In this document: one piece after another, positions 1-64,000 of the stretch | How positions within the stretch are numbered: the stretch's first letter is position 1 | Layout of the letters: each line of letters begins with the position of its first letter | Assembly (NCBI GenBank): GCA_964500125.1 | Contig: CAZCMV010000002.1 | Span: forward strand, 4,173 to 68,172 | Source of the DNA: an uncultured Bdellovibrionales bacterium | GTDB lineage: Bacteria; Patescibacteriota; Minisyncoccia; Moranbacterales; GWC2-37-73 | Reading direction: 5' to 3' | DNA length: 64,000 bases | The notes under the pieces: generated by a model | Databases searched by the model: none | Seen by the model: only the letters and a program-made list of their open reading frames with translations | Told to the model about the DNA's origin: nothing | Made by a program: the position numbers and the translations under genes

Positions 1-453
1 AAACAATACTACGCCAGCTCCAATATTTCCCACCAATTTTATCAAAGTAACATCGAAAAGATATCCAATATATCCACCACCAGCTCCGACCTTCGCATGA
101 AAAAGCATATTTTCTTTTTCATAAAAAATATGCAAAAAACCAAGTAAGCTCAAAAAAGCAACGAAAATTCCAATGAGTTTAGATACATAAAAAAGCGTCT
201 CTTTGCGGAATAATAAGATAATTCCAGCACATACAAAAACAACCGGAGCAAACCATTTACCCCAACCAAAAAGCAACCCGGCAATTTGATTAAATAATTT
301 ACCCAATACTCCTGAATTTCCAATAAATCCAAGTACAAAAATAATAGCCAGGGTAAATAATATTACAGCCACGATGCTGCGCTTGACATCCCCTGAGAGT
401 ATTGAAAGAGTTGAATTTTGTTCGTTATTTTGTTGCTTTTTTTTGCGTCCCAT
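1..453 (-). CDS. ftsK: DNA translocase FtsK/SpoIIIE, N-terminal membrane domain (5' part only; gene continues past window start). Not in ORF track because it runs off the edge
   Basis: Own translation of minus strand from ATG at 453..451: MGRKKKQQNNEQNSTLSILSGDVKRSIVAVILFTLAIIFVLGFIG...GAGGGYIGYLF; basic N-terminus, multiple TM helices and GGGxIG motif typical of FtsK/SpoIIIE N-termini. Confidence 0.5.
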   Translation of the reverse strand, partial: MGRKKKQQNNEQNSTLSILSGDVKRSIVAVILFTLAIIFVLGFIGNSGVLGKLFNQIAGLLFGWGKWFAPVVFVCAGIILLFRKETLFYVSKLIGIFVAFLSLLGFLHIFYEKENMLFHAKVGAGGGYIGYLFDVTLIKLVGNIGAGVVLF

Positions 454-467
454 ATGCCATGATTATA

Positions 468-779
468 TCATACATTTGCCTGCCAATCCAGCCCAGAAAG
501 TCTTTTTTTTGGCTGTATATTTAGCATCCGTGAAATAATAAAATTACGCCTTACCTCAATACGATTAGTGGCTAGAAAATATTCCTGTTCCAAGCGAAAT
601 ATCTTGGCATGTTTTACTGCCATTGATCTAGGAAGAGATTCTATTTGTAATTCAATTTGCTGCCTTAATCGATATAATTTTCGCAACCTGGCATCATAAA
701 AAAGCACTAGAGTCACCGCGCCAAGCAAATAGAGCAGGCATGCCAAAATAATAATTGTGATAAATATTTCCAAAAACAT
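468..779 (-). CDS. hypothetical small membrane-anchored protein (103 aa)
   Basis: ORF track; N-terminal hydrophobic helix, no recognisable domain. Confidence 0.3.
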   Translation of the reverse strand: MFLEIFITIIILACLLYLLGAVTLVLFYDARLRKLYRLRQQIELQIESLPRSMAVKHAKIFRLEQEYFLATNRIEVRRNFIISRMLNIQPKKRLSGLDWQANV

Positions 780-899
780 TGCTTATGATTTATAGAAATT
801 TAAAACTCACGCATTCAACTCAAGTAAACAATTATTTGTACATTCAATGTCCCTTTTAGAGTTCGGAATGACAAGATTGCATTTTGTGATTTTATATTC

Positions 900-1559
900 T
901 CAGATGCTAACGAACGACACCGGCAAAACCCGCTTGAACACGCCGGCAACAAATACACTGTCCGTTTCCGAAAGGAATATCGGGTGATGCGTTTCATTGG
1001 TGGAATGCGGAAAAAGTCCGATCACTCCATCACCTGCTTTTTTATATCGCTTAATTGTCGCCATGCCATTGATCACCGCCACCACAATCTTGCCTTCAAA
1101 ATCTTGGTCCGGCTGCGCTTTTTCAAAAATTACATAATCACCATCACTGATATTCTCCTTGTTCATAGAATCTCCAAGTGCCTTGACCGCAAACAACTGC
1201 TCCGGTTTGGTGCGATAGAAAAGACTCTTGGATATTTGCAAAAAATCATCAGCGCCCTCATCGGCATAAGCCAACGCTTCACCGCAGGAAGCCAAACCAT
1301 AGAGTGGAATTGCAAAAACGTTTTGTGCATCGCCATAGTTTTCATTTTCCACCAAATACAACTTGCGCTGCTCATCACGCGTAATCAAATCTTTTTTCTC
1401 CAATGCTTCAATCACTTGCATCACCGATTTCATGCTGTCAGGAATTCCCTTGGATTCAAGATATTTGTGCACACGATAACTTGTCGGCTGCTTTTTAGTA
1501 TTATTGCTCAGCTCTCTGATTGCATCGACAATCATCTTTTGTTTGGAAGTCAATTTCAT
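900..1559 (-). CDS. lexA: LexA-like transcriptional repressor (winged HTH + S24 peptidase domain)
   Basis: Ala-Gly cleavage site region (ASCGEA), Ser nucleophile in GDSM, Lys in ATIKRYKK; size 219 aa. Confidence 0.8.
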   Translation of the reverse strand: MKLTSKQKMIVDAIRELSNNTKKQPTSYRVHKYLESKGIPDSMKSVMQVIEALEKKDLITRDEQRKLYLVENENYGDAQNVFAIPLYGLASCGEALAYADEGADDFLQISKSLFYRTKPEQLFAVKALGDSMNKENISDGDYVIFEKAQPDQDFEGKIVVAVINGMATIKRYKKAGDGVIGLFPHSTNETHHPIFLSETDSVFVAGVFKRVLPVSFVSI

Positions 1560-1565
1560 AAATCC

Positions 1566-1611
1566 TACGAATTACGAATCTATTACGAATATACGAATAA
1601 GCTTCGTAATC
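1566..1611 (-). promoter_or_regulatory. ATTCGTA/TACGAAT heptamer array in lexA leader including inverted repeat TACGAA-N5-TTCGTA; candidate SOS/LexA operator
   Basis: Four direct TACGAAT copies (1566, 1573, 1584, 1592) plus inverted TTCGTAAT at 1604; sits in the 66-bp gap between ORF6N stop and lexA start. Confidence 0.35.
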
Positions 1612-1625
1612 TAAATATTAAAAAA

Positions 1626-2225
1626 TTATTTTTTAGACTTGATAAATTTAGTAGACTTGGTAGGCCTGGTAGGTTTTTTACTTTTACACTTAAATCCTAT
1701 TTCCCTTGTATTTTCAATTTCTCTTGTTTCATTATTATCCTCCAGCAATTTACGAAGTGTATCAAATATAACTTTAAACTTCTTGTTGTAGCTGTCTTCT
1801 AATTTATCCAGTCTGACCCTAAGCTCTTTATTACTGACAATCATCTCACGCAATTTCACGAAAGTCCTTATTATTTGAATATTGACCTCAATCGCCCTGT
1901 CACTATTCAATACACTCGACAACATCGCCACCCCTTGCTCCGTAAACACATACGGCAAATATTTGTAATGCTCGCCTCTTTTTAAGGTCACAAATTGTGA
2001 TCTTAAAGAATGGGCCTCTTCTTTTTTAAGTTGAAACATGAAATCGTTAGGGAATCTTTTTATATTTCTCTTAACAGCCTGATTAAAAACTCTGGTTTCC
2101 ACTCCATAAATAAACGCCAAGTCCTTATCTAGCATCACTCTCCTTCCGCGAATCAAAAATATCTTTTGTTCAATAATTTCCGACGGAAGCAATGTTTTTT
2201 CTTTTTGTATTTTATTATTTCTCAT
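1626..2225 (-). CDS. ORF6N-domain protein (KilA-N/antirepressor-related DNA-binding domain)
   Basis: N-terminal IRGRRVMLDKDLAFIYGVETRVFNQAVKRNIKRFP matches ORF6N signature; co-directional and immediately upstream of lexA. Confidence 0.6.
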   Translation of the reverse strand: MRNNKIQKEKTLLPSEIIEQKIFLIRGRRVMLDKDLAFIYGVETRVFNQAVKRNIKRFPNDFMFQLKKEEAHSLRSQFVTLKRGEHYKYLPYVFTEQGVAMLSSVLNSDRAIEVNIQIIRTFVKLREMIVSNKELRVRLDKLEDSYNKKFKVIFDTLRKLLEDNNETREIENTREIGFKCKSKKPTRPTKSTKFIKSKK

Positions 2226-2542
2226 TTTTTATTTTTCCTTTAACTTTCTTTTAGCTTTTTATTTTCTATTTTATGTTATAAACTTTATAGACTTTTTAAC
2301 TTTTTAAACATAACCAATGTTATTCTATCACTACTGCTTTATCACTGTCAACTCTTTGCCTGTGCATAACTTTTTTCTATTTTTTTGGCTTAAAAAAAGC
2401 AAAAAATAGTAGTAATCTTCTCGTACCACTCTGCAAAAAAACTATTGAAAAATTATTTTAAAAATCTTACCATAATCTTGCTTGGGTTTTCGTCGCCCCA
2501 TATTTCCTTCCCACCCACATTTTCCTTTGCTTTCAAGACACG

Positions 2543-2571
2543 AAAAAAGAGAGCCGAAGCTCTCTTTTTTC
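2543..2571 (-). terminator. rho-independent terminator after rpoC (bidirectional hairpin AGAGAGC-cgaa-GCTCTCT flanked by A/T runs)
   Basis: Perfect 7-bp stem, CGAA loop, T6 on plus and T-run on minus strand. Confidence 0.6.
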
Positions 2572-2621
2572 TATTTGAAACTCGCTTTTCCTGACTAGCT
2601 AACTAGCTAATACCTGAATAG

Positions 2622-5600
2622 CTATTTTCTATACCCCGTTCCTGCAGGAATCAAACGTCCGATGATCACGTTTTCCTTGAGACCGCGGAGTTTGTCATCT
2701 TTGCCGGTAACTGCGGCATTGATCAGCACGCGTGCTGTTTCCTGGAAGGATGCGGCTGAGAGGAAGGATTCGGTTGAAAGGGCTACTTTTGTGATACCCA
2801 TGATCATGATCTCTCCTTCAGCTACCTCGCCACCGTTGGCAATTGCTTCTTCATTAGCTTCATTGAATTGATCGCGTTCCACGATGTCTCCTGGCAAAAG
2901 ATCAGTATCACCAGGATTGAGAATCTTGACGCGGCTGAACATCTGGCGGATCACTACTTCAATGTGCTTGTCATTAATTCCTTCACCTTGTGATGCATAA
3001 ATCTCTTGGATTTCGCGGATGATGTAGCGATGGACTTCTTCCTGTCCCATGGTTTGATATAGTTTCTTGAGGTCGATGTGTCCTTCATTGATTTGCGTTC
3101 CCTTGCCCACAAGTTGTCCTTTGCTCACCAAAATGGTTGAGCCGGCAGGCACGAGATAATCAACATCTTCCTGTTTCTTGCCTTGGGTTTGGATGCGCAC
3201 TGTCACCGTCTTCTTGTTCTCATTGATGATGTCGGTAACCACACCGTCCACTTCGGAAATAATCGCTTCACCTTTCGGCGGACGACATTCGAAGATTTCT
3301 TCCACACGTGGAAGACCTTGCGTAATGTCAGATCCAGCAACACCTCCGATATGGAACGTACGCATCGTCAACTGCGTTCCTGGTTCACCGATAGCCTGTG
3401 CGGCCACCGTTCCCACGGCTTGTCCAATTGCCACAATATCACTGCGTCCCAAGTCAACACCATAGCATTTCTGACAAACACCACGACGTGTCTTGCAAGT
3501 TGCTACACTACGGATCTTCACTTTCTCCACATTTGCTTTTTCAATTTCCTTAGCTTCTTCCTTGGTCACACATTTGCCTTTCTTTGCCAGAACTTCTCCC
3601 TTTTCATTTTTCACATCTTCAACAGTGAAACGTCCTTCCACGCGAGCAGCAAAACTTTGACCAATCTTATCGGAATCTGCTTTATATAGATATGCGCCTT
3701 CTTTGTCGCCACAATCTTCTTCACGCACAATGATATCTTGCGCCACATCAACCAAACGACGAGTGAGATATCCAGCAGTAGCAGTACGGAGAGCGGTGTC
3801 GGCCATACCTTTACGTGCACCGTGAGTCGAAATGAAATATTCCAACACGTTGAAACCTTCTTTGAAGGAGCTCTTTACCGGCAGTTCGATCGTTTCACCG
3901 GTCGGTCCTGCCACCAAGCCCTTCATACCCATCATCTGCACTACTACCGATTCGGATCCGCGAGCTTTGGAATGAACCATGGAATAAACAGGTCCTTCTT
4001 TGTCAAGTGAAGCGCTAACCACATCCGCGATTTGATTCTTCGCGCGATTCCATACTTCCACAGCGCGGCTCTTGCGTTCTTCTTCGGTCAAAAGACCCAT
4101 GTTGTATTGCTGATTGATTGCTTCCACATCAGCTTCCGCTTTTTTCATGATGTCATATTTCTCTTCCGGCACTTTGAGATCATCCATACCCCAACTGATA
4201 CCACTGCGTCCAGCCATGCGGAATCCCAAATGTTTGATACGATCAATGAATTGCGCCGTCTTCTCCTGACCATACATGCTCAAAACCTTAGCCACCAAAA
4301 CTTTCAAATCCTTCTTGGTCATTTCTTCATTCACAAAGCGCAGCTCTTCCGGTACGATGTCGTTAAGTAGCACGCGTCCGGCGGAAGTTTCAATCATTTG
4401 ACCATCCCAAAGCATCTTTATTTTTGCATTGATAGCAATGATGCCCGATTGGAAAGCCAGAATAACTTCTTCCATCGAAGAGAACGCCTTGTCTTCACCC
4501 TTCAAGCCATCTTTCGTGTGAGTCATGTAATATGCACCAAGCACAATATCTTGCGACGGCACAGCAATCGGTTCTCCCGAAGCAGGCTTGAGCAAGTTCT
4601 TTGCAGAGAGCATCACGTTGCGGCTTTCTTCACGCGCTTGATCCGTGAGAGGCACATGCACAGCCATCTGGTCACCGTCGAAGTCTGCATTGAACGCGGC
4701 ACATACCATTGGATGTACTTGAATAGCTTTTCCTTCGATCAATACTGGCTGAAATGCCTGGATCGATAAACGGTGCAGGGTTGGGGCGCGGTTCAAAAGT
4801 ACATAGTGATGCTCGATGATTTCGTCGAGGATTTCATATGCTTCTTCCGCTTCCGCATCCACCATACGACCAGCGGTGCGAACATTATGTGCAAATTCTT
4901 TTTCGATAAGTTTGTTGATAATGAACGGCTTGAAAAGTTCAAGCGCCATTTTCTTCGGCAGACCGCATTGATGAAGCTTAAGCTGCGGACCAACCACAAT
5001 CACACTACGACCAGAATAGTCCACACGTTTTCCGAGCAAGTTCTGACGGAAGCGTCCTTGCTTTCCTTTTAGCGCATCAGCTAGTGATCGCAATGCTCTT
5101 CTTTGTCCTGTGGAAGCAGCTACACTAGCCTGTCCCTTGCGAGCACTATTGTCAAAAAGTGCGTCCACCGCTTCTTGCAGCATACGTTTTTCATTGCGAG
5201 TAATAACCTCCGGTGCACCAAGCTCCATTAATTTTTTGAGACGATTATTGCGATTGATAATACGACGATAGAGATCGTTAAGATCAGAAGTTGCAAAACG
5301 TCCTCCGTCGAGCGCAACCATCGGACGAAGATCTGGCGGAATAACTGGAATAGCCTTAAGCAACATCCATTCTAGCTTAAGGCCAGCTTTTTGAAATCCC
5401 TGAAGCAATTTCAAACGTTTGAAAGCTTTTTTGCGATCTGTCACTTCATCATTATCCAGTTCAGTTTTGATTTGCTTGATAGCTTTCTCAACATCCATTT
5501 TCTCCAAAATTTCGCGAATCGCTTCGGAACCAATACCGGCAGAGAAAACCTGTCCAAAACGAGTGGAAAGATTGAAATATTCAAGTTCGGAAAGAATCTG

Positions 5601-6200
5601 CAGCGGCTTAAGATTTTTGAGTTCTTCCTTGAGGCCGCGATATTGTTCCTTGAGTTCTTCCAATACTTCGTCGGTTGAGCCAACACGATCCACTTTACCA
5701 CCTTTCACTTCTTTCTGTTTGGTCTTATATTCTGCCTCCAATTGATCCAAAACCGAAGTGCGGATTTTCTCATCAACATTTTTCACAATATAAGAAGAGA
5801 AATAAACAACCTTTTCCAAACTTTGCAAAGAAACTCCCAGTGCCAAACCGATTTTGGAAGGTACGCCACGTAAAAACCAAATGTGCGAAACCGGCACAGC
5901 CAAACTAATATGACCCATGCGTTCGCGACGCACGATAGAGCGAGTCACCTCCACGCCGCATTTGTCACAGACAATACCTTTATAACGAATACGTTTATAT
6001 TTTCCACAATAACATTCCCAGTCCTTGGAAGGTCCGAAAATCTTTTCACAGAAAAGTCCGTCTTTTTCATATCGCTGAGTACGATAATTGATAGTCTCCG
6101 GCTTGGTTACTTCTCCGTGCGACCAATTGGTGATGTCTTCAGGACTTGCCAGCTTAAGACGCACGCTGTTGAAATCACTTACCTTTGTAATATTTTCCAT
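2622..6200 (-). CDS. rpoC: DNA-directed RNA polymerase subunit beta'
   Basis: 1192 aa; N-terminal zinc-binding [30 protein letters not shown] catalytic motif. Confidence 0.97.
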
Positions 6201-6241
6201 AAGTTTATTTATTGAATGATAATCGTCAGATTAATTAATTA

Positions 6242-9200
6242 TTAGATCTGATCAATATCTTCTTCGGGCTTGTTTTCTTCCTCTTCTTCGTCAGAAGATT
6301 CCGCAAGCTTGGAGCCGACCAATTCCACATCCAAGCAAAGTCCTTTAAGTTCATTAACCAGCACATGGAAAGATGCCGGAATGTTTGGACTCTTGATTTT
6401 TTCGCCCTTAATTATTGATTCATATGCTTTGCTGCGTCCGAGCACATCGTCTGATTTGATGGTCAACATTTCTTGCAAGGTATAAGCTGCGCCATAACCT
6501 TCCAAAGCCCACACTTCCATTTCTCCGAAGCGCTGTCCACCAAACTGTGCCTTACCGCCAAGCGGCTGCTGAGTGATCAAGGAGTATGGTCCGATCGAAC
6601 GCATGTGAATCTTGTCTTCCACCAAGTGGTTCAGTTTCATCACATACATCACACCGACCGTTGTTTCATTATCAAAATATTCACCTGTCTTTCCGTCGAT
6701 CAAACGAACCTTGCCGCTTTCCGGAAGTCCGGCTGCGCGCAATTCTTCTTTAATCTGATCTTCCGTCACTCCCTCAAGCACAGGAGTTGCTGCTTTATAG
6801 CCAAGTTTCAAAGCGGCCCAACCAAGATGAGTTTCCAAAATCTGACCGATATTCATACGACTGGCCACGCCCAATGGATTAAGAATCACATCAACCGGTG
6901 TTCCATCAGGTAGATATGGCATATCTTCAATCGGTGCAATGCGAGAGATCACACCTTTGTTTCCATGACGTCCAGCAAGCTTGTCACCCACTGATACCTT
7001 ACGCAATTGTGCCATTGAAACTTGAATTTGTTTGATCACACCTGTCGGCAACTTGTCGCCTTGTTCGCGAGAAAGAATCTTGATATCCACGATCTTTCCG
7101 TGCTCACCGTGCGGCAGATAGAGTGAAGAGTCCTTCACGTCTTTGGATTTTTCACCAAAGATCGCGCGAAGCAATCTTTCTTCCGGTGTTAAATCTCCTT
7201 CACCTTTCGGAGTAATCTTACCAATCAAAATATCTCCGGAAGAAACTTCCGCACCGATGCGGATAATTCCGGTTTCATCAAGATTCTTGAGGCGTTCTTC
7301 ACCAATGTTCGGAATATCGCGCGTCACGACTTCGCTTCCGAGTTTAGTGTCACGTACGTCAATAGAGAAATCTTCAATATGAATCGAACTGTAACGATCT
7401 TCTTGCAACAGTCTTTCCGAAAGGATAATAGCATCTTCAAAGTTGTAGCCGTCCCACGGAATGAAAGCCACCACCATATTTTGTCCAAGTGCCAATTCAC
7501 CGTTGTCAGTTGCCGCGCCATCGGCCAGAAGGTCGCCTTTCTTAACCATTTGTCCTTTGGTTACACGTGGCGCTTGACTCATGCTAGTGAAAGCATTTGA
7601 TTTCTGAAAGCTTTGCAGCACATATTCGCGTTTGATGTGGTCTTTCTTTACTCCTGCAGGCGCTTGTTCCTTAACCACTATGTGCGCTGCATCCACTTCA
7701 ATCACTTCACCATCATTAGCAGCAAGCACTACCTGTCCGGAGTCACCGGCAGCTTTGTCTTCGATACCGGTTCCCACAATTGGAGATTGTGGCACGATAC
7801 AAGGCACTGCCTGACGTTGCATGTTTGAACCCATCAGCGCGCGGTTGGCATCATCGTGTTCCAAAAACGGAATCAAGGATGTTGCTACCGAAATGCACTG
7901 TTTGGCACTTACATCTAAATAGGTAAGACTTTGTGCTTCAATCATTTCAGGATGTCCTTTCACGCGAGCTTCCACAAACTCTTCTAAAATATTGTAATTC
8001 TCATCCATATCAATACAAGCGTGACCGATAATATTGCGATCTTCCACTGTCGCATTGATATATTCTACTTCGCGAGTCACATATGGTTTGATGCGAACTT
8101 CCTGGCTTCTAGATTTTGCCAATTTCTTGGCCATATCCGCATTGATCTTTTCGCTAGCCTTGCCCACACCGGAGACATCTTCCGCCAAAATACGATTTTC
8201 CAAATCCTTACTGTCGCTTGGCATCGAAGTCAACACCTTTATATATGGGGTTTCCAAGAAACCAAATTCGTTGACACGTGCATAAGTGGACATGTGTCCC
8301 ACCAAACCAATGTTCGGACCTTCCGGAGTTTCCACCGGGCAAATGCGACCATAATGTGAATGATGCACATCACGCACTTCAAATCCAGCACGCTCTCTTG
8401 TAAGTCCTCCCGGACCCATCGCAGACAAAAGACGCTTATGTTCCAATTCAGCCAACGGATTTACTTGATCCATAAACTGTGAAAGTTGAGAACTAGAAAA
8501 GAATTCTTTGATCGCAGCAGCTACCGGGCGAGAATTGATCAGTTGTCCTGGCACTACGGTTGCCACATCGCAAGTACTCATACGATCTTTGATGTTGCGA
8601 GCCATACGAGCCATACCGATGCGCAGCTTGTTTTGAATAAGTTCACCCACTCCGCGCACGCGACGATTGCCCAAGTGATCAATATCATCAGCGATCGCCA
8701 TCGGATCATTATTAAGACGAATGATTTCTTTGATAATCAGAATCAAATCATCCATGCGCAAGATACGGTTTTCTTCGCTGTCCGCACGATCCACTAGCAA
8801 ACGCTGATTCAAACGATAACGTCCCACGCTACCGAAGTCATATTTTTCAAAATTGAAGAACATCGATTCGACCAATTGTTTGGCATTTTCTTCGGTTGCC
8901 AAATCTCCCGGACGAATACGCTTATATATTTCCTTAAATCCTTCACCCTGATTCTTGGTGATATCTTTGGAAAGAGTGGTCTCAATAAATTTAACCTCGC
9001 CGTTATCAATATCCGCAAAAGCCGCCAAAATTTCTTCGTCTTTTTGCATACCAAAAGCACGCAGCAGCGCCGTAATCGGCACTTTGCGTTTTCTGTCAAT
9101 ACGTACGGAAACCACTCCATCAAGCGCCGTATCTATTTCCAACCATGCGCCACGGTTTGGAATAATTTTGGCACCGAACAATTTCTTGCCGCGCTGATAT

Positions 9201-9673
9201 TCCATATTGAAGAATACTCCGGAGCTGCGGATCAGCTGACTTACTACCACACGTTCCACACCATTGATCACGAATGTGCCACGCTCAGTCATTACTGGAA
9301 AGTCACCCAAATAAATTTCCTGCTCTTTCACTTCGCCGGTTTTCTTGATAGTCAACCTAGCCTTAGCGCGAAGCGGTGCTTCGTAGGAAATGTTTTTATT
9401 CCTTGCAATTGCCTCGTCGTATTTCGGTTCATCGAGGTAATAATCTACTATAGAGAGTTCCAAATCCTTGCCGGTGAAATCACCGATCGGATTAACCTCG
9501 TCCAAAAGTTCCTTAATACCCTTATCGAGCACCCATTTGTACGAGTCGATCTGCGCTTCGATAAGATTCGGCAACGAGACCATAAGCTGTTTCTTGAAAA
9601 ACTTTCGACGCGATAGCGACGACGAAGGAGAATAGGACTCCTTCACTTTGAGGGTCTTTTTTTCTTGAGACAT
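6242..9673 (-). CDS. rpoB: DNA-directed RNA polymerase subunit beta (start chosen at MSQEKK with SD GAGAGGTG; ORF track extends to 9688)
   Basis: ~1143 aa, conserved rpoB blocks throughout; rpoB-rpoC adjacency. Confidence 0.95.
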   Translation of the reverse strand: MSQEKKTLKVKESYSPSSSLSRRKFFKKQLMVSLPNLIEAQIDSYKWVLDKGIKELLDEVNPIGDFTGKDLELSIVDYYLDEPKYDEAIARNKNISYEAPLRAKARLTIKKTGEVKEQEIYLGDFPVMTERGTFVINGVERVVVSQLIRSSGVFFNMEYQRGKKLFGAKIIPNRGAWLEIDTALDGVVSVRIDRKRKVPITALLRAFGMQKDEEILAAFADIDNGEVKFIETTLSKDITKNQGEGFKEIYKRIRPGDLATEENAKQLVESMFFNFEKYDFGSVGRYRLNQRLLVDRADSEENRILRMDDLILIIKEIIRLNNDPMAIADDIDHLGNRRVRGVGELIQNKLRIGMARMARNIKDRMSTCDVATVVPGQLINSRPVAAAIKEFFSSSQLSQFMDQVNPLAELEHKRLLSAMGPGGLTRERAGFEVRDVHHSHYGRICPVETPEGPNIGLVGHMSTYARVNEFGFLETPYIKVLTSMPSDSKDLENRILAEDVSGVGKASEKINADMAKKLAKSRSQEVRIKPYVTREVEYINATVEDRNIIGHACIDMDENYNILEEFVEARVKGHPEMIEAQSLTYLDVSAKQCISVATSLIPFLEHDDANRALMGSNMQRQAVPCIVPQSPIVGTGIEDKAAGDSGQVVLAANDGEVIEVDAAHIVVKEQAPAGVKKDHIKREYVLQSFQKSNAFTSMSQAPRVTKGQMVKKGDLLADGAATDNGELALGQNMVVAFIPWDGYNFEDAIILSERLLQEDRYSSIHIEDFSIDVRDTKLGSEVVTRDIPNIGEERLKNLDETGIIRIGAEVSSGDILIGKITPKGEGDLTPEERLLRAIFGEKSKDVKDSSLYLPHGEHGKIVDIKILSREQGDKLPTGVIKQIQVSMAQLRKVSVGDKLAGRHGNKGVISRIAPIEDMPYLPDGTPVDVILNPLGVASRMNIGQILETHLGWAALKLGYKAATPVLEGVTEDQIKEELRAAGLPESGKVRLIDGKTGEYFDNETTVGVMYVMKLNHLVEDKIHMRSIGPYSLITQQPLGGKAQFGGQRFGEMEVWALEGYGAAYTLQEMLTIKSDDVLGRSKAYESIIKGEKIKSPNIPASFHVLVNELKGLCLDVELVGSKLAESSDEEEEENKPEEDIDQI

Positions 9674-9921
9674 AAAAACACCTCTCATTGGAATTCCCTG
9701 GCTTCGAAAATTTCTTGGAAGCAGGAAAGCATCTCAATGAGCTTAGTTATTAGCGCTTATTTATTTATTGAATTGTAGATTCGCCATTCCCCTTGACACA
9801 TTTTCACCCGAAAATGGGCGAGATATAAGAATTGCAAAAGTGAAGTATTTCAGTCCTAAATCGTGAATGTATAAACAATCTATCAGTTTTTTTTGGCCCT
9901 GTCAAGCCTTGACCTCAATCT

Positions 9922-9941
9922 GTTATCCAAAGTTATCCACA
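9922..9941 (+). promoter_or_regulatory. tandem DnaA-box-like pair TTATCCAAA-G-TTATCCACA
   Basis: Exact 9-mer consensus TTATCCACA at 9933..9941 preceded by one-mismatch copy one helical turn upstream. Confidence 0.4.
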
Positions 9942-9967
9942 GGTTGTTAACATTTACCATATTTCCC

Positions 9968-9995
9968 TTGACAACCGTTTTTTTTGGCGTATTCT
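9968..9995 (+). promoter_or_regulatory. sigma70-like promoter (TTGACA-16 bp-TATTCT) for M23 peptidase gene
   Basis: -35 TTGACA 9968..9973, -10 TATTCT 9990..9995; followed by strong SD AAGGAGGTG at ~10019. Confidence 0.45.
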
Positions 9996-10119
9996 GGGAT
10001 CTTGTTGTTTAAAAATCCAAAAGGAGGTGGTGGGAATGGAGATTGGATGAATTTGCTTCTGTCTAAGGAAAAATCACTGAAAGACTTACACCAAATACCG
10101 GTTCGAAAAGGAGAAAACA

Positions 10120-11469
10120 ATGAAAAAGATGGTTGCAATTCTTCTGTTCATCTTTCTGTCACTTACCAACATATGTACTACGGCAATCGCTGTTTGTCCG
10201 CAAAATTCTGGTCCATATACTCTGCCATTTACTTACAATGGCGTAACGTACCAGCATGCATTTACTACAGCATGGGTTTACGGACGCACTTTTTTGCTCT
10301 TCTACAATGATGGTCCGGTATATATGTGGGGAGCCACAGCCTACAAAACTACGAATCCCGTACAATATATGTATATTGATTCAGTTGATGACATATTCGG
10401 TAATGGAAATGATATCATATACGACAACTCATACGACACCATCGTATTTGCCCTTGGCAATTCTTACTGCCAAAGTTCCTGCAAGGAAAATTCCGATATC
10501 AACATTCTCAACGACGGAACATACTTCCAACGTAGCGATTATCATTGCAACTTTCTTTATAACGGAACAACGTCTCAGGTGATTGTGCCTGCTTCGAACT
10601 TCTTCAGTCCAACATATCAACTTACTGTCAACCTCAATCCTTCTGCGGGTGGGACAGTTACCAGCAGCTCGGGAAGTTTGACGTGTACCAATGGTGTTTG
10701 CACGGGGAGCTTTTCGGGAGATGTGCAACTGACGGCTTCGGCGGCGGATGGCTGGGAATTTGTGTATTGGATAGACGGAGGAAACAATGATACGACAAAT
10801 CCCAAGACGGTAAGCATGACTGCCGCAAAGGAGATGAAAGCCGTATTCAAGCTATTATCATTTCCTCTTACCAGCTACAACGCGTATAACGCGCCAGTGA
10901 GTTCCGTGTTTGACCATAGCGGAACGGCGCAATATGAAGACACTGATCACCAAGTGAAAACCTTTAAGGGTGAAACTAGCGAGATCCAGACTCCGTATTC
11001 TGGTACCACCTGCTATCCCAAGTCTGATAATTCAGCTTTTGGGTTGGGATTCAACTATGATGGAATCTCTGGTGCAGGAGTTTATTATCTCTGTTACAAC
11101 GGTCATCCGGGATATGATTACAAGGTAGCGAACAATACCCCAGTATACGCTGCTACTGATGGCGTAGCCCACTTACCCTCAAGTTTTCCCGGAGTTCAAA
11201 ACGCTCAAAATTACAATACTGTTGAAATAGAGCGCCAGGATGGTTACAAAACATATTACCTGCACCTCAGCAGTCAAAACGTAACCGAAAACCAGCCAGT
11301 TTACAGAGGACAAACAGCGATCGGTCACTCTGGCGATACAGGATCGCCTGGGTCGTACCATCTTCATTTTGAAGTTCAAAAAGATGGCATCCCAGTAGAT
11401 CCTTACGGATGGGAGGGATCCGGAAATGATCCCTACACAAGAGATACCAACTACAACTTGTGGAGATAG
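10120..11469 (+). CDS. secreted M23/LytM-family peptidoglycan endopeptidase
   Basis: Signal peptide; C-terminal HPGYDY...YYLHLS...GDTGSPGSYHLHFE (HxxxD and HxH zinc ligands). Confidence 0.75.
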   Translation: MKKMVAILLFIFLSLTNICTTAIAVCPQNSGPYTLPFTYNGVTYQHAFTTAWVYGRTFLLFYNDGPVYMWGATAYKTTNPVQYMYIDSVDDIFGNGNDIIYDNSYDTIVFALGNSYCQSSCKENSDINILNDGTYFQRSDYHCNFLYNGTTSQVIVPASNFFSPTYQLTVNLNPSAGGTVTSSSGSLTCTNGVCTGSFSGDVQLTASAADGWEFVYWIDGGNNDTTNPKTVSMTAAKEMKAVFKLLSFPLTSYNAYNAPVSSVFDHSGTAQYEDTDHQVKTFKGETSEIQTPYSGTTCYPKSDNSAFGLGFNYDGISGAGVYYLCYNGHPGYDYKVANNTPVYAATDGVAHLPSSFPGVQNAQNYNTVEIERQDGYKTYYLHLSSQNVTENQPVYRGQTAIGHSGDTGSPGSYHLHFEVQKDGIPVDPYGWEGSGNDPYTRDTNYNLWR

Positions 11470-11547
11470 TGCATAATTGGTAGAAATAAAGCCCTGCTTG
11501 AAAAATCAAGCAGGGCTTTAAAATACTAGATACAATGGCAAGAAAGA

Positions 11548-12288
11548 TTAATTGTCAAATTTAAATGTTGAAAGCATACGGTCTGATATTTCCTTATCAA
11601 GCGCATTCTCTGAAGTGAAGTAATTTTTTATTCTAATGCTATAAATATATTTTTTGTCATTCAAAAAAATATCCTTATTGCAGTTTCCTCCTTGGTCACA
11701 CGTTTTTATCACCTTCGCTTCAAGATCACTGATAGTTTCCATACCCATTAACTCAAAACTATTTTCAACAGCACCATTAGTAATTTTAGCATTTTCAATA
11801 TAATCATCTAAACCACTTTTATTTTTAGAAACAAACATAGAAAATTCGTTAGAATGTACACAGTCCTGATTATTTTTTAGATTATTTTGCGAAGGTCTAA
11901 AGGCTACGTAAAAATATACATCTGGTTGTTGTGCAAATTTTTGCGCATCTGCATCCTGTTCATACAAACTAAAACTAGCTGGATACTGAACCTGAAATCT
12001 AAATTTATCGCTTTTAAATTCTTGCCATTTTATATTTTTCACATTTTCCTCTGAGAAACAATCGCCTTCGGCATTTGTTTCTTGTTGATTTTTAATGCCT
12101 TGTTTTATATTAGATGGCAAAGCAACACCTGCAATTTGATCAATTTCCTGCCCCTTATCCACCTCCCACACAAACACTCCCACCGTAATGGCGATGATGA
12201 CCAAAATAATCGTACCAAGTAATATTCCCACTTTTTGATTTTTCATTTTTTGTTTTTGAAGTCCGATTATGTTTCGATTATACCACAA
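11548..12288 (-). CDS. hypothetical membrane-anchored/secreted protein (246 aa)
   Basis: N-terminal TM helix; no recognisable domain. Confidence 0.4.
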   Translation of the reverse strand: MWYNRNIIGLQKQKMKNQKVGILLGTIILVIIAITVGVFVWEVDKGQEIDQIAGVALPSNIKQGIKNQQETNAEGDCFSEENVKNIKWQEFKSDKFRFQVQYPASFSLYEQDADAQKFAQQPDVYFYVAFRPSQNNLKNNQDCVHSNEFSMFVSKNKSGLDDYIENAKITNGAVENSFELMGMETISDLEAKVIKTCDQGGNCNKDIFLNDKKYIYSIRIKNYFTSENALDKEISDRMLSTFKFDN

Positions 12289-12295
12289 AAATAAA

Positions 12296-12571
12296 TTATT
12301 CTTTGCTCATTTCCCTCCCCGCATTCCACGCCTCGGCGATGGTTTCGACGATTCTTTTGGAAGTAACACCAGTCGTTTCGCTCACTTCGGTTTCAACTTT
12401 TTTCACCTGTTCTTTTTTCACACCACTTTTTTGTAACAACGCGTCGATTTCCGAAAGCAATTGCTCAGAAAGCGAATGTTCCCCATGCCAAGAAGCCTCG
12501 CTGATTATTTTATCCGCGTCTTTGAGAACAAGTTTAATGTCGTTACCGTCTAATACTATCAATAAATTCAT
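12296..12571 (-). CDS. hypothetical 91-aa protein (weak resemblance to TsaB/YeaZ N-terminal half)
   Basis: MNLLIVLDGNDIKLVL...EASWHGEHSLSEQLLSEIDALL pattern loosely TsaB-like; uncertain. Confidence 0.25.
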   Translation of the reverse strand: MNLLIVLDGNDIKLVLKDADKIISEASWHGEHSLSEQLLSEIDALLQKSGVKKEQVKKVETEVSETTGVTSKRIVETIAEAWNAGREMSKE

Positions 12572-12654
12572 TATTGAATAATTAACGAGTTAATGTGTTA
12601 AAGAGTTATTCTCAACTCGTTAACCCGCGAACTCGTTAATAAATAATTGTTAAT

Positions 12655-13464
12655 CTATTTATCAACCTTACTCCAGTCCATCCCCCACGGGTCTGTTTTT
12701 CTCCCCGGTGCGATGTCTTTGTGACCCAAAACATATTTGATTGAATATTTCTTTTTCAGATTCACGATAAGAGAATTGAGAGCTGAGTATTGATCATCAG
12801 TATAATTATCTTTTTCCGTGTTAACCATTTCGATACCAATGGAAAAATTATTTACACCTGTGCGACCGTCCGGCACGCTGCTTTCTCCCGCATGATAGGC
12901 GATATTTTTTTCTGCGACAAGTTGCCAAATGGTGCCGTCGCGACCAATGAGATAGTGCGCCGAAACACCATATTGTTTATATTCTTTCAGTATGCCCTCC
13001 ACATCATAGACATCACCACCTAGCGCGTCATAAGATGAATGCACGATAATCGTATCAATCTTACGATTGTTTGTACTTTTATAACCCCAAGAAATTAAAT
13101 TGACTTTTGTTTTACCCGCACTTTGCGATTTTGTTTTATTTTCATCATCATTATTATTACTTTTTTTTATATCAGTCTTAGCAGTTTTATTATCGGCACC
13201 CTCTTTTGCAATGTCTTTACTTACATTATCTATTTGCTGAATATTTTCTGTATTTTCTTCACTACCATTTATAGCAGTAGCTTCTTGCCCAGAATTTATC
13301 GTGTTGTCACTAGGATTACTACTTTCAGAAAGTGCTAATATGGATACTTTCTTGGAATTATTTTCTCGATATTGCTTCACTTTCCCATACCCAAACCACC
13401 CACCCCCACCAATCAAAGCCAGAATTACTATTATAAATACTATTTTAAAAACTATTCGTGCCAT
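12655..13464 (-). CDS. N-acetylmuramoyl-L-alanine amidase, Amidase_2/PGRP family, membrane-anchored
   Basis: AHYLIGRDGTIWQ...AYHAG...NNFSIGIEMV...GHKDIAPGRKTDP motifs. Confidence 0.75.
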   Translation of the reverse strand: MARIVFKIVFIIVILALIGGGGWFGYGKVKQYRENNSKKVSILALSESSNPSDNTINSGQEATAINGSEENTENIQQIDNVSKDIAKEGADNKTAKTDIKKSNNNDDENKTKSQSAGKTKVNLISWGYKSTNNRKIDTIIVHSSYDALGGDVYDVEGILKEYKQYGVSAHYLIGRDGTIWQLVAEKNIAYHAGESSVPDGRTGVNNFSIGIEMVNTEKDNYTDDQYSALNSLIVNLKKKYSIKYVLGHKDIAPGRKTDPWGMDWSKVDK

Positions 13465-13508
13465 TCGAGTGTCCGCCAGCTGGCGGAATTCGTAAATTAG
13501 AGTCGCCT
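13452..13508. repeat. intergenic repeat element copy a (CCATTCG-GTGTCCGCC-hairpin-GGCGGAATTCGTAAATTAGAGTCGCCT)
   Basis: Near-identical to 35563..35645 apart from a hairpin indel; overlaps the amidase start codon. Confidence 0.6.
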
Positions 13509-13608
13509 ATGTATTTAAGTATAAACCAAAAGCTACCCTTCTGGATAGCCTTTGTTTGTTGTTGAAACATTTGAGTAATTCGTATGTCTATCTTTATATT
13601 AAAGTCAC

Positions 13609-14394
13609 CTATTTTATAACATAATTAACCCCCACTTCAACGATTATTTCCTGCATGCCGGAAGGAACCTGCGATAAAGATTGCGTACCTCTCCCTTCAG
13701 CGCCACCTGAACCACCATACCCCAAATTTAGTTGAGAATTTGCAGGCTCCTTAATTATAGATTCATACCATCCTGCAATTTTGCCTAGATTTATTCCTGC
13801 AGCCTTGGCTAATTCCGGAGCTTTGGCGCGTGCATCTTGAATCGCAGCTACTCTCGCTTTTTCTTTGAGTTCATCGGCATTTGAGACCGTGAAATCAATT
13901 CCCATAATTTGATTGGCGCCAGCCTTGTTTGCTTCTGAAATTATTTTGCTTACCTGTTCAACATTGTCCCCAATTCCTTCAATTTTTATATTCAGCTGTT
14001 GATTTGCACTATATCCGGAAAGTGTCGAAACATTGTTGGCAAAATCATATTGCGGTACTACTGAATATGACTGGGTACTCACGTTTTCCTTTTTCACAGA
14101 AACTAATTCCATAGCTACCGTAATTTTGGCCACTCTGGCATTTAGTTGATTGAGAGCATCTTGCGCTGTAGGTGCTTTGTCAATTTGCACCCCCAAAGTC
14201 ACCAAAGCAGTATCCGGCACATATGGAACGGACGCACGACCCACGACGGTTATTTGATTATTGATCGGATTTACAATCCTGTCGCGCAAAATCGAAACTA
14301 TGGCAATCACTCCAACAAGAAGAACTGCCAGAAGCATAATTACATATTTCGGTCGCATCCATTCGCTTTTTACGGGCAAATTTCCTTGTTCCAT
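13609..14394 (-). CDS. SIMPL/DUF541-domain periplasmic protein
   Basis: N-terminal TM anchor, ITVVGRASVPYVPDTALVTLGV, C-terminal GGSG...VNYVIK typical of SIMPL family. Confidence 0.55.
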   Translation of the reverse strand: MEQGNLPVKSEWMRPKYVIMLLAVLLVGVIAIVSILRDRIVNPINNQITVVGRASVPYVPDTALVTLGVQIDKAPTAQDALNQLNARVAKITVAMELVSVKKENVSTQSYSVVPQYDFANNVSTLSGYSANQQLNIKIEGIGDNVEQVSKIISEANKAGANQIMGIDFTVSNADELKEKARVAAIQDARAKAPELAKAAGINLGKIAGWYESIIKEPANSQLNLGYGGSGGAEGRGTQSLSQVPSGMQEIIVEVGVNYVIK

Positions 14395-14436
14395 ATATCA
14401 TTATGTTATTAATTATAAATTGCTTGCATTGACCAC

Positions 14437-14480
14437 TTGAGTCATTAGAGTGTCCACTTGAGATATCAGAGTCGCTTTAT
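14437..14480. repeat. intergenic repeat element copy c (GAGTCATTAGAGTGTCC...AGAGTCGC)
   Basis: Shares GAGTCATTAGAGTGTCC and AGAGTCGC half-sites, 23 nt apart, with copies a and b. Confidence 0.5.
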
Positions 14481-14745
14481 TGGATACTCTTATTACAAAA
14501 CTACCCGCCTAAACGTTCAAAAGGGTCCTCCGAAGAGAACCCTGACCGTGCTTGAATGCTTATATGTTTGGATACTTGTATGTCTACATGATCCCGCGGC
14601 TAACAACCAAAATTGCTGTCGTCTTCATCATCCCCATATTCGTCTTTTGCAAACCCAATAAGCTGTTTTCTGTTGATATTAAGCATATTTTTATCTCAAT
14701 ACCAACATTAGAGTCCTTGAGATGCCTATTCTTATTTAGAGTTTC

Positions 14746-15072
14746 TTATTTAATAGCAACTAATTCAACATCGAAAATCAACGTTGCATTCGGAGGAATT
14801 ACGCCGCCAGCTCCTTGAGCGCCATAACCGAGTTCTGATGGAATGGTCAAGGTGCGTTTCTCGCCAACTTTCATACCTAAAAGTCCCTGCTCCCAGCCTT
14901 GAATCACCATTCCTTGTCCGATAATAAACTCGAATGGTTGTCCTCGATCAATACTGGAATCAAACTTGGTACCGTTTTCCAATTTTCCAATGTAATGAAC
15001 ATCAATGGTATCCCCGTTTTTTACTACGCGATCACCTGTTCCCTGATTAGTTGTTTCGATTTTTAGTTCCAT
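14746..15072 (-). CDS. FKBP-type peptidyl-prolyl cis-trans isomerase
   Basis: GDTIDVHYIGKLENGTKFDSS...PFEFIIGQGMVIQGWEQG...GAGGVIPPNATLIFDVEL. Confidence 0.9.
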   Translation of the reverse strand: MELKIETTNQGTGDRVVKNGDTIDVHYIGKLENGTKFDSSIDRGQPFEFIIGQGMVIQGWEQGLLGMKVGEKRTLTIPSELGYGAQGAGGVIPPNATLIFDVELVAIK

Positions 15073-15360
15073 TTGTTTTTTATCATTAGTTTTTTAATTA
15101 GCGATATCGTTTGAAACTATTGAACACTATTAGATAGCTCCCGCTGAAAAACATAATTGACTTTGCCAGAACAATTTTGTTTATATGTTGCTTTTTGAGG
15201 ATTGCTATTTCTTCCTTCTGTATCACGCCAATTGTACACGAACGAATAAAAAAACACAAAAACCGCCTCGAAGAGCTGTTGAAAGTGAGTTACTTAGTTA
15301 ATGCGGTTGGAACTGGATATAGATAGAGGTCTTGTTTATGGGAAAAATCATCATCGATAT

Positions 15361-16383
15361 TCACCATTGAACTTTGAATTTTTCAGCTATTTCTCGAAAA
15401 GAGCCTTTTCCTAATGTATTTTCAATAATTCTGGCAAGTGGCAATAATTTTCCACTAAAATTAGCTTTAGCAAATTCATCAAATATTTCTTTTCTGTTTT
15501 TAATTTCTCCGTCTGATTTTTCAACAATCTCGTCTAAAAGATCATAAAGCGCTTTTCTTTCAACATATCTTTCAGATAATTTGACATCGCCATTTTCCAT
15601 AAGCACCCTAAAAGCGCCGTTTACATATCCAATTTTATACATCTCTGGATCATCACTATCAACTTCGCCATTAAGAAATTCTAAGATATCATCGGCGTCA
15701 GGAATGAAAAAAATTTCTTCCATAATTCTTTGCTGTTTTGTTTCATCCATCCCACTAAGTTGTAAATCTTTTTTTATCCAAACCTTTATTTTTTCAGTTT
15801 TTTCAACTTCTGATTTAAATAAAGAGTTTCTACAAATTTCATTTGTATAAAACTGACGTGTAACTTCTGAAACAATCGCCTCTTCAATTTTGGCAAAATA
15901 TTCATTTTCAGCAGATCTATCAAAAACAGTTATTCCTGCTCGATAAGGCTCAATCTCACCATCAATTATTTGCGCTGCCTTAAATGATTTAAGATGAAGA
16001 AGTTCATGAACAACAGTAGTTGCAAAATGGACATCCGATTCGCCCCTCTCGACTACGATTCTTTGCTTAAGCAATGAATGAAATCCCTCTCTTAATTTAC
16101 CATCTGTAATTTCACTAACAGCGCCTTCTTTTAATATAAAAATTTTTTCAGGCAAAAAAGATTTTGGAGTTCCACCATAAGATGCAATTATTTTATCAAC
16201 TGCATTTATTGCAAAATCTATAATTTGTCTATCCTTTTTAGATGGCTCAATCTCATATGGTTTTGTGTCTTTGTATGAATTTTCCTCCAATTCTTGCTGT
16301 AATTTTTCATGTGCCTGCTTTTTTTCCTGCTCTGATTTTCCACCTACGATATTTTTATTAAACTGTGTTTCAAAGTCTGACAT
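15361..16383 (-). CDS. hypothetical protein with HEXXH zinc-metallopeptidase motif (start placed at MSDFETQ; ORF track extends via TTG into the terminator hairpin)
   Basis: VVHELLHLKSF motif; no other recognisable family. Confidence 0.4.
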   Translation of the reverse strand: MSDFETQFNKNIVGGKSEQEKKQAHEKLQQELEENSYKDTKPYEIEPSKKDRQIIDFAINAVDKIIASYGGTPKSFLPEKIFILKEGAVSEITDGKLREGFHSLLKQRIVVERGESDVHFATTVVHELLHLKSFKAAQIIDGEIEPYRAGITVFDRSAENEYFAKIEEAIVSEVTRQFYTNEICRNSLFKSEVEKTEKIKVWIKKDLQLSGMDETKQQRIMEEIFFIPDADDILEFLNGEVDSDDPEMYKIGYVNGAFRVLMENGDVKLSERYVERKALYDLLDEIVEKSDGEIKNRKEIFDEFAKANFSGKLLPLARIIENTLGKGSFREIAEKFKVQW

Positions 16384-16445
16384 AAAAAGATTGCACAAAT
16401 TATTATAAGCCAAGTATATCATGATTCCGGTTTTTCGAGATACAA

Positions 16446-16477
16446 AAACAGGCCTCAAACATGGCCTGTTTTTTTGA
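16446..16477 (-). terminator. rho-independent terminator downstream of tRNA-Gly (CAGGCC-N9-GGCCTG + T-run, bidirectional)
   Basis: 6-bp GC stem followed by T7 on plus and T5 on minus. Confidence 0.55.
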
Positions 16478-16480
16478 GTG

Positions 16481-16553
16481 AGCGGGTAGGGGGAATCGAA
16501 CCCCCATCTTCAGCTTGGAAGGCTGACATAAGAAACCATTATACGATACCCGC
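16481..16553 (-). tRNA. tRNA-Gly (anticodon TCC)
   Basis: Reverse complement: GCGGGTA acceptor stem, anticodon arm TCAGC-CTTCCAA-GCTGA, T-arm GGGGGTTCGATTCCCCC; hand-folded. Confidence 0.8.
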
Positions 16554-16664
16554 TTGTTTTTTATGTACGTAACCAATTATATATAAAAATCAAGTTTTGT
16601 CCAGTCCAATAATTTATTGTACAAAAAATTGCCATATGTTATAATGTACTAAAATAAAAAAGCG

Positions 16665-17615
16665 ATGAATAAAAGAAAAAAGACCATTATACTTTCTACT
16701 TTCCTGTTTATATTTATCTTTTTCAGTTGTTTTGTGGCGGGGCAAATTCAAACATCAATCAACAAGAATATTTTTGGTGATTCTGACCAGGATGGTTTGA
16801 GCGATGAAGAAGAAAAATCTTACGGAACTAATCCAAATAATCCAGATTCTGATGGTGATAGCTATTCTGATGGGGTAGAAATAAAAAGCGGATATGATCC
16901 CCTGAAAGCAGCTCCCGGAGATCGAATTTTGGATTCAAATACAACAGAGAATTTATCCGCCTTCGATGAAGCGAGTTTGACCGAAAGCTTTTCAACAACA
17001 GTAAGTCAATTTTTTTCCTCAAAAGAAAACTCTCAAGAAGCAATCTCAGCAGATGAAATAAATGACCTTGTATCATCAAATCTAAGCGATAAAATAGGTC
17101 CTGCTATAACTTTTGAAAATCTTCCTAAAATAGACCGCGATACTTTGAATATAAAAAGTCAAAATTACAAAAATCTCTCCGAACAAGAAAGGCTGGAACA
17201 AATAAAAAAAGACAATGACAAATATGTTAGAGATATACTCTACCTACTTTTTAGCAATCTTCCAAAAACAATAACTTCGACTGCGGATTTTGATTCTTTC
17301 AAAAATACTTTTTCTGATAAATTAGGAGAACTTTCTAGCGATTCTCCTGATTATGATTATTTTCGTACTTTGGCATCAAGTTTGGATATAGCTTGCAAGC
17401 AAGCTGAAAGCATAGAAGTTCCTGAGTCCCTTGTTGATTTGCACATAAAACTCCTTCAGCTAGTAAATGGATACCTGGCACTAAGAGATCCTTCACTTCC
17501 AAAAATAGAAGATTCTATAACTAGAATAATTGTGATATCACGAGCCAGAATGCTTATAGAATTAACATACACTTTTCTTCAGGAGGCCAATGGAACATTA
17601 AGTCTAACGGAATAA
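16665..17615 (+). CDS. secreted hypothetical protein with thrombospondin-type-3-like Ca-binding repeats
   Basis: Signal peptide; DSDQDGLSDEEE and NPNNPDSDGDSYSDGVE motifs. Confidence 0.5.
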   Translation: MNKRKKTIILSTFLFIFIFFSCFVAGQIQTSINKNIFGDSDQDGLSDEEEKSYGTNPNNPDSDGDSYSDGVEIKSGYDPLKAAPGDRILDSNTTENLSAFDEASLTESFSTTVSQFFSSKENSQEAISADEINDLVSSNLSDKIGPAITFENLPKIDRDTLNIKSQNYKNLSEQERLEQIKKDNDKYVRDILYLLFSNLPKTITSTADFDSFKNTFSDKLGELSSDSPDYDYFRTLASSLDIACKQAESIEVPESLVDLHIKLLQLVNGYLALRDPSLPKIEDSITRIIVISRARMLIELTYTFLQEANGTLSLTE

Positions 17616-17623
17616 AAAATAAA

Positions 17624-18523
17624 ATGGAAACAAAAAACAAATTTACAACATTTTTTTTGATAATTCTTTTCATTATTTTTGCCTCATCAATAACAGTTAC
17701 TAAAACAGCAAGAGCTCAGTGGATAGTTCATGATCCTTTTGATATGCCAAACGATATCATGACAACAATTGAGTCAATTTTCACAACTATAGAGACAACG
17801 ATTACAGCCGTAGCAACTGATGGAATGTGGATGAATGAGGTTACTGACAGATACCTGGTGCCCATATTAAAAGTTGCTGCCATCGAAATGATGAATCAAA
17901 TAATCTCTAACATTGTTAGCAGCGGAAACGATGGTAAGCCTATGTTTGTAACAGATTGGAATGACTATCTTTACACGGCAACTGAGAAAGATGCTAAAGT
18001 ATATATGAACTCCTTTTTTAATAGTGTTAGTGCGGGTAGACTTTCCAATTTGAATTATGAAGGAGTTGGACAATCTTATGACAATTATCTTAAAAAACAA
18101 GCCGAGACAACACTATATGGTAACAAAAAAAATTCTACCACCAACATAAACAACTATGTCGATGACCCACGTCAAGATCTCTTTTCCAAGGGAAATTTTA
18201 AGGCTTTTTCTGCTTTTCTCTCCTGCTATAATAATCCCTATTGCTACTCACTTTCTGCTACAGTTGCCCACGAAAAAGAACTTGACCGCTTAAAAACTGT
18301 TGCCATAAAAGAAGCAAACACAAATGGTTATCTACCAAAAAAGGTAGACGGGAAAATAGTCACTCCGGGATCGCAATATCAGAGTGCAATGGAAGGAATT
18401 GATCAAATGGCAAATAACTGGTTTATGAACGCTACAACTTCCCCTGAGCTTATTACGGCACTTGCCGGCACAGTGGTTACAAAGGTAACTAAAAGCCTAA
18501 TCAATGGAATAGCTACCAATTAA
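17624..18523 (+). CDS. secreted hypothetical protein; N-terminus loosely TrbJ/VirB5-like (IVHDPFDMPND)
   Basis: Signal peptide then VxDPxxxxN helix-rich region reminiscent of TrbJ/VirB5 N-termini; weak. Confidence 0.4.
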   Translation: METKNKFTTFFLIILFIIFASSITVTKTARAQWIVHDPFDMPNDIMTTIESIFTTIETTITAVATDGMWMNEVTDRYLVPILKVAAIEMMNQIISNIVSSGNDGKPMFVTDWNDYLYTATEKDAKVYMNSFFNSVSAGRLSNLNYEGVGQSYDNYLKKQAETTLYGNKKNSTTNINNYVDDPRQDLFSKGNFKAFSAFLSCYNNPYCYSLSATVAHEKELDRLKTVAIKEANTNGYLPKKVDGKIVTPGSQYQSAMEGIDQMANNWFMNATTSPELITALAGTVVTKVTKSLINGIATN

Positions 18524-18646
18524 AAAAACATAAAAGATAAGAGGCATAGTCATCGCCAATAGAAAACCTTTATTCAAAAGAAGCTAAGGTCACAGATTTT
18601 TTGCAATGCTGCTGTGTCATCCTTGCTAGAAATATCAAAAACTTTG

Positions 18647-18720
18647 TGGGTATATCCCGACTCGAACGGGAGACCTCTACAATGTCAATGTAGCGCTCTA
18701 ACCAACTGAGCTATACACCC
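18647..18720 (-). tRNA. tRNA-Val (anticodon GAC)
   Basis: Reverse complement GGGTGTATAGCTCAGTTGGTTAGAGCG-CTACA-TTGACAT-TGTAG...GGTCTCCCGTTCGAGTCGGGATATACCCA; hand-folded. Confidence 0.8.
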
Positions 18721-18820
18721 TGAATAAAAACTAATGCGATTTTACCATTCCCAGGCAGACAAGTCTAGCCAGTTGAGTTAAGTAATCTCATGTTTTTTCG
18801 AGCATAGCAGACATATCTAT

Positions 18821-19762
18821 CTAGGCACAACCCTCTGGTTGAATTGACTCTATCAAATTTTCCACTTCTCTAATTTCATTTACTTTTTCTTCGCTCTTAA
18901 GAGCACTGATTTCCCGAAAAAACAAAGTCCAAACAACGACTACCCATGAGGATTTTAATGATGCCACAAAAAATATACCCGCAAATAATAAAAATAACAA
19001 AATTAAAATTATCGGAACAATTCCGGGAAAACCGAATAAAAAATAAACAACAATTCCCGCCAGTATGCTTTGCACAATTAATGTAAAAGTTATGGCAAAA
19101 ATAGATATAAAAATCAAACAAGAAATTGCCACCATAAAAACTCCTAGCACAAAGCTCTTTTTAAAATTAGAAACTAATGTTGCATAACCAAACTCAATGG
19201 AACGACGTATTTTTAAATTAGCCAAAACAATACTTAAGACAGCAAATTTTTTTATGAAATAAGCCCCAATTAATACAGGAATTAATATAACAACAGCAAA
19301 TAGAGACATTAATACGCCAATCACAAAAGCCTTTATCGAAAACAACATAACTATTGGCAAAATAATAGAAATTGTTACTCCAAACAAGAAAAAGAAAAAA
19401 ATCAGATCAAGCAGCAAGAGTCTCCAAAAAAAACTTCTGCCACTTGTTATTATTTTGGTAAATTTCATCTGAGCATATATTTTCGTTTCAGTAGCTCCTT
19501 TGATCACAGCAATATGACTTAAAATCGATAGTACATAGAGCAATACGCAAATAACTACCAACGAAAGAAATAAACCGGTCGCTAAAAAAATATGCTCCTG
19601 AAAATAATTCGAAAATGACTCCCCTCTTTCATCTTCAAAAGATACTGTACTAATGCTACTTCCAAGTACGATAAAAAAACCAAGCATCCACATAAAATGA
19701 TTGTTCCAAACAAGACTCCAAGATCTTTTCAAAATAGAGCCGTAATCTATCTTATTTTTCAT
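18821..19762 (-). CDS. polytopic integral membrane protein, unknown function
   Basis: About 8 predicted TM helices; no catalytic motif recognised. Confidence 0.45.
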   Translation of the reverse strand: MKNKIDYGSILKRSWSLVWNNHFMWMLGFFIVLGSSISTVSFEDERGESFSNYFQEHIFLATGLFLSLVVICVLLYVLSILSHIAVIKGATETKIYAQMKFTKIITSGRSFFWRLLLLDLIFFFFLFGVTISIILPIVMLFSIKAFVIGVLMSLFAVVILIPVLIGAYFIKKFAVLSIVLANLKIRRSIEFGYATLVSNFKKSFVLGVFMVAISCLIFISIFAITFTLIVQSILAGIVVYFLFGFPGIVPIILILLFLLFAGIFFVASLKSSWVVVVWTLFFREISALKSEEKVNEIREVENLIESIQPEGCA

Positions 19763-19788
19763 ATTTTTAATTTTTGAGCACTTTCCAT

Positions 19789-21618
19789 TTATTCTTGGAT
19801 TTTTTCTATTCCAACTATAACATCGTATTCCTCTTTTTCGATTGTTTCTTTTTCCAATAAGAGCTGCACCAATTTTTGTATCAATTCTTTTTTCTCCACA
19901 ATAATTCTATTCGCCTTTTCATAAGCCTCCTCAATAAAACGAGAAACTTCTACATCTATTTTTTGCGCAGTTTCTTCAGAATAATCCTTTTCTTCGTTTA
20001 TTTCACGACCCAAAAAAACAAGGTCTTCTTTCTTTCCAAAAGTACGAGAACCAAGTGCGCTCATGCCATATCTGGTTACTAAGCTTCGGGCGATTCTAGT
20101 AGCACGCTCTAAATCACTTGAAGCTCCTGTTGTTATGTCTCCACAAAAAATTTTCTCAGCAACACGACCTCCCAAAAGTGTCGCCAACTCATCCTTGAAA
20201 TAAGCAAGGGAATGCAAACTCCTGTCTTCTGTTGGCACAGAGAGTGTATATCCCCCGGCCTGACCACGTGAAATTATGGAAACTTTTTGCACCGGATCAG
20301 CATTTGGCAGACTTGATGCTACAATGGCGTGTCCAGCCTCATGAAAAGCAACTATTTCTTTTTCTTTTTTGTTAATTACCTTACTACGTCTTTCTGGACC
20401 AAGAATTACTTTTTCAACAGACTCTTTTAACTCATCTATACCAATCTGTTTTTTTCCTCTTCTCACGGAAAGAATAGCAGCTTCATTGACCAAATTACCC
20501 AAATCAGCGCCAGAAAATCCGGGGGTTCTTTCAGCCAAGGTATGCATATTTATATTTTTTTCCAATGGCTTATTTTTGGAATGAATCTTAAGAATCTCTT
20601 CCCGTTCTGAAATATCAGGCAAATCCATAGTAACACGACGATCAAAACGCCCTGGGCGGAGTAATGCAGGATCAAGTACATCCGGACGATTAGTCGCCGC
20701 AAGCACAATAATGCTAGCATTACTTTCGAAACCATCCATCTCAACCAAAATCTGATTCAAAGTCTGTTCCCGCTCATCATGACCGCCACCAAGACCGGCA
20801 CCACGATGACGACCAACCGCATCTATTTCATCGATAAAAACGATTGCTGGAGCATTTTTTTTGGCTTGTTTAAAAAGATCACGAACACGACTTGCTCCTA
20901 CACCAACAAACATCTCTACAAATTCACTACCGCTGATATTAAAAAATGGAACACCAGCTTCACCCGCGACAGCTTTGGCAATCAAAGTTTTTCCAGTTCC
21001 GGGAGGCCCGAGCAAAAGAACGCCCTTTGGAATTTTAGCTCCGGCTTGTAAAAATTTCTTTGGGTGACGCAAAAAATCAACAACCTCACCAAGTTCCTCT
21101 TTAGCCTCTTTTGAACCAGCCACATCAGCAAAAGTAGTTCTTTTTTTCTTGTCTTTTGGATCCAACATTCTTGCTTTGCTCATACCAAAAGAAAGCGCTT
21201 GTGAATTTCCTCGCTGCGCTTGACGCATCATAAACCACAAAAAAAATCCTATCAACAAAAATGGGAGCAAGAAGGGAAGAATTATCCCCATCCACTCTCC
21301 GAATTTTGAAGATTGTTTTATTTCAATCTGAACTCCTTTCAATTTTTCTTTGTCTACATCATAGTTGTCTAAAGTCTGAGTAAGAGAACTCTGCGATTCC
21401 TTAAAAGATTTCTCTTTTGTTCCGTCAGCAAGCTCAATAGCTAAATCATTATTGCTAACCTCCACACTTTTGACTTTCCCTTCGTTTATTTGCGTAGCAA
21501 GTTCGCTAAGAGAAATTTCGCTAGGCTTTTGAGTAGGAGCGTTATAAAGAATCATTATACCTGAAATTAGCAAAAAAATCATCATTATAATCGCAATATT
21601 CTTGATCATCTTCTCCAT
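19789..21618 (-). CDS. ftsH: ATP-dependent zinc metalloprotease FtsH
   Basis: Walker [12 protein letters not shown] region, HEAGHA zinc motif, N-terminal TM pair. Confidence 0.95.
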
Positions 21619-21643
21619 ATTTATCCTTTTTTATAATAAATTA

Positions 21644-22612
21644 TTAGTTCTTTTTAGCTATACCGATGATATCACCTTTACGTTCTATTTTCAAGTTAGC
21701 CATAATGGCTCTTTGTGGCTTATTTTTAGTACTTTTTACTATCTTGAGCAACTCCTCAACATTGGAAGCTGTAATTCCTTTGTTGGAACCTTTTGCTTCA
21801 GCAAGGCACTTTCGCAAAAGCAATCTTTGTTTTGAAATATGCAATGTTTCAATACGCTCCACAGATAGTGATACTTTTCCGTCGATATTTTTATTGCATA
21901 AATAAGCATAACTTCCGGATTCTTCCAAAAGCGCGTAATCGGCAGCCACATGCTCTGACCAGCGAGCGATTGTTTCCCTAATTGAAGGGTTAAAATCGCG
22001 CTCAAGATAGGGAAGAAGTCTATTTCGGACCTTATTTCTCAGATATTTGATATCCAAATTGCTTTTGTCGATTCGGTACTTAAGCTTATTTTCCTTTAGA
22101 TAAGCCAAAATAATTTGGCGGGAAATCTGCAGGAGAGGCCTGATTGTGGCTCCGCTTCGCGCTTGCATGGCTGAAAGACCTTTTAATCCGCTGCCACGAA
22201 TAATACGCATAAGCACGGTTTCAACTTGATCATCCCGGTTATGTGCCACAGCAATAAGGTCAAAATCGTATTTTTTGCGCATTTTTTCGAAAAAAGCATA
22301 GCGAAAATTGCGCATTTGCTCCTCGCTTGTCATTTTTGGCTTGTTTGAGCACAAAACATTTATCGGTAAATTATATTTCTTTGCCAAATCCCTCACAAAA
22401 GCTTCGTCAGCCTGAGAATCTTCCCCACGCAAGCCATAGTTGACATGGGCGATTCGGAGCGAAAAATTGTATTTTGGAGCCAAAAAAGCAAGCACATGCA
22501 AAAGGCAGACGCTATCCGGTCCGCCAGAAACACAAACGATGATTTTAGTACCTTTTTGCCAAAGCTCATGTTTGTAGGCTGTATTCTGTATTGTTTTGAC
22601 TAATTTGGCCAT
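21644..22612 (-). CDS. tilS: tRNA(Ile)-lysidine synthetase
   Basis: PP-loop IVCVSGGPDSVCLLHVL; ftsH-tilS adjacency. Confidence 0.85.
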   Translation of the reverse strand: MAKLVKTIQNTAYKHELWQKGTKIIVCVSGGPDSVCLLHVLAFLAPKYNFSLRIAHVNYGLRGEDSQADEAFVRDLAKKYNLPINVLCSNKPKMTSEEQMRNFRYAFFEKMRKKYDFDLIAVAHNRDDQVETVLMRIIRGSGLKGLSAMQARSGATIRPLLQISRQIILAYLKENKLKYRIDKSNLDIKYLRNKVRNRLLPYLERDFNPSIRETIARWSEHVAADYALLEESGSYAYLCNKNIDGKVSLSVERIETLHISKQRLLLRKCLAEAKGSNKGITASNVEELLKIVKSTKNKPQRAIMANLKIERKGDIIGIAKKN

Positions 22613-22620
22613 ATAAAAAC

Positions 22621-23184
22621 TTAACTATTTTTTTCTATAATTTCGGCTACTTTTTGGATAGCTTCATCTAGTTTTCCTTCTTCATTAATTACTGTATAAT
22701 CGTAAATGTCCGTGTGTTTGAGCCATTCTTTGGTGTATTCCATGCGCTCTTGAATATATTCTTCACTAACTCCATCACGCCTTCTGATTCTGTCAGCTAA
22801 TATTTCCAAGCTTGGCGCATTAACGAATATTGCCTTTATCTGTGGATAAATTTTTTTGGCTGTTTCAACCCCCTTGTATTCTATTTTCCAAATTCCCACT
22901 TTTCCTGACTGCGAAACTCTTTCTATTTCCTCTTTAGTAACACCATATAAATTTCCATTATATTGCTGTGCCCATTCAGCAAAACCACCTTTATACCTTT
23001 TAGCAATAAACTCCTCCTTTGAAATAAAATAATATGGATTGCCCATGAATTCCCCTGGGCGCTTATCTCGGGTAGTTGTAGTTATTACACGCTCAATGGG
23101 AAATATTTTTTCCAAACCATTAATTATGGAGTCTTCGCCAGCTCCTGATGGTCCTGAGATGATAAATAGTCTCTTTGTATCCAT
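22621..23184 (-). CDS. gmk: guanylate kinase
   Basis: GPSGAGEDS P-loop, TTTTRDKRPGE motif. Confidence 0.85.
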   Translation of the reverse strand: MDTKRLFIISGPSGAGEDSIINGLEKIFPIERVITTTTRDKRPGEFMGNPYYFISKEEFIAKRYKGGFAEWAQQYNGNLYGVTKEEIERVSQSGKVGIWKIEYKGVETAKKIYPQIKAIFVNAPSLEILADRIRRRDGVSEEYIQERMEYTKEWLKHTDIYDYTVINEEGKLDEAIQKVAEIIEKNS

Positions 23185-23316
23185 TTTTTTAATAAGAATG
23201 TTTATGATAAAACTATAGCATAAGATTACTAATTTTATTACAATAATATTTTTAGGTCAAGCAAAAACCCGCCAAAAAGCGGGTTTTGCAATGAATATTT
23301 GCTAAAAACCTTTGAA

Positions 23317-24537
23317 CTATTCTTTCACAATAATCAATCCCATGCGGTGCTCTTTTGGTTCAATAGCAAGAATTTTCCATTTATAAGTTTCACCAGCGTG
23401 AAGCACTTCATCCATGCGCTTGCCAGGATAAACTTCCTGAAATTCGCTTACATGAGCCAATCCATGAATATCCTGATCGAGATATACGAATGCTCCAAAA
23501 GGATTAATTTTATCAACTTTTCCTTCCACGATGTCTCCGGACTTGTACTTTTTGCCAATTTCCGTCCAAGGATCCTTTTCCAACGCCTTCATAGACAGTG
23601 AGATACGGCGATCATCAATACCAATAACCTTTGCTCGCACCTTATCTCCCGTTTTTACAATCATGCGAGGATCATCAATAAGTTGCCAAGCAAGTTCGGA
23701 AATATGAACAAGTCCTTCCAGTTTATCGCTTTCCCTGCCTGACTCTTCTTTTGATTGTGGAAAAAATTTAATAAAAGCACCAAAATCAACAACTCCACTA
23801 ACCTCACCTTCAATAACGTCTCCAATATTCATTTGGGAAATAACTTCTTTTTCCTTCTCACTCATCGCTGCTCTTTCACTGACAATAAGTTTTTCAGTCT
23901 CACGGTCAGCATCCAGAATCCTAACTGTAAGTTCTTTTCCAACAAGTTTCTTAAGCAATTCCAAGATTTTATTTTTGTCTCCATCTTCCACACGCGGATA
24001 ATGTTCGCTAGCAAGTTGAGAAACAGGAATAAATCCAGTGATTCCATTTACCTCAACCATTAAACCTCCCTTATTAGCGTCTATTACTTTCGTATTAAAC
24101 ACCTCTTGCTCACCACAACGACGGGTCAAATCTTCCCAAGCTCTTTCATATGAGGCTTCTCTTATCGAAAGTTCAATATAGCCATCTTCATTTTCCAAAT
24201 CGACCAAAGTAGCAGTAACCTTGTCGCCCTTTTTCAATTTTCCGCCGCTCAATCCGTCTTTTATCTCTTTTCCAAGTACGATACCAGTGCCAAGCACACC
24301 TAAATCAAGTAGGAGTGAATTAGAAGAAACTTCCAGAACAGATCCTTCCAGAACATCACCAACCTGCGGAATCTCAATCGGATTCGCTTCCAAAAGCGCT
24401 CCCATTGGAGAGTCACTTTCTAAAATTTTAGACTTATCACCAGTATCAACAAGCATATTACCCTCATCGCTTGCAACCTCGTCCTTGATTTTGTCTACCT
24501 CTTCCGCTAATTTGTCTAAAATAGTCTTTTTTGCCAT
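23317..24537 (-). CDS. rpsA: 30S ribosomal protein S1 (four S1 domains)
   Basis: Repeated S1 OB-fold signatures (GxV.G.V..I..fGaFV). Confidence 0.85.
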   Translation of the reverse strand: MAKKTILDKLAEEVDKIKDEVASDEGNMLVDTGDKSKILESDSPMGALLEANPIEIPQVGDVLEGSVLEVSSNSLLLDLGVLGTGIVLGKEIKDGLSGGKLKKGDKVTATLVDLENEDGYIELSIREASYERAWEDLTRRCGEQEVFNTKVIDANKGGLMVEVNGITGFIPVSQLASEHYPRVEDGDKNKILELLKKLVGKELTVRILDADRETEKLIVSERAAMSEKEKEVISQMNIGDVIEGEVSGVVDFGAFIKFFPQSKEESGRESDKLEGLVHISELAWQLIDDPRMIVKTGDKVRAKVIGIDDRRISLSMKALEKDPWTEIGKKYKSGDIVEGKVDKINPFGAFVYLDQDIHGLAHVSEFQEVYPGKRMDEVLHAGETYKWKILAIEPKEHRMGLIIVKE

Positions 24538-24781
24538 ATTTTTAGATAAAAATGACAGCGCATCTCTGTCGATTATTATTAAATGATGCGTAATACAAAA
24601 ATTTCCTCAAAAATGAGGAAATTATTAAGAAATATCATGAGATTTATTCATCTCGTTATTAATTTTTCTTAATAATTACTTCAAAAACACTCTAACATAA
24701 AATATTTATTTTGACAATAGTCCTATAGGATCACCCTTGGGACCCTTTTCTTTTTCTATAATTTTGTTATATTATCTCGTT

Positions 24782-25276
24782 ATGAAAGAAGTCCTGACAA
24801 AATCAATTCAAGAAACGAAAAAACTCGCCCAAGAAATAGCGAGTGATTTTAAAGGTGGCGAGATTATTTGTTTATCTGGTGATCTAGGCGCAGGCAAAAC
24901 GACATTTGCTCAAGGTCTTTTGGAAACGCTTGGCGCCGAAGGACCTTATACAAGCCCGACATTTAATATAATCAAAGAATACAGAGTTGAGAATCTGGAA
25001 TTCAGAATAAGAATAGCGAATAAAGAATTTAAGGATGATGACGGATTCAAAATTCAAAATTCAAAATTCAAAATTCTTCGCATTTTCCATATCGATGCAT
25101 ACAGAATAAATTCCGATGATCTTCTTGAACTTGGCTTTCAAGATTTTGCAGGTAAAGAAAATACTGTCACCATCATCGAATGGCCGGAAAATGTGAAAGA
25201 CATAATACCCGAAACGGCAAAGTGGCTAGATTTTGAATGGCTTGATGAAAAAAAGCGCAAAATTTCAATAAACTAA
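24782..25276 (+). CDS. tsaE: tRNA threonylcarbamoyladenosine biosynthesis protein TsaE, with unusual internal insertion (start placed at MKEVLTKS)
   Basis: GDLGAGKTTFAQGL Walker A and SPTFNIIKEY motif; insertion ENLEFRIRIANKEFKDDDGFKIQNSKFKILRIF. Confidence 0.7.
   Translation: MKEVLTKSIQETKKLAQEIASDFKGGEIICLSGDLGAGKTTFAQGLLETLGAEGPYTSPTFNIIKEYRVENLEFRIRIANKEFKDDDGFKIQNSKFKILRIFHIDAYRINSDDLLELGFQDFAGKENTVTIIEWPENVKDIIPETAKWLDFEWLDEKKRKISIN
25045..25072 (+). repeat. heptanucleotide tandem repeat (ATTCAAA)x4 inside tsaE coding sequence
   Basis: Visible as attcaaaattcaaaattcaaaattcaaa. Confidence 0.8.
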
Positions 25277-25293
25277 CGAAAATCAATTTGTTA

Positions 25294-25324
25294 AAAAAAT
25301 TAGGCGAAACCTTTGCGGTTTCGC
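25294..25324. terminator. bidirectional rho-independent terminator between convergent tsaE and 25346..25756 genes
   Basis: GGCGAAACC-tttgc-GGTTTCGCC followed by T7; A-run upstream. Confidence 0.6.
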
Positions 25325-25345
25325 CCTTTTTTATAATGATGAGCT

Positions 25346-25756
25346 CTATCGAGTGAGCCAGCCGGTTTTTTCTTGCTTAGCTAGTTCCTCCTCGATTTTG
25401 CCCTCTTTTATGTTAGCACCTCTATTGTCGTATTTTATGACGACCGATTTTTCTTCTGCCAACATGGTTTTAATACGCCTTTCTATGGCCGACAAGGCTT
25501 GTTTTGTGCCCGGATCGACTTTTCTATAATTACCGAAAGGTTTTTTCACATCACCACCTTGCACATAAACAAAGCAGTTCTCCTCAAGTTTGTTTTTACA
25601 AACACCCAACGTCTCTTCTATACTTAGGACGCCTTCTCCTGTTTTATTTTTGACTACTTCTTTGACAATTGTAGTTACCATGTTTCTCTCCTTTTCCTGC
25701 AAATTCAGGATTTTGTAATTTTCCCCTGTGTTCAGAGGTAATTCACCATAGCTCAT
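25346..25756 (-). CDS. hypothetical 136-aa protein
   Basis: ORF track; no recognised domain; ends in a bidirectional terminator. Confidence 0.4.
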   Translation of the reverse strand: MSYGELPLNTGENYKILNLQEKERNMVTTIVKEVVKNKTGEGVLSIEETLGVCKNKLEENCFVYVQGGDVKKPFGNYRKVDPGTKQALSAIERRIKTMLAEEKSVVIKYDNRGANIKEGKIEEELAKQEKTGWLTR

Positions 25757-25848
25757 TTATACCTAAAATGCAAGCATTGACAAATTTCGTATTTGTGTTA
25801 TCCTATAATCCCTCTTTAACAATACAACATCACGGAAAGGAGAATGAA

Positions 25849-26352
25849 ATGCGATATGTGGGAGATTCCAATTTTAAAAGCACACTGGAAAAAATGGTGA
25901 CAAAACTTTTGTCTGGAGAAAGTCTACAGAATATAAATTTCCGTATAGTTCAGGGTGTTTATTTTTTAGCCCAAACCTGGACCATCGAAACGGACCACCG
26001 CGTTGTAATAAACAAAAAGCTTGGCAGAATGATGCACACAGATCGTGGCCTAAAGCGAGCGTACGCTGTCCTTGCCCATGAAATCGGCCACATATTCTTC
26101 CATAACTATTTCTTAGAAAAAGGGGCTCTTGCAAATGACACTTCTGCCTTTTCAGTCATGGCGGAAAAAGAAGCTGATAAGCATGCAGTACGCTTGCTGA
26201 AGAAACTTTATCCTAACCCGAAAGAAATTCTTTTGGATCAGATAGCATATGCACTGAAAATCTCGCTCAAGTATGCCAAAACTGAGGAAAAGAAAGGGCT
26301 GGCAAAAACTTTCGCCAAAGAGAGAAAACTTTCTTTGAATGAATTGGGTTGA
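25849..26352 (+). CDS. ImmA/IrrE-family (DUF955) zinc metallopeptidase (start at MRYVGDS with SD AAGGAGA 5 nt upstream; ORF track begins earlier)
   Basis: LAHEIGHIFFH HExxH motif followed by EKEADKHAVRLL, matching ImmA/IrrE E.EAN.FA..LL signature. Confidence 0.65.
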   Translation: MRYVGDSNFKSTLEKMVTKLLSGESLQNINFRIVQGVYFLAQTWTIETDHRVVINKKLGRMMHTDRGLKRAYAVLAHEIGHIFFHNYFLEKGALANDTSAFSVMAEKEADKHAVRLLKKLYPNPKEILLDQIAYALKISLKYAKTEEKKGLAKTFAKERKLSLNELG

Positions 26353-26387
26353 TTTTATTCTTTTTCTGTGCTACAATTGATTTATTG

Positions 26388-26420
26388 GAAAGACGGGTGA
26401 ACAACATCCGTCTTTTTTAT
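26388..26420 (+). terminator. rho-independent terminator after ImmA-like gene (AAGACGG-N11-CCGTCTT + T6)
   Basis: 7-bp stem and T-run. Confidence 0.55.
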
Positions 26421-26442
26421 TTAATTTGTTAAAAACAAAAAA

Positions 26443-26604
26443 ATGAGCTTAAAAGAACCGTTTATGCCTCAGCAAGAACCTGCCACCGAGGACAAAAAGG
26501 AGGGGCAGGGTCAAATGGTGGTTTATCCTGATGGAACCACCGAATTCGCAAAAGATGCTCAAGACGCCGCAGAAAAAATGCAAAAGTATCGCGAAAACAG
26601 ATAA
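26443..26604 (+). CDS. small ORF, 53 aa, acidic hypothetical peptide bracketed by terminators (below ORF-track size cutoff)
   Basis: ATG 26443, TAA 26602..26604; MSLKEPFMPQQEPATEDKKEGQGQMVVYPDGTTEFAKDAQDAAEKMQKYRENR; immediately followed by a hairpin + T-run. Confidence 0.3.
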   Translation: MSLKEPFMPQQEPATEDKKEGQGQMVVYPDGTTEFAKDAQDAAEKMQKYRENR

Positions 26605-26605
26605 C

Positions 26606-26640
26606 TCACCAAAAAACCCGATATTCATCGGGTTTTTTAT
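26606..26640 (+). terminator. rho-independent terminator (AACCCGAT-attc-ATCGGGTT + T6); second hairpin AGAGCC-N5-GGCTCT + T5 at 26650..26672
   Basis: Two tandem hairpin/T-run structures. Confidence 0.55.
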
Positions 26641-26820
26641 ATTAACAAAAGAGCCATTACAGGCTCTTTTTATTGTATTATTTTTCCGGCATTGTATATT
26701 TTTAATATCTGATATGAACGAATTTAAGGAATAAAAACGGATGAAATTCTGACATATTTCGCAACAGAACGAAAAAGAACCGGTCAGGCTCTTGGGGTTT
26801 TGTTTATTGACCATTTTAAT

Positions 26821-27696
26821 TCAGCAACATGATCTTATTTCATTTGAAATTTCAATCAACATTTTTCTGATAAGCTTTTGAAGTGCGGGTAATGTTTTTC
26901 TTAAAAATTTTCGGCGCTCTTCATCACGCTTTCTCTCTTCCTCTTGTGCCTCTTCTTCTGTAAGCAATCCGATAATCTCATTCTTGCATCGTGAAGAAAA
27001 ATAGTGCTTTTCATTTTTTTGTCTTCTTGCAATTGTTTTTTCTTCTTTTCTCGTCATTTCAACTAAATCCTCAATCGACATTCCATTAATTGCCTTTTTT
27101 CCATAAACCCTACTACAAGCAAGCCTGCACGCAATCATCATGGAGTCATTTATTAATTCCGTCATGGTTATACATTCGCCGATTCTTACCATGTAATCGC
27201 GTGTGGAATCAATTCCCATTTTGATGTCTAAAGTCCACAAAGCGCTCCATAGCGGTCCAAAATCAGCAAAACGCATGCTCTTTTCATAGAAGCCGGAATA
27301 ATCTCTTACATGATGCATCTCATCGTAAACTGCTGACAAGGTATATCCTAGAATAAAATATTTTTCTACCAACTTGCATATTTTAAAGTAAATCGGTGAA
27401 AGTATCTCATTCTCTTCCGGAAAATGAAGCGACAGTCCCTCGTGCCCATATCGATCGGAATGACTGTCGTTTTTTACTGCCTTTTTAAATAATGGAAACA
27501 ATTCCCTATGTACACCTACACATATCAGATCATGGCAAGAATAAAAGCTATTTGCCTTGTAAGAATTTACATTGTAATGATTGCTGTAATCCCGGGGCTT
27601 ATTGCTTTTACCTTCTCCAAATGGGCGCGCACCTGAATGCTTTTCCAGCCAATTCAATAATAAATCGGCATCCTCTTTACTTATTTTTTTGCTCAT
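26821..27696 (-). CDS. hypothetical 291-aa protein, His/Cys-containing N-half, charged coiled-coil C-terminus
   Basis: ORF track; no confident family assignment. Confidence 0.4.
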   Translation of the reverse strand: MSKKISKEDADLLLNWLEKHSGARPFGEGKSNKPRDYSNHYNVNSYKANSFYSCHDLICVGVHRELFPLFKKAVKNDSHSDRYGHEGLSLHFPEENEILSPIYFKICKLVEKYFILGYTLSAVYDEMHHVRDYSGFYEKSMRFADFGPLWSALWTLDIKMGIDSTRDYMVRIGECITMTELINDSMMIACRLACSRVYGKKAINGMSIEDLVEMTRKEEKTIARRQKNEKHYFSSRCKNEIIGLLTEEEAQEEERKRDEERRKFLRKTLPALQKLIRKMLIEISNEIRSCC

Positions 27697-27862
27697 GGCT
27701 CTATTATCCTTTTTGATTGTTTTTGATTGTTAATTTACTTTGTCAGCTTCATGCTAACGGCTTATACTAGCAGTTTTTTCATGTTTTGTCAATATTTTTC
27801 CGACACTATTTTTTAGATTATTTTCCGACATTTTTCCCCACTTTATTAACACTATTTACATA

Positions 27863-27895
27863 TTATCCACAGGGTTATACACTATATGTGGATAA
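27863..27895. promoter_or_regulatory. perfect inverted pair TTATCCACA-N15-TGTGGATAA immediately upstream of TrmB-family regulator gene
   Basis: Exact DnaA-box consensus in palindromic arrangement 24 bp before the ATG at 27919. Confidence 0.45.
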
Positions 27896-27918
27896 AGTGT
27901 CGGTATTTTTGAACAAAT

Positions 27919-28689
27919 ATGTCTACCAGCCTCAAGTCATTACAGAAACTAGGTCTTAGCGAAAAAGAAGCTAGGCTTTATTTGGTTTCCCTGGAAACAG
28001 GACCTGCCACCATTGCAAAATTGGCCCAGAAATCAGGAGTCAAAAGAGGCACCATATATGAATTTCTTGGCGAAATGATTGACAAGGGAGTTTTTGAAAT
28101 TTCAATTTCTGGAAAAAGAAAGCTTTACTGCGGCGTTGAGCCTAAAAAATTAAAGAGAATGATCGACAAACAAAGGAAAATTCTTGATAGTCTTATTCCA
28201 GATCTGTCTTTGCTCGCCTCCAAGGGAACCGAAAGACCTAAAATTAAATTTTATGAAGGTAAAGATGGATTATTATCAGCTTATTATGAAATTCTTAACA
28301 GCCCAAAAGGAGAGGAAATTTTAGGTTTTTCCACATTTAAAGGGGTTTATGAAATATTTTCAAAAATCGAAATAAATAATTATATCAAAAAGAGGGTTGC
28401 AAAAAAAATCAAAGAGAAGCTTATCATGCCGACTGATGAGCATATGCATAATCACCTTGCGGACAATAAAAAGGAGCTACGCGAAACAATTATGATTAAT
28501 AGGAAAAATTTTCCTATTAATAATGAAATAAATATTTATCAAGATAAGGTTGTTATTATATCCCTAGGCGAAGAAAAGGTAGCTGTCGTTATTGAGTCAA
28601 AACAAATTGCCCAGACGCAACGGGCTATTTTTAACCTGCTCTGGAAAAGCTTAAGAAAAAAGAAGGATACTGAAATAAATTCAGCATAA
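27919..28689 (+). CDS. TrmB-family transcriptional regulator
   Basis: N-terminal wHTH LGLSEKEARLYLVSLETGPATIAKLAQKSGVKRGTIYEFLGEM typical of TrmB. Confidence 0.6.
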   Translation: MSTSLKSLQKLGLSEKEARLYLVSLETGPATIAKLAQKSGVKRGTIYEFLGEMIDKGVFEISISGKRKLYCGVEPKKLKRMIDKQRKILDSLIPDLSLLASKGTERPKIKFYEGKDGLLSAYYEILNSPKGEEILGFSTFKGVYEIFSKIEINNYIKKRVAKKIKEKLIMPTDEHMHNHLADNKKELRETIMINRKNFPINNEINIYQDKVVIISLGEEKVAVVIESKQIAQTQRAIFNLLWKSLRKKKDTEINSA

Positions 28690-28736
28690 TAACTGCATAT
28701 TTGTATTATTTTAACTCTCATATATACTAAAGGACT

Positions 28737-31442
28737 ATGAAAAATAACCTCAAGAAACTCATTCTCATCGACGGTAATGCCATTATTCATCGGGCGTATC
28801 ATGCTTTGCCGCCTCTCACGACCAAAAAAGGCGAGCTGGTTAATGCAGTGTATGGTTTCACCTCAACGCTGCTTAGCGTAATTGAAAAGTTTAAGCCAGA
28901 CTATATTGCCGCTTCTTTTGATTTAGCCGCACCTACTTTTCGTCATGAAAAATTCGAAGAATATAAGGCTAATCGTGTGAAAGCCGATGATGAATTGTAT
29001 GCCCAAATTCCCTTGGTGAAAAAAGTGGTTGAAACTTTCAATATTCCGATCTATGAAAAAGCTGGCTTTGAAGCTGACGATGTGATCGGCACTTTGGCTA
29101 AACAAGCTGGAAATCTAGATAACAATGTAGAAACTATTATTGTTACGGGTGATATGGACACGCTGCAGCTCATCGATGAAAACACAAAAGTATACACCAT
29201 GCGCCGCGGGCTAAGCGATGCCATCATCTATGACACTGCCGCTGCCACCCAAAGATATGGCGGACTCACACCAGAACAGCTGATTGATTATAAAGGTCTT
29301 CGCGGCGACCCGAGCGATAATATTCCAGGTGTGAAAGGCATCGGTGAAAAAACGGCAATTACGCTGCTTTCGCAGTACGGTTCAATTGAGGGTGTGTATG
29401 AACATCTTGAAGAAATCAAAGGCGCAGTCAAAGAAAAACTTGCGCGCGACAAAGCGCAAGCGCTGCTCAGCAAGGAACTGGCAACGATAGATCGCAATGC
29501 GCCGGTGCAACTGGAACTGGAAAAAACTGTTTTGCATGATTTTGATCGCGATAAACTGGTGACACTTTTTGGAGAGCTTAATTTTTATAGTCTGGTTAAA
29601 AGGCTTCCTGCTGACCGATTCGAAACTACGAATGATAAATTCAAATCTGCGAACAAAAATACAAAATCCAAGGGGGTGAAGGATTTTAAGTATGAAATTT
29701 TGGGAGAGACTGAATCCGAAATGACTTTTGAGAAATTGGGTAAACAAGAAGCGTTGTCTATCGCGCTTGATGTGCGAGAAAACGCATTGAAAGGCGTGGC
29801 TTTTTCTTGGAAAACCGGCCGTGCAGCTTATATCCCCTTTGCTTCCTCTAACTCAAACAGTATAAAAGATATTCTGGAAAACGCTGCTATCAAAAAAATC
29901 GGCCATGATATAAAGACAATTTACAAAATATTAGCGAAAGAAAATATCAAACTTGCCAACATTGCTTTCGATACCATGATTGCTGCCTATGTGCTTGATC
30001 CGGGAAAGCCGGTAGTCCTTTCCACACTCACGCTGGAATATCTCGGCGAAGAACTTTTTCAAGAAACAAAAGGTAAACAACTTTCCATGCTGGAACTACC
30101 TGATGAAAAAGAATTTTCCGACCGCACATGCAAACAAGCCGATTATGTTTTCAAATTGCACGCCTCGTTGCAAAAAGAACTGGTGACAATCAGTGAGCAG
30201 CAAAAAAGTAGCGACCATCATACGGTTGCAGAAGTTTTTGAAAAAATTGAAATGCCTTTGGTGGAAATATTGGCCGAGATGGAATTGGAGGGAATCACCT
30301 TAAACACGCTCGTGTTCGAAGGTATCGCCGAAAAACTCGGTAAGCGTTTGGAAAATTTGGAAAAATCAATTCACGAACTTGCCACAAAAGAATTTAATAT
30401 CAACTCCCCTTCTCAACTTGCCGATATTTTGTTTAACACGCTGCAACTGCCTACTGTTGATATCAAAAAGGGCAAAACCGGTTATTCTACTGCTGCCGCC
30501 GAATTGGAAAAGCTACGCAGCGAGCACAAGATTATTGAAAAAATCGAGGAATATCGAGAATTATTTAAGTTAAAAACGACTTATCTTGATACGTTGCCAA
30601 CCATGGTTGATGAAAATTCGCGCATTCACACCACTTTCAACCAGGCCGTTACTGCTACTGGTCGTTTGTCTTCTGCAGATCCAAATTTGCAAAATATTCC
30701 AATTAGAACGGATTTGGGACAATTACTACGCACTGCGTTTGTGGCCAAAGAAGGATACAAGTTGATCAGTGCCGATTATTCTCAAATTGATTTGCGCTGC
30801 GTTGCACATGTAAGTGGTGATAAAAAAATGATCGAGGCTTTCCGACGCGGTGATGATATTCATCGTTTGACTGCAGCGGAAGTGAACAAAGTCACGCCTT
30901 CACAAGTAACCGAAAAAATGCGCTCTAGTGCCAAGGCGCTTAATTTCGGTATCATTTATGGCATGAGTTCGTTTGGTTTTTCTCAGTCTGCCGGCATTTC
31001 CAGAGAGGAAGCGCAAAAATTCATTAACGCCTACATGGAAAATTTTTCCGACGTAGCCCGTTATATGAAAGAAACTCGAGAATTTGTGCGCAATAATGGC
31101 TGGGTGGAAACATTACTCGGCAGGCGTCGCAATTTGCCTGAAATTAAATCACCTAATTTCCAAGTTGCCGCTTCTGCCGAGCGTATGGCCATCAATATGC
31201 CCATCCAAGGCCTTGCTGCCGATATTATGAAGCTTTCCATGGTAAAAGTGTTTGAAGCCTTTAAAAACAATCAAGAAGTAACTATGCTCCTGCAAATACA
31301 CGACGAAGTAATCTTGGAGGTACGAGAAGATTTAGTGGAGAAAATTGCAAAAAAAGTAAAAGAATTAATGGAAAATGTTCTTGTACTCAGTGTTCCTTTG
31401 ATTGTAGACGTGAACGTGGGAGATAATTGGGGAACCATATAA
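28737..31442 (+). CDS. polA: DNA polymerase I
   Basis: 5'-3' exonuclease N-domain plus family A polymerase motifs (DYSQIELR-like ADYSQIDLR, QIHDE). Confidence 0.95.
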   Translation: MKNNLKKLILIDGNAIIHRAYHALPPLTTKKGELVNAVYGFTSTLLSVIEKFKPDYIAASFDLAAPTFRHEKFEEYKANRVKADDELYAQIPLVKKVVETFNIPIYEKAGFEADDVIGTLAKQAGNLDNNVETIIVTGDMDTLQLIDENTKVYTMRRGLSDAIIYDTAAATQRYGGLTPEQLIDYKGLRGDPSDNIPGVKGIGEKTAITLLSQYGSIEGVYEHLEEIKGAVKEKLARDKAQALLSKELATIDRNAPVQLELEKTVLHDFDRDKLVTLFGELNFYSLVKRLPADRFETTNDKFKSANKNTKSKGVKDFKYEILGETESEMTFEKLGKQEALSIALDVRENALKGVAFSWKTGRAAYIPFASSNSNSIKDILENAAIKKIGHDIKTIYKILAKENIKLANIAFDTMIAAYVLDPGKPVVLSTLTLEYLGEELFQETKGKQLSMLELPDEKEFSDRTCKQADYVFKLHASLQKELVTISEQQKSSDHHTVAEVFEKIEMPLVEILAEMELEGITLNTLVFEGIAEKLGKRLENLEKSIHELATKEFNINSPSQLADILFNTLQLPTVDIKKGKTGYSTAAAELEKLRSEHKIIEKIEEYRELFKLKTTYLDTLPTMVDENSRIHTTFNQAVTATGRLSSADPNLQNIPIRTDLGQLLRTAFVAKEGYKLISADYSQIDLRCVAHVSGDKKMIEAFRRGDDIHRLTAAEVNKVTPSQVTEKMRSSAKALNFGIIYGMSSFGFSQSAGISREEAQKFINAYMENFSDVARYMKETREFVRNNGWVETLLGRRRNLPEIKSPNFQVAASAERMAINMPIQGLAADIMKLSMVKVFEAFKNNQEVTMLLQIHDEVILEVREDLVEKIAKKVKELMENVLVLSVPLIVDVNVGDNWGTI

Positions 31443-31538
31443 ATGCAAAATGTAAAATGTAAATGGAACTTTTTTTATCATGCTTGTATTTATAATTTTG
31501 ATTTTTGAATTTTGATTTTTGATTTTAGCGAAGCGCCA

Positions 31539-32363
31539 ATGCCTGAATTACCCGAAGTACAAACTGTCGTTAATGATTTGCAAAAACTTGCCGGTGACAC
31601 AATCACCGGTTTTTGGACTGACTGGAAACGCGCGATTGATTCCATATCTCCCGCATTACTGGAGAAAAATATCAAAGGCAAAAAAATAGTCGCCGTACGC
31701 AGACTGAGTAAATTTATTGTACTTGATTTATCTTCAAAAGAATCACTACTGTTACATCTAAGAATGACAGGAAAAATATTGATAGTTAAGGGTGAAAAAA
31801 GGAAAGTGAAAAGCAAACATTTGCATCATGTTTTTTTTCTTAAGAAAAACGGGGCTTTGGAATTTCACGACATCCGCAAGTTCGGTACTATTAAATTGAT
31901 GCCGACATCCGAAGTGGTTTTGGAAAATTTCAATCTTGGTGTGGAGCCTCTAGATAAAAATTTTACAAAATCTGTTTTGTCTTCCCTATTAGGCCAGCAC
32001 AAAAATAAGCCTCTCAAAAACTTATTGCTAGACCAAACTTTAATTGCCGGAATCGGCAATATTTATGCTTCTGAAATATTGTTTGATTGTAAAATAAGAC
32101 CAGACAGAAAAGCTGGCGATTTATCTGAAAAAGAAATCATGCATTTACATAAAAGTATCGTAAAAATACTTAAAAAAGCCATTCAAATGCGCGGTACCTC
32201 GGTTAGTGATTACCGAGATGGCTTCGGTCAAAAAGGTTCTTTTCAGAAAGTTTTGATGGTGTATAAAAGAAGTGGGCAAAAATGCAAAAAATGTGATACA
32301 ATTGTGGAGAAATTAGTCATGTCCGGACGTAGCACATTCTATTGTCCCACATGCCAAAAGTAA
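31539..32363 (+). CDS. mutM: formamidopyrimidine-DNA glycosylase (start at MPELPEV)
   Basis: N-terminal PELPEV, C-terminal zinc finger CKKCDT...YCPTCQK. Confidence 0.9.
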   Translation: MPELPEVQTVVNDLQKLAGDTITGFWTDWKRAIDSISPALLEKNIKGKKIVAVRRLSKFIVLDLSSKESLLLHLRMTGKILIVKGEKRKVKSKHLHHVFFLKKNGALEFHDIRKFGTIKLMPTSEVVLENFNLGVEPLDKNFTKSVLSSLLGQHKNKPLKNLLLDQTLIAGIGNIYASEILFDCKIRPDRKAGDLSEKEIMHLHKSIVKILKKAIQMRGTSVSDYRDGFGQKGSFQKVLMVYKRSGQKCKKCDTIVEKLVMSGRSTFYCPTCQK

Positions 32364-32454
32364 TATTGCTAAATGGTCACACTGCTACATTACTAGCTTA
32401 AGCAACTATTTACTTTAACAATGTGACCATATAACAATTTAACGATGTAATTCG

Positions 32455-33564
32455 ATGGGTAAAAAACAAATCGCCGTGATTATTATTATTGCGGCAGTGA
32501 TTGCGGGAGCAATCCTGTACTTCACCGTAGGAAGAAATGCTTTGCGCAGCAAAAATGTAAAGCAGATTCAGGTAAATAAGGATTCCAATGAGGAATCTAA
32601 GCAGTCTGCTAACAGCGGCAATGTAAGTCCTATATCAGGACTAGCTTGTGAGAATTGGAATCGCCGACCAGTCGCAGTCATGCAACCAGCCGATGTTTCA
32701 GCAAGACCTGCTGCAGGATTTTCCGATGCAGATATGGTAATTGAAATGCCCGTTATAACTGCAACAATTACCCGCCTCATGGGTATTTATATCTGTGGCG
32801 ACCCTGATGATGTCGGTTCAATGCGCAGCGCCCGTCATGATTTCGTGCATATAGCAAAAGGAATGGATGCAATTTTTGTTCATTGGGGACGCTCGGACAT
32901 TCCAGAATTCAAAGATCGCCTCAATAGTGGCATTGTTGATGACATGAACTGCAATAACGATGCTGGTAAGTCAGCTGGTCAATATTGCTACCGTAAGGAA
33001 GCTACTGGAACCATGCGTGGCGTTGATACAGGATATGCCAAATTTTCCGAACTGCTAAAAGGAGCTAAGGATTTCGGATATCGCATGGAAGGAAAATTTG
33101 TCGGATATCCGCATCAAGAAGAAGTAGCTCTTGACCAACGTCCTGGCGGCGGAAATTTGCGCGTAGCATTTGCCGGACCATTCGCCGTGGAATATGATTA
33201 TGACAAGGAAACTAACAGCTACAAACGCACATGGGGAGCAACCGCAGACACTGATCGCAACAACGGAAAAAGAATCGCACCAAAAAATGTTGTCGTATTG
33301 ATTGCAACATCTGAACAGATTGAGGGACAATACAACAACGTACAGCTTGGTGATCCATGGTATGACACTACCGACAGCGGAGAGGCTTACTATTACATCA
33401 ATGGTCAGGAAATAAAGGGCACTTGGAAAAAGGATAAATCAAAAATAGACAGCAAACTATATTTCTATGACCAATCAGGACAAGAAGTAAAATTCGTTCC
33501 TGGACAGATTTGGGTGGATATTTTAGAGCCAGGACAAACATTGCGCTGGACACCACAAGCATAA
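32455..33564 (+). CDS. DUF3048-domain (YerB-like) membrane-anchored protein
   Basis: N-terminal TM then RPVAVMQPADVSARPAAGFSDADMVIEMPV, resembling the DUF3048 N-domain. Confidence 0.5.
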   Translation: MGKKQIAVIIIIAAVIAGAILYFTVGRNALRSKNVKQIQVNKDSNEESKQSANSGNVSPISGLACENWNRRPVAVMQPADVSARPAAGFSDADMVIEMPVITATITRLMGIYICGDPDDVGSMRSARHDFVHIAKGMDAIFVHWGRSDIPEFKDRLNSGIVDDMNCNNDAGKSAGQYCYRKEATGTMRGVDTGYAKFSELLKGAKDFGYRMEGKFVGYPHQEEVALDQRPGGGNLRVAFAGPFAVEYDYDKETNSYKRTWGATADTDRNNGKRIAPKNVVVLIATSEQIEGQYNNVQLGDPWYDTTDSGEAYYYINGQEIKGTWKKDKSKIDSKLYFYDQSGQEVKFVPGQIWVDILEPGQTLRWTPQA

Positions 33565-33710
33565 AAATCTCAATTTCGAAATCTTAAATCCTAAACAAAT
33601 TTGAAATTAGAATTTTAAAATTTCAAAATCTCCGCGTTTTAATCTTTCGGATTTGTGTTATTTGATGTTGCTTAGGACTTAAATATTATGATTTAGAATT
33701 TGAAATAACC

Positions 33711-34676
33711 ATGATCCTTTTCTTCTACGGTGCGGATTCTTTCCGCTCACAAGAAAAAATCAGACAGCTCAAGGACAAATTCTTGGCAAAAGATAGCTCA
33801 GGCTTCGGCCTGAGCGTTCTTGACTTTGGTGAAAAAATAACTCTTTCTTCAGTCCAAGACGCTATTTCCACCGGTGGTTTATTCTCCTCTAAACGTTTTA
33901 TTATTATCCGAGATGCCATCAGTGAAACTTCAAGCGACACACAAAAAGAAATTGTAGCGCTTCTCAAAAACTACTCAGGCCTTGCTGATGACGAAGATAC
34001 CGTGATGCTTTTTTGGGAAACGAAAGATCCCAAAAAGAACGGCTCTCTCTTTAAATACCTTTACAAGGCCGCCAAAAAGCAGGAATTTGCGCCGCTTTCC
34101 AATGCAGAAATTTCCAAATGGATTATCAAAAAAACTTCCGAAATAAATCCTACCGTTACGATTGATCTCAAAACTGCGGATATGCTTGCAACATATGTCG
34201 GCAACGACCTTAATGCGCTGGAAAATGAACTTTTTAAGCTTGCCTCTTATTCCAAAGACGGGAAAATAACACCCCGAGATATAGAATTACTCGTAAAGGC
34301 CAAATTAGATTCGACGATTTTCGAAACCATTGAGGCTCTGACCAGTGGCAACAAAAAAAGAGCGCTTGAGCTCTTTCATCAACAAATTGCCAAGGGTGAA
34401 GATGCTTATTATATTTTGTCGATGTATGTTTACCAAATCCGCAACTTGCTCAAAATTGCCGACTGTGTGGAGCGCGGCAACACAAATCATTTCAACATCG
34501 CCAAAGAAACCAAATTACATCCATTTGTTGTCCAGAAATCCCTTCCCCACGTGCGCCAACTTTCACTTGAAAAAATAAAATCTCTGTTCTCTCAACTTGC
34601 CGACATCGACCACGCCGCCAAAACCGGCAAAGTCGATCTCATCTTGGCATTAGACACTTTCATTGCTTCAATATAA
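33711..34676 (+). CDS. holA: DNA polymerase III subunit delta
   Basis: MILFFYGADSFRSQEKI N-terminus, AAA+-like clamp-loader delta architecture, 321 aa. Confidence 0.65.
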   Translation: MILFFYGADSFRSQEKIRQLKDKFLAKDSSGFGLSVLDFGEKITLSSVQDAISTGGLFSSKRFIIIRDAISETSSDTQKEIVALLKNYSGLADDEDTVMLFWETKDPKKNGSLFKYLYKAAKKQEFAPLSNAEISKWIIKKTSEINPTVTIDLKTADMLATYVGNDLNALENELFKLASYSKDGKITPRDIELLVKAKLDSTIFETIEALTSGNKKRALELFHQQIAKGEDAYYILSMYVYQIRNLLKIADCVERGNTNHFNIAKETKLHPFVVQKSLPHVRQLSLEKIKSLFSQLADIDHAAKTGKVDLILALDTFIASI

Positions 34677-34803
34677 AACCTATCCATTGACCATCAGCTT
34701 TGTTTTGCGTCAATTTATTGCAATAGATTCTAAATCTAAGTATGTGATATTTTGACACGCACTAAAAAATTATTTTCTTCTTTATTTTAAAAAAACAAAA
34801 AAA

Positions 34804-34835
34804 CGCCATCTATTTTTGGCGTTTTTGTTGCAAGA
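34804..34835 (-). terminator. rho-independent terminator after rpsT (AACGCCA-N9-TGGCGTT with flanking T/A runs; bidirectional)
   Basis: 7-bp stem; U-run on minus-strand transcript. Confidence 0.6.
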
Positions 34836-34847
34836 TTATTTCAGAAA

Positions 34848-35120
34848 CTATTTTTTGAGAGCCAGTTTCTTTACGGTTGCGTTGAGACGGCTCTTTTTGC
34901 GTGCAGCGGTGTTTTTCTTGATCACATCCTTCTGAGCAGCCTTGTCGAGAGCTTTCTGAGCAGCCTTTAGCCATTTCTGAGCTTCAGCAATGTCTCCTTT
35001 AGTTACAGCTTCATTGGTTTTCTTGATTGCGCTCTTGAAAACACCTTTGGCAGCTCTATTCTTAAGAGTCTTGCGGTCAGTTACGCGCATGTATTTCTTG
35101 GCAGATTTTTTGATTGGCAT
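34848..35120 (-). CDS. rpsT: 30S ribosomal protein S20
   Basis: MPIKKSAKKYMRVTDRKTLKNRAAKG, basic helical 90 aa. Confidence 0.9.
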   Translation of the reverse strand: MPIKKSAKKYMRVTDRKTLKNRAAKGVFKSAIKKTNEAVTKGDIAEAQKWLKAAQKALDKAAQKDVIKKNTAARKKSRLNATVKKLALKK

Positions 35121-35134
35121 ATCTTAATTTATGT

Positions 35135-35163
35135 ACGAATTATATCCGAATTATATCCGAATT
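35135..35163 (-). promoter_or_regulatory. three direct CCGAATTATAT / ATTCGG repeats in the rpsT leader
   Basis: tacgaattatatccgaattatatccgaatt; same ATTCG core as the lexA leader array. Confidence 0.35.
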
Positions 35164-35231
35164 GTCTCGTAACAGTTTGTAATTATTACTTAGGTATTTT
35201 TAGCACGTATATACTATTTTGGCAAGTGTAG

Positions 35232-35513
35232 TCAGGAAACTGAAATCTCCAAAAGTTCTTCGCTGCCTAATTCCTTGTTGATTTGAGCAAGAATATATGC
35301 CCTGTTAAGCCAAATTTCATTTGCCCAAACGGAAGAATCAACATGGATAATCAATTTGTTTCCTTTGAGCATTTTGGGCTTGATATATTGTGATCCTTGT
35401 CGGCCATATTCGCGCTTGATGATATCACGAAAAACAAAAAAAACGCTCTGCTCATCCAGCGGACCGCTCCTTCTGAGAGTCTTTTTGGCTAAAAAAGAAC
35501 CTATTTTTTTCAT
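35232..35513 (-). CDS. DUF721/DciA-like protein (putative replicative-helicase loader)
   Basis: 93 aa; GNKLIIHVDSSVWANEIWLNRAYILAQINKELGSEELLEI matches DUF721 core; located directly downstream of dnaN. Confidence 0.5.
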   Translation of the reverse strand: MKKIGSFLAKKTLRRSGPLDEQSVFFVFRDIIKREYGRQGSQYIKPKMLKGNKLIIHVDSSVWANEIWLNRAYILAQINKELGSEELLEISVS

Positions 35514-35514
35514 T

Positions 35515-35645
35515 ATCGTATGTAAGAGCGACTCTAATACGCTAATTTGTCACCCTAATGACTCTAATAAATCCATTCGGGTCATTAGAGTGTCCGCCTC
35601 CGCCAGTTGGCGGATGGCGGAATTCGTAAATTAGAGTCGCCTCTT
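35515..35645. repeat. composite intergenic repeat element copy b, MITE-like, with inverted termini GAGCGACTCTAAT ... ATTAGAGTCGCCTC and nested GC hairpin
   Basis: Four TTAGAGT/ACTCTAA cores in inverted symmetry; right half near-identical to 13452..13508. Confidence 0.6.
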
Positions 35646-36793
35646 TAGCTTCTTATCGGCATGATAACGTAGGTAAAAGAATCTACAACTTTATTATCGT
35701 CACCTTCGGTAATTTTCAAAACAGCAGGAGAAGCACTGTCATTAAGCATTAACATCAGACGTGCAGATGAAACAGCTTGAACTCCATCAACCATATATCT
35801 TGGATTGAATATGATTTTTATGTCCGGACCTTCTATTCTTGCTCTCAGAATAGTTTGATTATCACCAATATCTTCTGCGCGTGACTGCACTGAAACTTGT
35901 TGCTCATTGGCTTCCGCAGAAATATGCACTTCGCCGGCCTTGTTGCTCGTAAAAACTCCGGCAAGCTTAACTGCGCGAAGTACTTCATCTTTTTCTAAAA
36001 CTATCTTTGTCTTGAAAGATTGAGGGATAATTTGTTTATAAGGAGGATATTTACCGTTAATCAGACGTGACACAATTCGCACATTATCAACTTGAAAGAA
36101 TATCTGACTTTCTTCAATTCCCACCAACACTTCCTGAGTTTGTTGACCAATAACACGTAAAACTTCAGCCATCGTATGCATCGGAACAATTGCAGAAGGA
36201 TTTTTTTCCAAAAAAGCTGCATATATTTGCGTATCTTTAGGTTTTGCGACAAGCACGCTTTCCGCTAAACGAAAACTATCCGTAGCAGCAAGGTGCACCT
36301 CGTCTGCAAACAACATCATATTGATACCTGTTAACTCCGGCCTAGTTGAATCCAAGGAAACACACGTAATCAATTTGGATAAATGTTCTCTTAATTCCTG
36401 AGCATCTATCGAAAAAAGGAAATCACCTTCCATTTCGGGAATTATCGGAAAATCATGTGCTTGCAAACCTTTCATGCGAGCTTTGGAAGAACCACTGGAA
36501 ATTTGCAAGATTTGATCTTTGAGCACCAGAGATATAGTGCCATCAGCAGAAAGGTTATTCACGAAATTGCTAAGCAACTTGGCTGGCACGGTAATTTTTC
36601 CCGCCTCCTCTATCTTGGCGCCTATCTTTAGAAAAACGCCTATTTCCAAATTAGTTGCCGAAACCTTAAGCATTCCTTGCTCTGTTTCCAAAAGAATATT
36701 TTCCAAAATAGGCAAGGCTATTTGTTTGCCCACCACTCGTTCAGTGTTATATATTGCTTTTTTGAAATTTTCCTGAGTACAAGTGACTTTCAT
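35645..36793 (-). CDS. dnaN: DNA polymerase III subunit beta (sliding clamp)
   Basis: 382 aa, three-domain clamp architecture, adjacent to dnaA. Confidence 0.9.
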   Translation of the reverse strand: MKVTCTQENFKKAIYNTERVVGKQIALPILENILLETEQGMLKVSATNLEIGVFLKIGAKIEEAGKITVPAKLLSNFVNNLSADGTISLVLKDQILQISSGSSKARMKGLQAHDFPIIPEMEGDFLFSIDAQELREHLSKLITCVSLDSTRPELTGINMMLFADEVHLAATDSFRLAESVLVAKPKDTQIYAAFLEKNPSAIVPMHTMAEVLRVIGQQTQEVLVGIEESQIFFQVDNVRIVSRLINGKYPPYKQIIPQSFKTKIVLEKDEVLRAVKLAGVFTSNKAGEVHISAEANEQQVSVQSRAEDIGDNQTILRARIEGPDIKIIFNPRYMVDGVQAVSSARLMLMLNDSASPAVLKITEGDDNKVVDSFTYVIMPIRS

Positions 36794-36891
36794 ATTCGTT
36801 TCTCGCTTTATTCGGATTAGTTTTGCAAATTTTCCGCATATGCCAACACAAAGTTCGCATATACATATGTAAAGAAATTCTAGAAATTATC

Positions 36892-38301
36892 TTAAGACAA
36901 ACTATACAATTTCTCCCTTATCATCATCAAATCTTCCTTTAATTTTTCATCTGTTTCTAACTCACGATTTATTTTTTCAAACGCATGTAATACAGTTGTG
37001 TGGTCACGTCCTCCAAATTGCTCACCAATTCCCGGATAAGAAGCATTTAGCTCGCTACGCATAATATACATTGCGATCTGGCGGGCACGAGCAACTTCTT
37101 TTTTTCTTCCTTTATCTATGAGGCTCTTTACCGGAATGAAAAAATAGGCAGACACCACGTTGATTACATCTTGCATCTGCACTCCCTTTTTCTTGCCTGA
37201 AGAAATTATTTCAGATAAAGTTTGTTTGACAAATTCCAGGGTCGGAAGTTTTTTATTAAATTCACAAGCCGCAATTATACGATTAAGAGCTCCTTCCAAT
37301 TCACGAATATTATTCCTTACATGTTCAACAACAAAAAACATCGTTTCATCATCCAAATAAAAATGCTTTTCCGCCAGCTTTGCTTTAAGAATAGCTGTAC
37401 GCGTTTCAATATCAGGTGCGCTGATATCAGCAATCATGCCCCCTTCAAATCTCGAACGCAAGCGCTCCTCCAATGTTGCAATTGCCTTAGGTGGACGATC
37501 GGAACTGATTACGATTTGTTTATTTATCTGGTATAACGCATTAAAGATGTGAAAAAATTCATTTTGAGTTTTTTCCTTGCCAGAAAGAAATTGTACATCA
37601 TCAATAATAAGCAAATCTATCTCTTGATAGGAGGCTTTGAACTCGTTAATATTCTGATTTCGAATCGATTCAATTAATTCATTAGCAAATCTTTCGGAGG
37701 TGATGTATTTTACTTTTCTTTCGGGATATTTGCGTAAAATTTCATTACCAATTGATTGCAACAAGTGTGTTTTACCCAACCCTACTCCGCCGTATATAAA
37801 AAGCGGATTATACACTCTACCTAAATTCTGGGAAACCGCATAACAAGCGGCGCGTGCCAACTCATTATTTTCACCAACAATAAAGTTTTCAAAAGTATAA
37901 CGAGAGTTAATATTGCTTTCAAAACCAATTGCAACAGGAGTCGTTTTTTTTGGCTCACTTGTTTGTTGTCCAGATACAATCCTAACTGGCTCTTGCTTTA
38001 AAACGATTGAATCAAGGGTTTTATTTTCAGTTTCGGCAGATACTTCAGGGGCATTAATAATACAACTTATTTCCTTTACATCAGTTTGGTAATTACGAAG
38101 TGCCCTATATATATAGGCGTTATATTTGTTTTCTAACCATTCTTTTGCAAAACCATTAGGAACAGCAATTACTATTTTTCCCGACTCATTTGAAAGAATA
38201 GACGTGTTTTTAAACCACGTCACAAAATTAGCTTTCGAAATCGAAAGCTCTATCTCCCCCAAGACAGCCTCCCAAAGCTCCTTGTTATTCATACGTTCCA
38301 T
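36892..38301 (-). CDS. dnaA: chromosomal replication initiator DnaA (start placed at MERMNNKELW; ORF track extends to 38346 over the first DnaA box)
   Basis: Walker A GGVGLGKTHLL, box VII, C-terminal DNA-binding helix with basic loop. Confidence 0.95.
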   Translation of the reverse strand: MERMNNKELWEAVLGEIELSISKANFVTWFKNTSILSNESGKIVIAVPNGFAKEWLENKYNAYIYRALRNYQTDVKEISCIINAPEVSAETENKTLDSIVLKQEPVRIVSGQQTSEPKKTTPVAIGFESNINSRYTFENFIVGENNELARAACYAVSQNLGRVYNPLFIYGGVGLGKTHLLQSIGNEILRKYPERKVKYITSERFANELIESIRNQNINEFKASYQEIDLLIIDDVQFLSGKEKTQNEFFHIFNALYQINKQIVISSDRPPKAIATLEERLRSRFEGGMIADISAPDIETRTAILKAKLAEKHFYLDDETMFFVVEHVRNNIRELEGALNRIIAACEFNKKLPTLEFVKQTLSEIISSGKKKGVQMQDVINVVSAYFFIPVKSLIDKGRKKEVARARQIAMYIMRSELNASYPGIGEQFGGRDHTTVLHAFEKINRELETDEKLKEDLMMIREKLYSLS

Positions 38302-38512
38302 GCATTCATTATGTATGAAAAAGTATAACATCGTCAAGTTATCCACACCAGCAGTTTTAAAAATGTATACTGTTAATAACCTGTGGATAAATAATGATTA
38401 CATCCACATCTTTCCCTTGGCCTGCTTTTCGATTAATTTATTGACTTTTTTACGCTAAATTGGTACACTTTTGCTTAGTACTGAATATAATTACTAAATT
38501 CCTATATCAAGT
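38302..38512. other. oriC region: DnaA boxes TTATCCACA (38339..38347), TGTGGATAA (38382..38390), ATCCACA (38402..38408) plus AT-rich unwinding stretch, between dnaA and rpmH
   Basis: Consensus boxes visible; canonical rpmH-dnaA intergenic location. Confidence 0.75.
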
Positions 38513-38647
38513 ATGAAAAGGACTTATCAACCAAAGAAGCTAAAAAGAAAACGCCGCCATGGCTTTCTGAAAAGAATGGAAACCCCTAATGGAGCAAAAA
38601 TTATCAAGAGTCGACGACAAAAAGGCCGTAAAAAGCTTTCTGTTTAA
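38513..38647 (+). CDS. rpmH: 50S ribosomal protein L34 (44 aa; below ORF-track cutoff)
   Basis: [44 protein letters not shown]. Confidence 0.9.
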
Positions 38648-38655
38648 ACAAAACT

Positions 38656-38997
38656 ATGCTGCCCAAAGAATTACGACTCAAAAATAGCGATGATTTTCAA
38701 GAAGTCTTCGCCAAAGGGACCGTATATTCTTTGCGCGGCATTTTTGTAAAGATTTTGCCGACAAAAGAATCTGCAACAAAAATAGGCTTTGTGATAAGCA
38801 AAAGCTGCGCCAAAACCGCGGTGGAGCGCAATAGATTGAAAAGAATAATGCGCGCAGCAATAAAACCATCAATAAAAACATTAAAACCCGGCTTTAATAT
38901 TGTAATCGGTTATAGCGCCAAAGAAAAAGAGGTGTGTTCTCGTAATTTAGAACCGATTATCAATCAATTATTAAATAAATCAAAAGTGCTCTCTTAA
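38656..38997 (+). CDS. rnpA: ribonuclease P protein component
   Basis: 113 aa basic; follows rpmH; KNRLKRIMRAA motif region. Confidence 0.85.
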   Translation: MLPKELRLKNSDDFQEVFAKGTVYSLRGIFVKILPTKESATKIGFVISKSCAKTAVERNRLKRIMRAAIKPSIKTLKPGFNIVIGYSAKEKEVCSRNLEPIINQLLNKSKVLS

Positions 38998-39008
38998 AAA
39001 GAAAAATT

Positions 39009-39755
39009 ATGCCATTTTTTCACGAACTAATCTATCAGCCTCTTTATAATTTATTAGTGTTTTTATACAATTTTCTGCCCGGAAGCGATTTTGGTATTGC
39101 AATTATTGTTACAACCATATTGCTACGCTTTATTCTTGTTCCAGTATATAGAAAACAGATAGAGTCTCAACAGAAGATCCAAGAATTGCAGCCAAAAATA
39201 AAAGAGCTCCAACAAAAATATAAAGATGATAAGGAAAGACAAACCAAAGAAATGATGGCTTTGTACAAGCAACACAAAACTAATCCTTTTTCCGGATGTT
39301 TACCCTTAATAGTGCAATTGGTCTTTTTAATAGCGATTTATCGAATTCTTTTTTCCATCTCTTCACAAGGATTAATAGTTTCTTCGGAAGAACTTTATTC
39401 TTTTATTCCAAACCCTGGAAACATAAACCAGCTCTTCATTTCTATTATCGACCTAACAAAACCAAGCATTCCTATTGCTGCACTTGCTGCCCTTGCTCAA
39501 TATTTCCAAACTAAGATGCTGATGCAAAAAAACCAGCATCAATCAAAGGATAAAGTTAAACCTTCCAATTCTGATGAGCCTGACATCGCTCAAATGATGA
39601 GCAAACAGATGCTGTATTTGGGACCAGTTCTTACCCTGGTAATCGGAATTAAATTTCCCGCAGGATTAGCCCTATATTGGCTTTCCTCAACTCTTTTTAT
39701 GCTAGTACAACAAATAATTTTGCAGAAAAAAAAGCTCAAAGTTTCCAAGGCCTAA
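39009..39755 (+). CDS. yidC: membrane protein insertase YidC (short form)
   Basis: Five-TM core, conserved YidC position after rnpA. Confidence 0.8.
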   Translation: MPFFHELIYQPLYNLLVFLYNFLPGSDFGIAIIVTTILLRFILVPVYRKQIESQQKIQELQPKIKELQQKYKDDKERQTKEMMALYKQHKTNPFSGCLPLIVQLVFLIAIYRILFSISSQGLIVSSEELYSFIPNPGNINQLFISIIDLTKPSIPIAALAALAQYFQTKMLMQKNQHQSKDKVKPSNSDEPDIAQMMSKQMLYLGPVLTLVIGIKFPAGLALYWLSSTLFMLVQQIILQKKKLKVSKA

Positions 39756-39773
39756 TATTTATATTTCAAGAAT

Positions 39774-40250
39774 ATGGAAGAAAAAATGCAAATCATAATC
39801 AAAAAATCTATTGAGGAACTTTTTGAACATATGGGTTTTAAGGTTTCTGTATCAATGGATATTTCCAAGGATGAAGATACAAACATCGTATGTAACATAC
39901 AAAGCGAAAATGACTCCAATCTGCTCATAGGTCAAGGTGGAATAAATTTACAAGCAATTCAACACTTGGCAAGATTAGTCGTTCGCAAGAAGCTTGAAGA
40001 TAAAGTGCGTTTTATTATTGACATAAATAACTATCGTCAAGGGAAAAATCAATCCATTATAGAACTGGCAAATCAAGCCGCCGCTCAAGCATTATCAGAA
40101 AGACGCTCTATAATTTTACGCCCAATGTCAACATACGAAAGAAGGATTGTGCACATAGAACTTTCTAAAAATTCTTCTGTTGTAACCGAAAGCATTGGAG
40201 AAGGTGAAAGTCGCAAGGTGGTAATTAAGCCAGCAGGAATGATCGGTTAG
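39774..40250 (+). CDS. jag: Jag/KhpB RNA-binding protein (KH + R3H domains)
   Basis: C-terminal R3H ERRIVHIELS; follows yidC. Confidence 0.75.
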   Translation: MEEKMQIIIKKSIEELFEHMGFKVSVSMDISKDEDTNIVCNIQSENDSNLLIGQGGINLQAIQHLARLVVRKKLEDKVRFIIDINNYRQGKNQSIIELANQAAAQALSERRSIILRPMSTYERRIVHIELSKNSSVVTESIGEGESRKVVIKPAGMIG

Positions 40251-40323
40251 TAAATTTTCTTGAGGATTCGCATCTTATTTATCTGATGCGATTCTGATTA
40301 GCAAATTCATACTACAGTACAGC

Positions 40324-41766
40324 ATGGCTATTGCAAGAAAAATCGCATACAATGTCGTGGTTAATGCCGCGGCGAAAGTGCTTTCTACGGTTCTGGCACT
40401 GGTAGCCATAGGGCTTGTGATGCGCTACTTAGGAAAGGATGGTTTTGGCGACTATGCAACAGTAATCGCCTTTTTCTCTTTCTTTGGTTCTATTGCCGAT
40501 CTTGGACTTTATTCAATTACAGCAAGAGAAATTTCCCGCCAAGGCGCAGACGAAGCTTATATAATCAACAATGTTTTCACTCTGAGAGCAATCAGCTCAC
40601 TCGTAGTCCTTTTATTGACCCCCTTATTTGTCATTTTCCTTCCATATTCTACCCAAGTGAAAACCGGCATTATCATCGCAGGGGCTTCTTTTGTATTTTC
40701 CTCAACATATATGGTACTCAATGGTGTTTTTCAGAAGCATCTTTCCATGGACCGTGTAGCCATTGCTGAAATCATTGGCAAAATCGTTCAAGTGGCAGTA
40801 ATCTACACCGCGATTAAAATGAATCTTGGTTTTGTTGCCATCGTCTGTTCAATACTTTTTTCCATGTTTGTTAATTTCACTCTTGTCCTCATTGCTGCCA
40901 GAAAATTTGTGAAACTACGTCTGAGCTTTGATTTCACTTATTGGAAAAAATTTCTGAAAGAATCATTGCCAATGGGCATAGCTGTAATCATAACTTTTTT
41001 CTATTTCAAAATGGATACAATTCTGCTATCCATACTTAAAAGCAGCAGCGATGTAGGCATATATAATGCCGCCTACAAAGTAATTGAAAATATAACCTTC
41101 TTTCCTTCCATGATTATCGGTTTAATGTTACCGATAATGTCTCTTCATATCTTTTCCAACCACAAAGAGTTCTGTCGCATTTCAAATGAAACTTTCAAAG
41201 TATTTGTATTAATGGTTGTACCTATTGTTATTGGCGGATTCTTTTTGGCTGAAAAAATAGTTACCATTATCGGTGGTGCCGAATTTATCGAATCAGCCAC
41301 AACACTTCGCATCCTTATTTTTGCTTTAGCATTCATATTCTTTGGAAACTTCTTCAATAACATCCTGATTGCTGCAGCCAAGCAAAAGACATTGATGTAT
41401 TCATTATCTGTTTGCGCCGTATTCAATATTGCGGCAAATGTCATTCTCATCCCTAAATTTTCCTACATTGCTGCCGCTTCTATTTCTGTAGCAACAGAAG
41501 CAATGGTGGTTTTACTTACTTTCTATTTAACCGCCAAACATGTCCATTATATGCCCAAATTCAAAAATGCTTTCGGAATTTTTGCCTCCGGAGTTATGAT
41601 GGCTATTTTTCTATTTTTTTTCCACGGCCAAAATTTCATCTTTGCCGCCGTTGGAAGTTCCCTTGTCTATTGTTTATTTCTTTGGTTAACAAAAACCATT
41701 ACAGCCAAAGAATTACTCAGCATAGTTTCAAGAAAACAAACATCTCCTTCAATTTCCTATGAATAA
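40324..41766 (+). CDS. polysaccharide/oligosaccharide flippase (Wzx/MOP family)
   Basis: 480 aa, ~12-14 TM helices, N-terminal Wzx-like pattern. Confidence 0.65.
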   Translation: MAIARKIAYNVVVNAAAKVLSTVLALVAIGLVMRYLGKDGFGDYATVIAFFSFFGSIADLGLYSITAREISRQGADEAYIINNVFTLRAISSLVVLLLTPLFVIFLPYSTQVKTGIIIAGASFVFSSTYMVLNGVFQKHLSMDRVAIAEIIGKIVQVAVIYTAIKMNLGFVAIVCSILFSMFVNFTLVLIAARKFVKLRLSFDFTYWKKFLKESLPMGIAVIITFFYFKMDTILLSILKSSSDVGIYNAAYKVIENITFFPSMIIGLMLPIMSLHIFSNHKEFCRISNETFKVFVLMVVPIVIGGFFLAEKIVTIIGGAEFIESATTLRILIFALAFIFFGNFFNNILIAAAKQKTLMYSLSVCAVFNIAANVILIPKFSYIAAASISVATEAMVVLLTFYLTAKHVHYMPKFKNAFGIFASGVMMAIFLFFFHGQNFIFAAVGSSLVYCLFLWLTKTITAKELLSIVSRKQTSPSISYE

Positions 41767-41785
41767 TTATCTAATCAACGCTAAA

Positions 41786-42637
41786 ATGCCAAAAGTTTCC
41801 ATAGTCATAACAAATTTTAACGGAATTAGAACGCTAGAAAAGTGTCTTTCTTGTGTTTTTAATTCAAATTATCCAAATTTTGACATAATAGTAGTCGATA
41901 ATCATTCAACCGACGGCTCCTTGGAGCTACTACGAAGAAAATATCCCTCTGTAAAATTAATCATGAATGCTGAAAATATCGGTTTTGGTGCAGCGACAAA
42001 TCTTGGCATGCGCCTAGCTTTTGAAAAATTTGCTGATTATGTTCTAGCGCTCAATAATGACGCCTATTTAGAAAAAAATACTCTTTCCAAATTAATCGAA
42101 AATGCAAAAAAAAATCCGCGTATCGGCATAATAAGTCCTTTGATTAAGCGCCCCGACGGCTCAATTTGGTTCGCAGGAGGAAAAATAGATTGGTGGAAAA
42201 TGAAAACCCTGCATAAATTTGCACCTTCCGATTCCAAACCATATCAATCTGCCTACATATGCGGTTGCGCAATGCTCATAAGTCAAAAACTTTGTGAAAA
42301 AATAGGTCTTTTCGACGAAAAGTTTTTTCTTTACTATGAAGATGCTGACTTTTCTTGGCGCGCAAAACAAGCAGGCTTTGAATTACTCGTTGACCCTTCG
42401 GTAAAAATAATTCATGATGAACAAAGCAGCCGTAACATTTCTTTTAAGACTTATTGGCTGGTGCTTTCAGGGATTTTGTTTTTTCACAAGAACACACCTT
42501 TTTTCATAAAACCCTGGATGCACTTTTATTTGTGGTTAAGAAAAATAAAAAATAAGCACAATCAAAAAAGTAGCCCTTCAAAAGTTGTTTCGACTGTGGC
42601 CAGAGCGTATGCTGATGCGGAAAGATTAACCAAATAG
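41786..42637 (+). CDS. family 2 glycosyltransferase
   Basis: VSIVITNFNG ... IIVVDNHSTDGS ... DxD region. Confidence 0.8.
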   Translation: MPKVSIVITNFNGIRTLEKCLSCVFNSNYPNFDIIVVDNHSTDGSLELLRRKYPSVKLIMNAENIGFGAATNLGMRLAFEKFADYVLALNNDAYLEKNTLSKLIENAKKNPRIGIISPLIKRPDGSIWFAGGKIDWWKMKTLHKFAPSDSKPYQSAYICGCAMLISQKLCEKIGLFDEKFFLYYEDADFSWRAKQAGFELLVDPSVKIIHDEQSSRNISFKTYWLVLSGILFFHKNTPFFIKPWMHFYLWLRKIKNKHNQKSSPSKVVSTVARAYADAERLTK

Positions 42638-42703
42638 AAATATACGAATCTTGCTTTGCTTACAAATTTGTATATTCGTAATAGAATTGTAATTCTTTGG
42701 ACA

Positions 42704-43477
42704 ATGGATATTTCTATAATCATCGTAAATTATCGCAGTCGTAAATATCTAGACAGATGTATTTCATCTGTAGAATCTTTCCTGACTAATCTTTCTTATG
42801 AAATAATCATAGTAAACAATGATCAAAAAATTTTAAATCTTTCCCTTCACAAAGTTTCAGTTATTGAAAATAATAATAATTGCGGTTTCGGCAAAGCGAA
42901 TAATATTGGCGCAGCCAAAGCCAATGGGAAATTGCTATGGTTTCTTAATCCTGATACTGAATTACTATCTTTTAATTTCCAGTTAATAAAAAAACTTTTT
43001 GAGGATAAAAGTATAGCGATTATTGGCACAAGACTGTTAACTGAAAAAAAGGAAGTGCAACCTTGGAGTGCTGGAATTGAAATTACTCCTTGGAATATCA
43101 TTAAATCAAATATTGGCTTAGATAAAAGTAATTTAATGTGGAAAAGCAACGCCACAAGATCGGTTGATTGGGTAAGTGGATGTTCATTTTTGATATCAAA
43201 AAAACTTTTTGGAAAAATAAAGGGCTTCGATGAAGCTTTTTTTATGTATTACGAAGATATTGATTTATGTCGACGGATAAAAATGCTTGACAAACAAATC
43301 TTGCTTGAACCAAAAATAAAAATTCTTCATTGGTGTGGCAAGAGCGCTGAAAATAAAAAACTGCAAAAGAAGCAATATTATCAATCTCAGGACAAATATA
43401 TTCAAAAACACTTTGGAAATTTTTCTCAAACTTGCATCCGGGCGCTACGTTTGCTATGCTCATGGAAAAGGCTCTAG
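42704..43477 (+). CDS. family 2 glycosyltransferase (start at MDISIIIVNY)
   Basis: ISIIIVNYRS ... FGKANNIG ... WFLNPDTEL. Confidence 0.75.
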   Translation: MDISIIIVNYRSRKYLDRCISSVESFLTNLSYEIIIVNNDQKILNLSLHKVSVIENNNNCGFGKANNIGAAKANGKLLWFLNPDTELLSFNFQLIKKLFEDKSIAIIGTRLLTEKKEVQPWSAGIEITPWNIIKSNIGLDKSNLMWKSNATRSVDWVSGCSFLISKKLFGKIKGFDEAFFMYYEDIDLCRRIKMLDKQILLEPKIKILHWCGKSAENKKLQKKQYYQSQDKYIQKHFGNFSQTCIRALRLLCSWKRL

Positions 43478-43494
43478 AAAGCCAATTTCTATTC

Positions 43495-44769
43495 ATGCAA
43501 ATTATGTCTCAAATCTTGCTCGGCATATTTTTATTATATCTTCCTTGGCAAATTGCCATAAATCCAATCGAAGGGGTTGATCTGGCTTCAGCGCGCATTT
43601 TTTCCTTGTTTATTTTCATTATATGGCTTATTGAAAGCCTTTTTTCGCGTAATTTCAAAATTAATCTGCGTTTGCAATCTCTTTGTTTGCTTGTTTTTTT
43701 ATTTTTTGGCTTATTTTCCCTACTTTTTGCCCAATATCCAACTTGGGGACTCAGAAAACTGTTATTTTTGCTTTCCTTTGTCCCAATTTATTTTGTAGTA
43801 GCAGATTTGGCAACAAATCCTAGAAGCAAATTTTCCCTTATTAAAGCCTTAGTTTTAGGAGCTTCCTCAATTTCATTTCTTGGACTTATTCAGTTTACCG
43901 CTCAATATTTCGTTGACAAAAGTCTCTTGGCTCAATTTTGGGGTCATTATATTTCACCTTTATTTTTAGGCAAATCTTTTGCAGCTGCCGTCCAAGATTA
44001 TCCCAGCTGGTTTGTTAATATCGCTGGCAGAGATTACTTTCGCGCAATTTCCGTTTTTCCCGATCCACACATGTTGGCTTTCTTTACCGGAATGACTTTG
44101 CCCTTTGCCATATCTATATATTTAAAAAGCAAGCGCTTTCGTTATTTTTGGCTCTGCTTCGCCTTTATACTTTTGGCGACAAATCTGCTAACTTTCTCTC
44201 GAGGGGGATATTTGGGATTACTTTTAGCCTTTTTCTTTTTTATACTTTGGCTGTTTCTAAATCATCGCCCAAATCTCTCCAGGGGAACGATAATAGGCAC
44301 AGGAATCATTTTTGTGGTCATTTTAGTATCTGTCTGCGGGCCAATTGGAAATCGTCTGATAAGCTCATTTTCGTCCTCTGAGGGCTCCAATGCTGGAAGA
44401 ATTCAAACTTGGCAAGCCGCTTTTTCTGTTATCGCTTCTCATCCTATGGGCGTAGGCATCGGAAATTATGCATTAGAAATAAAACCAAGCGCAGATTATC
44501 GCGAACCCATCTATGCACACAGCCTTTATTTGGACATTGCCGCCGAAACAGGCCTTATTTCACTTCTTTTCTTTATTACATTTTTATTTGCTACAATAAA
44601 GTCATTCCTTGCGACATCAAGAACAGATCTTTTCGCAGTTGCTGGATTTTTAAGTATCATTGTTTTTGCTGCGCATTCCTTGGTAGAAAACCCAATATTT
44701 TCAGTTCATGTATTGCCTGTTTTTCTTATTATAAGCGCTTTTAGCACACCGTATGAAAAAAAAATATGA
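43495..44769 (+). CDS. O-antigen ligase / Wzy_C-family membrane protein (start uncertain: 43432/43456/43495)
   Basis: Polytopic; SRGGYLGLLLAFFF loop motif typical of O-antigen ligase family. Confidence 0.55.
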   Translation: MQIMSQILLGIFLLYLPWQIAINPIEGVDLASARIFSLFIFIIWLIESLFSRNFKINLRLQSLCLLVFLFFGLFSLLFAQYPTWGLRKLLFLLSFVPIYFVVADLATNPRSKFSLIKALVLGASSISFLGLIQFTAQYFVDKSLLAQFWGHYISPLFLGKSFAAAVQDYPSWFVNIAGRDYFRAISVFPDPHMLAFFTGMTLPFAISIYLKSKRFRYFWLCFAFILLATNLLTFSRGGYLGLLLAFFFFILWLFLNHRPNLSRGTIIGTGIIFVVILVSVCGPIGNRLISSFSSSEGSNAGRIQTWQAAFSVIASHPMGVGIGNYALEIKPSADYREPIYAHSLYLDIAAETGLISLLFFITFLFATIKSFLATSRTDLFAVAGFLSIIVFAAHSLVENPIFSVHVLPVFLIISAFSTPYEKKI

Positions 44770-45952
44770 TCCTATAATTATTTCTATCTGTCTCACTATT
44801 GTCAGCTTGCCTCTATATCTTGTTAAGTTTTCTTTTTTTAGTCTACCTCTAAATCTTCTTTTGCTAATTTCCTTGTTTTCCTTGCTAGTAATAATTTCAC
44901 ACACTTCTCTCAAAAATGCTTTTTTATTTTTAAAAAACAACCGACTTATTATTTTTTTCACTTTGCTAATAATTTTCGGCTGCCTTTTGTCAATTTGGCA
45001 CAACGGCTTTTCACCAAGATCATTTTCTATTTTTATTCAATGGATTTTATTACCTGCCATCTTTGGTTTTTTTGCGGCCATAAATTTGCAAAATAAAGAA
45101 TCTCAACTGGACACTATTTTACTTTCTTTGTTCGTTTCAACTACTTTTGTTTCAGCAATAGCTTTATCCTACGCCATCCTAGGAATTTTTACTTACGATA
45201 GCCGCCTAAAAGCCTTCTATGAATCACCCAATCACTTGGCGATGTACATCATGCCAGGAGTTTTTCTCGGCACTTATTTTTTCATCAAAGCAAAGAAAGA
45301 AGATTTACTTGATAAGTCCTTGCTATATTCAATTTTAACTGTTTTTATAATTATTACTTTAACATTAACAAAATCAGCAGGTGCGATGATTGCAGTCCTT
45401 TTTTCTTTACCTTTGGCCTTCTTTTTTATCCGGAGTGGTCTTTTTCGCTACACTGCCAGATTAATACTTCTGTTTGGTTTTACTTTTTTGCTGTCACTTA
45501 GTTTGTTTAGTGCTACCCAAATCACTTATTTGTCGCATGTACCGGAAAGATCATCCTTGGCTTCCCGCTTCATGATTTGGCAATCAGCAACAAAAATATT
45601 GCTTGATAATCCGCTTTATGGCATAGGTCCAGGAAACTTTCAAGCAAAATATCTGGCCTATCAAAAATATTTCCCACCTTATTTGGAATGGGCCGTGCCA
45701 GAGCCGCATAATTTATATTTGGCATTTTGGCTACAGACTGGTTTGCTTGGATTTATTGGTTTTATTCTTTTAGTCTTACTTGTCTTGAAATCACTTGCAT
45801 TTAAAACCAAACAAAAAAATGCCTTGCTTGCTTGGACGCTTTTGGGCATTTTTGTTGCTCTTCTTATGCACGGATTGATTGATACGCCTTATTGGAAAAA
45901 TGATCTGGCTTTTGTTTTTTGGATATTATGCGAAATTGCTTTCCTAATCTAA
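44753..45952 (+). CDS. second O-antigen ligase-like membrane protein
   Basis: Polytopic; TKSAGAMIAVLFSLPLAF loop and conserved His near C-terminus. Confidence 0.5.
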   Translation: MKKKYDPIIISICLTIVSLPLYLVKFSFFSLPLNLLLLISLFSLLVIISHTSLKNAFLFLKNNRLIIFFTLLIIFGCLLSIWHNGFSPRSFSIFIQWILLPAIFGFFAAINLQNKESQLDTILLSLFVSTTFVSAIALSYAILGIFTYDSRLKAFYESPNHLAMYIMPGVFLGTYFFIKAKKEDLLDKSLLYSILTVFIIITLTLTKSAGAMIAVLFSLPLAFFFIRSGLFRYTARLILLFGFTFLLSLSLFSATQITYLSHVPERSSLASRFMIWQSATKILLDNPLYGIGPGNFQAKYLAYQKYFPPYLEWAVPEPHNLYLAFWLQTGLLGFIGFILLVLLVLKSLAFKTKQKNALLAWTLLGIFVALLMHGLIDTPYWKNDLAFVFWILCEIAFLI

Positions 45953-46692
45953 CTTCCTGTATCATATACTTGCTGCTTTATTTCATTTAAACATTTCACT
46001 GAATTGGTTATTATTATAAAATCATCCACTATTTCATAAGAAATACTGCTAACTTGATCATCAGGCATCCTTACCTTGGCATATCTTTGATATTTACCAT
46101 CAAACATCAGTTCTTGCTGTAAATGCTCCGGAGAAAAACTAATTTCCGGAAAAATAACTGATTTAACATCTTGCAACATGGTTTTCTCCCAATTCTTCAT
46201 GAAGCTAACTTCATCCATATAAAGATCTCCTTCATAACCTTCCATCAACTTAATCTTTAACAGGATTCCCATGCCTTTAAAAGTTTCCTGGGAACTGAAG
46301 GAGCACACGAAATTGCTATAATCATTCGTTTCAAGCAAACTGTATAAATTGTCTTCTATATTTAAATTAATCGCCTTGGCAAATTCATCGAGTTTTGCAG
46401 AAGTTCCGGCAGAATCTAACCACACTGTCTCTTTGCTGATTGGCGAAGAAACAAATTTAGAAAATGAATCCCTGATTTCATTTTCTTTGCTCCCCTTTTC
46501 AGATTTTTCAATATCTGAAATTTCGTTATTCACGGGTCTTTCCACTATTGGCATTTCAGATAATTGCTGTTGATCATTTTTTGGTTCAACAAAAACATTA
46601 TTTTTTTTATCAAAATAAACTGCAATGGCAATTACCACTATTGATATAATACTTAACACTGAAATTGCAATTAAAACTATTTTTTTATTCAT
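45949..46692 (-). CDS. hypothetical N-terminally anchored protein (247 aa), last gene of envelope operon
   Basis: Single N-terminal TM; no domain recognised. Confidence 0.4.
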   Translation of the reverse strand: MNKKIVLIAISVLSIISIVVIAIAVYFDKKNNVFVEPKNDQQQLSEMPIVERPVNNEISDIEKSEKGSKENEIRDSFSKFVSSPISKETVWLDSAGTSAKLDEFAKAINLNIEDNLYSLLETNDYSNFVCSFSSQETFKGMGILLKIKLMEGYEGDLYMDEVSFMKNWEKTMLQDVKSVIFPEISFSPEHLQQELMFDGKYQRYAKVRMPDDQVSSISYEIVDDFIIITNSVKCLNEIKQQVYDTGS

Positions 46693-46701
46693 ATTGTTTT
46701 T

Positions 46702-47586
46702 TTATTTACAATAATCAGACGCTCTTATAACACCTTTGCAGTTGGCCATATCTTTGGAAGTAACATTACCATTAACTAAACCAGTTTTTGTTCCTGCAGC
46801 ATGAATCTTAACCGTACATCCCTCATTTTTACAAATAAACACATGTCCTCCGGAAAAAGACGATGGGCTTCTTATGACAACCGCATCTCCTGTATGTAAA
46901 GAGCTTTGGGGAACACATCCTTTGGTACGACTAGCCATTTGCCCCGTAGAACCACCGGGGGATTTGCATCCGGCGTTTTTATAGGCATTTTCAACAAAAT
47001 TTGAACAATCAGTATAGGGAGGATTTCCCTTACAGCCATTTCTCGAACAACCATACTTGGGATTACAATAACGACAACCGCTATTTTTTAATTTTTCCGC
47101 AGCATCTAATACCTGACCTTTTGCAACGCTATTATCATTACCATCCGAAAATTTCACAGGTCCTTCTGCAGCATTTGGCATTGATGCCGTATTTACTTCT
47201 ACTGAAATCAAATTAAGATTCAATTTTACCAAATCCGGATTGATAACATAAAGCAAAATATATGCTGTAAGCACTGCAACCAATCCAATAATAGCATCGG
47301 TTATGATATTTTTAGCAGTGGTTATGGAAGCATTGTTTCCTGCACTAGTTACATAAAGAAAACCTCCCACAGTAAGCATGAAAAAAGCTGCAATACCTAC
47401 GGTCCAAATAAAGAATTTGTAAATAGCAGAAAGAAGGTCAGGAAAAGAAGGTGATGAACCAGCATTAAAGAATCCCGGAAATTGTTCGAGAAGTTTGTAT
47501 TCAAATGCTGCTTGAGCATGCTGAGACAAGAGAAAGCAAAAAGATATACTCAGGCAGAAGCAAAGAAAAAATTTCTTGCTTTTCAT
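46702..47586 (-). CDS. bitopic membrane protein: conserved two-helix N-module (pilin-like) fused to C-terminal CHAP-type amidase/peptidase domain
   Basis: N-module identical to paralog 49242..50168; C-terminus DCSNFVENAY...GDAVVI...GGHVFIC (Cys and His of CHAP). Confidence 0.55.
   Translation of the reverse strand: MKSKKFFLCFCLSISFCFLLSQHAQAAFEYKLLEQFPGFFNAGSSPSFPDLLSAIYKFFIWTVGIAAFFMLTVGGFLYVTSAGNNASITTAKNIITDAIIGLVAVLTAYILLYVINPDLVKLNLNLISVEVNTASMPNAAEGPVKFSDGNDNSVAKGQVLDAAEKLKNSGCRYCNPKYGCSRNGCKGNPPYTDCSNFVENAYKNAGCKSPGGSTGQMASRTKGCVPQSSLHTGDAVVIRSPSSFSGGHVFICKNEGCTVKIHAAGTKTGLVNGNVTSKDMANCKGVIRASDYCK
47204..47571. repeat. 368-bp direct repeat copy 1 (one mismatch to 49754..50121)
   Basis: Identity verified by eye over the whole length; encodes the shared N-terminal module. 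Confidence 0.9.
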
Positions 47587-47597
47587 ATGTTTATTTT

Positions 47598-48746
47598 CTA
47601 TAGTTTTATTTTATAAATCTTGGAATCTATTTTGTTTATAAAAAACAATGCATCTTCGTTATTGGAAAGAAAAATCTTGGAAGCATCATATTTCTCAGAC
47701 AATTCATTGAGTTCAACAATTCTTTCCTTTTTTCCTGTTTCAATGTTTATCTTCCAAAAAGTATCAACTGTATTAAATTTTTCTGCAAGATAATCGTTAG
47801 GAATCACAACATTCTCAGGAATCCCACCCGGCAAAGCATAATATACGGTTTTATTGTCCGACGACCAAACACACTTAGATGCAAATGTAGGAATTCCCAA
47901 GTTTTTATATTCGCCATTCTTGTCAATTATGCCCAGAACAATTTTCTTGCTGTTTTCTTCTTCAAGACTGCTGATAATAGCGTGTTGTCCATTTGGCGAC
48001 CATAAATAATCGGCTCCAAATTTTCCTCCGAATATTTTTTTCAAATCGGTTCCGCCTATGCCTACCACAAAAAGTTGCGTTTCTTCAGATGCCCAGGGGG
48101 AATTCCAAAAAGAAATATTTGAAGATTGCGGCACAGCCGAAACACTCACATGCTTAAATGGAATATCAACAATTTTTTTCCAATTGCTGCCGTCCGGATC
48201 GGCCACATTCAGCGTTCTTTCTTTTTTTTGCGAATCGAAATATTTATATATTATTTTCGCTCCGATTCCATCCCATTTCACTGTATCAAGGTTTTCTTTT
48301 AACTTAGTACCCTTACCGTTAGCATAGTTATACGTATAAAATTCCGTCTTGCCTTTTTTATCAAACGTAGATATCACTTGAACGCCATCAGGTGACCAAG
48401 TAACACTTTGAAGTCCAACTAACTCTTCGTCTGCAACGCTTTTTTTTCCGGAAGCATCCGTATTAACGTCCCAAACCCTTCCATCAACAGCATAGTACCT
48501 AATCATTTCAGAATCTTTAACATAAGCAGCACTAACAACGCCCTCATCGGAAACAGCTGCAACAATTCCTTTTTTGTCAGTTCCGATATCTGAAAACATA
48601 TCGCCTTCTTTTTTTATAGAAACGTTTGTGTCTTCAATATTAGCATTTTTAGCATTTTTATTACTAAAAGCAAAATTATACACACCCCAAAAAAACAGGG
48701 TGATTCCTAATACGATCAGAGTTATAATAAATATTTTTTTGATCAT
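47598..48746 (-). CDS. TolB-like beta-propeller protein (PD40/WD40-like repeats), N-terminal anchor
   Basis: Repeated ...SPDG/SPNG... blades (TWSPDGVQV, YLWSPNGQH, VWSSDNKTVYY). Confidence 0.5.
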   Translation of the reverse strand: MIKKIFIITLIVLGITLFFWGVYNFAFSNKNAKNANIEDTNVSIKKEGDMFSDIGTDKKGIVAAVSDEGVVSAAYVKDSEMIRYYAVDGRVWDVNTDASGKKSVADEELVGLQSVTWSPDGVQVISTFDKKGKTEFYTYNYANGKGTKLKENLDTVKWDGIGAKIIYKYFDSQKKERTLNVADPDGSNWKKIVDIPFKHVSVSAVPQSSNISFWNSPWASEETQLFVVGIGGTDLKKIFGGKFGADYLWSPNGQHAIISSLEEENSKKIVLGIIDKNGEYKNLGIPTFASKCVWSSDNKTVYYALPGGIPENVVIPNDYLAEKFNTVDTFWKINIETGKKERIVELNELSEKYDASKIFLSNNEDALFFINKIDSKIYKIKL

Positions 48747-48773
48747 TTTTATAAAGAATTTATTCTGTCATTA

Positions 48774-49235
48774 TCAAAAAAAAGATTTTCCGTTCGGACA
48801 AAAACTAAGTCCATAATTTTCCCCCGCCAATTCATTGTTTACATTGTATGGAAAAGTCAAATATACATCCAACTTGCATGCTTCCTCTTCATTTATTTTG
48901 AGTGTTTGCAAAAAGTCTTTTTCCGCCTCATCACGAGCATCGTTTTCATTTTCTTTGGCTAATATAAGAATAACAAAATTATTATCTTCCTCAAAATAGG
49001 TAGTGTTAAAATTTTGTTTTTCTCTGAAAGTAATGGTTCCTGAAAATTTTTCTGCAGAATCAGAATATATTGCACTACTATCAAAATTATTCTGCACGTT
49101 TTCTGATATATTCGAAGGATTTGTGCTGTTTGTTTTTTCAAAACCTTTGTCTTGTTTCGGTAACATGAAAAAAACAACTCCTGCGCTAATCAATATCAGA
49201 ATAATTACAATTATTATTATTCTTTTTTTTCTCAT
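48774..49235 (-). CDS. hypothetical small anchored protein (153 aa)
   Basis: N-terminal TM; Asn/Glu-rich. Confidence 0.35.
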   Translation of the reverse strand: MRKKRIIIIVIILILISAGVVFFMLPKQDKGFEKTNSTNPSNISENVQNNFDSSAIYSDSAEKFSGTITFREKQNFNTTYFEEDNNFVILILAKENENDARDEAEKDFLQTLKINEEEACKLDVYLTFPYNVNNELAGENYGLSFCPNGKSFF

Positions 49236-49241
49236 ATTTTT

Positions 49242-50168
49242 TTAAAAATGGCATGACTTATTAGTGCTCCATTGATTCCAACCCAATCTTAGAATCTTAC
49301 AAGATATTTGTATATTGAAACTAGCATCTTTTAATTTTCTTTTGCATTCTTCATATTGTGCTTCTTTGCCGCTTTTCACTTCACAATCATATCCTTTGTT
49401 CCCTATCCTTTTTCCTTGCATGCCACCGCCGTATGTATTAAAAAGCTTGTCACATCCAGGAATCCTATATCCGTTTGCAATTAAATTAACTTGAAAAAGA
49501 CCCACGGAAAATGCTTGTTTTTTTCCATTATGTATACAAACATCGGATGTGCTTTCCAGGGCAGGCACTCCTTCACTTTCCAAGTGGCATATGGATGAGG
49601 CCTTTTTTGCTGCTGCTCCAAAACAAGTATTACTCAGTGTTTCTACGGAACAAGGTGTTTTTGTTTCAGGAGTGCATTTTTTGTCTGAACGACCTCCTCC
49701 AGTGACGCTTCTAGTTTCACTTTGTTCCGTCCTTAATTCATTTAAATTCAAAGAAATCAAATTAAGATTCAATTTTACCAAATCCGGATTGATAACATAA
49801 AGCAAAATATATGCTGTAAGCACTGCAACCAATCCAATAATAGCATCGGTTATGATATTTTTAGCAGTGGTTATGGAAGCATTGTTTCCTGCACTAGTTA
49901 CATAAAGAAAACCTCCCACAGTAAGCATGAAAAAAGCTGCAATACCTACGGTCCAAATAAAGAATTTGTAAATAGCAGAAAGAAGGTCAGGAAAAGAAGG
50001 TGATGAACCAGCATTAAAGAATCCCGGAAATTGTTCGAGAAGTTTGTATTCAAATGCTGCTTGAGCATGCTGAGACAAGAGAAAGCAAAAAGATATACTC
50101 AGACAGAAGCAAAGAAAAAAATATCTGACCAGTTTTCTTGGTTTTCTTTTTTTTGTTTTTATATTCAT
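49242..50168 (-). CDS. bitopic membrane protein: same N-module fused to lytic-transglycosylase (SLT/lysozyme-like) domain
   Basis: CHLESEG...AFSVGLFQVN resembles SLT catalytic Glu-Ser and GLMQ motifs; Cys-rich. Confidence 0.5.
   Translation of the reverse strand: MNIKTKKRKPRKLVRYFFLCFCLSISFCFLLSQHAQAAFEYKLLEQFPGFFNAGSSPSFPDLLSAIYKFFIWTVGIAAFFMLTVGGFLYVTSAGNNASITTAKNIITDAIIGLVAVLTAYILLYVINPDLVKLNLNLISLNLNELRTEQSETRSVTGGGRSDKKCTPETKTPCSVETLSNTCFGAAAKKASSICHLESEGVPALESTSDVCIHNGKKQAFSVGLFQVNLIANGYRIPGCDKLFNTYGGGMQGKRIGNKGYDCEVKSGKEAQYEECKRKLKDASFNIQISCKILRLGWNQWSTNKSCHF
49754..50121. repeat. 368-bp direct repeat copy 2
   Basis: See copy 1. Confidence 0.9.
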
Positions 50169-50209
50169 CTATTATTTACGTCTTCTTAAACTTGACTCCG
50201 TTTCTATTC

Positions 50210-52990
50210 TCAAACAGTTTTATTTTTACCCAATCCCGGTGTGACATAGAAAATAGCTCCCATAACAACAATCATCAAGACAGCAGTTAATGCAAGTCTC
50301 AACAAAAACATCATCTCTCCTGGAAGATTGCTTACCAGACTTGCCATTAATCCTCCTTTTGCCTTGGCTAATTCATCATAACTTTGAACAACTTCCACCT
50401 CCGCCGAGGAGTCCAAATACCTTTCCGTTGCATCTTGTGCGGAAACTCCCCAAATATTATAAAGGGCTTTTCTCACATTCAAAACCTGCTCTTCATCTGT
50501 CGCCATAGCATAAACAGCTTCTATTGAAACATCGTAAGTAGAGCCCTCCCCATTTTCTGCAAGAAACTCAAGGTTTTCACTGTTTGCATATTGATCACCA
50601 TCAACTTCCCAAAAATAAGTCGCATAGCTGCTTATCCATGATGGCGTGAAAGCAGCCTTCATAAACACGCTGTTTCCTTGAATCGTTTCAAAAAGAATAC
50701 TACTATTATCAGCGGTTTCATTTCCCTCCATATCTTTGTATATTCCCAGTTGTTTGGGCCACACTAAATCCTTATTCGCAGATTCTATATTCACAGATGG
50801 TTGCACTATCTTAAATTTTCTATTCACTGTTTGAGCCATTTTTGTTTTCGTGTCTTTGAATGTAACTTCGGCTTCAAATATTTCTCCGTCTGTTCCAACT
50901 GCTGGAAAAAATATAATGTTACTACCCGTTTCTTTGCATTCAGAAGAATGTTCACTATTGCAAAAAACATTTTCTTTGTTTATTTTCCAAGAAAAATTCA
51001 CTAATTGACCATCCTTATTAGGAATAGCTAAACCTATTATGGAATTTTCTATTATAGGACATTCTGCAAGTTCCTCTCCCTCTGTACAAATCTCACTATC
51101 CTTTTTTAAACTAATCTTACCATCATCATCCGCTTTTACCAGATAAGCATCTATATCAGTGCTAGATTTAGTTAATTGTACAATAGCTGATCCCCTACCT
51201 ATCCTATTTTGTTCCGAAGAATTTTCAGATACCTTGGCTTTTATTCTTATATATTGTACCAGTCTATTGGAACCATAAAAAATGTCATCTGGAAATTCAG
51301 CCTTAAATTCAAACTCATTAATACCAAAACCTTTCATTGTTGAATGTTTTTCTAATTTATTTGTGACATCAATCCATTTATCATCCAAGGGCGCTTTTGT
51401 TCCATCATTACTTGCCTCAACGGTCCACTCATAATAAAGAGAAGAAACATCATCTGTTCCACTGACGGTCGTTTGTGCTTTTATATTATCACCCGTGCCG
51501 GTGCGCGTAGAATCATTATTTGCTCTACTTGGATTAGCTAAAACATTTACTTCTAAATTTCCAACACCACCTCCGGTCGGATCCAAAAGATTTTCTTCAA
51601 GACAATCATTTAAATCAAAATCAACCGTGAGGAATCCTGTGTCAATTTGAGGAACTTTTTGATATTCAACATAAAAAGCTCTCTTCTTTTTTATTTCATC
51701 ACTAAATTTCTTACAAACATTATTTGAGAAAGCCCAAGTTCTCATATAGGCATTGTCATCATGCTTGGTAGCAACAGCACTAATACCCTCAACAGCAAGC
51801 CCTACCTGATCCCCAGACCTATAAGTCCAAGAAAATGACTTCGCTCCCAAACCAAGCACATTAGCCTCGTCCGGAATACCGTTTTCGGCAGTAGACTTAT
51901 TATTTGGATCAGTTCCCCAAAATTTCTCCTCAGCCATTTCAAAATCCCCGTCTCCAGTTTTTATATTTGAACCACGAAGATCCTTAGGAGCAACTTGGGT
52001 TGGAAACAAATGCTTACAAAGATTATTAGATTTCTTGAAAGTACAGGTTGGCGATCCTGTTGATATAACAGAACACATCCCTCCAGCACTCAGATCCTCT
52101 TTTAAAATATTGCATATAAACTCCTTATTTGCAGAATCGTTGACAATATATTCAAAAATAGTCCTATTTGATTGTCCGCAAACCGGATTTTTTTGTTGTG
52201 TCGAAGCTAAACCACTGATTTGAGGACACTTAACTCTAGCTTGAAAATTTTCAACATCCTCATCACTTTCCACTTTGCACTCATAATCGTCAGTCTCTGC
52301 ACATATATTGCGAGTACCGGATTCACAAGTTATCAACTCATTTTTACCACAAGCCACAGATCCTCCTGATTCACAAGAATAAACAGGGATCGTTTTTCTT
52401 AACTCATAAAATCTTCCTTTTTCAAAATCTTGAATATAACAATCCTCTATATCCACATCATTTTGAGATTTATATGGCATTTCCCAATCACCAGGATCAG
52501 GACTAACCTCATACCCATCACTATTGGAATCACTAGAGCTATTATAATCAGTATCATTCTCCTTATCAAAGTCTCCTTTAGCAATTATTTTAGCAGCCTC
52601 TATCTTCCAATCATTAACTGTAATCTTGCCATCATTATCCCTATCACATGAACCACCTGAAGATCCTAATTCACAGCCCTCTCTTTTTAAATACCAAGTA
52701 TAATAAAGTTCATCAGAATCTTCTTTAAATCCCTGTGGTAAGGCTTGTGCCACTATCTTATCTCCGGTTCTGGCTGTTAGATTATCAAATGTCACCTTAA
52801 CTTCCACGCCTTGTTTTTTCATAGAAGCTGAGTATGCCTCTTTTAAATCAGAGGGGCGTAATAATTGTATCCTTCCCCCAACTACTGGATCAGCTGCCAA
52901 AGAAAAAAGTGGAGATAAAATTAAAACAATAACTTGAAAAGTTAAATAAAAAATAAATATTATTTTTTTTGTTTTAAAAAAAGAATTCAT
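50210..52990 (-). CDS. 926-aa Cys-rich secreted surface protein with EF-hand/dockerin-like Ca sites and C-terminal TM anchor
   Basis: Signal peptide; DRDNDGKITVND; GTDPNNKSTAENGIPDE; more than 40 Cys; C-terminal LALTAVLMIVVMGAIFYVTPG helix. Confidence 0.55.
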   Translation of the reverse strand: MNSFFKTKKIIFIFYLTFQVIVLILSPLFSLAADPVVGGRIQLLRPSDLKEAYSASMKKQGVEVKVTFDNLTARTGDKIVAQALPQGFKEDSDELYYTWYLKREGCELGSSGGSCDRDNDGKITVNDWKIEAAKIIAKGDFDKENDTDYNSSSDSNSDGYEVSPDPGDWEMPYKSQNDVDIEDCYIQDFEKGRFYELRKTIPVYSCESGGSVACGKNELITCESGTRNICAETDDYECKVESDEDVENFQARVKCPQISGLASTQQKNPVCGQSNRTIFEYIVNDSANKEFICNILKEDLSAGGMCSVISTGSPTCTFKKSNNLCKHLFPTQVAPKDLRGSNIKTGDGDFEMAEEKFWGTDPNNKSTAENGIPDEANVLGLGAKSFSWTYRSGDQVGLAVEGISAVATKHDDNAYMRTWAFSNNVCKKFSDEIKKKRAFYVEYQKVPQIDTGFLTVDFDLNDCLEENLLDPTGGGVGNLEVNVLANPSRANNDSTRTGTGDNIKAQTTVSGTDDVSSLYYEWTVEASNDGTKAPLDDKWIDVTNKLEKHSTMKGFGINEFEFKAEFPDDIFYGSNRLVQYIRIKAKVSENSSEQNRIGRGSAIVQLTKSSTDIDAYLVKADDDGKISLKKDSEICTEGEELAECPIIENSIIGLAIPNKDGQLVNFSWKINKENVFCNSEHSSECKETGSNIIFFPAVGTDGEIFEAEVTFKDTKTKMAQTVNRKFKIVQPSVNIESANKDLVWPKQLGIYKDMEGNETADNSSILFETIQGNSVFMKAAFTPSWISSYATYFWEVDGDQYANSENLEFLAENGEGSTYDVSIEAVYAMATDEEQVLNVRKALYNIWGVSAQDATERYLDSSAEVEVVQSYDELAKAKGGLMASLVSNLPGEMMFLLRLALTAVLMIVVMGAIFYVTPGLGKNKTV

Positions 52991-53015
52991 ATAATTTAAT
53001 TAAAAAATATTATCC

Positions 53016-53678
53016 TCACTTAATCGCTATAACACTTGCATCAACTATGATCAAAAAAATAATATGCGCAATAGTAGAATAAACCAAAGACTTGCTCTTA
53101 AATACAATAATTCCTGAAAATAAGGAAAATATTAAATAAGGTACAAAATACCAATCAAGAGAATTTGTAAGTACAAGAAGTAGAAAAAAAACAATTGTTT
53201 GCGCTAATATTGCAAAATAACCTATTTGTTTTTTCAAGGAAAGCATCAGAAATCCCCTGAAAAAAAATTCATAAAATACTACAAAAGGAAGTACTAGTGA
53301 AAATTCATAAAATAAAAATTTAAAAAAGTTTGCCTGAATTTCTCCTTCCAAAATATACTGCAATGAAAATTCTGTATAATAAAAAACCACATAAAAAAAC
53401 AACAGTGCTATAAGCAAGGAAATGAAACCGTATAAAAAACCTTTTCTCCATTCACCTAAACAAATACCTATCTCTCTAAGAGGTTTTTTTGTAACAATTA
53501 AATTGAAAAAAAATGGGACCAATAAGAAGAAAGATATGGTTACTGCAATATTTTGAAAATTATTTTTTGTGGGAAAAATCGAATAAATAACGACAATAAA
53601 TATTGCAAATAAACTGTTGAAAATAACTTCTTTTTTCATATTTTGTTTTATAAATATTGCAAATAGATTATAACACAT
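53016..53678 (-). CDS. CPBP/Abi-family intramembrane metalloprotease-like protein (start uncertain; possibly MKKEVIF near 53639)
   Basis: Polytopic; YEFFFRGFL (EExxxR-like) and STIAHIIFL (HxxxN/D-like) motifs. Confidence 0.5.
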   Translation of the reverse strand: MCYNLFAIFIKQNMKKEVIFNSLFAIFIVVIYSIFPTKNNFQNIAVTISFFLLVPFFFNLIVTKKPLREIGICLGEWRKGFLYGFISLLIALLFFYVVFYYTEFSLQYILEGEIQANFFKFLFYEFSLVLPFVVFYEFFFRGFLMLSLKKQIGYFAILAQTIVFFLLLVLTNSLDWYFVPYLIFSLFSGIIVFKSKSLVYSTIAHIIFLIIVDASVIAIK

Positions 53679-53969
53679 GAATGATTTAAAAACAAAACAT
53701 ATTATTTCAATATCTGGTCAATCTTTTTTAATAAGTTTTTTTTGATCTCTTCTAATTATATATTCTATATATAATATAATTAAAAATATTATTACTATTA
53801 TTAGGAGATTGGATAAGTGGATAAATATAAATAAAGGCTTCTTTAATAATAAATTATTCTAAAATATTATTGAATAAAGATCTTTTTTGTAGTGTTTAGA
53901 CTTGTTCATAACTTTTTTATGACAAAAATAAAAATTTTTAACCAAACTAATATACAAGATCTCAAAAGG

Positions 53970-54082
53970 TTATCAACAAATAAAAAGAGTTTATTTATAG
54001 ATTATCCACAATTTATACACAAGCAATTTTTATTTTTTGCTTAAGGAGAAGCATAAAAGGATAAATCCACAAGTTATCCACA
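53970..54082 (+). promoter_or_regulatory. cluster of five or six co-oriented DnaA-box-like 9-mers (TTATCAACA, TTATCCACA, TTATACACA, AAATCCACA-AG-TTATCCACA)
   Basis: Two exact consensus boxes plus three one-mismatch boxes within 113 bp, overlapping lspA 3' end and upstream of the envelope operon. Confidence 0.5.
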
Positions 54083-54449
54083 CATCTGCGAGATTAAAAA
54101 GAGGAAAATGAAAAACAGGAATTTTGATATAATCAATAACGCAACCTAAAAAAAATCTATCTAATAAATTAGCTATTCCACCCGAAATGATTAATAGCAA
54201 GGGTATCTTATATATTTCTTTGTTGCAAAAATAAAAATAAACAAAAATTAAAAACAAGGCTATTATTGGCCAAAAAATAGATAAATTAGGATATAATCCC
54301 CAAGAAATACCCGCATTGCAAACAAAAAATCCGCCAAAAGAGCGGATTAGTTGTTTAACGGCAAAATCAAAAAAAACCAAAATAAACAAAAATAAAGCTA
54401 AAAAGATTTTTTTGTTGGTAAATTCTGTTATGGCTAGCATTCTATACAT
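54030..54449 (-). CDS. lspA: lipoprotein signal peptidase II
   Basis: CNAGISWG, GGIANLLDR, FNLADV motifs. Confidence 0.7.
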   Translation of the reverse strand: MYRMLAITEFTNKKIFLALFLFILVFFDFAVKQLIRSFGGFFVCNAGISWGLYPNLSIFWPIIALFLIFVYFYFCNKEIYKIPLLLIISGGIANLLDRFFLGCVIDYIKIPVFHFPLFNLADVWITCGFILLCFSLSKK

Positions 54450-54784
54450 GTTTTGGCAGCTGGATAGGCGCGTAATCTTTCTTCACTTATGTCTTTTTTA
54501 CAATTTTCGCATTTTCCATAGGTGCCGAGCTTAATCCTCTCCAATGATTCTTCAATTTCTCTGAGTTGTTTTTCTAGAGTATTTTCAAGAGCAAGATTGT
54601 CAGTATATTCTTCAACTTCGGAGGCATTTTCGTCTTCGTCGGGGCCTATTTCATTAAATCTGGTCTGATAATCTCCCTTGGTATCTGTGGGATCCCCTAT
54701 GCGGGAAAGTTCATTTTCCAGCTGGCTTTTTTGTGCTAACAATTGTTGTTTCAGTTCCTCAATAATTTTTTGATTAATAGACAT
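54434..54784 (-). CDS. DksA/TraR-family C4 zinc-finger protein
   Basis: Coiled-coil N-part, C-terminal GTYGKCENCKKDISEERLRAYPAAKTCIEC. Confidence 0.7.
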   Translation of the reverse strand: MSINQKIIEELKQQLLAQKSQLENELSRIGDPTDTKGDYQTRFNEIGPDEDENASEVEEYTDNLALENTLEKQLREIEESLERIKLGTYGKCENCKKDISEERLRAYPAAKTCIEC

Positions 54785-54856
54785 ATGAGTTATTTTATAT
54801 GGGTTAGTTTTTTAATTGGCATTGCTTTTTTAGTATAGCAAGTATTACAACTTTGT

Positions 54857-55264
54857 CTAGAAAAAAATGTCGCAAATATGGCAAATCTTAGCTATTTCGC
54901 GAGAATCTTTGTCAACATAAACAGAAATTGCGTCAAAACGGAACGGGCTATCCCATAAGTTTTTATATTTTAAGTAAGCCTGGGCAATTTTGTTGAGCTT
55001 ATGAAGTTTGTCTCGCGTAATATTTGCTTCAGCCGGAAAAGCATTGGTATTTTTTGATATAGTGCGCGTTTTTACTTCTGCAAAGACGAGAGTTTTTTTG
55101 TCAGTGGCGATAATGTCGATCTCTCCCAATTGTCTGCCTCGGCTATTGTGGTAATTTGTCTCAATTATCTTATAGCCTTTCTTTTGTAAAAATAAAGCCG
55201 CCGCTTCTTCTCCAAAAGAACCTGTTTTATGACGCTTGTCATTGCTTTTTCTGAAAATACTCAT
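54857..55264 (-). CDS. yraN: YraN-family (UPF0102) endonuclease
   Basis: GEEAAALFLQKKGYKII...GEIDIIA...FAEVKTR. Confidence 0.75.
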   Translation of the reverse strand: MSIFRKSNDKRHKTGSFGEEAAALFLQKKGYKIIETNYHNSRGRQLGEIDIIATDKKTLVFAEVKTRTISKNTNAFPAEANITRDKLHKLNKIAQAYLKYKNLWDSPFRFDAISVYVDKDSREIAKICHICDIFF

Positions 55265-55951
55265 AAATCAGCTATTTAGATACAAAAAAACACCCTATCC
55301 GGGCACTTCTCTTATTAAAATCATTTCCGTGGTATGGTTACCCGGCGCTGCAAGCGCCCAAAATATGTAATATGTGGCGGCAGCGCCGGATGTTTGTCAT
55401 GTACCAACATGTTAATCTGAAACTTTTAGCCCGGGTGAAGTGGCATCGAGTTTACCCATAACATGTATTTTGTGTACATGTTTATTTTTTTGACTGCTTG
55501 TCCCTGAGTTTTATTTTTCACAAGAGTCTTTCTTCTACCGTTCTCTGGTCTTTTGACCTTTGTTTTTAGAAAGAACTTTTCTTTTTCTTTTTTATTTTTG
55601 TTTTTTGAAAAAGATTTTTTTATTTTTGTTTTTAGGGTCCTCCGCTCAGGATTTTTGAAATACGAAGGCGGTTTTGAAATGTTATTCAAAACACTTGAAT
55701 AGTAGAAGAGTTCCAACCACAAATAGGGGGAAATTGTGATTGGAATTCTTCCACCATCTCGCAACGGTATATGTTTTTAAGAAACTTATGTATCCATTAT
55801 AGCAGAAAAAATGTGGGGAGTCAATTTTATGAAACTAAAAATTTATATTTTGGCTTCAATAATGTGTATTTATGAATATCTTCAGTATGGATATCGAAAG
55901 CGTGTATTTTTATAGTTAGAAAAAATAAATTACTTTCTGTTTTGCCCATAG

Positions 55952-55971
55952 TTTTCCACAAGTTATCCACA
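55952..55971 (+). promoter_or_regulatory. tandem DnaA-box-like pair TTTTCCACA-AG-TTATCCACA
   Basis: Same 20-bp architecture as 9922..9941 and 54062..54082. Confidence 0.4.
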
Positions 55972-56000
55972 TACGAGTTGCAATCTATCAAAAAATTGCT

Positions 56001-57176
56001 TTAATTCGCCTCAATAGTGGAAGAATTTTCTGTGGATTGATTCGAGCTTATTTTATCTATAATAGCTCGCATGGTTTCCTTACTTGTGGCGAGTATTATA
56101 TTTTTTTTGTTCGAGGTATAATCAAGGGAAATGTTTTTTTCTTTAGATATGTTAATATAGCGAATCTCATGGTTTTTATAATGACTACTTTTAAAATTGT
56201 CTTCGCTTTTGATTTCAACAGCTTCTCCCGATAAGTATAGAGGTACCAAATTACTCAATAAAGAACTTTCTTGAGAATGAAGCTGATCTAAAGCTAAAGG
56301 TTCATTTTTTGGTGTTAGTGATAGTCCAAGACGCATATCACCATTATCATTAAAAACAAAAAAGGAAAAATCTTCTTCAAAATTGGCTTTTATTTCATTG
56401 GAAAAAGTTATATTTGCAGCTATGGCAAAAATAGGAAAGGATATGGGATTATTGTTTGAGTCTGTTATGATGAACTCTAATAGTGTCGTGTTAGTGGTTT
56501 TTTCGATGTCCAAAAGCAAATCTTTCAGAGCAGTTCTTATTTGCTCAGGATTTGAGTTGGACATATCTATTTTGAAATAGTTCGGTTGTTGTATTGAATA
56601 TTTTTCTAAAACGGGAGTTATTGCTACAATTTCCTTTTCATCTGGTTCATCAGTTGGCTCGTTTTTTTCTAGCGATATGTTTTCTTCCGAATTATTTTTC
56701 TTTGCAAAGTAATAAAAAATAGGTGCTGCGATAATGGCTATAATTAAAATTGAAATGGTGATTAATGTTGCAGTGCCAATTTTTTTATTTTTTTTATGTT
56801 TTTGATTGTCGTCCGATATGTTTGAAGAAGCATTGTTTTCAGGGGGAATATTTGTGAATGTGATTGGTTCTCTAGGTGGTTCAAGTTGCATTTGATGAGC
56901 CTTTTCTTTAGATTCTTGCGAGGGGTATAGTTCTTGAATGGGTGCTTCTGATAAAAAAGGACTTGGATTTGAAGTTTTTTCCAACGGTTTAATCCCTGTA
57001 TTTTTTGCGGAAAGATTTTCTGCAGACTCTCCTGATTTATTATTTATTGCGAGACCTTCTTCATTTGAAGGCGGATTGTTGCCGGAAAAGGAAATTCCAA
57101 CAAGATCTTGTTGCATGGTTCTTATGTAAGGTTTGTTTGTTGTGGAAGCTTGTATGTTTTTTTTATTGCCGAACAT
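56001..57176 (-). CDS. hypothetical low-complexity protein with one central TM helix (391 aa)
   Basis: ORF track; Ser/Asn/Pro-rich N-half, TM, Asn-rich C-half. Confidence 0.35.
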   Translation of the reverse strand: MFGNKKNIQASTTNKPYIRTMQQDLVGISFSGNNPPSNEEGLAINNKSGESAENLSAKNTGIKPLEKTSNPSPFLSEAPIQELYPSQESKEKAHQMQLEPPREPITFTNIPPENNASSNISDDNQKHKKNKKIGTATLITISILIIAIIAAPIFYYFAKKNNSEENISLEKNEPTDEPDEKEIVAITPVLEKYSIQQPNYFKIDMSNSNPEQIRTALKDLLLDIEKTTNTTLLEFIITDSNNNPISFPIFAIAANITFSNEIKANFEEDFSFFVFNDNGDMRLGLSLTPKNEPLALDQLHSQESSLLSNLVPLYLSGEAVEIKSEDNFKSSHYKNHEIRYINISKEKNISLDYTSNKKNIILATSKETMRAIIDKISSNQSTENSSTIEAN

Positions 57177-57258
57177 ATTTTTGTTTTTAATATAAAAAAT
57201 AAGGACTACAGTCAGGCTGTAGTCCCATTATACAACTTATCCTTTTTTTCGCCAACAA

Positions 57259-59370
57259 CTATTTCATGATTTTAGCCACAGCCTTGACGGAAAGATTGAT
57301 GCGCCCTTGATCGTCGATATTTTTCACTTTTACCGGCACAATATCGCCTACCTTAACAATGTCCTCGACTTTTTCTACGCGATGATCAGCAAGCTCGGAA
57401 ATGTGAATCAAGCCTTCTTGACCGGGTAAAATTTCAGCAAATGCTCCAAAGTTCATGATTCTGGTAACTTTCGCATTAAATGTTTCGCCTGGCTTTACTT
57501 CGTGGGTCAAGTTATCAATCCATTGTTGCGCCTTGAGTGCGGAAGCTTCATCAGCAGAAGTGATGAAGACGGATCCATCATCTTCAATATCGATCTGCAC
57601 GCCTGTTTCATCAATAATTTCATTAATAATCTTACCTCCAGTGCCTATCACGTTGCGGATCTTAGCAGGATTAATGTGCATCGTGATAATACGGGGTGCA
57701 TATTGCGACATGTTCTCACGTGGCGCGGCAATAGTGTCCAGCATAATAGCGAGAATTCCTGCGCGGTTGATTTTCGATTGTTTTAAGACAGCTTCAAGCA
57801 TTTCAACTGTAATGCCATCAACCTTAACGTCCATTTGAAGTGCGGTAATCCCTTTTTCTGTTCCCGCGGCTTTGAAATCCATGTCGCCGTAGTGATCTTC
57901 TAGTCCTTGTATATCCGTAAGCACTTTAAATTCGTTGTCTTTGCCCACGATAATTCCCATGGCGATGCCACTGACCGGACGCTTGATAGGTACGCCGGCA
58001 TCCATAAGTGACAATGTGGATCCACAAGTCGAAGCCATGGATGATGAGCCGTTGGATTCCAAGATTTCACTGACAAGCAAAGTGGTATAGGGGAAGTCAT
58101 CCTTAGAAGGAAGCACCGGAACCAAAGCTCTTTCAGCAAGTGCGCCATGTCCAACTTCTCTTCTGCCTGGTCCGCGCATTGGGCGAACTTCACCTACGGA
58201 AAAAGGTGGGAAGTTGTAATGGTGAATATATCTCTTTTTGGTATCAACCTCCATAGTATCAATTACCTGTTCGTCCCCAGGTGAGCCTAGGGTTGTGATT
58301 GTCAATGCCTGTGTTTCACCACGAGTGAAAAGCGCGCTGCCATGAGTTCTTGGCAAAAGCCCAATGCGGCAATCAATGTGGCGTACTTCATCAAGTTTGC
58401 GTCCATCTGGGCGCTGTCCTTTTTTCAGAATATTTTCGTGCACGATTTCATCGGAAGCTTCTTCAAAAACTTGTTCGGCGATTTCCTTGAGTCTGTTTGT
58501 ATCTTCAGCAGCATATTTTTCATCAATATAGACATTGATCTTTTCCTTTACCTCCTTAATTGCAGACTCAATCACTTTCTTGTTTTTATTATAGAGAATT
58601 TCGCTCAAATTTTCCTTGAGAAAAAGTTCTTTAATTTCTGCTTCGAACTCCGGTGTGCCGGCAAGAAGTACGGGCTCAGCTTTCGGCTTACCTACTTCTT
58701 TGCTAATGTCTTCAATAAAGGTCGCAATTTTTTTGATAGCTTCATGTCCGAAAGCGAAAGCTCGGACAACATCTTCTTCAGACACTTCTTTCATGCCTGC
58801 TTCAACCATGTTGATTTTTTCTTTGCTTCCGGAAATAATCAGGTCGATGTCTCCTTCTGCCAGTTCTCCATTTACAGGATTGAGAATTAGTTCGCCGTTA
58901 AGACGACCGACGCGGACAGCCCCAATTGGGCCGTTCCAGGGAATATCAGAAAGAGAAAGAGCTGCTGAGGCGGCAATCATGGATATTACATCCGGATCAT
59001 TTTCGCCATCGATGGAAAGTACGGTGACCACAACCTGTACTTCGTTACGCATGCGACCATTAAAAAGTGGACGGATGGTGCGGTCAACAACGCGGCCAGT
59101 AAGGATGGCGTCATCGGAAGGACGTCCTTCACGTTTAATAAAGCGAGAACCCTTAATTTTACCTGCTGCATAGTAGCGTTCTTCGTAGTCGACCATAAGC
59201 GGGAAATACCCGTTGATTTTGGAAGCCCCTTTACTCATCACGGCAGTTGCCAAAACAACCGTATCGCCATAACGCACAGTTACCGCACCGCTGGCTTGCT
59301 TAGCCATGAGGCCGGTTTCGATTTCAAGAACACGCCCACCAATTTGGAGGGACCACTTCTTTTGTTCCAT
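57259..59370 (-). CDS. pnp: polyribonucleotide nucleotidyltransferase (start at MEQKKWSLQIGG)
   Basis: Two RNase PH domains, KH and S1 C-terminal domains. Confidence 0.95.
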   Translation of the reverse strand: MEQKKWSLQIGGRVLEIETGLMAKQASGAVTVRYGDTVVLATAVMSKGASKINGYFPLMVDYEERYYAAGKIKGSRFIKREGRPSDDAILTGRVVDRTIRPLFNGRMRNEVQVVVTVLSIDGENDPDVISMIAASAALSLSDIPWNGPIGAVRVGRLNGELILNPVNGELAEGDIDLIISGSKEKINMVEAGMKEVSEEDVVRAFAFGHEAIKKIATFIEDISKEVGKPKAEPVLLAGTPEFEAEIKELFLKENLSEILYNKNKKVIESAIKEVKEKINVYIDEKYAAEDTNRLKEIAEQVFEEASDEIVHENILKKGQRPDGRKLDEVRHIDCRIGLLPRTHGSALFTRGETQALTITTLGSPGDEQVIDTMEVDTKKRYIHHYNFPPFSVGEVRPMRGPGRREVGHGALAERALVPVLPSKDDFPYTTLLVSEILESNGSSSMASTCGSTLSLMDAGVPIKRPVSGIAMGIIVGKDNEFKVLTDIQGLEDHYGDMDFKAAGTEKGITALQMDVKVDGITVEMLEAVLKQSKINRAGILAIMLDTIAAPRENMSQYAPRIITMHINPAKIRNVIGTGGKIINEIIDETGVQIDIEDDGSVFITSADEASALKAQQWIDNLTHEVKPGETFNAKVTRIMNFGAFAEILPGQEGLIHISELADHRVEKVEDIVKVGDIVPVKVKNIDDQGRINLSVKAVAKIMK

Positions 59371-59640
59371 AAAGAAACGTATTAGCCTTGAGCTAATGAC
59401 GTTATAAACACGATATTGTCTTAAATTTCTAATTTCCAATATCTAATTTCTAAACAGTGATCAAATTCCAATGTCCAAATGTTTAAAACAGATTGGTTTT
59501 TTTACATCTGAAATTTGATTTTTTAGGATTTAGTATTTTGGATTTAGTGTTTTAATACGATATTGTATCTACGACGCACTAGCAAAAGCTTTTTAATTGT
59601 TAGTAACTGTATGTAGTGTGTCTTAAAAAGGCTTTTTTGT

Positions 59641-59700
59641 CAATCCAAATGCATAGAGTGACTCCAATATACCAATTTGCACTCTAATGACTCGAATAAA
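59641..59700. repeat. intergenic repeat element copy e (TAGAGTGACTCC ... CACTCTAATGACTC), inverted relative to copies b and c
   Basis: Contains the GAGTCATTAGAGTG core in reverse orientation. Confidence 0.45.
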
Positions 59701-59766
59701 ATCAAAAAGAACGCACCTAAGCGCTCTTTTATCTAAAACCTAGAACTTAGAACCTAAAATCAGAAC

Positions 59767-60264
59767 CTAGATCAAAAACTTCTTCTTATTTTCCGATAAA
59801 TTGGTGAAGTCATCCAGAGATTCTATCAGTTTGACACTGGTGCTTTCCAGAAAGGCCATACCTTCTACTCGGCAGCCAGTAGTACTTTGGACGTATTGTA
59901 CAACGGGAACATAATCTCCGTCACCGGAAATAAGCACTATTGCATCAAGACTTTTAGACATTTTGATGGCGTCAACGGCAATTCCCACGTCCCAATCCCC
60001 TTTCTTTTGTCCGCCGGGAAAAACTTGCAAGTCTTTCGTTTTTACTTCAAAACCTTGCTTTTCTAATGCTTCAAAGAATTTTTCTTCCTGACCTTCAATA
60101 GTGCGGATGCCATAAGCAATGGCGCGAATGAATTTTCTGTCAGCAATGGCTTCCTCAAGCACTTTGCCGAAGTTAACTTTCTTGCCATGAATAGCTTTGG
60201 CGCTATAGTAGAGGTTTTGAATGTCCACAAGTACGCCAACGCGCTGCTCTTTTAGTTTAATCAT
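59767..60264 (-). CDS. NYN-domain (LabA-like) putative ribonuclease
   Basis: VGVLVDIQNLYYSA ... LISGDGDYVPVV motifs. Confidence 0.65.
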   Translation of the reverse strand: MIKLKEQRVGVLVDIQNLYYSAKAIHGKKVNFGKVLEEAIADRKFIRAIAYGIRTIEGQEEKFFEALEKQGFEVKTKDLQVFPGGQKKGDWDVGIAVDAIKMSKSLDAIVLISGDGDYVPVVQYVQSTTGCRVEGMAFLESTSVKLIESLDDFTNLSENKKKFLI

Positions 60265-60368
60265 ATAAAATTCAGCTTACATTTATTTCTTACAAAATAG
60301 AGCACGGATATCTTTACAGTAAATCCGTGCCCCGTGATAATCCGTTTCTTATCCGTGCAAATCAGCAC

Positions 60369-60638
60369 CTATCCTTTCAGACCAAGCTCCTTAACGATCT
60401 TCTTGTATGTCTTTTCGTCGGTTTTTGCAAGATAAGCCATTAATTTCCTTCTTTTGGCAACCATTTTGAGTAGGCCGCGGCGGGAATGGAAATCTTTTTT
60501 GTTCTTTTTAAGGTGAGAAGTAAGCTTTTTGATCTTCTCGGTGAACAAAGCAATCTGATATTCCGGAGAACCGGTGTCTTTTTCGTGACGTTTTACAGGG
60601 TCAGTCACTTTTACCTTTTGCTTGTGTGTAAGTGCCAT
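60369..60638 (-). CDS. rpsO: 30S ribosomal protein S15
   Basis: [50 protein letters not shown]. Confidence 0.9.
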
Positions 60639-60772
60639 AGCGTTTGGTGCGATACATGAGTTTTGGTATAAATTTTGCCTTTATTTTGGCAAAAATAAGC
60701 CGAAAACCAATGTATGCTTGATTAATGATGCTAAAATGATAACACGGTTGTTCGAATTTGGCAATATTTAAT

Positions 60773-60802
60773 AAAAAACAGAACCGCCGCAAGGCGGTTC
60801 TG
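60773..60802 (-). terminator. rho-independent terminator after gyrA (CAGAACCGCC-gcaa-GGCGGTTCTG + U-run on minus transcript)
   Basis: 10-bp perfect stem, GCAA loop, T6 on minus strand. Confidence 0.7.
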
Positions 60803-60808
60803 TGAGAT

Positions 60809-63274
60809 TTATAATACTGCTGATGCGGATATCTTGTCTCCCGGCTGGGGTTTCATGATGCGTACCCCTTGGGTGGCGCGACCGAGGACGGAAATACTTT
60901 TGAGCGGGATGCGGATGATCTGCCCTTGTTCGGAGGTAATCAACAAGTCACCTTCGATATCGTCCACATTGATGATGTTCGCTCCGGCAAGGCGTCCTGT
61001 TTTGGAAGTGACACTGGCTGTCTTGATACCACTGCCGCCGCGTTTTTGAATTTTATAGAATTTGACATCAGTGCGTTTGCCATAACCGTTTTCAGTGATG
61101 ATTAGAAGCTGATTTCCTTGCTGCTGTTTGAGCATTGCATCCATGCCGACAACATAGTCGCTTCCCTTCAGCTTGATGCCGCGTACACCGGCGGCGCTTC
61201 GTCCCATCGGGCGCACATCTGTTTCTTTGAAGCGAATCGCTTGACCTTGGGAAGTGGAGATGTTGATTTCATCGGTGCCACTGGTTGGTTTGACCCAGTT
61301 GAGGGTGTCGCCTTTTTCCAAAGTGATGGCGATAAGGCCGCTTCTTCTCACGTTGTCGAAATCTTCAATCTTAGTTTTTTTCACCACACCCATGCGAGTT
61401 GTCATGAAGAAAAATTTGTATCCATCATCTTTGTTATAAGGAATCATGGCTGTAATTTTTTCTTCAGGGGATATTTGCAAGAAATTGACAATTGCCTGAC
61501 CTTTTGCTGTTCTGGATGATTCGGGAATTTCATATGCTTTCGTTTGGAAGACTTTGCCAGTGTCGGTAAAAAACATCAAATTATCATGAGCCATAACGCT
61601 AGTTACTTGTTCAATGATGTCACCTTCTCTTGTTGTTGCTCCAATTACCCCTTTACCTCCGCGTTTTTGCACCTTATACACCGTTGGGTTCATGCGCTTA
61701 ATATATCCGTCTTGGGAAAGTGTGATAATCGCTTCTTCGTTCGGAATTAAGTCTTCTTGCTTGAATTCTTTGATACCGGTTTTCATAAAGCGCGTTTTTC
61801 TTTCGTCGCCATATTTTTCTTTGAGTGCGATGAGTTCATCTTTGACAACGCCCAAAATCTTTTTTGGATCTTTGAGTAATTCTTCAAGTTTGGCAATGAG
61901 TTTTAATTTTTCATCCAACTCGTCTTCGATCTTTTTTCTTTCCAGGCCTGCCAGGGTTTGCAAGCGCATTTCCAAAATAGCGCTGGCTTGAATTTCGGAG
62001 AGCTTGAATTTTTTCATCAAATTCTCATGTGCTATTTCCTTGGTCGAAGATTTCTTTATTGTTTCAATAACTGCGTCAATGTGGTCCAGCGCAGTTTTCA
62101 ATCCTTCAAGTATATGTGCGCGTTCTTTTGCTTTTTTGAGATCATATTGAGTGCGGCGCGTTACCACGTTTTGGCGGTGTGTGATGTGGTGTTCCAAAAT
62201 CGCTTTGAGGCTGAGAATTTGCGGATCGATTCCGTCAACCAAAGCAAGCATGTTTACGTTGAAATTCTTTTGTAAATCCGTAACGGCAAAAAGCTTGTTC
62301 AAGATCTTTTGCGGGAAAGCGTCTTTCTTGAGTTCAATCACAATACGTACGCCATCTTTGCTTGATTCATCACGCAGATCTTTGATGCCTATCAATTTAC
62401 CTTCTTTGACTAAATCGGCAATTTTAGAAATAAGAGTCGCCTTGTTAGTGGCATAGGTAATTTCGCTAACAATGATTTGAAATGCGCCAGCCTTTGTTTC
62501 CACAATTTCTGTTTTGGCGCGGGTTACGATTTTTCCTTTACCTGTTGAATAAGCCTCTTTAATCTCAGGAGAGTTGTAAATGATACCGCCGGTTGGAAAA
62601 TCTGGACCTTTCACGAATTGCATTAAATCATCAACCGTAGCATCTGGATTATCAATGAGGTGTCCGATTGCATCAACGAGTTCGCCCAAATTGTGTGGCG
62701 GAATGTTGGTGGCCATGCCTACAGCGATACCCATCGTTCCATTCAAAAGAAGTTGCGGAAGTTTAGCGGGAAGTACCACTGGTTCTTTATGCACGCCATC
62801 AAAGTTAGGCACAAAGTCAACCGTGTCTTTTTCAATATCAAAAAGCATTTCCTCGGCAATATGTTGCAACTTTGCTTCTGTGTAACGGTAAGCAGCAGCA
62901 CTGTCTCCATCCATAGAACCGAAGTTTCCTTGTCCCCAGACCAACGGATAGCGCATGGAAAAATCTTGGGCCAAACGTACCATCGAATCATAAACAGCAC
63001 CATCGCCGTGCGGATGATATTTTCCCAACACCTCACCGACCACAGTGGCGGACTTGCGAAATTTGGCATTTGGACGCAAGCCACTATCCCACATTGAGTA
63101 GAGAATGCGGCGATGTACTGGCTTGAGACCATCGCGTACGTCAGGTAGAGCGCGCGAAACGATCACGCTCATTGCATAATCAAGATATGATTGTTGCACT
63201 TCTTGTGTGAGGGTGCGTGGCTGGATGTTTTCTTGGTGGAATTCCAGAGAGTTCTGTTTGATATTCTTTGCCAT
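60809..63274 (-). CDS. gyrA: DNA gyrase subunit A (start at MAKNIKQN)
   Basis: Active-site region AAMRYTE-like RYTEAKL, GyrA box, C-terminal beta-pinwheel repeats. Confidence 0.95.
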
Positions 63275-63398
63275 TATTATTGAATTTTGCTCGGCACAGA
63301 AATTCAGCAAAAGAATCTCATCTGCAGAGCTTTTAAATTATTTTTAAATCAAGTGTGTGTTTATTTCGGAGCTTTATTTGTAATTTGTCTCGTCATTA

Positions 63399-63788
63399 TC
63401 ATTGAGGATAGTCAGTAGACTTTTTTGTAGAGATAGAATCGGATGTTTTTTGAAAGTCTTCTTGTTCTTCTGGTTGTTCTGAATTTATGGATTGGTCTTT
63501 GTTTTCCGTCGGTAATACGCCTTCTGACGAAAAGTTTGTTTGTTCTAAATCAGCTTGTTGAGGGAGTAGCTCCGAAATGGAATGTGTATTTTCAGTGGCT
63601 TCTTTAATATCTTCTTTTATTTTTAATAAATCTTTAACTGAATTTTCTTGATGAAACATTGAACGAACTGAAATAACCCAAATTCCGATGACAAATATCA
63701 TACAGACACTTACAAAACCCCAAGCATATTTAAGGCGTATATTTTCTGGCATTGAGTGTATCTCTTCTATTTTTTTGTTGATATTCAT
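63399..63788 (-). CDS. hypothetical small membrane protein (start placed at MNINKK; ORF-track start is a TTG)
   Basis: One TM helix, acidic C-terminal tail. Confidence 0.3.
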   Translation of the reverse strand: MNINKKIEEIHSMPENIRLKYAWGFVSVCMIFVIGIWVISVRSMFHQENSVKDLLKIKEDIKEATENTHSISELLPQQADLEQTNFSSEGVLPTENKDQSINSEQPEEQEDFQKTSDSISTKKSTDYPQ

Positions 63789-63861
63789 AGCCACACAGTG
63801 CGAAATTTCGTGAAATAAGTACGCGAAACTACGCAAAAAATATAAATCCTTATCTCATTAA

Positions 63862-64000
63862 TCAAGCCTCGGGATTCATGCGGACAACATCCACATGTCT
63901 TCCTTCCAGATCCTTCTTTTTAATGGTAAGTTTGGACACAAGCTCTTTCGGGAAAGATCCTATTTCTTCACAAAATTTTGTTTCATCTGCGACATCTAAA
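63862..64000 (-). CDS. 3' end of an unidentified gene running into the window from the right (C-terminal 45 aa ...VRMNPEA)
   Basis: Only open frame on minus strand across 63862..64000; stop TGA at 63864..63862. Confidence 0.25.
   Translation of the reverse strand, partial: LDVADETKFCEEIGSFPKELVSKLTIKKKDLEGRHVDVVRMNPEA

Follow-up and report, generated by a model that had tools for sequence, protein, structure and literature searches.

Patescibacteria carry VirB2-like pilins of the family PF18895, which are short, stand-alone proteins with a mean identity of 25% and a maximum of 54% within an array (Quinonero-Coronel et al. 2025, PMC12102498). PF18895 serves there as the VirB2 profile, and the T4SS genes of Patescibacteria are located near dnaA (PMC12102498). 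In Southlakia epibionticum, a pilin array is essential (Wang et al. 2023, PMC10633639). The locus described here shares with Patescibacteria pilins a PF18895 match, two hydrophobic helices behind a signal peptide, a position near the origin and, in relatives, an adjacent virB4. Unlike those pilins, its pilin-like module is fused to hydrolase domains of ~170 aa, its paralogues are 85–100% identical, and the window, by which we mean the whole 64-kb stretch of DNA analysed, is without virB4.

VirB1-type hydrolases of Gram-positive conjugation, such as CwlT of ICEBs1, TraG of pIP501 and PrgK of pCF10 (compare PMC12102498), provide a second point of comparison. Both these enzymes and the products of our locus, which are predicted from sequence, pair a membrane-anchored lytic transglycosylase or muramidase with an NlpC/P60- or CHAP-type endopeptidase in a T4SS context. 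CwlT, TraG and PrgK hold both activities in one polypeptide on a plain TM anchor, whereas here they are divided between two genes, each on a pilin-like module.

Bacterial paralogues can evolve in concert by gene conversion, as do tufA/tufB in Salmonella and pilE/pilS in Neisseria. Like gene-converted paralogues, the copies studied here are closer to each other within a genome than to their orthologues, with homogenised synonymous sites, sharp tract edges and patchy tracts. Unlike tufA/tufB-type conversion, the process affects only an N-terminal module shared by genes with unrelated remainders, and where pilE/pilS relies on silent cassettes and leads to diversification, we observe homogenisation and no silent cassettes. 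In the polymorphic toxin systems Rhs, CdiA-CT, LXG and MafB, the N-terminal trafficking region is conserved, the C-termini can be swapped and a cognate gene lies downstream. Our locus resembles them in its conserved N-terminal module, in the at least nine cell-wall-targeting C-terminal families found at a single gene position, and in small downstream genes that are specific to the cargo. It differs in that many copies have no partner gene, and in that the trafficking module would be a pilin-like hairpin rather than a known toxin-delivery domain.

The window comes from the chromosome of an uncultured, ultra-small bacterium of the Patescibacteria (CPR), Moranbacteria lineage. It contains a tight minus-strand operon of seven genes, of envelope type, ~9–12 kb from dnaA. 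The first gene encodes a CPBP/Rce1-like intramembrane protease (53016..53678; PF02517, E 7.7e-9); behind it is the operon's first large gene, which is conserved and encodes a 926-aa secreted protein without known family and with a C-terminal TM anchor (50210..52990). Next are gene B (49242..50168) and, directly downstream, tm153, which encodes 153 aa with one N-terminal TM helix as judged by TM scan and neighbour comparison (48774..49235). A membrane-anchored, TolB-like beta-propeller protein of 382 aa (47598..48746; TIGR02800, E 2.7e-8, far below the model cut-off) separates these from gene A (46702..47586), and the operon ends with tm247, directly downstream of A, whose 247-aa product also has one N-terminal TM helix by neighbour comparison (45949..46692). 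Envelope-biosynthesis genes lie nearby, including two Wzy, two GT2 and one flippase.

Genes A and B contain the two copies of a 368-bp direct repeat, on either side of the beta-propeller gene. In gene A, copy 1 (47204..47571, minus strand) spans the coding sequence for most of the signal peptide and for all of the pilin-like module; copy 2 (49753..50120, minus strand) spans the corresponding part of gene B. The copies are identical at 367 of 368 positions, with an offset of 2549 rather than 2550, and a chance origin of such a match is impossible. Self-comparison of the window thus bears out the near-perfect repeat with one mismatch reported in a preliminary description of this DNA, with two corrections: the second copy had been placed one base too high, at 49754..50121, which taken literally gives 250 mismatches, and the mismatch in the first copy lies at 47554, not 47553. 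This sole mismatch (47554 G, 50103 A on the plus strand) is synonymous, because the coding strand reads TGC in one copy and TGT in the other, both Cys. Identity ends sharply on either side, where the flanks are unrelated. A search of the whole 64 kb also agreed that there is no other long repeat, with none of 40 bp or more in either direct or inverted orientation; the other exact repeats of at least 25 nt are one of 28 nt (13481/35615) and a 25-mer within a short tandem repeat near 25045. The ORFs around the two copies are intact, run on the minus strand, measure 294 and 308 aa and have the residues FLCFCLS...NLNLIS in common. Their N-terminal n-regions and entire C-terminal halves differ, as had been proposed for the upstream starts and the remaining sequences. 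Consensus building by the assembler could have made the window copies look slightly more alike than they are.

The 294-aa product of gene A consists of a signal peptide, a PF18895 T4SS_pilin hairpin, a disordered linker (residues 121–152) and an NlpC/P60 endopeptidase domain (residues 153–294; 46705..47130, minus strand), the last assigned by profile, conserved residues, an AF2 model and Foldseek. It scores 32.3 bits against PF18895 (cut-off 26.6) and 27 bits against PF00877 (cut-off 23). Cys194, in the motif YTDCS, and His248 are unvarying across 27 sequences, and Foldseek matches the AF2 model to MepS/Spr, Acd24020 and SagA (E ~1e-4, target TM ~0.7). On the strength of its profile match, papain-like fold and catalytic Cys/His pair, the cargo of gene A is predicted to be an extracellular NlpC/P60 peptidoglycan endopeptidase. 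The CHAP domain named for it earlier gave no Pfam match, and the structures of LysGH15 and LysK appear only at E 0.26–0.34, far below the NlpC/P60 matches. CHAP and NlpC/P60 belong to the same papain-like clan, so that the earlier label was right as to clan, common to both, and is better replaced by NlpC/P60 as to family.

The 308-aa product of gene B has its own n-region, 11 residues longer, followed by the same signal peptide and pilin-like module (31.3 bits against PF18895, cut-off 26.6) and a predicted lysozyme-like domain of SLT_3/GH23 type, whose core was placed at residues ~165–308 (49245..49676, minus strand) by comparison of the C-terminal family. Alone, gene B reaches 17.2 bits against SLT_3 (PF18896), under the cut-off of 27. 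Within its C-terminal family, 9 of the 16 members, B counted, match SLT_3 at E <= 0.01, with a best E of 7.2e-8, and E59-S60 and G85-L86-x-Q88-x-N90 (GLxQxN) are invariant. A weak endolysin match was found in the PDB (7q4s, E 0.28). The earlier SLT-like assignment appears to hold via this orthologue family, and the cargo of gene B is predicted to be a lysozyme or lytic-transglycosylase-like domain.

PF18895 is matched by all nine module sequences tested, and the window module alone scores 35 bits (cut-off 26.6). The topology follows the pattern of this family, with a signal peptide and then two hydrophobic helices that have a short polar loop between them: a TM scan of gene A places hydrophobic segments at residues 6–24, 51–83 and 88–120, and the AF2 model places helices at 3–25, 48–80 and 85–115. 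The signal peptide is probably cleaved after AQA. The hairpin would be inserted in the membrane, with the enzyme outside the cell. None of the nine modules matches PF04956 (TrbC/VirB2). P0112, a distant member of the family, is recorded with both PF18895 and PF04956. Comparison of the module with the PDB gave no match by sequence, and by fold only generic helical hairpins at E above 1, with no solved VirB2/TraA pilin among them.

The related loci compared with the window are referred to as L001, L002 and so on. The operon is syntenic in ~50 Moranbacteria species, where it adjoins yidC and dnaA, and the beta-propeller gene is kept in ~50 related loci. By Pfam annotation, 17 of the related loci have a virB4 homologue next to the orthologous operon, on its upstream side; the 64-kb window itself contains no VirB4 or other T4SS ATPase. 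The VirB2/TrbC-like character first suggested for the N-terminal module is therefore supported by PF18895 scores above the cut-off, by topology and by virB4 upstream in 17 related loci. The module could instead be a mere two-helix anchor, and A and B housekeeping autolysins for growth and division of the cell's own wall, with no tie to a pilus or T4SS, a reading that is compatible with gene conversion. The missing T4SS ATPase, the envelope-biosynthesis genes beside the operon, and a generic hairpin fold without a TrbC or solved-pilin match would all suit this explanation. We nevertheless consider it unlikely, with the PF18895 matches of all nine modules and virB4 immediately upstream of the same operon in 17 relatives set against it. 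The module is also the best-conserved part of the operon, with 83% aa identity between the window and L001 as compared with 39% for the SLT_3 cargo, which is beyond the need of a simple anchor, and short, stand-alone pilin-like genes occur beside the fusions in many loci.

To describe positions across genomes, we refer to the place of gene B in the operon as slot 1 and that of gene A as slot 2. The same operon occurs in L001 and L002, and both carry a near-perfect repeat of their own, ~400 bp long. We compared DNA identity within genomes for 15 loci and two further genomes (L067 and L070). In 16 of 17 two-module genomes the copies are 85–100% identical, with a dS of 0–0.89, while the best module match in another species has 63–81% DNA identity and a dS above 1 or saturated. 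Paralogue dS is 0 in the window, L002, L015, L018 and L050 and reaches its maximum of 0.89 in L012; the window pair, at dS 0, stands at 1.3 or saturation against orthologues. In L067 and L070 the copies are 100% identical, and in an NJ tree the module copies pair by genome in 14 of the 14 species included. The two modules of L068/L069, which represent one genome, are only 72% identical, and homogenisation is therefore not obligatory. Many species have a single fusion in the locus, so that gain and loss of copies must also happen.

The two strains L001 and L004 differ at only 5 positions in 20,303 bp (99.975% identity). All five differences are synonymous and fall within 16 bp of copy 2, and at each of them L004 has the base of copy 1. 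This converted patch of L004 could in principle be a popped assembly bubble.

A very recent, lineage-specific duplication that put the N-terminal module on a second gene, with no ongoing conversion, would account for the window copies taken alone (367/368, dS = 0). We regard it as very improbable, as the two genes keep this syntenic arrangement in many species and the slot-1 SLT_3 cargo, orthologous across 17 loci, retains only 36–71% aa identity in the pairs compared. The modules are nonetheless always closest within a genome, and values of paralogue dS fill the range from 0 to 0.89 without a gap. Independent events in 16 lineages at the same two slots would be far less parsimonious, and grafting of the module onto an existing gene would itself be a recombination or conversion event. 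The preliminary description had offered very recent duplication and ongoing gene conversion side by side; synteny across species and pairing of the modules by genome support the second and lead us to reject the first. It had also taken a repeat that was ubiquitous and diverged in relatives to count against its reading, and this is half the case. The duplication is indeed old and widespread, but its copies have not diverged within genomes, and this combination is the signature of conversion. As judged from these comparisons of sequence, the repeat appears to be kept alike by recurrent gene conversion, that is, by concerted evolution, and not by recent duplication.

The remainders of these genes have followed a different course. 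Slot 1 holds at least nine C-terminal families and slot 2 holds four; a search of related genomes for the N-terminal module on other C-termini, as suggested earlier, thus gave a positive result. Slot 2 carries NlpC/P60 in the window and a metallopeptidase-like domain in the closest relatives, and the cargo of other species includes M15/VanY-like and C39-like domains. Cargo often travels with a downstream gene. The NlpC/P60 and tm247 cassette is common to the window, L016, L067 and L070, and occupies slot 2 in the first three, while SLT_3 with tm153 occupies slot 1 in the window, L001, L002 and L067. All nine members of the tm153 family directly follow SLT_3-type cargo (9 of the 17 SLT_3 genes have tm153), the cluster 4 gene follows only SLT cargo (4/4), and tm247 follows four of five NlpC/P60 genes. 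No partner gene was found after 8 of the 17 SLT_3 genes or after any LAS-like cargo.

Because one slot holds at least nine hydrolase families, cargo swapping is real on an evolutionary timescale. The cassette or domain exchange suggested earlier stands in this form, supported also by the change in slot 2; as a fast or programmed mechanism it is improbable. A switch of the displayed enzyme by repeat-mediated phase variation (deletion or duplication), by a shufflon or by a diversity-generating retroelement has a still smaller chance of being correct than recent duplication. The genes between direct repeats 2.5 kb apart can be lost by deletion, and L033, with the order big-protein, module::SLT and Wzy and no propeller, is the product expected of such a deletion; likewise L003, from a strain of 99.85% identity, may carry an alternative allele. 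Against this, the annotated neighbours include no recombinase, invertase or reverse transcriptase, the repeats are direct rather than inverted, and L003 and L071 are explicable as paths through an assembly graph. Two metagenome scans for population data gave no hits. For a diversity-generating retroelement in particular, there is no reverse transcriptase among the annotated neighbours, on the coding strand the window mismatch is a C/T change, and the differences in L001 are mixed and synonymous, not adenine-specific.

Least probable of all, and almost certainly not the case, is an assembly artefact in which a short-read assembler collapsed or mis-threaded the repeat and the copies or their flank linkage are absent from the organism: a 368-bp repeat exceeds typical short reads, the contigs of L007, L057, L058, L060, L062 and L066 stop within the module, L071 is 1763 bp long, equal to a 1733-bp repeat period plus 30 as in a de Bruijn cycle, and L003 (coverage 2.2x) changes cargo precisely where the repeat ends, but 17 independently assembled genomes from various pipelines have two modules at the same syntenic places, identities are graded (72–100%) and not all perfect, the window copies retain one mismatch and distinct flanks, the flank linkage in the window agrees with that of relatives (SLT_3 with tm153 in slot 1, NlpC/P60 with tm247 in slot 2), and the N-terminus specific to gene B, MNIKTKKRKP, is also found in the slot-1 orthologue P0017.

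We therefore consider it probable, taking all its parts together, that the locus comprises old paralogues with a module homogenised by conversion, exchangeable cargo and T4SS-linked hydrolases. A and B would be old paralogues built on one plan, in which a Sec signal peptide, a VirB2-like hairpin and a flexible linker lead to an extracellular peptidoglycan hydrolase. The 368-bp copies would remain near-identical because homologous recombination between sites 2.5 kb apart repeatedly overwrites one copy with the other, as non-reciprocal gene conversion, presumably of RecA type. Conversion tracts would extend only as far as the homology does: on the 5′ side they would stop at the n-region, which differs between the genes, and on the 3′ side at the linker and the cargo, which is unrelated. 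The shared module may also act as a recombination handle, through which cargo is exchanged among module-bearing genes, often together with its cargo-specific downstream partner. On the cell surface, the module may become part of a pilus-like T4SS polymer or attach to the T4SS, and the enzymes may open the peptidoglycan of their own cell, in a VirB1-like role, or that of the host on which the cell lives. With identical modules, both enzymes would remain able to work with the same assembly partner.

A more tentative proposal, which we think has the odds against it, is that Moranbacteria use a T4SS pilin scaffold to present interchangeable peptidoglycan-degrading enzymes, which would act as polymorphic effectors against the host wall, with tm153, tm247 and cluster 4 as cognate inhibitors that protect the producer. 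The VirB2-like module would then be a polymerising or trafficking handle, and conversion would keep the carriers fit for one machine while supplying homology for swaps of cargo and partner. If true, such pilin-fused effectors would represent a new logic of T4SS effector delivery, and they would explain most Patescibacteria T4SS loci being without a separate VirB1.

Base-by-base comparison of positions 47204–47571 with 49753–50120 reveals a direct repeat of 368 bp at an offset of 2549, interrupted by a single mismatch (47554 G versus 50103 A) that reads TGC or TGT on the coding (minus) strand and is synonymous. Immediately outside this tract, identity collapses at both copies. The preliminary description is confirmed in all other points of the observation, but it had set the second copy one base too high and the first-copy mismatch one base off. 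In a self-comparison of the window this is the sole long repeat family, and inverted repeats are absent; the only two remaining exact repeats of at least 25 nt are a 28-mer at 13481/35615 and a 25-mer within a short tandem repeat near 25045. The 28-mer, TGGCGGAATTCGTAAATTAGAGTCGCCT (13481–13508 and 35615–35642), lies just upstream of an amidase gene start in one place and just downstream of dnaN in the other, is preceded in both by a similar GC-rich 'GAGTGTCCGCC...GGCGGA', and could represent a short regulatory or terminator element present twice. The tandem repeat comprises about 4–5 copies of the heptamer ATTCAAA in an intergenic region (~25045–25075).

Both copies of the 368-bp repeat lie within intact minus-strand open reading frames, gene A (46702–47586, 294 aa) and gene B (49242–50168, 308 aa). 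Each copy begins within the signal peptide's hydrophobic core and ends eight codons past a conserved INPDL motif, at ...NLNLIS. On its 5′ side, the n-regions (MKSKKF... versus MNIKTKKRKPRKLVRYF...) and the ribosome-binding regions differ between A and B, and on its 3′ side the two sequences are unrelated. A hydropathy scan shows a signal peptide and two long hydrophobic helices, and an AlphaFold2 model (mean pLDDT 76.5) places helices at residues 3–25, 48–80 and 85–115, followed by a disordered linker (121–152) and a confident globular domain.

The shared N-terminal module belongs to PF18895 (T4SS_pilin), which covers residues 48–115 of A and 59–126 of B above the curated Pfam cut-off. The resemblance to VirB2/TrbC-type pilins proposed from the sequence is supported by this family membership; homology to canonical TrbC/VirB2 was not demonstrable by sequence or fold. 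A PDB profile search with the module returned only an insignificant match to SpaQ, and a Foldseek comparison of the isolated hairpin with solved structures found generic hairpins only, giving no structural proof of VirB2 homology. The module family is very large, with 42,478 clusters at 50% identity (E ≤ 1e-3), and the closest 150 are mostly fusions of 280–400 aa. Five family members of 500–620 aa (P0121, P0122, P0158, P0211 and P0214) contain 4–7 separate module matches each, and are either tandem-pilin polyproteins or separate tandem pilin genes that gene calling has merged.

The C-terminal cargo domains are distinct wall hydrolases. The cargo of A scores above the PF00877 cut-off as NlpC/P60, its Cys194 (in YTDCS) and His248 are invariant among 27 homologues, and its top Foldseek matches are MepS/Spr, C. 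difficile Acd24020 and SagA. Because CHAP structures are listed only at E 0.26–0.34, the earlier label of CHAP, a domain of the same clan, is replaced by NlpC/P60. B alone reaches 17.2 bits against SLT_3, below the cut-off of 27. Its cargo is a member of a 17-member orthologous cluster, of which 16 sequences were aligned and scanned; nine of these match SLT_3 (best E 7e-8), and no aligned sequence departs from the catalytic E-S pair or the GLFQ(I/V)N motif.

The window is chromosomal (dnaA, dnaN, yidC, jag, gyrA, PNPase, polA, ftsH, tilS; 38% GC), and its organism is assigned to Moranbacteria (Patescibacteria/CPR) on the evidence of its relatives. A and B reside in a seven-gene minus-strand operon with intergenic gaps of 6–41 nt, in the order CPBP/Rce1-like protease, a secreted 926-aa protein with a C-terminal anchor, B, the small transmembrane protein tm153, a membrane-anchored TolB-like propeller, A, and a second small transmembrane protein, tm247, unrelated to tm153. 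All seven proteins carry a signal peptide at the N terminus or one or more transmembrane segments. Two Wzy-type genes converge on the operon, whose distance from dnaA is 9–12 kb. No T4SS ATPase was found within the 64-kb window, scans for operon promoters and terminators gave no enrichment over shuffles, and neither the 926-aa protein nor the propeller gave an informative match in PDB sequence searches. Between yidC/jag and the operon are a tandem pair of Wzy_C (O-antigen ligase/polymerase-like) genes, two glycosyltransferase (GT2) genes and a Wzx/MurJ-type flippase (43432–45952 and 40324–43477, both +), an arrangement kept in nearly all related loci. Elsewhere in the window are two more wall hydrolases, an M23 peptidase with an InlB B-repeat-like domain (10120–11469, +) and an Amidase_2 protein (12655–13464, −), and a 299-aa reading frame (17624–18523) with a sub-threshold DUF4141 match.

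A protein search recovered A and B themselves on a 107-kb NCBI contig, as well as contigs from other organisms that each encode two proteins with the module; exact look-ups of A, B and the proteins P0001 and P0002 in a contig index gave no match. Two JGI contigs, L001 and L002, carry the same operon gene for gene, each with its own near-perfect direct repeat of ~400 bp at a spacing of 2555–2563 bp. Scanning one genome per GTDB species gave 63 loci, most labelled Moranbacteria or related Patescibacteria, and ~50 of the 63 keep the order CPBP, big (926-aa-type) protein, module gene(s), propeller, Wzy ... yidC, dnaA. Several TPA co-assembly MAGs among L004, L010, L011, L016, L018, L023, L028, L039 and L063 are titled 'uncultured Bdellovibrionales' or 'Pseudomonadales'; on carriers of a typical Moranbacteria operon such titles look like mislabelled taxonomies. 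At 17 of the ~50 loci, the immediate upstream neighbour of the CPBP gene is a VirB4-like homologue (annotated TraC_F_IV/DUF87/AAA_10 in L070), in agreement with published work that places Patescibacteria T4SS genes, PF18895 'VirB2-like' pilins among them, in clusters close to dnaA (PMC12102498). The adjoining virB4 is found only in relatives; in the clade of the window, lspA, UPF0102 and PNPase occupy this position instead.

The modules pair within genomes rather than between species. At 15 two-module loci, the two copies share 85–100% DNA identity, compared with 63–81% for the best match in another species, and a neighbour-joining tree joins them as sisters in each of its 14 species. Paralogues show no synonymous divergence in the window, L002, L015, L018 and L050, and values extend continuously up to 0.89 (L012); between orthologues the divergence exceeds 1 or is saturated. 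In two further genomes (L067, L070) the copies are 100% identical. The paralogy of the two module genes is itself old: SLT_3 occupies slot 1, the module gene before the propeller, at 17 loci, its orthologues being only 36–71% identical in the pairs compared, and the combination of SLT_3, propeller and LAS-like cargo recurs in two separate clades.

Very recent duplication, one reading that the preliminary description drew from the near-identity, is unlikely, as both the synteny and the orthology of the cargo speak against it. It is implausible that 16 lineages each gained a recent duplication of their own in the same two slots, and purifying selection alone can neither remove synonymous differences nor give a dS of zero. 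The comparisons therefore support recurrent gene conversion as the explanation for the near-identical modules, sharpening an earlier choice between duplication, conversion and cassette exchange by the within-genome pairing, synonymous sites included. The homogenised tracts measure 211–424 bp by windowed extension, which slightly overshoots their ends, and in most genomes they reach from the core of the signal peptide as far as the linker or the end of helix 2; four stop short at one end. This is the stretch over which A-type and B-type genes are homologous. In the exceptional L068/L069 genome, the modules share only 72% DNA identity (L068 3952–4257 and 6106–6426), so homogenisation can lapse; the NlpC/P60-type gene of this genome is without a tm247 partner.

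A putative conversion patch is visible between close strains. L001 and the GTDB MAG L004 are 99.975% identical over 20,303 bp, and their only five differences, all within 16 bp of module copy 2, are synonymous third-position changes at which L004 carries the copy-1 base in five of five. This patch looks like a short conversion event. An assembler's choice of bubble arm could also create it, but single-base paralogue differences a few hundred bases away are preserved in the same assembly.

An assembly artefact is an unlikely source of the window repeat. Related assemblies do suffer from the module repeat. Six MAG contigs (L007, L057, L058, L060, L062 and L066) end inside the module, right after the big-protein gene, and the repeat evidently breaks short-read assemblies at the operon. 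L071 (Logan SRR29884472, 1763 bp) runs from a tm247-like gene through module and NlpC/P60 cargo to the start of a tm247-like gene. Its length equals the 1733-bp spacing of the identical L070 modules (6070–7803) plus 30, and it is demonstrably a de Bruijn graph cycle from a perfect repeat, a form that could also mimic an excised circle or tandem duplication. L003 (ENA ERZ724086, 1333 bp, 2.2x) is 99.85% identical to L001 12363–13020, covering the propeller end and module copy 2, and exactly at the repeat end passes into an SLT (PF01464) cargo absent from that L001 slot. It is either a mis-assembled third paralogue or a genuine allelic cargo swap; as proof of a swap we downgraded it, since the contig is short and thinly covered, the switch falls exactly at the repeat end, and graph artefacts such as L071 occur. 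As a practical warning, perfect repeats of 300–400 bp fragment short-read MAGs or mis-thread their assembly, and do so at a locus of functional importance.

Behind the module, the C-terminal parts cluster into 11 families: SLT_3, SLT (PF01464), VanY/M15, Peptidase_C39_2, NlpC/P60, several LAS-metallopeptidase-like families, labelled from H..D/HxH motifs only, and others without a Pfam match. Across species, slot 1 holds at least nine of these families and slot 2, after the propeller, holds four. Slot 2 of the window contains NlpC/P60 followed by tm247, a pair that recurs in L016, L067 and L070; in the nearest relatives (module 72–83% identical) it contains LAS-like cargo without tm247. Each partner gene downstream goes with a particular cargo: tm153 is confined to SLT_3 cargo (9/9) and a 202–241-aa family to SLT cargo (4/4), and tm247 follows four of five NlpC/P60 genes. 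The differing families per slot, the recurrent NlpC/P60–tm247 pair and the specific partners together indicate that cargo, sometimes with its partner gene, has been exchanged behind a constant module over evolutionary time. At L033 (1555–5197), the big protein, a module–SLT fusion, the 202–241-aa partner gene and Wzy follow one another and the propeller is absent, a layout expected if direct-repeat recombination deleted the intervening genes of an L011-like ancestor. Programmed variation as a system is unproven; searches of metagenome contigs with a 25-mer of the window repeat and a 30-mer of the L001 repeat gave zero matches. A diversity-generating retroelement, invertase or shufflon is rejected, since the annotated neighbours include no such enzyme, the two copies have the same orientation and their mismatches show no A-specificity.

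The architecture, the homogenisation, the modularity and, in relatives, the T4SS adjacency are observed; the working of the proteins is inferred. As in VirB2-type pilins, the hairpin of A and B would insert with both ends outside the cell, placing the hydrolase outside on a flexible linker of ~30 residues. The module may bind one partner, which would be the T4SS or, in a polymer, further copies of the module, and conversion would keep both enzymes matched to it. Between the window organism and L001, amino-acid identity is 83% for the module, 76% for the big protein, 64% for the propeller and 39% for the SLT_3 cargo; the module is thus the most conserved part of the operon, which argues that it is more than a passive anchor. 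B would cut glycan strands and A peptide stems; in VirB1-type proteins of Gram-positive bacteria a single chain has both of these activities, which are here split between two. Their target may be the cell's own wall, for channel assembly, or that of a host.

In the one species tested, epibiotic life depends on the Patescibacteria T4SS and its VirB2-like pilins as essential components (PMC10633639), and most Patescibacteria T4SS loci appear to be without a VirB1 hydrolase (PMC12102498). The searchable literature contains no description of pilin–hydrolase fusions or their concerted evolution, nor of gene conversion in CPR. Taken singly, conversion and modular hydrolases are each of a known kind; what is new is their combination, module-only homogenisation of a T4SS-pilin carrier with exchangeable wall-hydrolase cargo, conserved across a candidate phylum. 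Described VirB2-like pilin arrays are short and divergent (maximum 54% identity) and diversify, whereas the paralogous modules here are actively homogenised. Five tandem short pilin-like genes in L061 and L063 (8222–10207; labelled Patescibacteria and Pseudomonadales, respectively) resemble those divergent arrays, in contrast to the fusions. In Moranbacteria, the pilin-like module itself carries wall hydrolases, and the enzyme cargo is modular and exchangeable. It follows that the fusions may co-assemble with a T4SS or pilus, that the hydrolases may target the host wall rather than their own, and that the small downstream proteins may inhibit the cargo they follow.

Follow-up and report, generated by a model that had tools for sequence, protein, structure and literature searches.

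The 64-kb stretch of DNA analyzed here (the window) encodes a 926-aa protein, here called BIG, that represents an unannotated, Pfam-dark and conserved single-copy family. Our results support a model in which BIG is exported by a Sec-type route, anchored by its C-terminus and built of several extracellular domains. By analogy with PrgB or TraN, it may be a T4SS-associated surface contact or recognition protein, a proposal that we consider evenly balanced between right and wrong.

The identical protein is present in public data (P0001) together with at least 134 homologues, and at E ≤ 1e-3 the family comprises 527 representative clusters (50% identity), spread over 129 species genomes that are nearly all from Candidatus Moraniibacteriota, small bacteria that depend on a host. 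BIG had no match in Pfam, NCBIfam, PHROG or PADLOC, a Pfam search over 46 aligned members was likewise blank, and PDB sequence searches with the single sequence and with a profile found nothing. The blank PHROG and PADLOC searches led us to reject a prophage or defense-system origin. In the literature on Moranbacteria cysteine-rich surface proteins and on CPBP proteins with T4SSs in Patescibacteria, no paper covers the family.

Topology and membrane anchoring of BIG

The open reading frame reported by the first-pass annotation is genuine; it begins with ATG and occupies the full interval given below, stop codon included. The observations made in that annotation were confirmed in part, and its interpretation received partial support. 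The features of BIG, in window coordinates, are as follows.

50210..52990, minus strand: gene for BIG, a 926-aa surface protein (ORF list, homologues)
52892..52990, minus strand: signal peptide, residues 1-33, with a K-rich n-region, a hydrophobic core and SLA/AD (hydropathy)
51551..52837, minus strand: predicted N-terminal head, residues 52-480, one compact unit (AlphaFold2)
52610..52645, minus strand: EF-hand/dockerin-type 12-residue Ca-binding-like loop DRDNDGKITVND, residues 116-127, after the C106-C115 pair (pattern, conservation)
52016..52441, minus strand: Cys-rich variable cassette, residues 184-325, with 12 Cys and a C-x7-C ladder at 206-238 (conservation, insertions)
51551..52015, minus strand: head core at residues 326-480, the best-conserved part, including FWGTDP...DEANV (identity, invariant columns)
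50381..51550, minus strand: predicted stalk, residues 481-870, made up of about three Ig-like beta-sandwich domains in tandem (AlphaFold, Foldseek)
50213..50380, minus strand: C-terminal anchor, residues 871-926 (alignment of C-termini, TM helix in 46/46 homologues, AlphaFold helix 882-916)

The signal peptide claimed at the outset was borne out: hydropathy shows a hydrophobic stretch near the N-terminus (residues 10-33) that ends in SLA/AD, and 42 of the 46 homologues retain such a segment. In the AlphaFold model, a helix at residues 4-25 is followed by a disordered linker at 27-51. The single C-terminal TM helix described in the same annotation is also present, at about residues 893-921 (with VLMIVVMGAIFYVTPG at 904-919), and it recurs in all 46 homologues, none of which has an internal TM segment. 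Homologues therefore do not lack the signal peptide and anchor. The anchor consists of a conserved A883...L-P890-x4-F895-L-L-[RK] motif and the TM helix (about residues 893-917; nt 50240-50314), followed by a P[ED] end and a tail that is short and mixed in charge.

BIG has no LPXTG motif, which rules it out as a sortase substrate, and there is no Cys after residue 685, hence none in the C-terminal anchor; a sorting signal composed of LPXTG or an invariant Cys, a TM segment and a basic tail was accordingly not found, the tail being mixed in charge. The idea that BIG is a lipoprotein, raised by the neighboring lspA gene, was dropped, as the protein has no lipobox and its first Cys is residue 106. 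The description of the anchor as pilin-like fared no better: an hhalign comparison of the 46 BIG C-termini with 35 pilin modules returned a probability of 0.17% and an E-value of 0.34, with the best alignment falling on the signal peptide. The apparent echo of the pilin N-module comes from GxxFYVTxxG in the one BIG sequence of this window, its YVT not being conserved in the family, and PF18895 had no match in BIG. With no profile similarity, a T4SS pilin (PF18895, VirB2-like) was rejected as the source of the anchor.

Predicted head, variable cassette and stalk

Folded extracellular domains are confidently predicted. The AlphaFold2 model of the head, built with 68 sequences, has a pLDDT of 90.0 and a pTM of 0.87, and the best Foldseek matches to the head have E-values of 0.37 in the PDB and 0.32 in BFVD, which we count as no fold match. 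Within the head, the core at residues 326-480 has the highest mean identity of all segments (0.45) and contains the invariant residues H327, E354, E375, D394, E401, W388, W419, N467, C426 and C463. The cassette at 184-325 is the least conserved of the folded segments (mean identity 0.20) and the main site of insertions. About one-quarter of 232 homologues have lost its cysteines en bloc, and in two proteins (P0094 and P0101) a Laminin_G_3/ConA-like lectin domain (PF13385, E = 4.5e-24) replaces the cassette at exactly the same position.

The composition of the core raises the alternative that BIG, tethered to the membrane, serves as an exo-enzyme or lectin whose targets are glycans or peptidoglycan in the envelope of the cell itself or of its host; the His, Glu, Asp and Trp residues of 326-480 would then form an active or sugar-binding site. 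The first eight of the residues listed above are invariant at ~30% identity, some members carry an inserted ConA-like lectin/glucanase domain, and the neighbors in the window include peptidoglycan hydrolase fusions, a TolB-like propeller and convergent Wzy_C/GT2/flippase genes. However, envelope-gene neighbors are found in only ~20 of 84 loci, the invariant acidic residues may simply bind Ca2+, and no sequence or fold similarity to a hydrolase, lyase or CBM appeared in Pfam, the PDB or BFVD. We regard an enzymatic or lectin role of this kind as rather improbable.

The stalk is modeled as all-beta, with pLDDT mostly 80-92. Foldseek matches to the full model include Dscam Ig1-4, NCAM Ig1-3, phage Hoc and the MG domains of complement C5, with E-values of 1e-7 to 1e-5; the Ig-array matches have probabilities of 0.96-1.0 but low TM-scores (0.09-0.13 on the query) and are generic. 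We rejected identity with the alpha-2-macroglobulin/complement MG proteins, the top Foldseek matches, since BIG has no C.EQ thioester motif and the matched regions are generic beta-sandwich arrays with TM-scores of 0.12-0.13. The resemblance to Ig-like-domain surface proteins (invasin/intimin-type stalks, phage Hoc) lies in a tandem beta-sandwich spacer running from the anchor to a functional head, whereas the BIG family has no Pfam Big_1/2/3 or other Ig match apart from a weak PKD_3 match in 2 of 46 members.

BIG contains 20 cysteines, not the more than 40 initially reported. Of the spacings attributed to them, C-x(6-10)-C is real (nine instances) but CxxC and CxC do not occur. BIG is nonetheless moderately enriched in Cys, because Cys makes up 2.16% of its residues but 0.87% in 39 other window ORFs (binomial P = 2.7e-4). 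The cassette, a stretch of 142 residues, holds 12 of them and includes four successive C-x7-C spacings (206/214/222/230/238); two or more successive spacings of this kind arose in 118 of 20,000 composition-preserving shuffles. All 20 cysteines are conserved, each in 32-46 of 46 sequences. Among the 232 homologues, C106-C115 (phi = 0.89 for co-loss), C426-C463 and C222-C293 are lost jointly as pairs, and C635/C644 and C677/C685 are candidate disulfides in the stalk.

The EF-hand/dockerin-like element noted earlier proved to be a single conserved loop of the Ca-binding type. BIG contains the pattern D.[DN].[DN]G.[ILV]...[DE] a single time, the pattern turns up in only 54 of 20,000 composition-preserving shuffles, and DRDNDGKITVND has the oxygen ligands at positions 1, 3, 5 and 12, the Gly at 6 and the hydrophobic residue at 8 of an EF-hand loop. 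Conservation in the 46 homologues is high (D116 in 42, D118 in 41, D/N120 in 44, I/V123 in 39 and D127 in 44), so that the ligand positions are kept in 41-44 of 46. The loop shares D-x-D-x-[DN]-G-x-[IV]-x-x-x-D with dockerins and EF-hands, all liganding positions being conserved in the family, but it differs from them in standing alone, with no paired EF-hand or duplicated dockerin segment, and no Pfam EF-hand_* or Dockerin_1 match was found in the window protein or any of 46 family members. Of a second motif, described as TSP3-like, GTDPNN is present at residue 359, but Pfam TSP_3 matches neither BIG nor the 46 family members, and in the family consensus, W-G-T-[DN]-P-x-[DN]-x-[SD]-T-A-x-N-G-x-x-D-E, the Asp ladder gives way to S-T-A-x-N-G.

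A CPBP-fold partner and the link to T4SS genes

The features listed next surround BIG in the window and lie on its strand.

53679..54029, minus strand: AT-rich intergenic region of 351 nt between lspA and the CPBP-like gene (sequence)
53016..53678, minus strand: partner gene, a CPBP/Rce1-fold polytopic membrane protein, predicted to be non-catalytic (Pfam Rce1-like, synteny)
49242..50168, minus strand: downstream gene 1, a fusion of a T4SS_pilin (VirB2-like) membrane module with a lysozyme-like (SLT_3-like) domain (Pfam)
45949..49235, minus strand: remaining genes of the cluster, on the same strand and 6-27 nt apart (ORFs, Pfam)

BIG starts 25 nt downstream of the partner ORF, which encodes 220 aa, or 207 aa from the Met at 53639. 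The partner belongs to PF02517 (Rce1-like; E = 7.7e-9, 36.2 bits against a gathering cutoff of 22.4); a word-indexed search with the CPBP-like profile returned 38 close relatives only and did not extend the family. Of 87 loci, 82 have it immediately upstream of BIG and in the same orientation, separated by a median of 12 nt; the remaining five loci have no upstream DNA. Comparison of synteny thus shows the pairing to be kept in every testable relative, and the placement of BIG as the second gene, behind a CPBP protease, holds for position but not for an active protease.

In CPBP enzymes, the catalytic residues are both Glu of EExxxR, the His of FxxxH and the His and Asn of HxxxN (PMC11980579); those of MrtX are E146, E147, H188, H223 and N227 (PMC11980579). 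The partner does not have this set. A PDB profile search with the CPBP-like alignment, aimed at a residue-level alignment with Rce1, found no match, and the motif register was therefore set by eye from the FRG motif and Pfam coordinates rather than from a structure-based alignment. In this register, the place of the catalytic Glu1 is taken by Y136, and 71 of 80 orthologues have Tyr there; Glu2 and the Arg are retained, and position 205, in the HxxxN motif, is S, Q or N. His does not reach 15% in any alignment column and is absent altogether from 25 of the 80 orthologues. The partner is therefore predicted to be a CPBP-fold protein that lacks the canonical catalytic set and is non-catalytic.

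These residues bear directly on the idea that the C-terminal region of BIG is a sorting signal cut by the adjacent CPBP enzyme, in the manner of myxosortase and MYXO-CTERM, for release or re-anchoring. In Myxococcus, a sorting-protease function of CPBP enzymes is proven (PMC11980579), and as with MrtX/MYXO-CTERM, a CPBP-fold protein is genetically tied to an exported protein that has a C-terminal motif (A883, P890, F895, R/K898), a TM segment and a short tail. However, the partner has lost Glu1 and all of the His and Asn positions of motifs 2 and 3, and unlike MYXO-CTERM substrates, BIG has neither an invariant C-terminal Cys nor an Arg-rich tail. MrtX is one enzyme with dozens of substrates, whereas the CPBP-fold protein and BIG form an adjacent one-to-one pair, with a single substrate per genome and no family of tagged proteins. 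Cleavage by the partner is thus very unlikely.

Of the 61 loci for which 3.5 kb or more of upstream DNA is available, 44 share the order PrgI, TraC-like/TrsD, VirB4, small membrane protein, CPBP-like, BIG, with all genes in one orientation and median spacings of 12-18 nt between them. In the other 17, which include the window, the pair stands behind lspA and is followed by VirB2-like pilin/peptidoglycan-hydrolase fusions. Gene order indicates that the pair has been relocated behind lspA in the lineage of the window, and hybrid loci (L031, L046, L051 and L076) join the VirB4 and lspA contexts. In one genome of the relocated type, the T4SS core very likely lies ~50 kb from the pair on the same contig; those two loci each come from a contig of 178,080 bp and do not overlap. 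Local HMMs for VirB4, PrgI, the TraC-like protein and the small membrane protein, run on six-frame ORFs, found no T4SS core genes within the 64-kb window, and we rejected a core hidden there. The window ORFs covered by the Pfam scan, which left out about a dozen at 1-18 kb, were housekeeping genes or had no match.

The 351-nt region upstream of the pair is the likely promoter region, and it is here that the gene order breaks from the T4SS-linked arrangement. It contains a promoter-like TTGATA-16-TATATT at 53976..53949 on the minus strand, in a promoter/terminator scan that overall did not exceed chance (30 versus 34.8 expected), and it is conserved only in the closest relative, L008. Downstream gene 1 begins 41 nt after BIG and matches PF18895 (E = 2.1e-7) and, weakly, SLT_3 (0.041). 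The rest of the cluster encodes a 153-aa single-pass protein, a 382-aa TolB-like beta-propeller (TIGR02800, E = 2.7e-8, below the curated cutoff), a T4SS_pilin-NlpC/P60 fusion (PF18895, E = 1.1e-7; NlpC/P60, E = 4.7e-6) and a 247-aa single-pass protein. Wzy_C/GT2/flippase genes lie convergent to the BIG cluster.

According to the first-pass annotation, BIG may serve an episymbiont as a host-attachment adhesin. Were such a role independent of the T4SS, the adjacency to VirB4 would be inherited gene order; the architecture is typical of adhesins, the evidence for a T4SS link is wholly syntenic, and in the window's lineage the pair is transcribed apart from the T4SS core. Against this, 44 of 61 species-level genomes have the pair tightly packed after VirB4 on the same strand, with identity among their BIG proteins of just 27-35%, and the relocated pair still adjoins VirB2-like/VirB1-like fusion genes. 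We think a T4SS-independent adhesin improbable.

Conversely, BIG might be a structural, envelope-spanning T4SS part and not an adhesin, a stalk or cap replacing the missing VirB8/VirB9/VirB10-like elements of a monoderm-type system. VirB8 homologues are largely undetectable in Patescibacteria (PMC12102498), BIG directly follows VirB4 and the small membrane protein in the operon, it is single-copy with a one-to-one partner, and its D1, 326-480 core and stalk are well conserved. Yet the pair is retained though movable to ~50 kb from the T4SS core, the family is confined to Moranbacteria whereas the core is Patescibacteria-wide, and the variable cassette and lectin swap resemble a ligand-facing surface rather than a conserved channel part. 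A structural role of this sort seems unlikely to us.

A possible T4SS-associated contact module

According to a 2025 survey of Patescibacterial T4SSs, Saccharibacteria require their T4SS genes for epibiotic growth (PMC12102498). The survey found no PrgB-like adhesin or cell-contact component (PMC12102498), so the adhesin role in CPR T4SSs is unfilled.

PrgB/aggregation substance of Enterococcus pCF10 (Gram-positive, MPF-FATA class) is, like BIG in the relatives, encoded with a monoderm-type T4SS. The analogy is one of layout and context: a signal peptide, distal head, Ig-like stalk and C-terminal anchor are found in BIG, and the pair follows VirB4 in the 44 of 61 loci described above. It may extend to the proposed role of holding donor and target cells together. 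The two proteins have no sequence similarity, and the head gave no indication of homology to the PrgB/AgI-II adhesin domain (no Pfam match; PDB Foldseek as above). BIG further differs from PrgB in being anchored by a TM helix instead of LPXTG/sortase, in its 20 conserved Cys and in having an obligate CPBP-fold partner, where PrgB has none. TraN, which stabilizes mating pairs in F-like conjugative plasmids, is a Cys-rich, disulfide-bonded surface protein of a T4SS operon; it combines a conserved scaffold with a variable region that sets recipient specificity and is an outer-membrane protein of diderms. BIG shares the Cys-rich surface character and the variable region but differs in size, fold and anchoring, and Pfam TraN matches neither BIG nor the 46 members.

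The gene, topology signals, conservation, predicted folds, partner degeneracy and operon linkage are shown here, and they can be assembled into a conditional scheme. After Sec export and signal peptide cleavage, BIG would become a type-I surface protein, stabilized outside the cell by up to ten putative disulfides and probably also by Ca2+ at the EF-hand/dockerin-type loop, while the single C-terminal helix would keep it in the cytoplasmic membrane. The three Ig-like domains would form a stalk raising the 430-residue head off the membrane, with the Cys-laddered cassette as the evolutionarily plastic, ligand-facing part of the head. BIG and the CPBP-fold protein would act as a fixed two-gene module, in which the partner, we speculate, docks or chaperones the C-terminal helix of BIG without cleaving it. 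The module would function as part of the Patescibacterial (MPF-FATA-like) T4SS, on which it may depend, and BIG may hold the Moranbacterium to its partner cell during T4SS action.

A contact or recognition role is plausible and is strengthened by the membership of the relatives' genes in the T4SS operon and by the ConA-like cassette swap. Several observations count against a T4SS-contact role. The link is one of gene order in a single lineage, part of which could be inherited synteny, and in the window's genome the pair is not beside VirB4. The single copy, the conserved D1 and 326-480 core and the invariant H/E/D/W residues would also suit a structural or enzymatic role, and the head, with no fold match, gives no independent pointer to an adhesin. 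More tentatively, and in a form that we would sooner expect to fail than to hold, the pair may be a hitherto unrecognized, lineage-specific Patescibacterial T4SS accessory module with a new-fold head, in which an exchangeable Cys-ladder/lectin cassette selects the partner cell and the pseudo-protease is a dock for the C-terminal helix.

If this is true, the "missing adhesin" of CPR T4SSs would be provided by the module, which would also exemplify the conversion of a CPBP protease to a non-catalytic receptor. Patescibacteria (CPR) depend on other cells, and BIG is a concrete candidate for a contact component in one large CPR lineage, with a defined variable cassette that could account for host range. 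Even if this reading is wrong, Moranbacteria still have in BIG a conserved single-copy envelope protein that is unannotated and worth naming.

Architecture of the surface protein

The surface protein is a conserved, exported, C-terminally anchored, disulfide-type protein of several domains, with a head of unrecognised fold. Its gene lies exactly where the first-pass annotation had placed it (50210..52990, minus strand, ATG start, 926 aa), and the sequences named there are all present in the product (DRDNDGKITVND at residues 116–127, GTDPNN at 359 and VLMIVVMGAIFYVTPG at 904–919). The proposed signal peptide corresponds to an N-terminal hydrophobic segment (residues 10–33, with SLA/AD at its end), and the proposed single C-terminal transmembrane (TM) helix to a segment at about 893–921. 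Among 46 aligned homologues, the N-terminal segment is kept in 42, the C-terminal TM segment is present in all, and an internal TM segment occurs in none.

The cysteine content had been overestimated: there are 20 cysteines rather than more than 40, and CxxC and CxC do not occur. The C-x(6-10)-C spacing is genuine, with nine instances, and four C-x7-C units follow one another at residues 206/214/222/230/238; two or more successive spacings of this type arose in only 118 of 20,000 shuffles of the protein. The enrichment in cysteine is moderate (2.16% vs 0.87% across 39 further ORFs in the window; P = 2.7e-4). All 20 cysteine columns are conserved, each in 32–46 of 46 sequences, and joint loss across 232 homologues couples C106 with C115 (phi 0.89), C426 with C463 (0.70) and C222 with C293 (0.68), as would be expected of disulfide partners. 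The EF-hand/dockerin-like loop also held up, since the Ca-type loop is conserved at all liganding positions; the EF-hand-type pattern occurs once in the protein and in 54 of 20,000 shuffles. The "TSP3-like" stretch is itself conserved (T360, P362, T367, N370, G371, D374, E375), but its Asp ladder is lost and there is no Pfam TSP3 repeat. We infer that the protein is exposed on the surface and binds Ca2+.

AlphaFold2 modelled the full-length protein with a mean pLDDT of 82.4 and a pTM of 0.50, the latter as expected for a beads-on-a-string layout. Residues 52–480 alone (68 sequences) reached a pLDDT of 90.0 and a pTM of 0.87 and are therefore taken as one compact unit, the head, for which Foldseek returned no structural neighbour (best E 0.37 in the PDB and 0.32 in BFVD). 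Residues 481–870 are all-beta in the model, and it is because of this region that the full model matches Ig-like arrays (Dscam Ig1–4, NCAM Ig1–3, phage Hoc and complement C5 MG domains; E 1e-7 to 1e-5), with probabilities of up to 1.0 but low TM-scores. Going by the model, we read this region as approximately three Ig-like stalk domains.

Conservation within the head is uneven.

Mean identity of regions of the head to the window protein
Residues 326–480, head core: 0.45
Residues 52–150, D1: 0.41
Residues 184–325, Cys-rich cassette: 0.20

The cassette is exchangeable. Most insertions in the family fall within it, and its cysteines are missing as a block in about one-quarter of homologues. Two homologues (P0094 and P0101) carry a Laminin_G_3/ConA-like lectin domain at residues 281–442 (E 4.5e-24 and 1e-21, respectively), which BLASTP maps between residues ~200 and ~303 of the window protein, so that it takes the place of the cassette. 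A conserved scaffold with an exchangeable, sometimes lectin-type module resembles a ligand-recognition tip. Alternatively, the protein could be a tethered enzyme or lectin whose activity depends on the H, E, D and W residues that are invariant in the core. TraN of F-like plasmids, which is not homologous, provides a parallel to the Cys-rich scaffold with a variable region.

The C-terminal layout is also conserved, running from A883...L-P890-x4-F895-L-L-[RK]898 through the TM helix to a P[ED] ending and a short tail of mixed charge; the C terminus has no LPXTG motif, and no cysteine lies beyond residue 685. The suggestion of a pilin-like anchor did not survive comparison: the likeness to the downstream pilin module is limited to the window sequence, YVT is not kept across the family, and hhalign found nothing between the C-terminal helix and the pilin module (probability 0.17%). 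As a whole, the first-pass observation is partly confirmed, and there is partial support for its interpretation.

The family lacks prior annotation. A word-indexed search turned up 134 homologues of 820–1350 aa, all unnamed or "hypothetical" and, where labelled, from Moranbacteria or Parcubacteria. An exhaustive profile search, with clusters taken at 50% identity, returned 527 representative clusters at E ≤ 1e-3, 379 of them at E ≤ 1e-30, with matches mostly running end to end. Neither the window protein nor the 46 aligned members had relatives in Pfam, NCBIfam, PHROG, PADLOC or PDB sequences, with the sole exception of a weak PKD_3 match in 2 of the 46. When one genome was scanned for each GTDB species, 129 genomes carried the protein, nearly always as a single-copy gene (Kiruna_bin-03023, with the gene on two contigs, is the exception). 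The 80 genomes listed are MAGs of Candidatus Moraniibacteriota, Parcubacteria or Patescibacteria, and the rest make up a large batch under the title "uncultured Bdellovibrionales", which show the same Moranbacterial gene order. Many such public MAGs, from binchicken co-assemblies, bear the Moranbacteria-specific pair of CPBP-like and surface-protein genes within Moranbacterial synteny (loci L008, L018, L024–L026 and ~35 more); at L008 the surface protein is 76% identical to that of the window and the gene order is the same. These records seem to carry the wrong organism label.

The CPBP-fold partner

The surface protein has an invariant, catalytically degenerate partner of the CPBP fold. The ORF at 53016–53678, upstream of the surface-protein gene, has a Pfam Rce1-like match above the gathering score, and the CPBP-first order that had been proposed is general: a partner homologue lies directly upstream on the same strand at 82 of 87 loci, the other five lacking upstream DNA, with a median gap of 12 nt. 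CPBP enzymes require both glutamates of EExxxR, the histidine of the second motif and HxxxN (PMC11980579). With the motif register set from the FRG motif and Pfam coordinates rather than a PDB-based alignment, the first glutamate position is tyrosine in 71 of 80 partner orthologues, the second glutamate and the arginine being retained, and the HxxxN histidine position carries S, Q or N. Histidine stays below 15% in every column, and 25 of the 80 have no histidine at all. The description of the partner as an active "CPBP protease" is therefore not upheld; having lost these catalytic positions, it is a CPBP-fold protein unable to use the canonical mechanism. The missing residues also disfavour a reading in which the surface protein is a sorting-signal substrate of the partner.

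Genomic context and the link to type IV secretion

In most genomes the pair is linked to a type IV secretion system (T4SS) operon. Neighbours were clustered over 84 loci, and among the 61 for which 3.5 kb or more of upstream DNA is available there were only two contexts, A (44 loci) and B (17 loci, including the window). Context A runs in the order PrgI (VirB3-like, PF12666), a TraC-like/TrsD-type protein of ~230 aa, VirB4 (P-loop_TraG and AAA_10 domains), a membrane protein of ~160–185 aa, the CPBP-like protein and the surface protein, all sharing a strand and separated by median gaps of 12–18 nt; the genes downstream lie on the opposite strand. At L090, the sole locus inspected further upstream, PrgI comes after two unannotated ORFs and a gene for a LysM-CHAP hydrolase. 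On the downstream side of this locus (14075–22364), about 1.5 kb past the surface-protein gene, are a 2529-aa protein with faint SpaA/SdrD_B-type matches and then a sortase gene, so some Moranbacteria also have a sortase-dependent giant surface protein adjoining this locus.

In context B, the pair is preceded by PNPase, a 391-aa ORF, yraN, a dksA-type gene and lspA, and followed by T4SS_pilin-domain fusions to lysozyme-like or NlpC/P60 domains and a TolB-like propeller protein; Wzy_C, GT2, flippase, jag, yidC, rnpA and dnaA genes are convergent with this cluster. Four hybrid loci (L031, L046, L051 and L076) have VirB4 upstream and the TolB-like gene downstream, with Wzy also downstream except at L031. 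Both contexts therefore represent a single locus, rearranged on the 5′ side of the partner gene, which fits the published placement of Paceibacterial T4SS genes near dnaA, rnpA and rpmH (PMC12102498). One context-B genome has a T4SS core (two pilins, PrgI, TraC-like, VirB4 and a 187-aa protein) at 37–59 kb and the pair at 106–120 kb, very probably on the same contig (the two loci come from contigs of identical length, 178,080 bp, but do not overlap).

The pair of the window stands first in a same-strand cluster of seven genes, spaced 6–41 nt apart and preceded by a 351-nt AT-rich spacer. The window has no T4SS core gene: none of its six-frame ORFs matches a local HMM for VirB4, PrgI, the small membrane protein or the TraC-like protein, and the Pfam-scanned ORFs are housekeeping genes or have no match. 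The replication-origin region (35645–40250) holds dnaN and dnaA, then rnpA, yidC and jag on the other strand; dnaA is ~12 kb from the surface-protein locus, in agreement with reported origin-proximal T4SS genes in Paceibacteria (PMC12102498). Two genes on the minus strand (46702–47586 and 49242–50168) encode fusions of a VirB2-like T4SS_pilin membrane module with a peptidoglycan hydrolase, which is of the NlpC/P60 type in one and lysozyme-like in the other. A single polypeptide thereby joins a VirB2-like function to a VirB1-like one; both proteins are very rich in cysteine (4.8% and 4.2%). A 300-nt direct repeat, 98–100% identical (47191–47490 and 49740–50039), covers the T4SS_pilin N-modules of both genes and implies recent gene conversion. 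It probably also explains why three independent public contigs with an identical surface-protein gene all stop 137 nt beyond its stop codon. The minus-strand cluster ends with a 247-aa gene (45949–46692), whose 3′ end overlaps that of the convergent Wzy_C gene (44753–45952, plus strand) by 4 nt (45949–45952), so that terminators cannot fit between the two units.

The 736 nt between yraN and the 391-aa ORF (gene-free gap 55265–56000) hold a further feature:

~55786 to 55283, minus strand: structured RNA of ~0.5 kb, upstream of yraN-dksA-lspA

It has its own promoter (TTGACT-17-TATAAT, 55823..55795) and a possible terminator, and is 66–83% identical at the DNA level in ~20 Moranbacterial genomes whose surface proteins are merely 30–54% identical. 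RNAalifold predicted 58 pairs in seven helices, and compensatory changes occur in 31 of these pairs; the share of paired cells was 97.6%, vs 35–41% with partners slid, and none of 500 shuffles reached the observed covariation. G–U pairs fix the strand, and the hairpin loop AAUUUCCCCCUAUUUG is invariant. The RNA had no match in Rfam 15 at gathering or E ≤ 1, is neither a tRNA nor a tmRNA, and is unclassified.

A possible contact protein for type IV secretion

PrgB of enterococcal T4SSs has a parallel layout (signal peptide, head, Ig-like stalk and anchor) in a parallel context but is not homologous. A 2025 survey of Patescibacterial T4SSs did not report an adhesin, and CAAX, Rce1 and the surface protein go unmentioned in it (PMC12102498). 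Less probable alternatives are a structural part of the T4SS and an adhesin that acts independently of it. We are highly confident of the structural and genomic description, and moderately so, at about even odds, that this is a surface contact protein associated with the T4SS, assembled from unrelated parts and partnered by a pseudo-protease. Such a protein would be docked by its partner through the C-terminal helix and may mediate contact or recognition for the T4SS.
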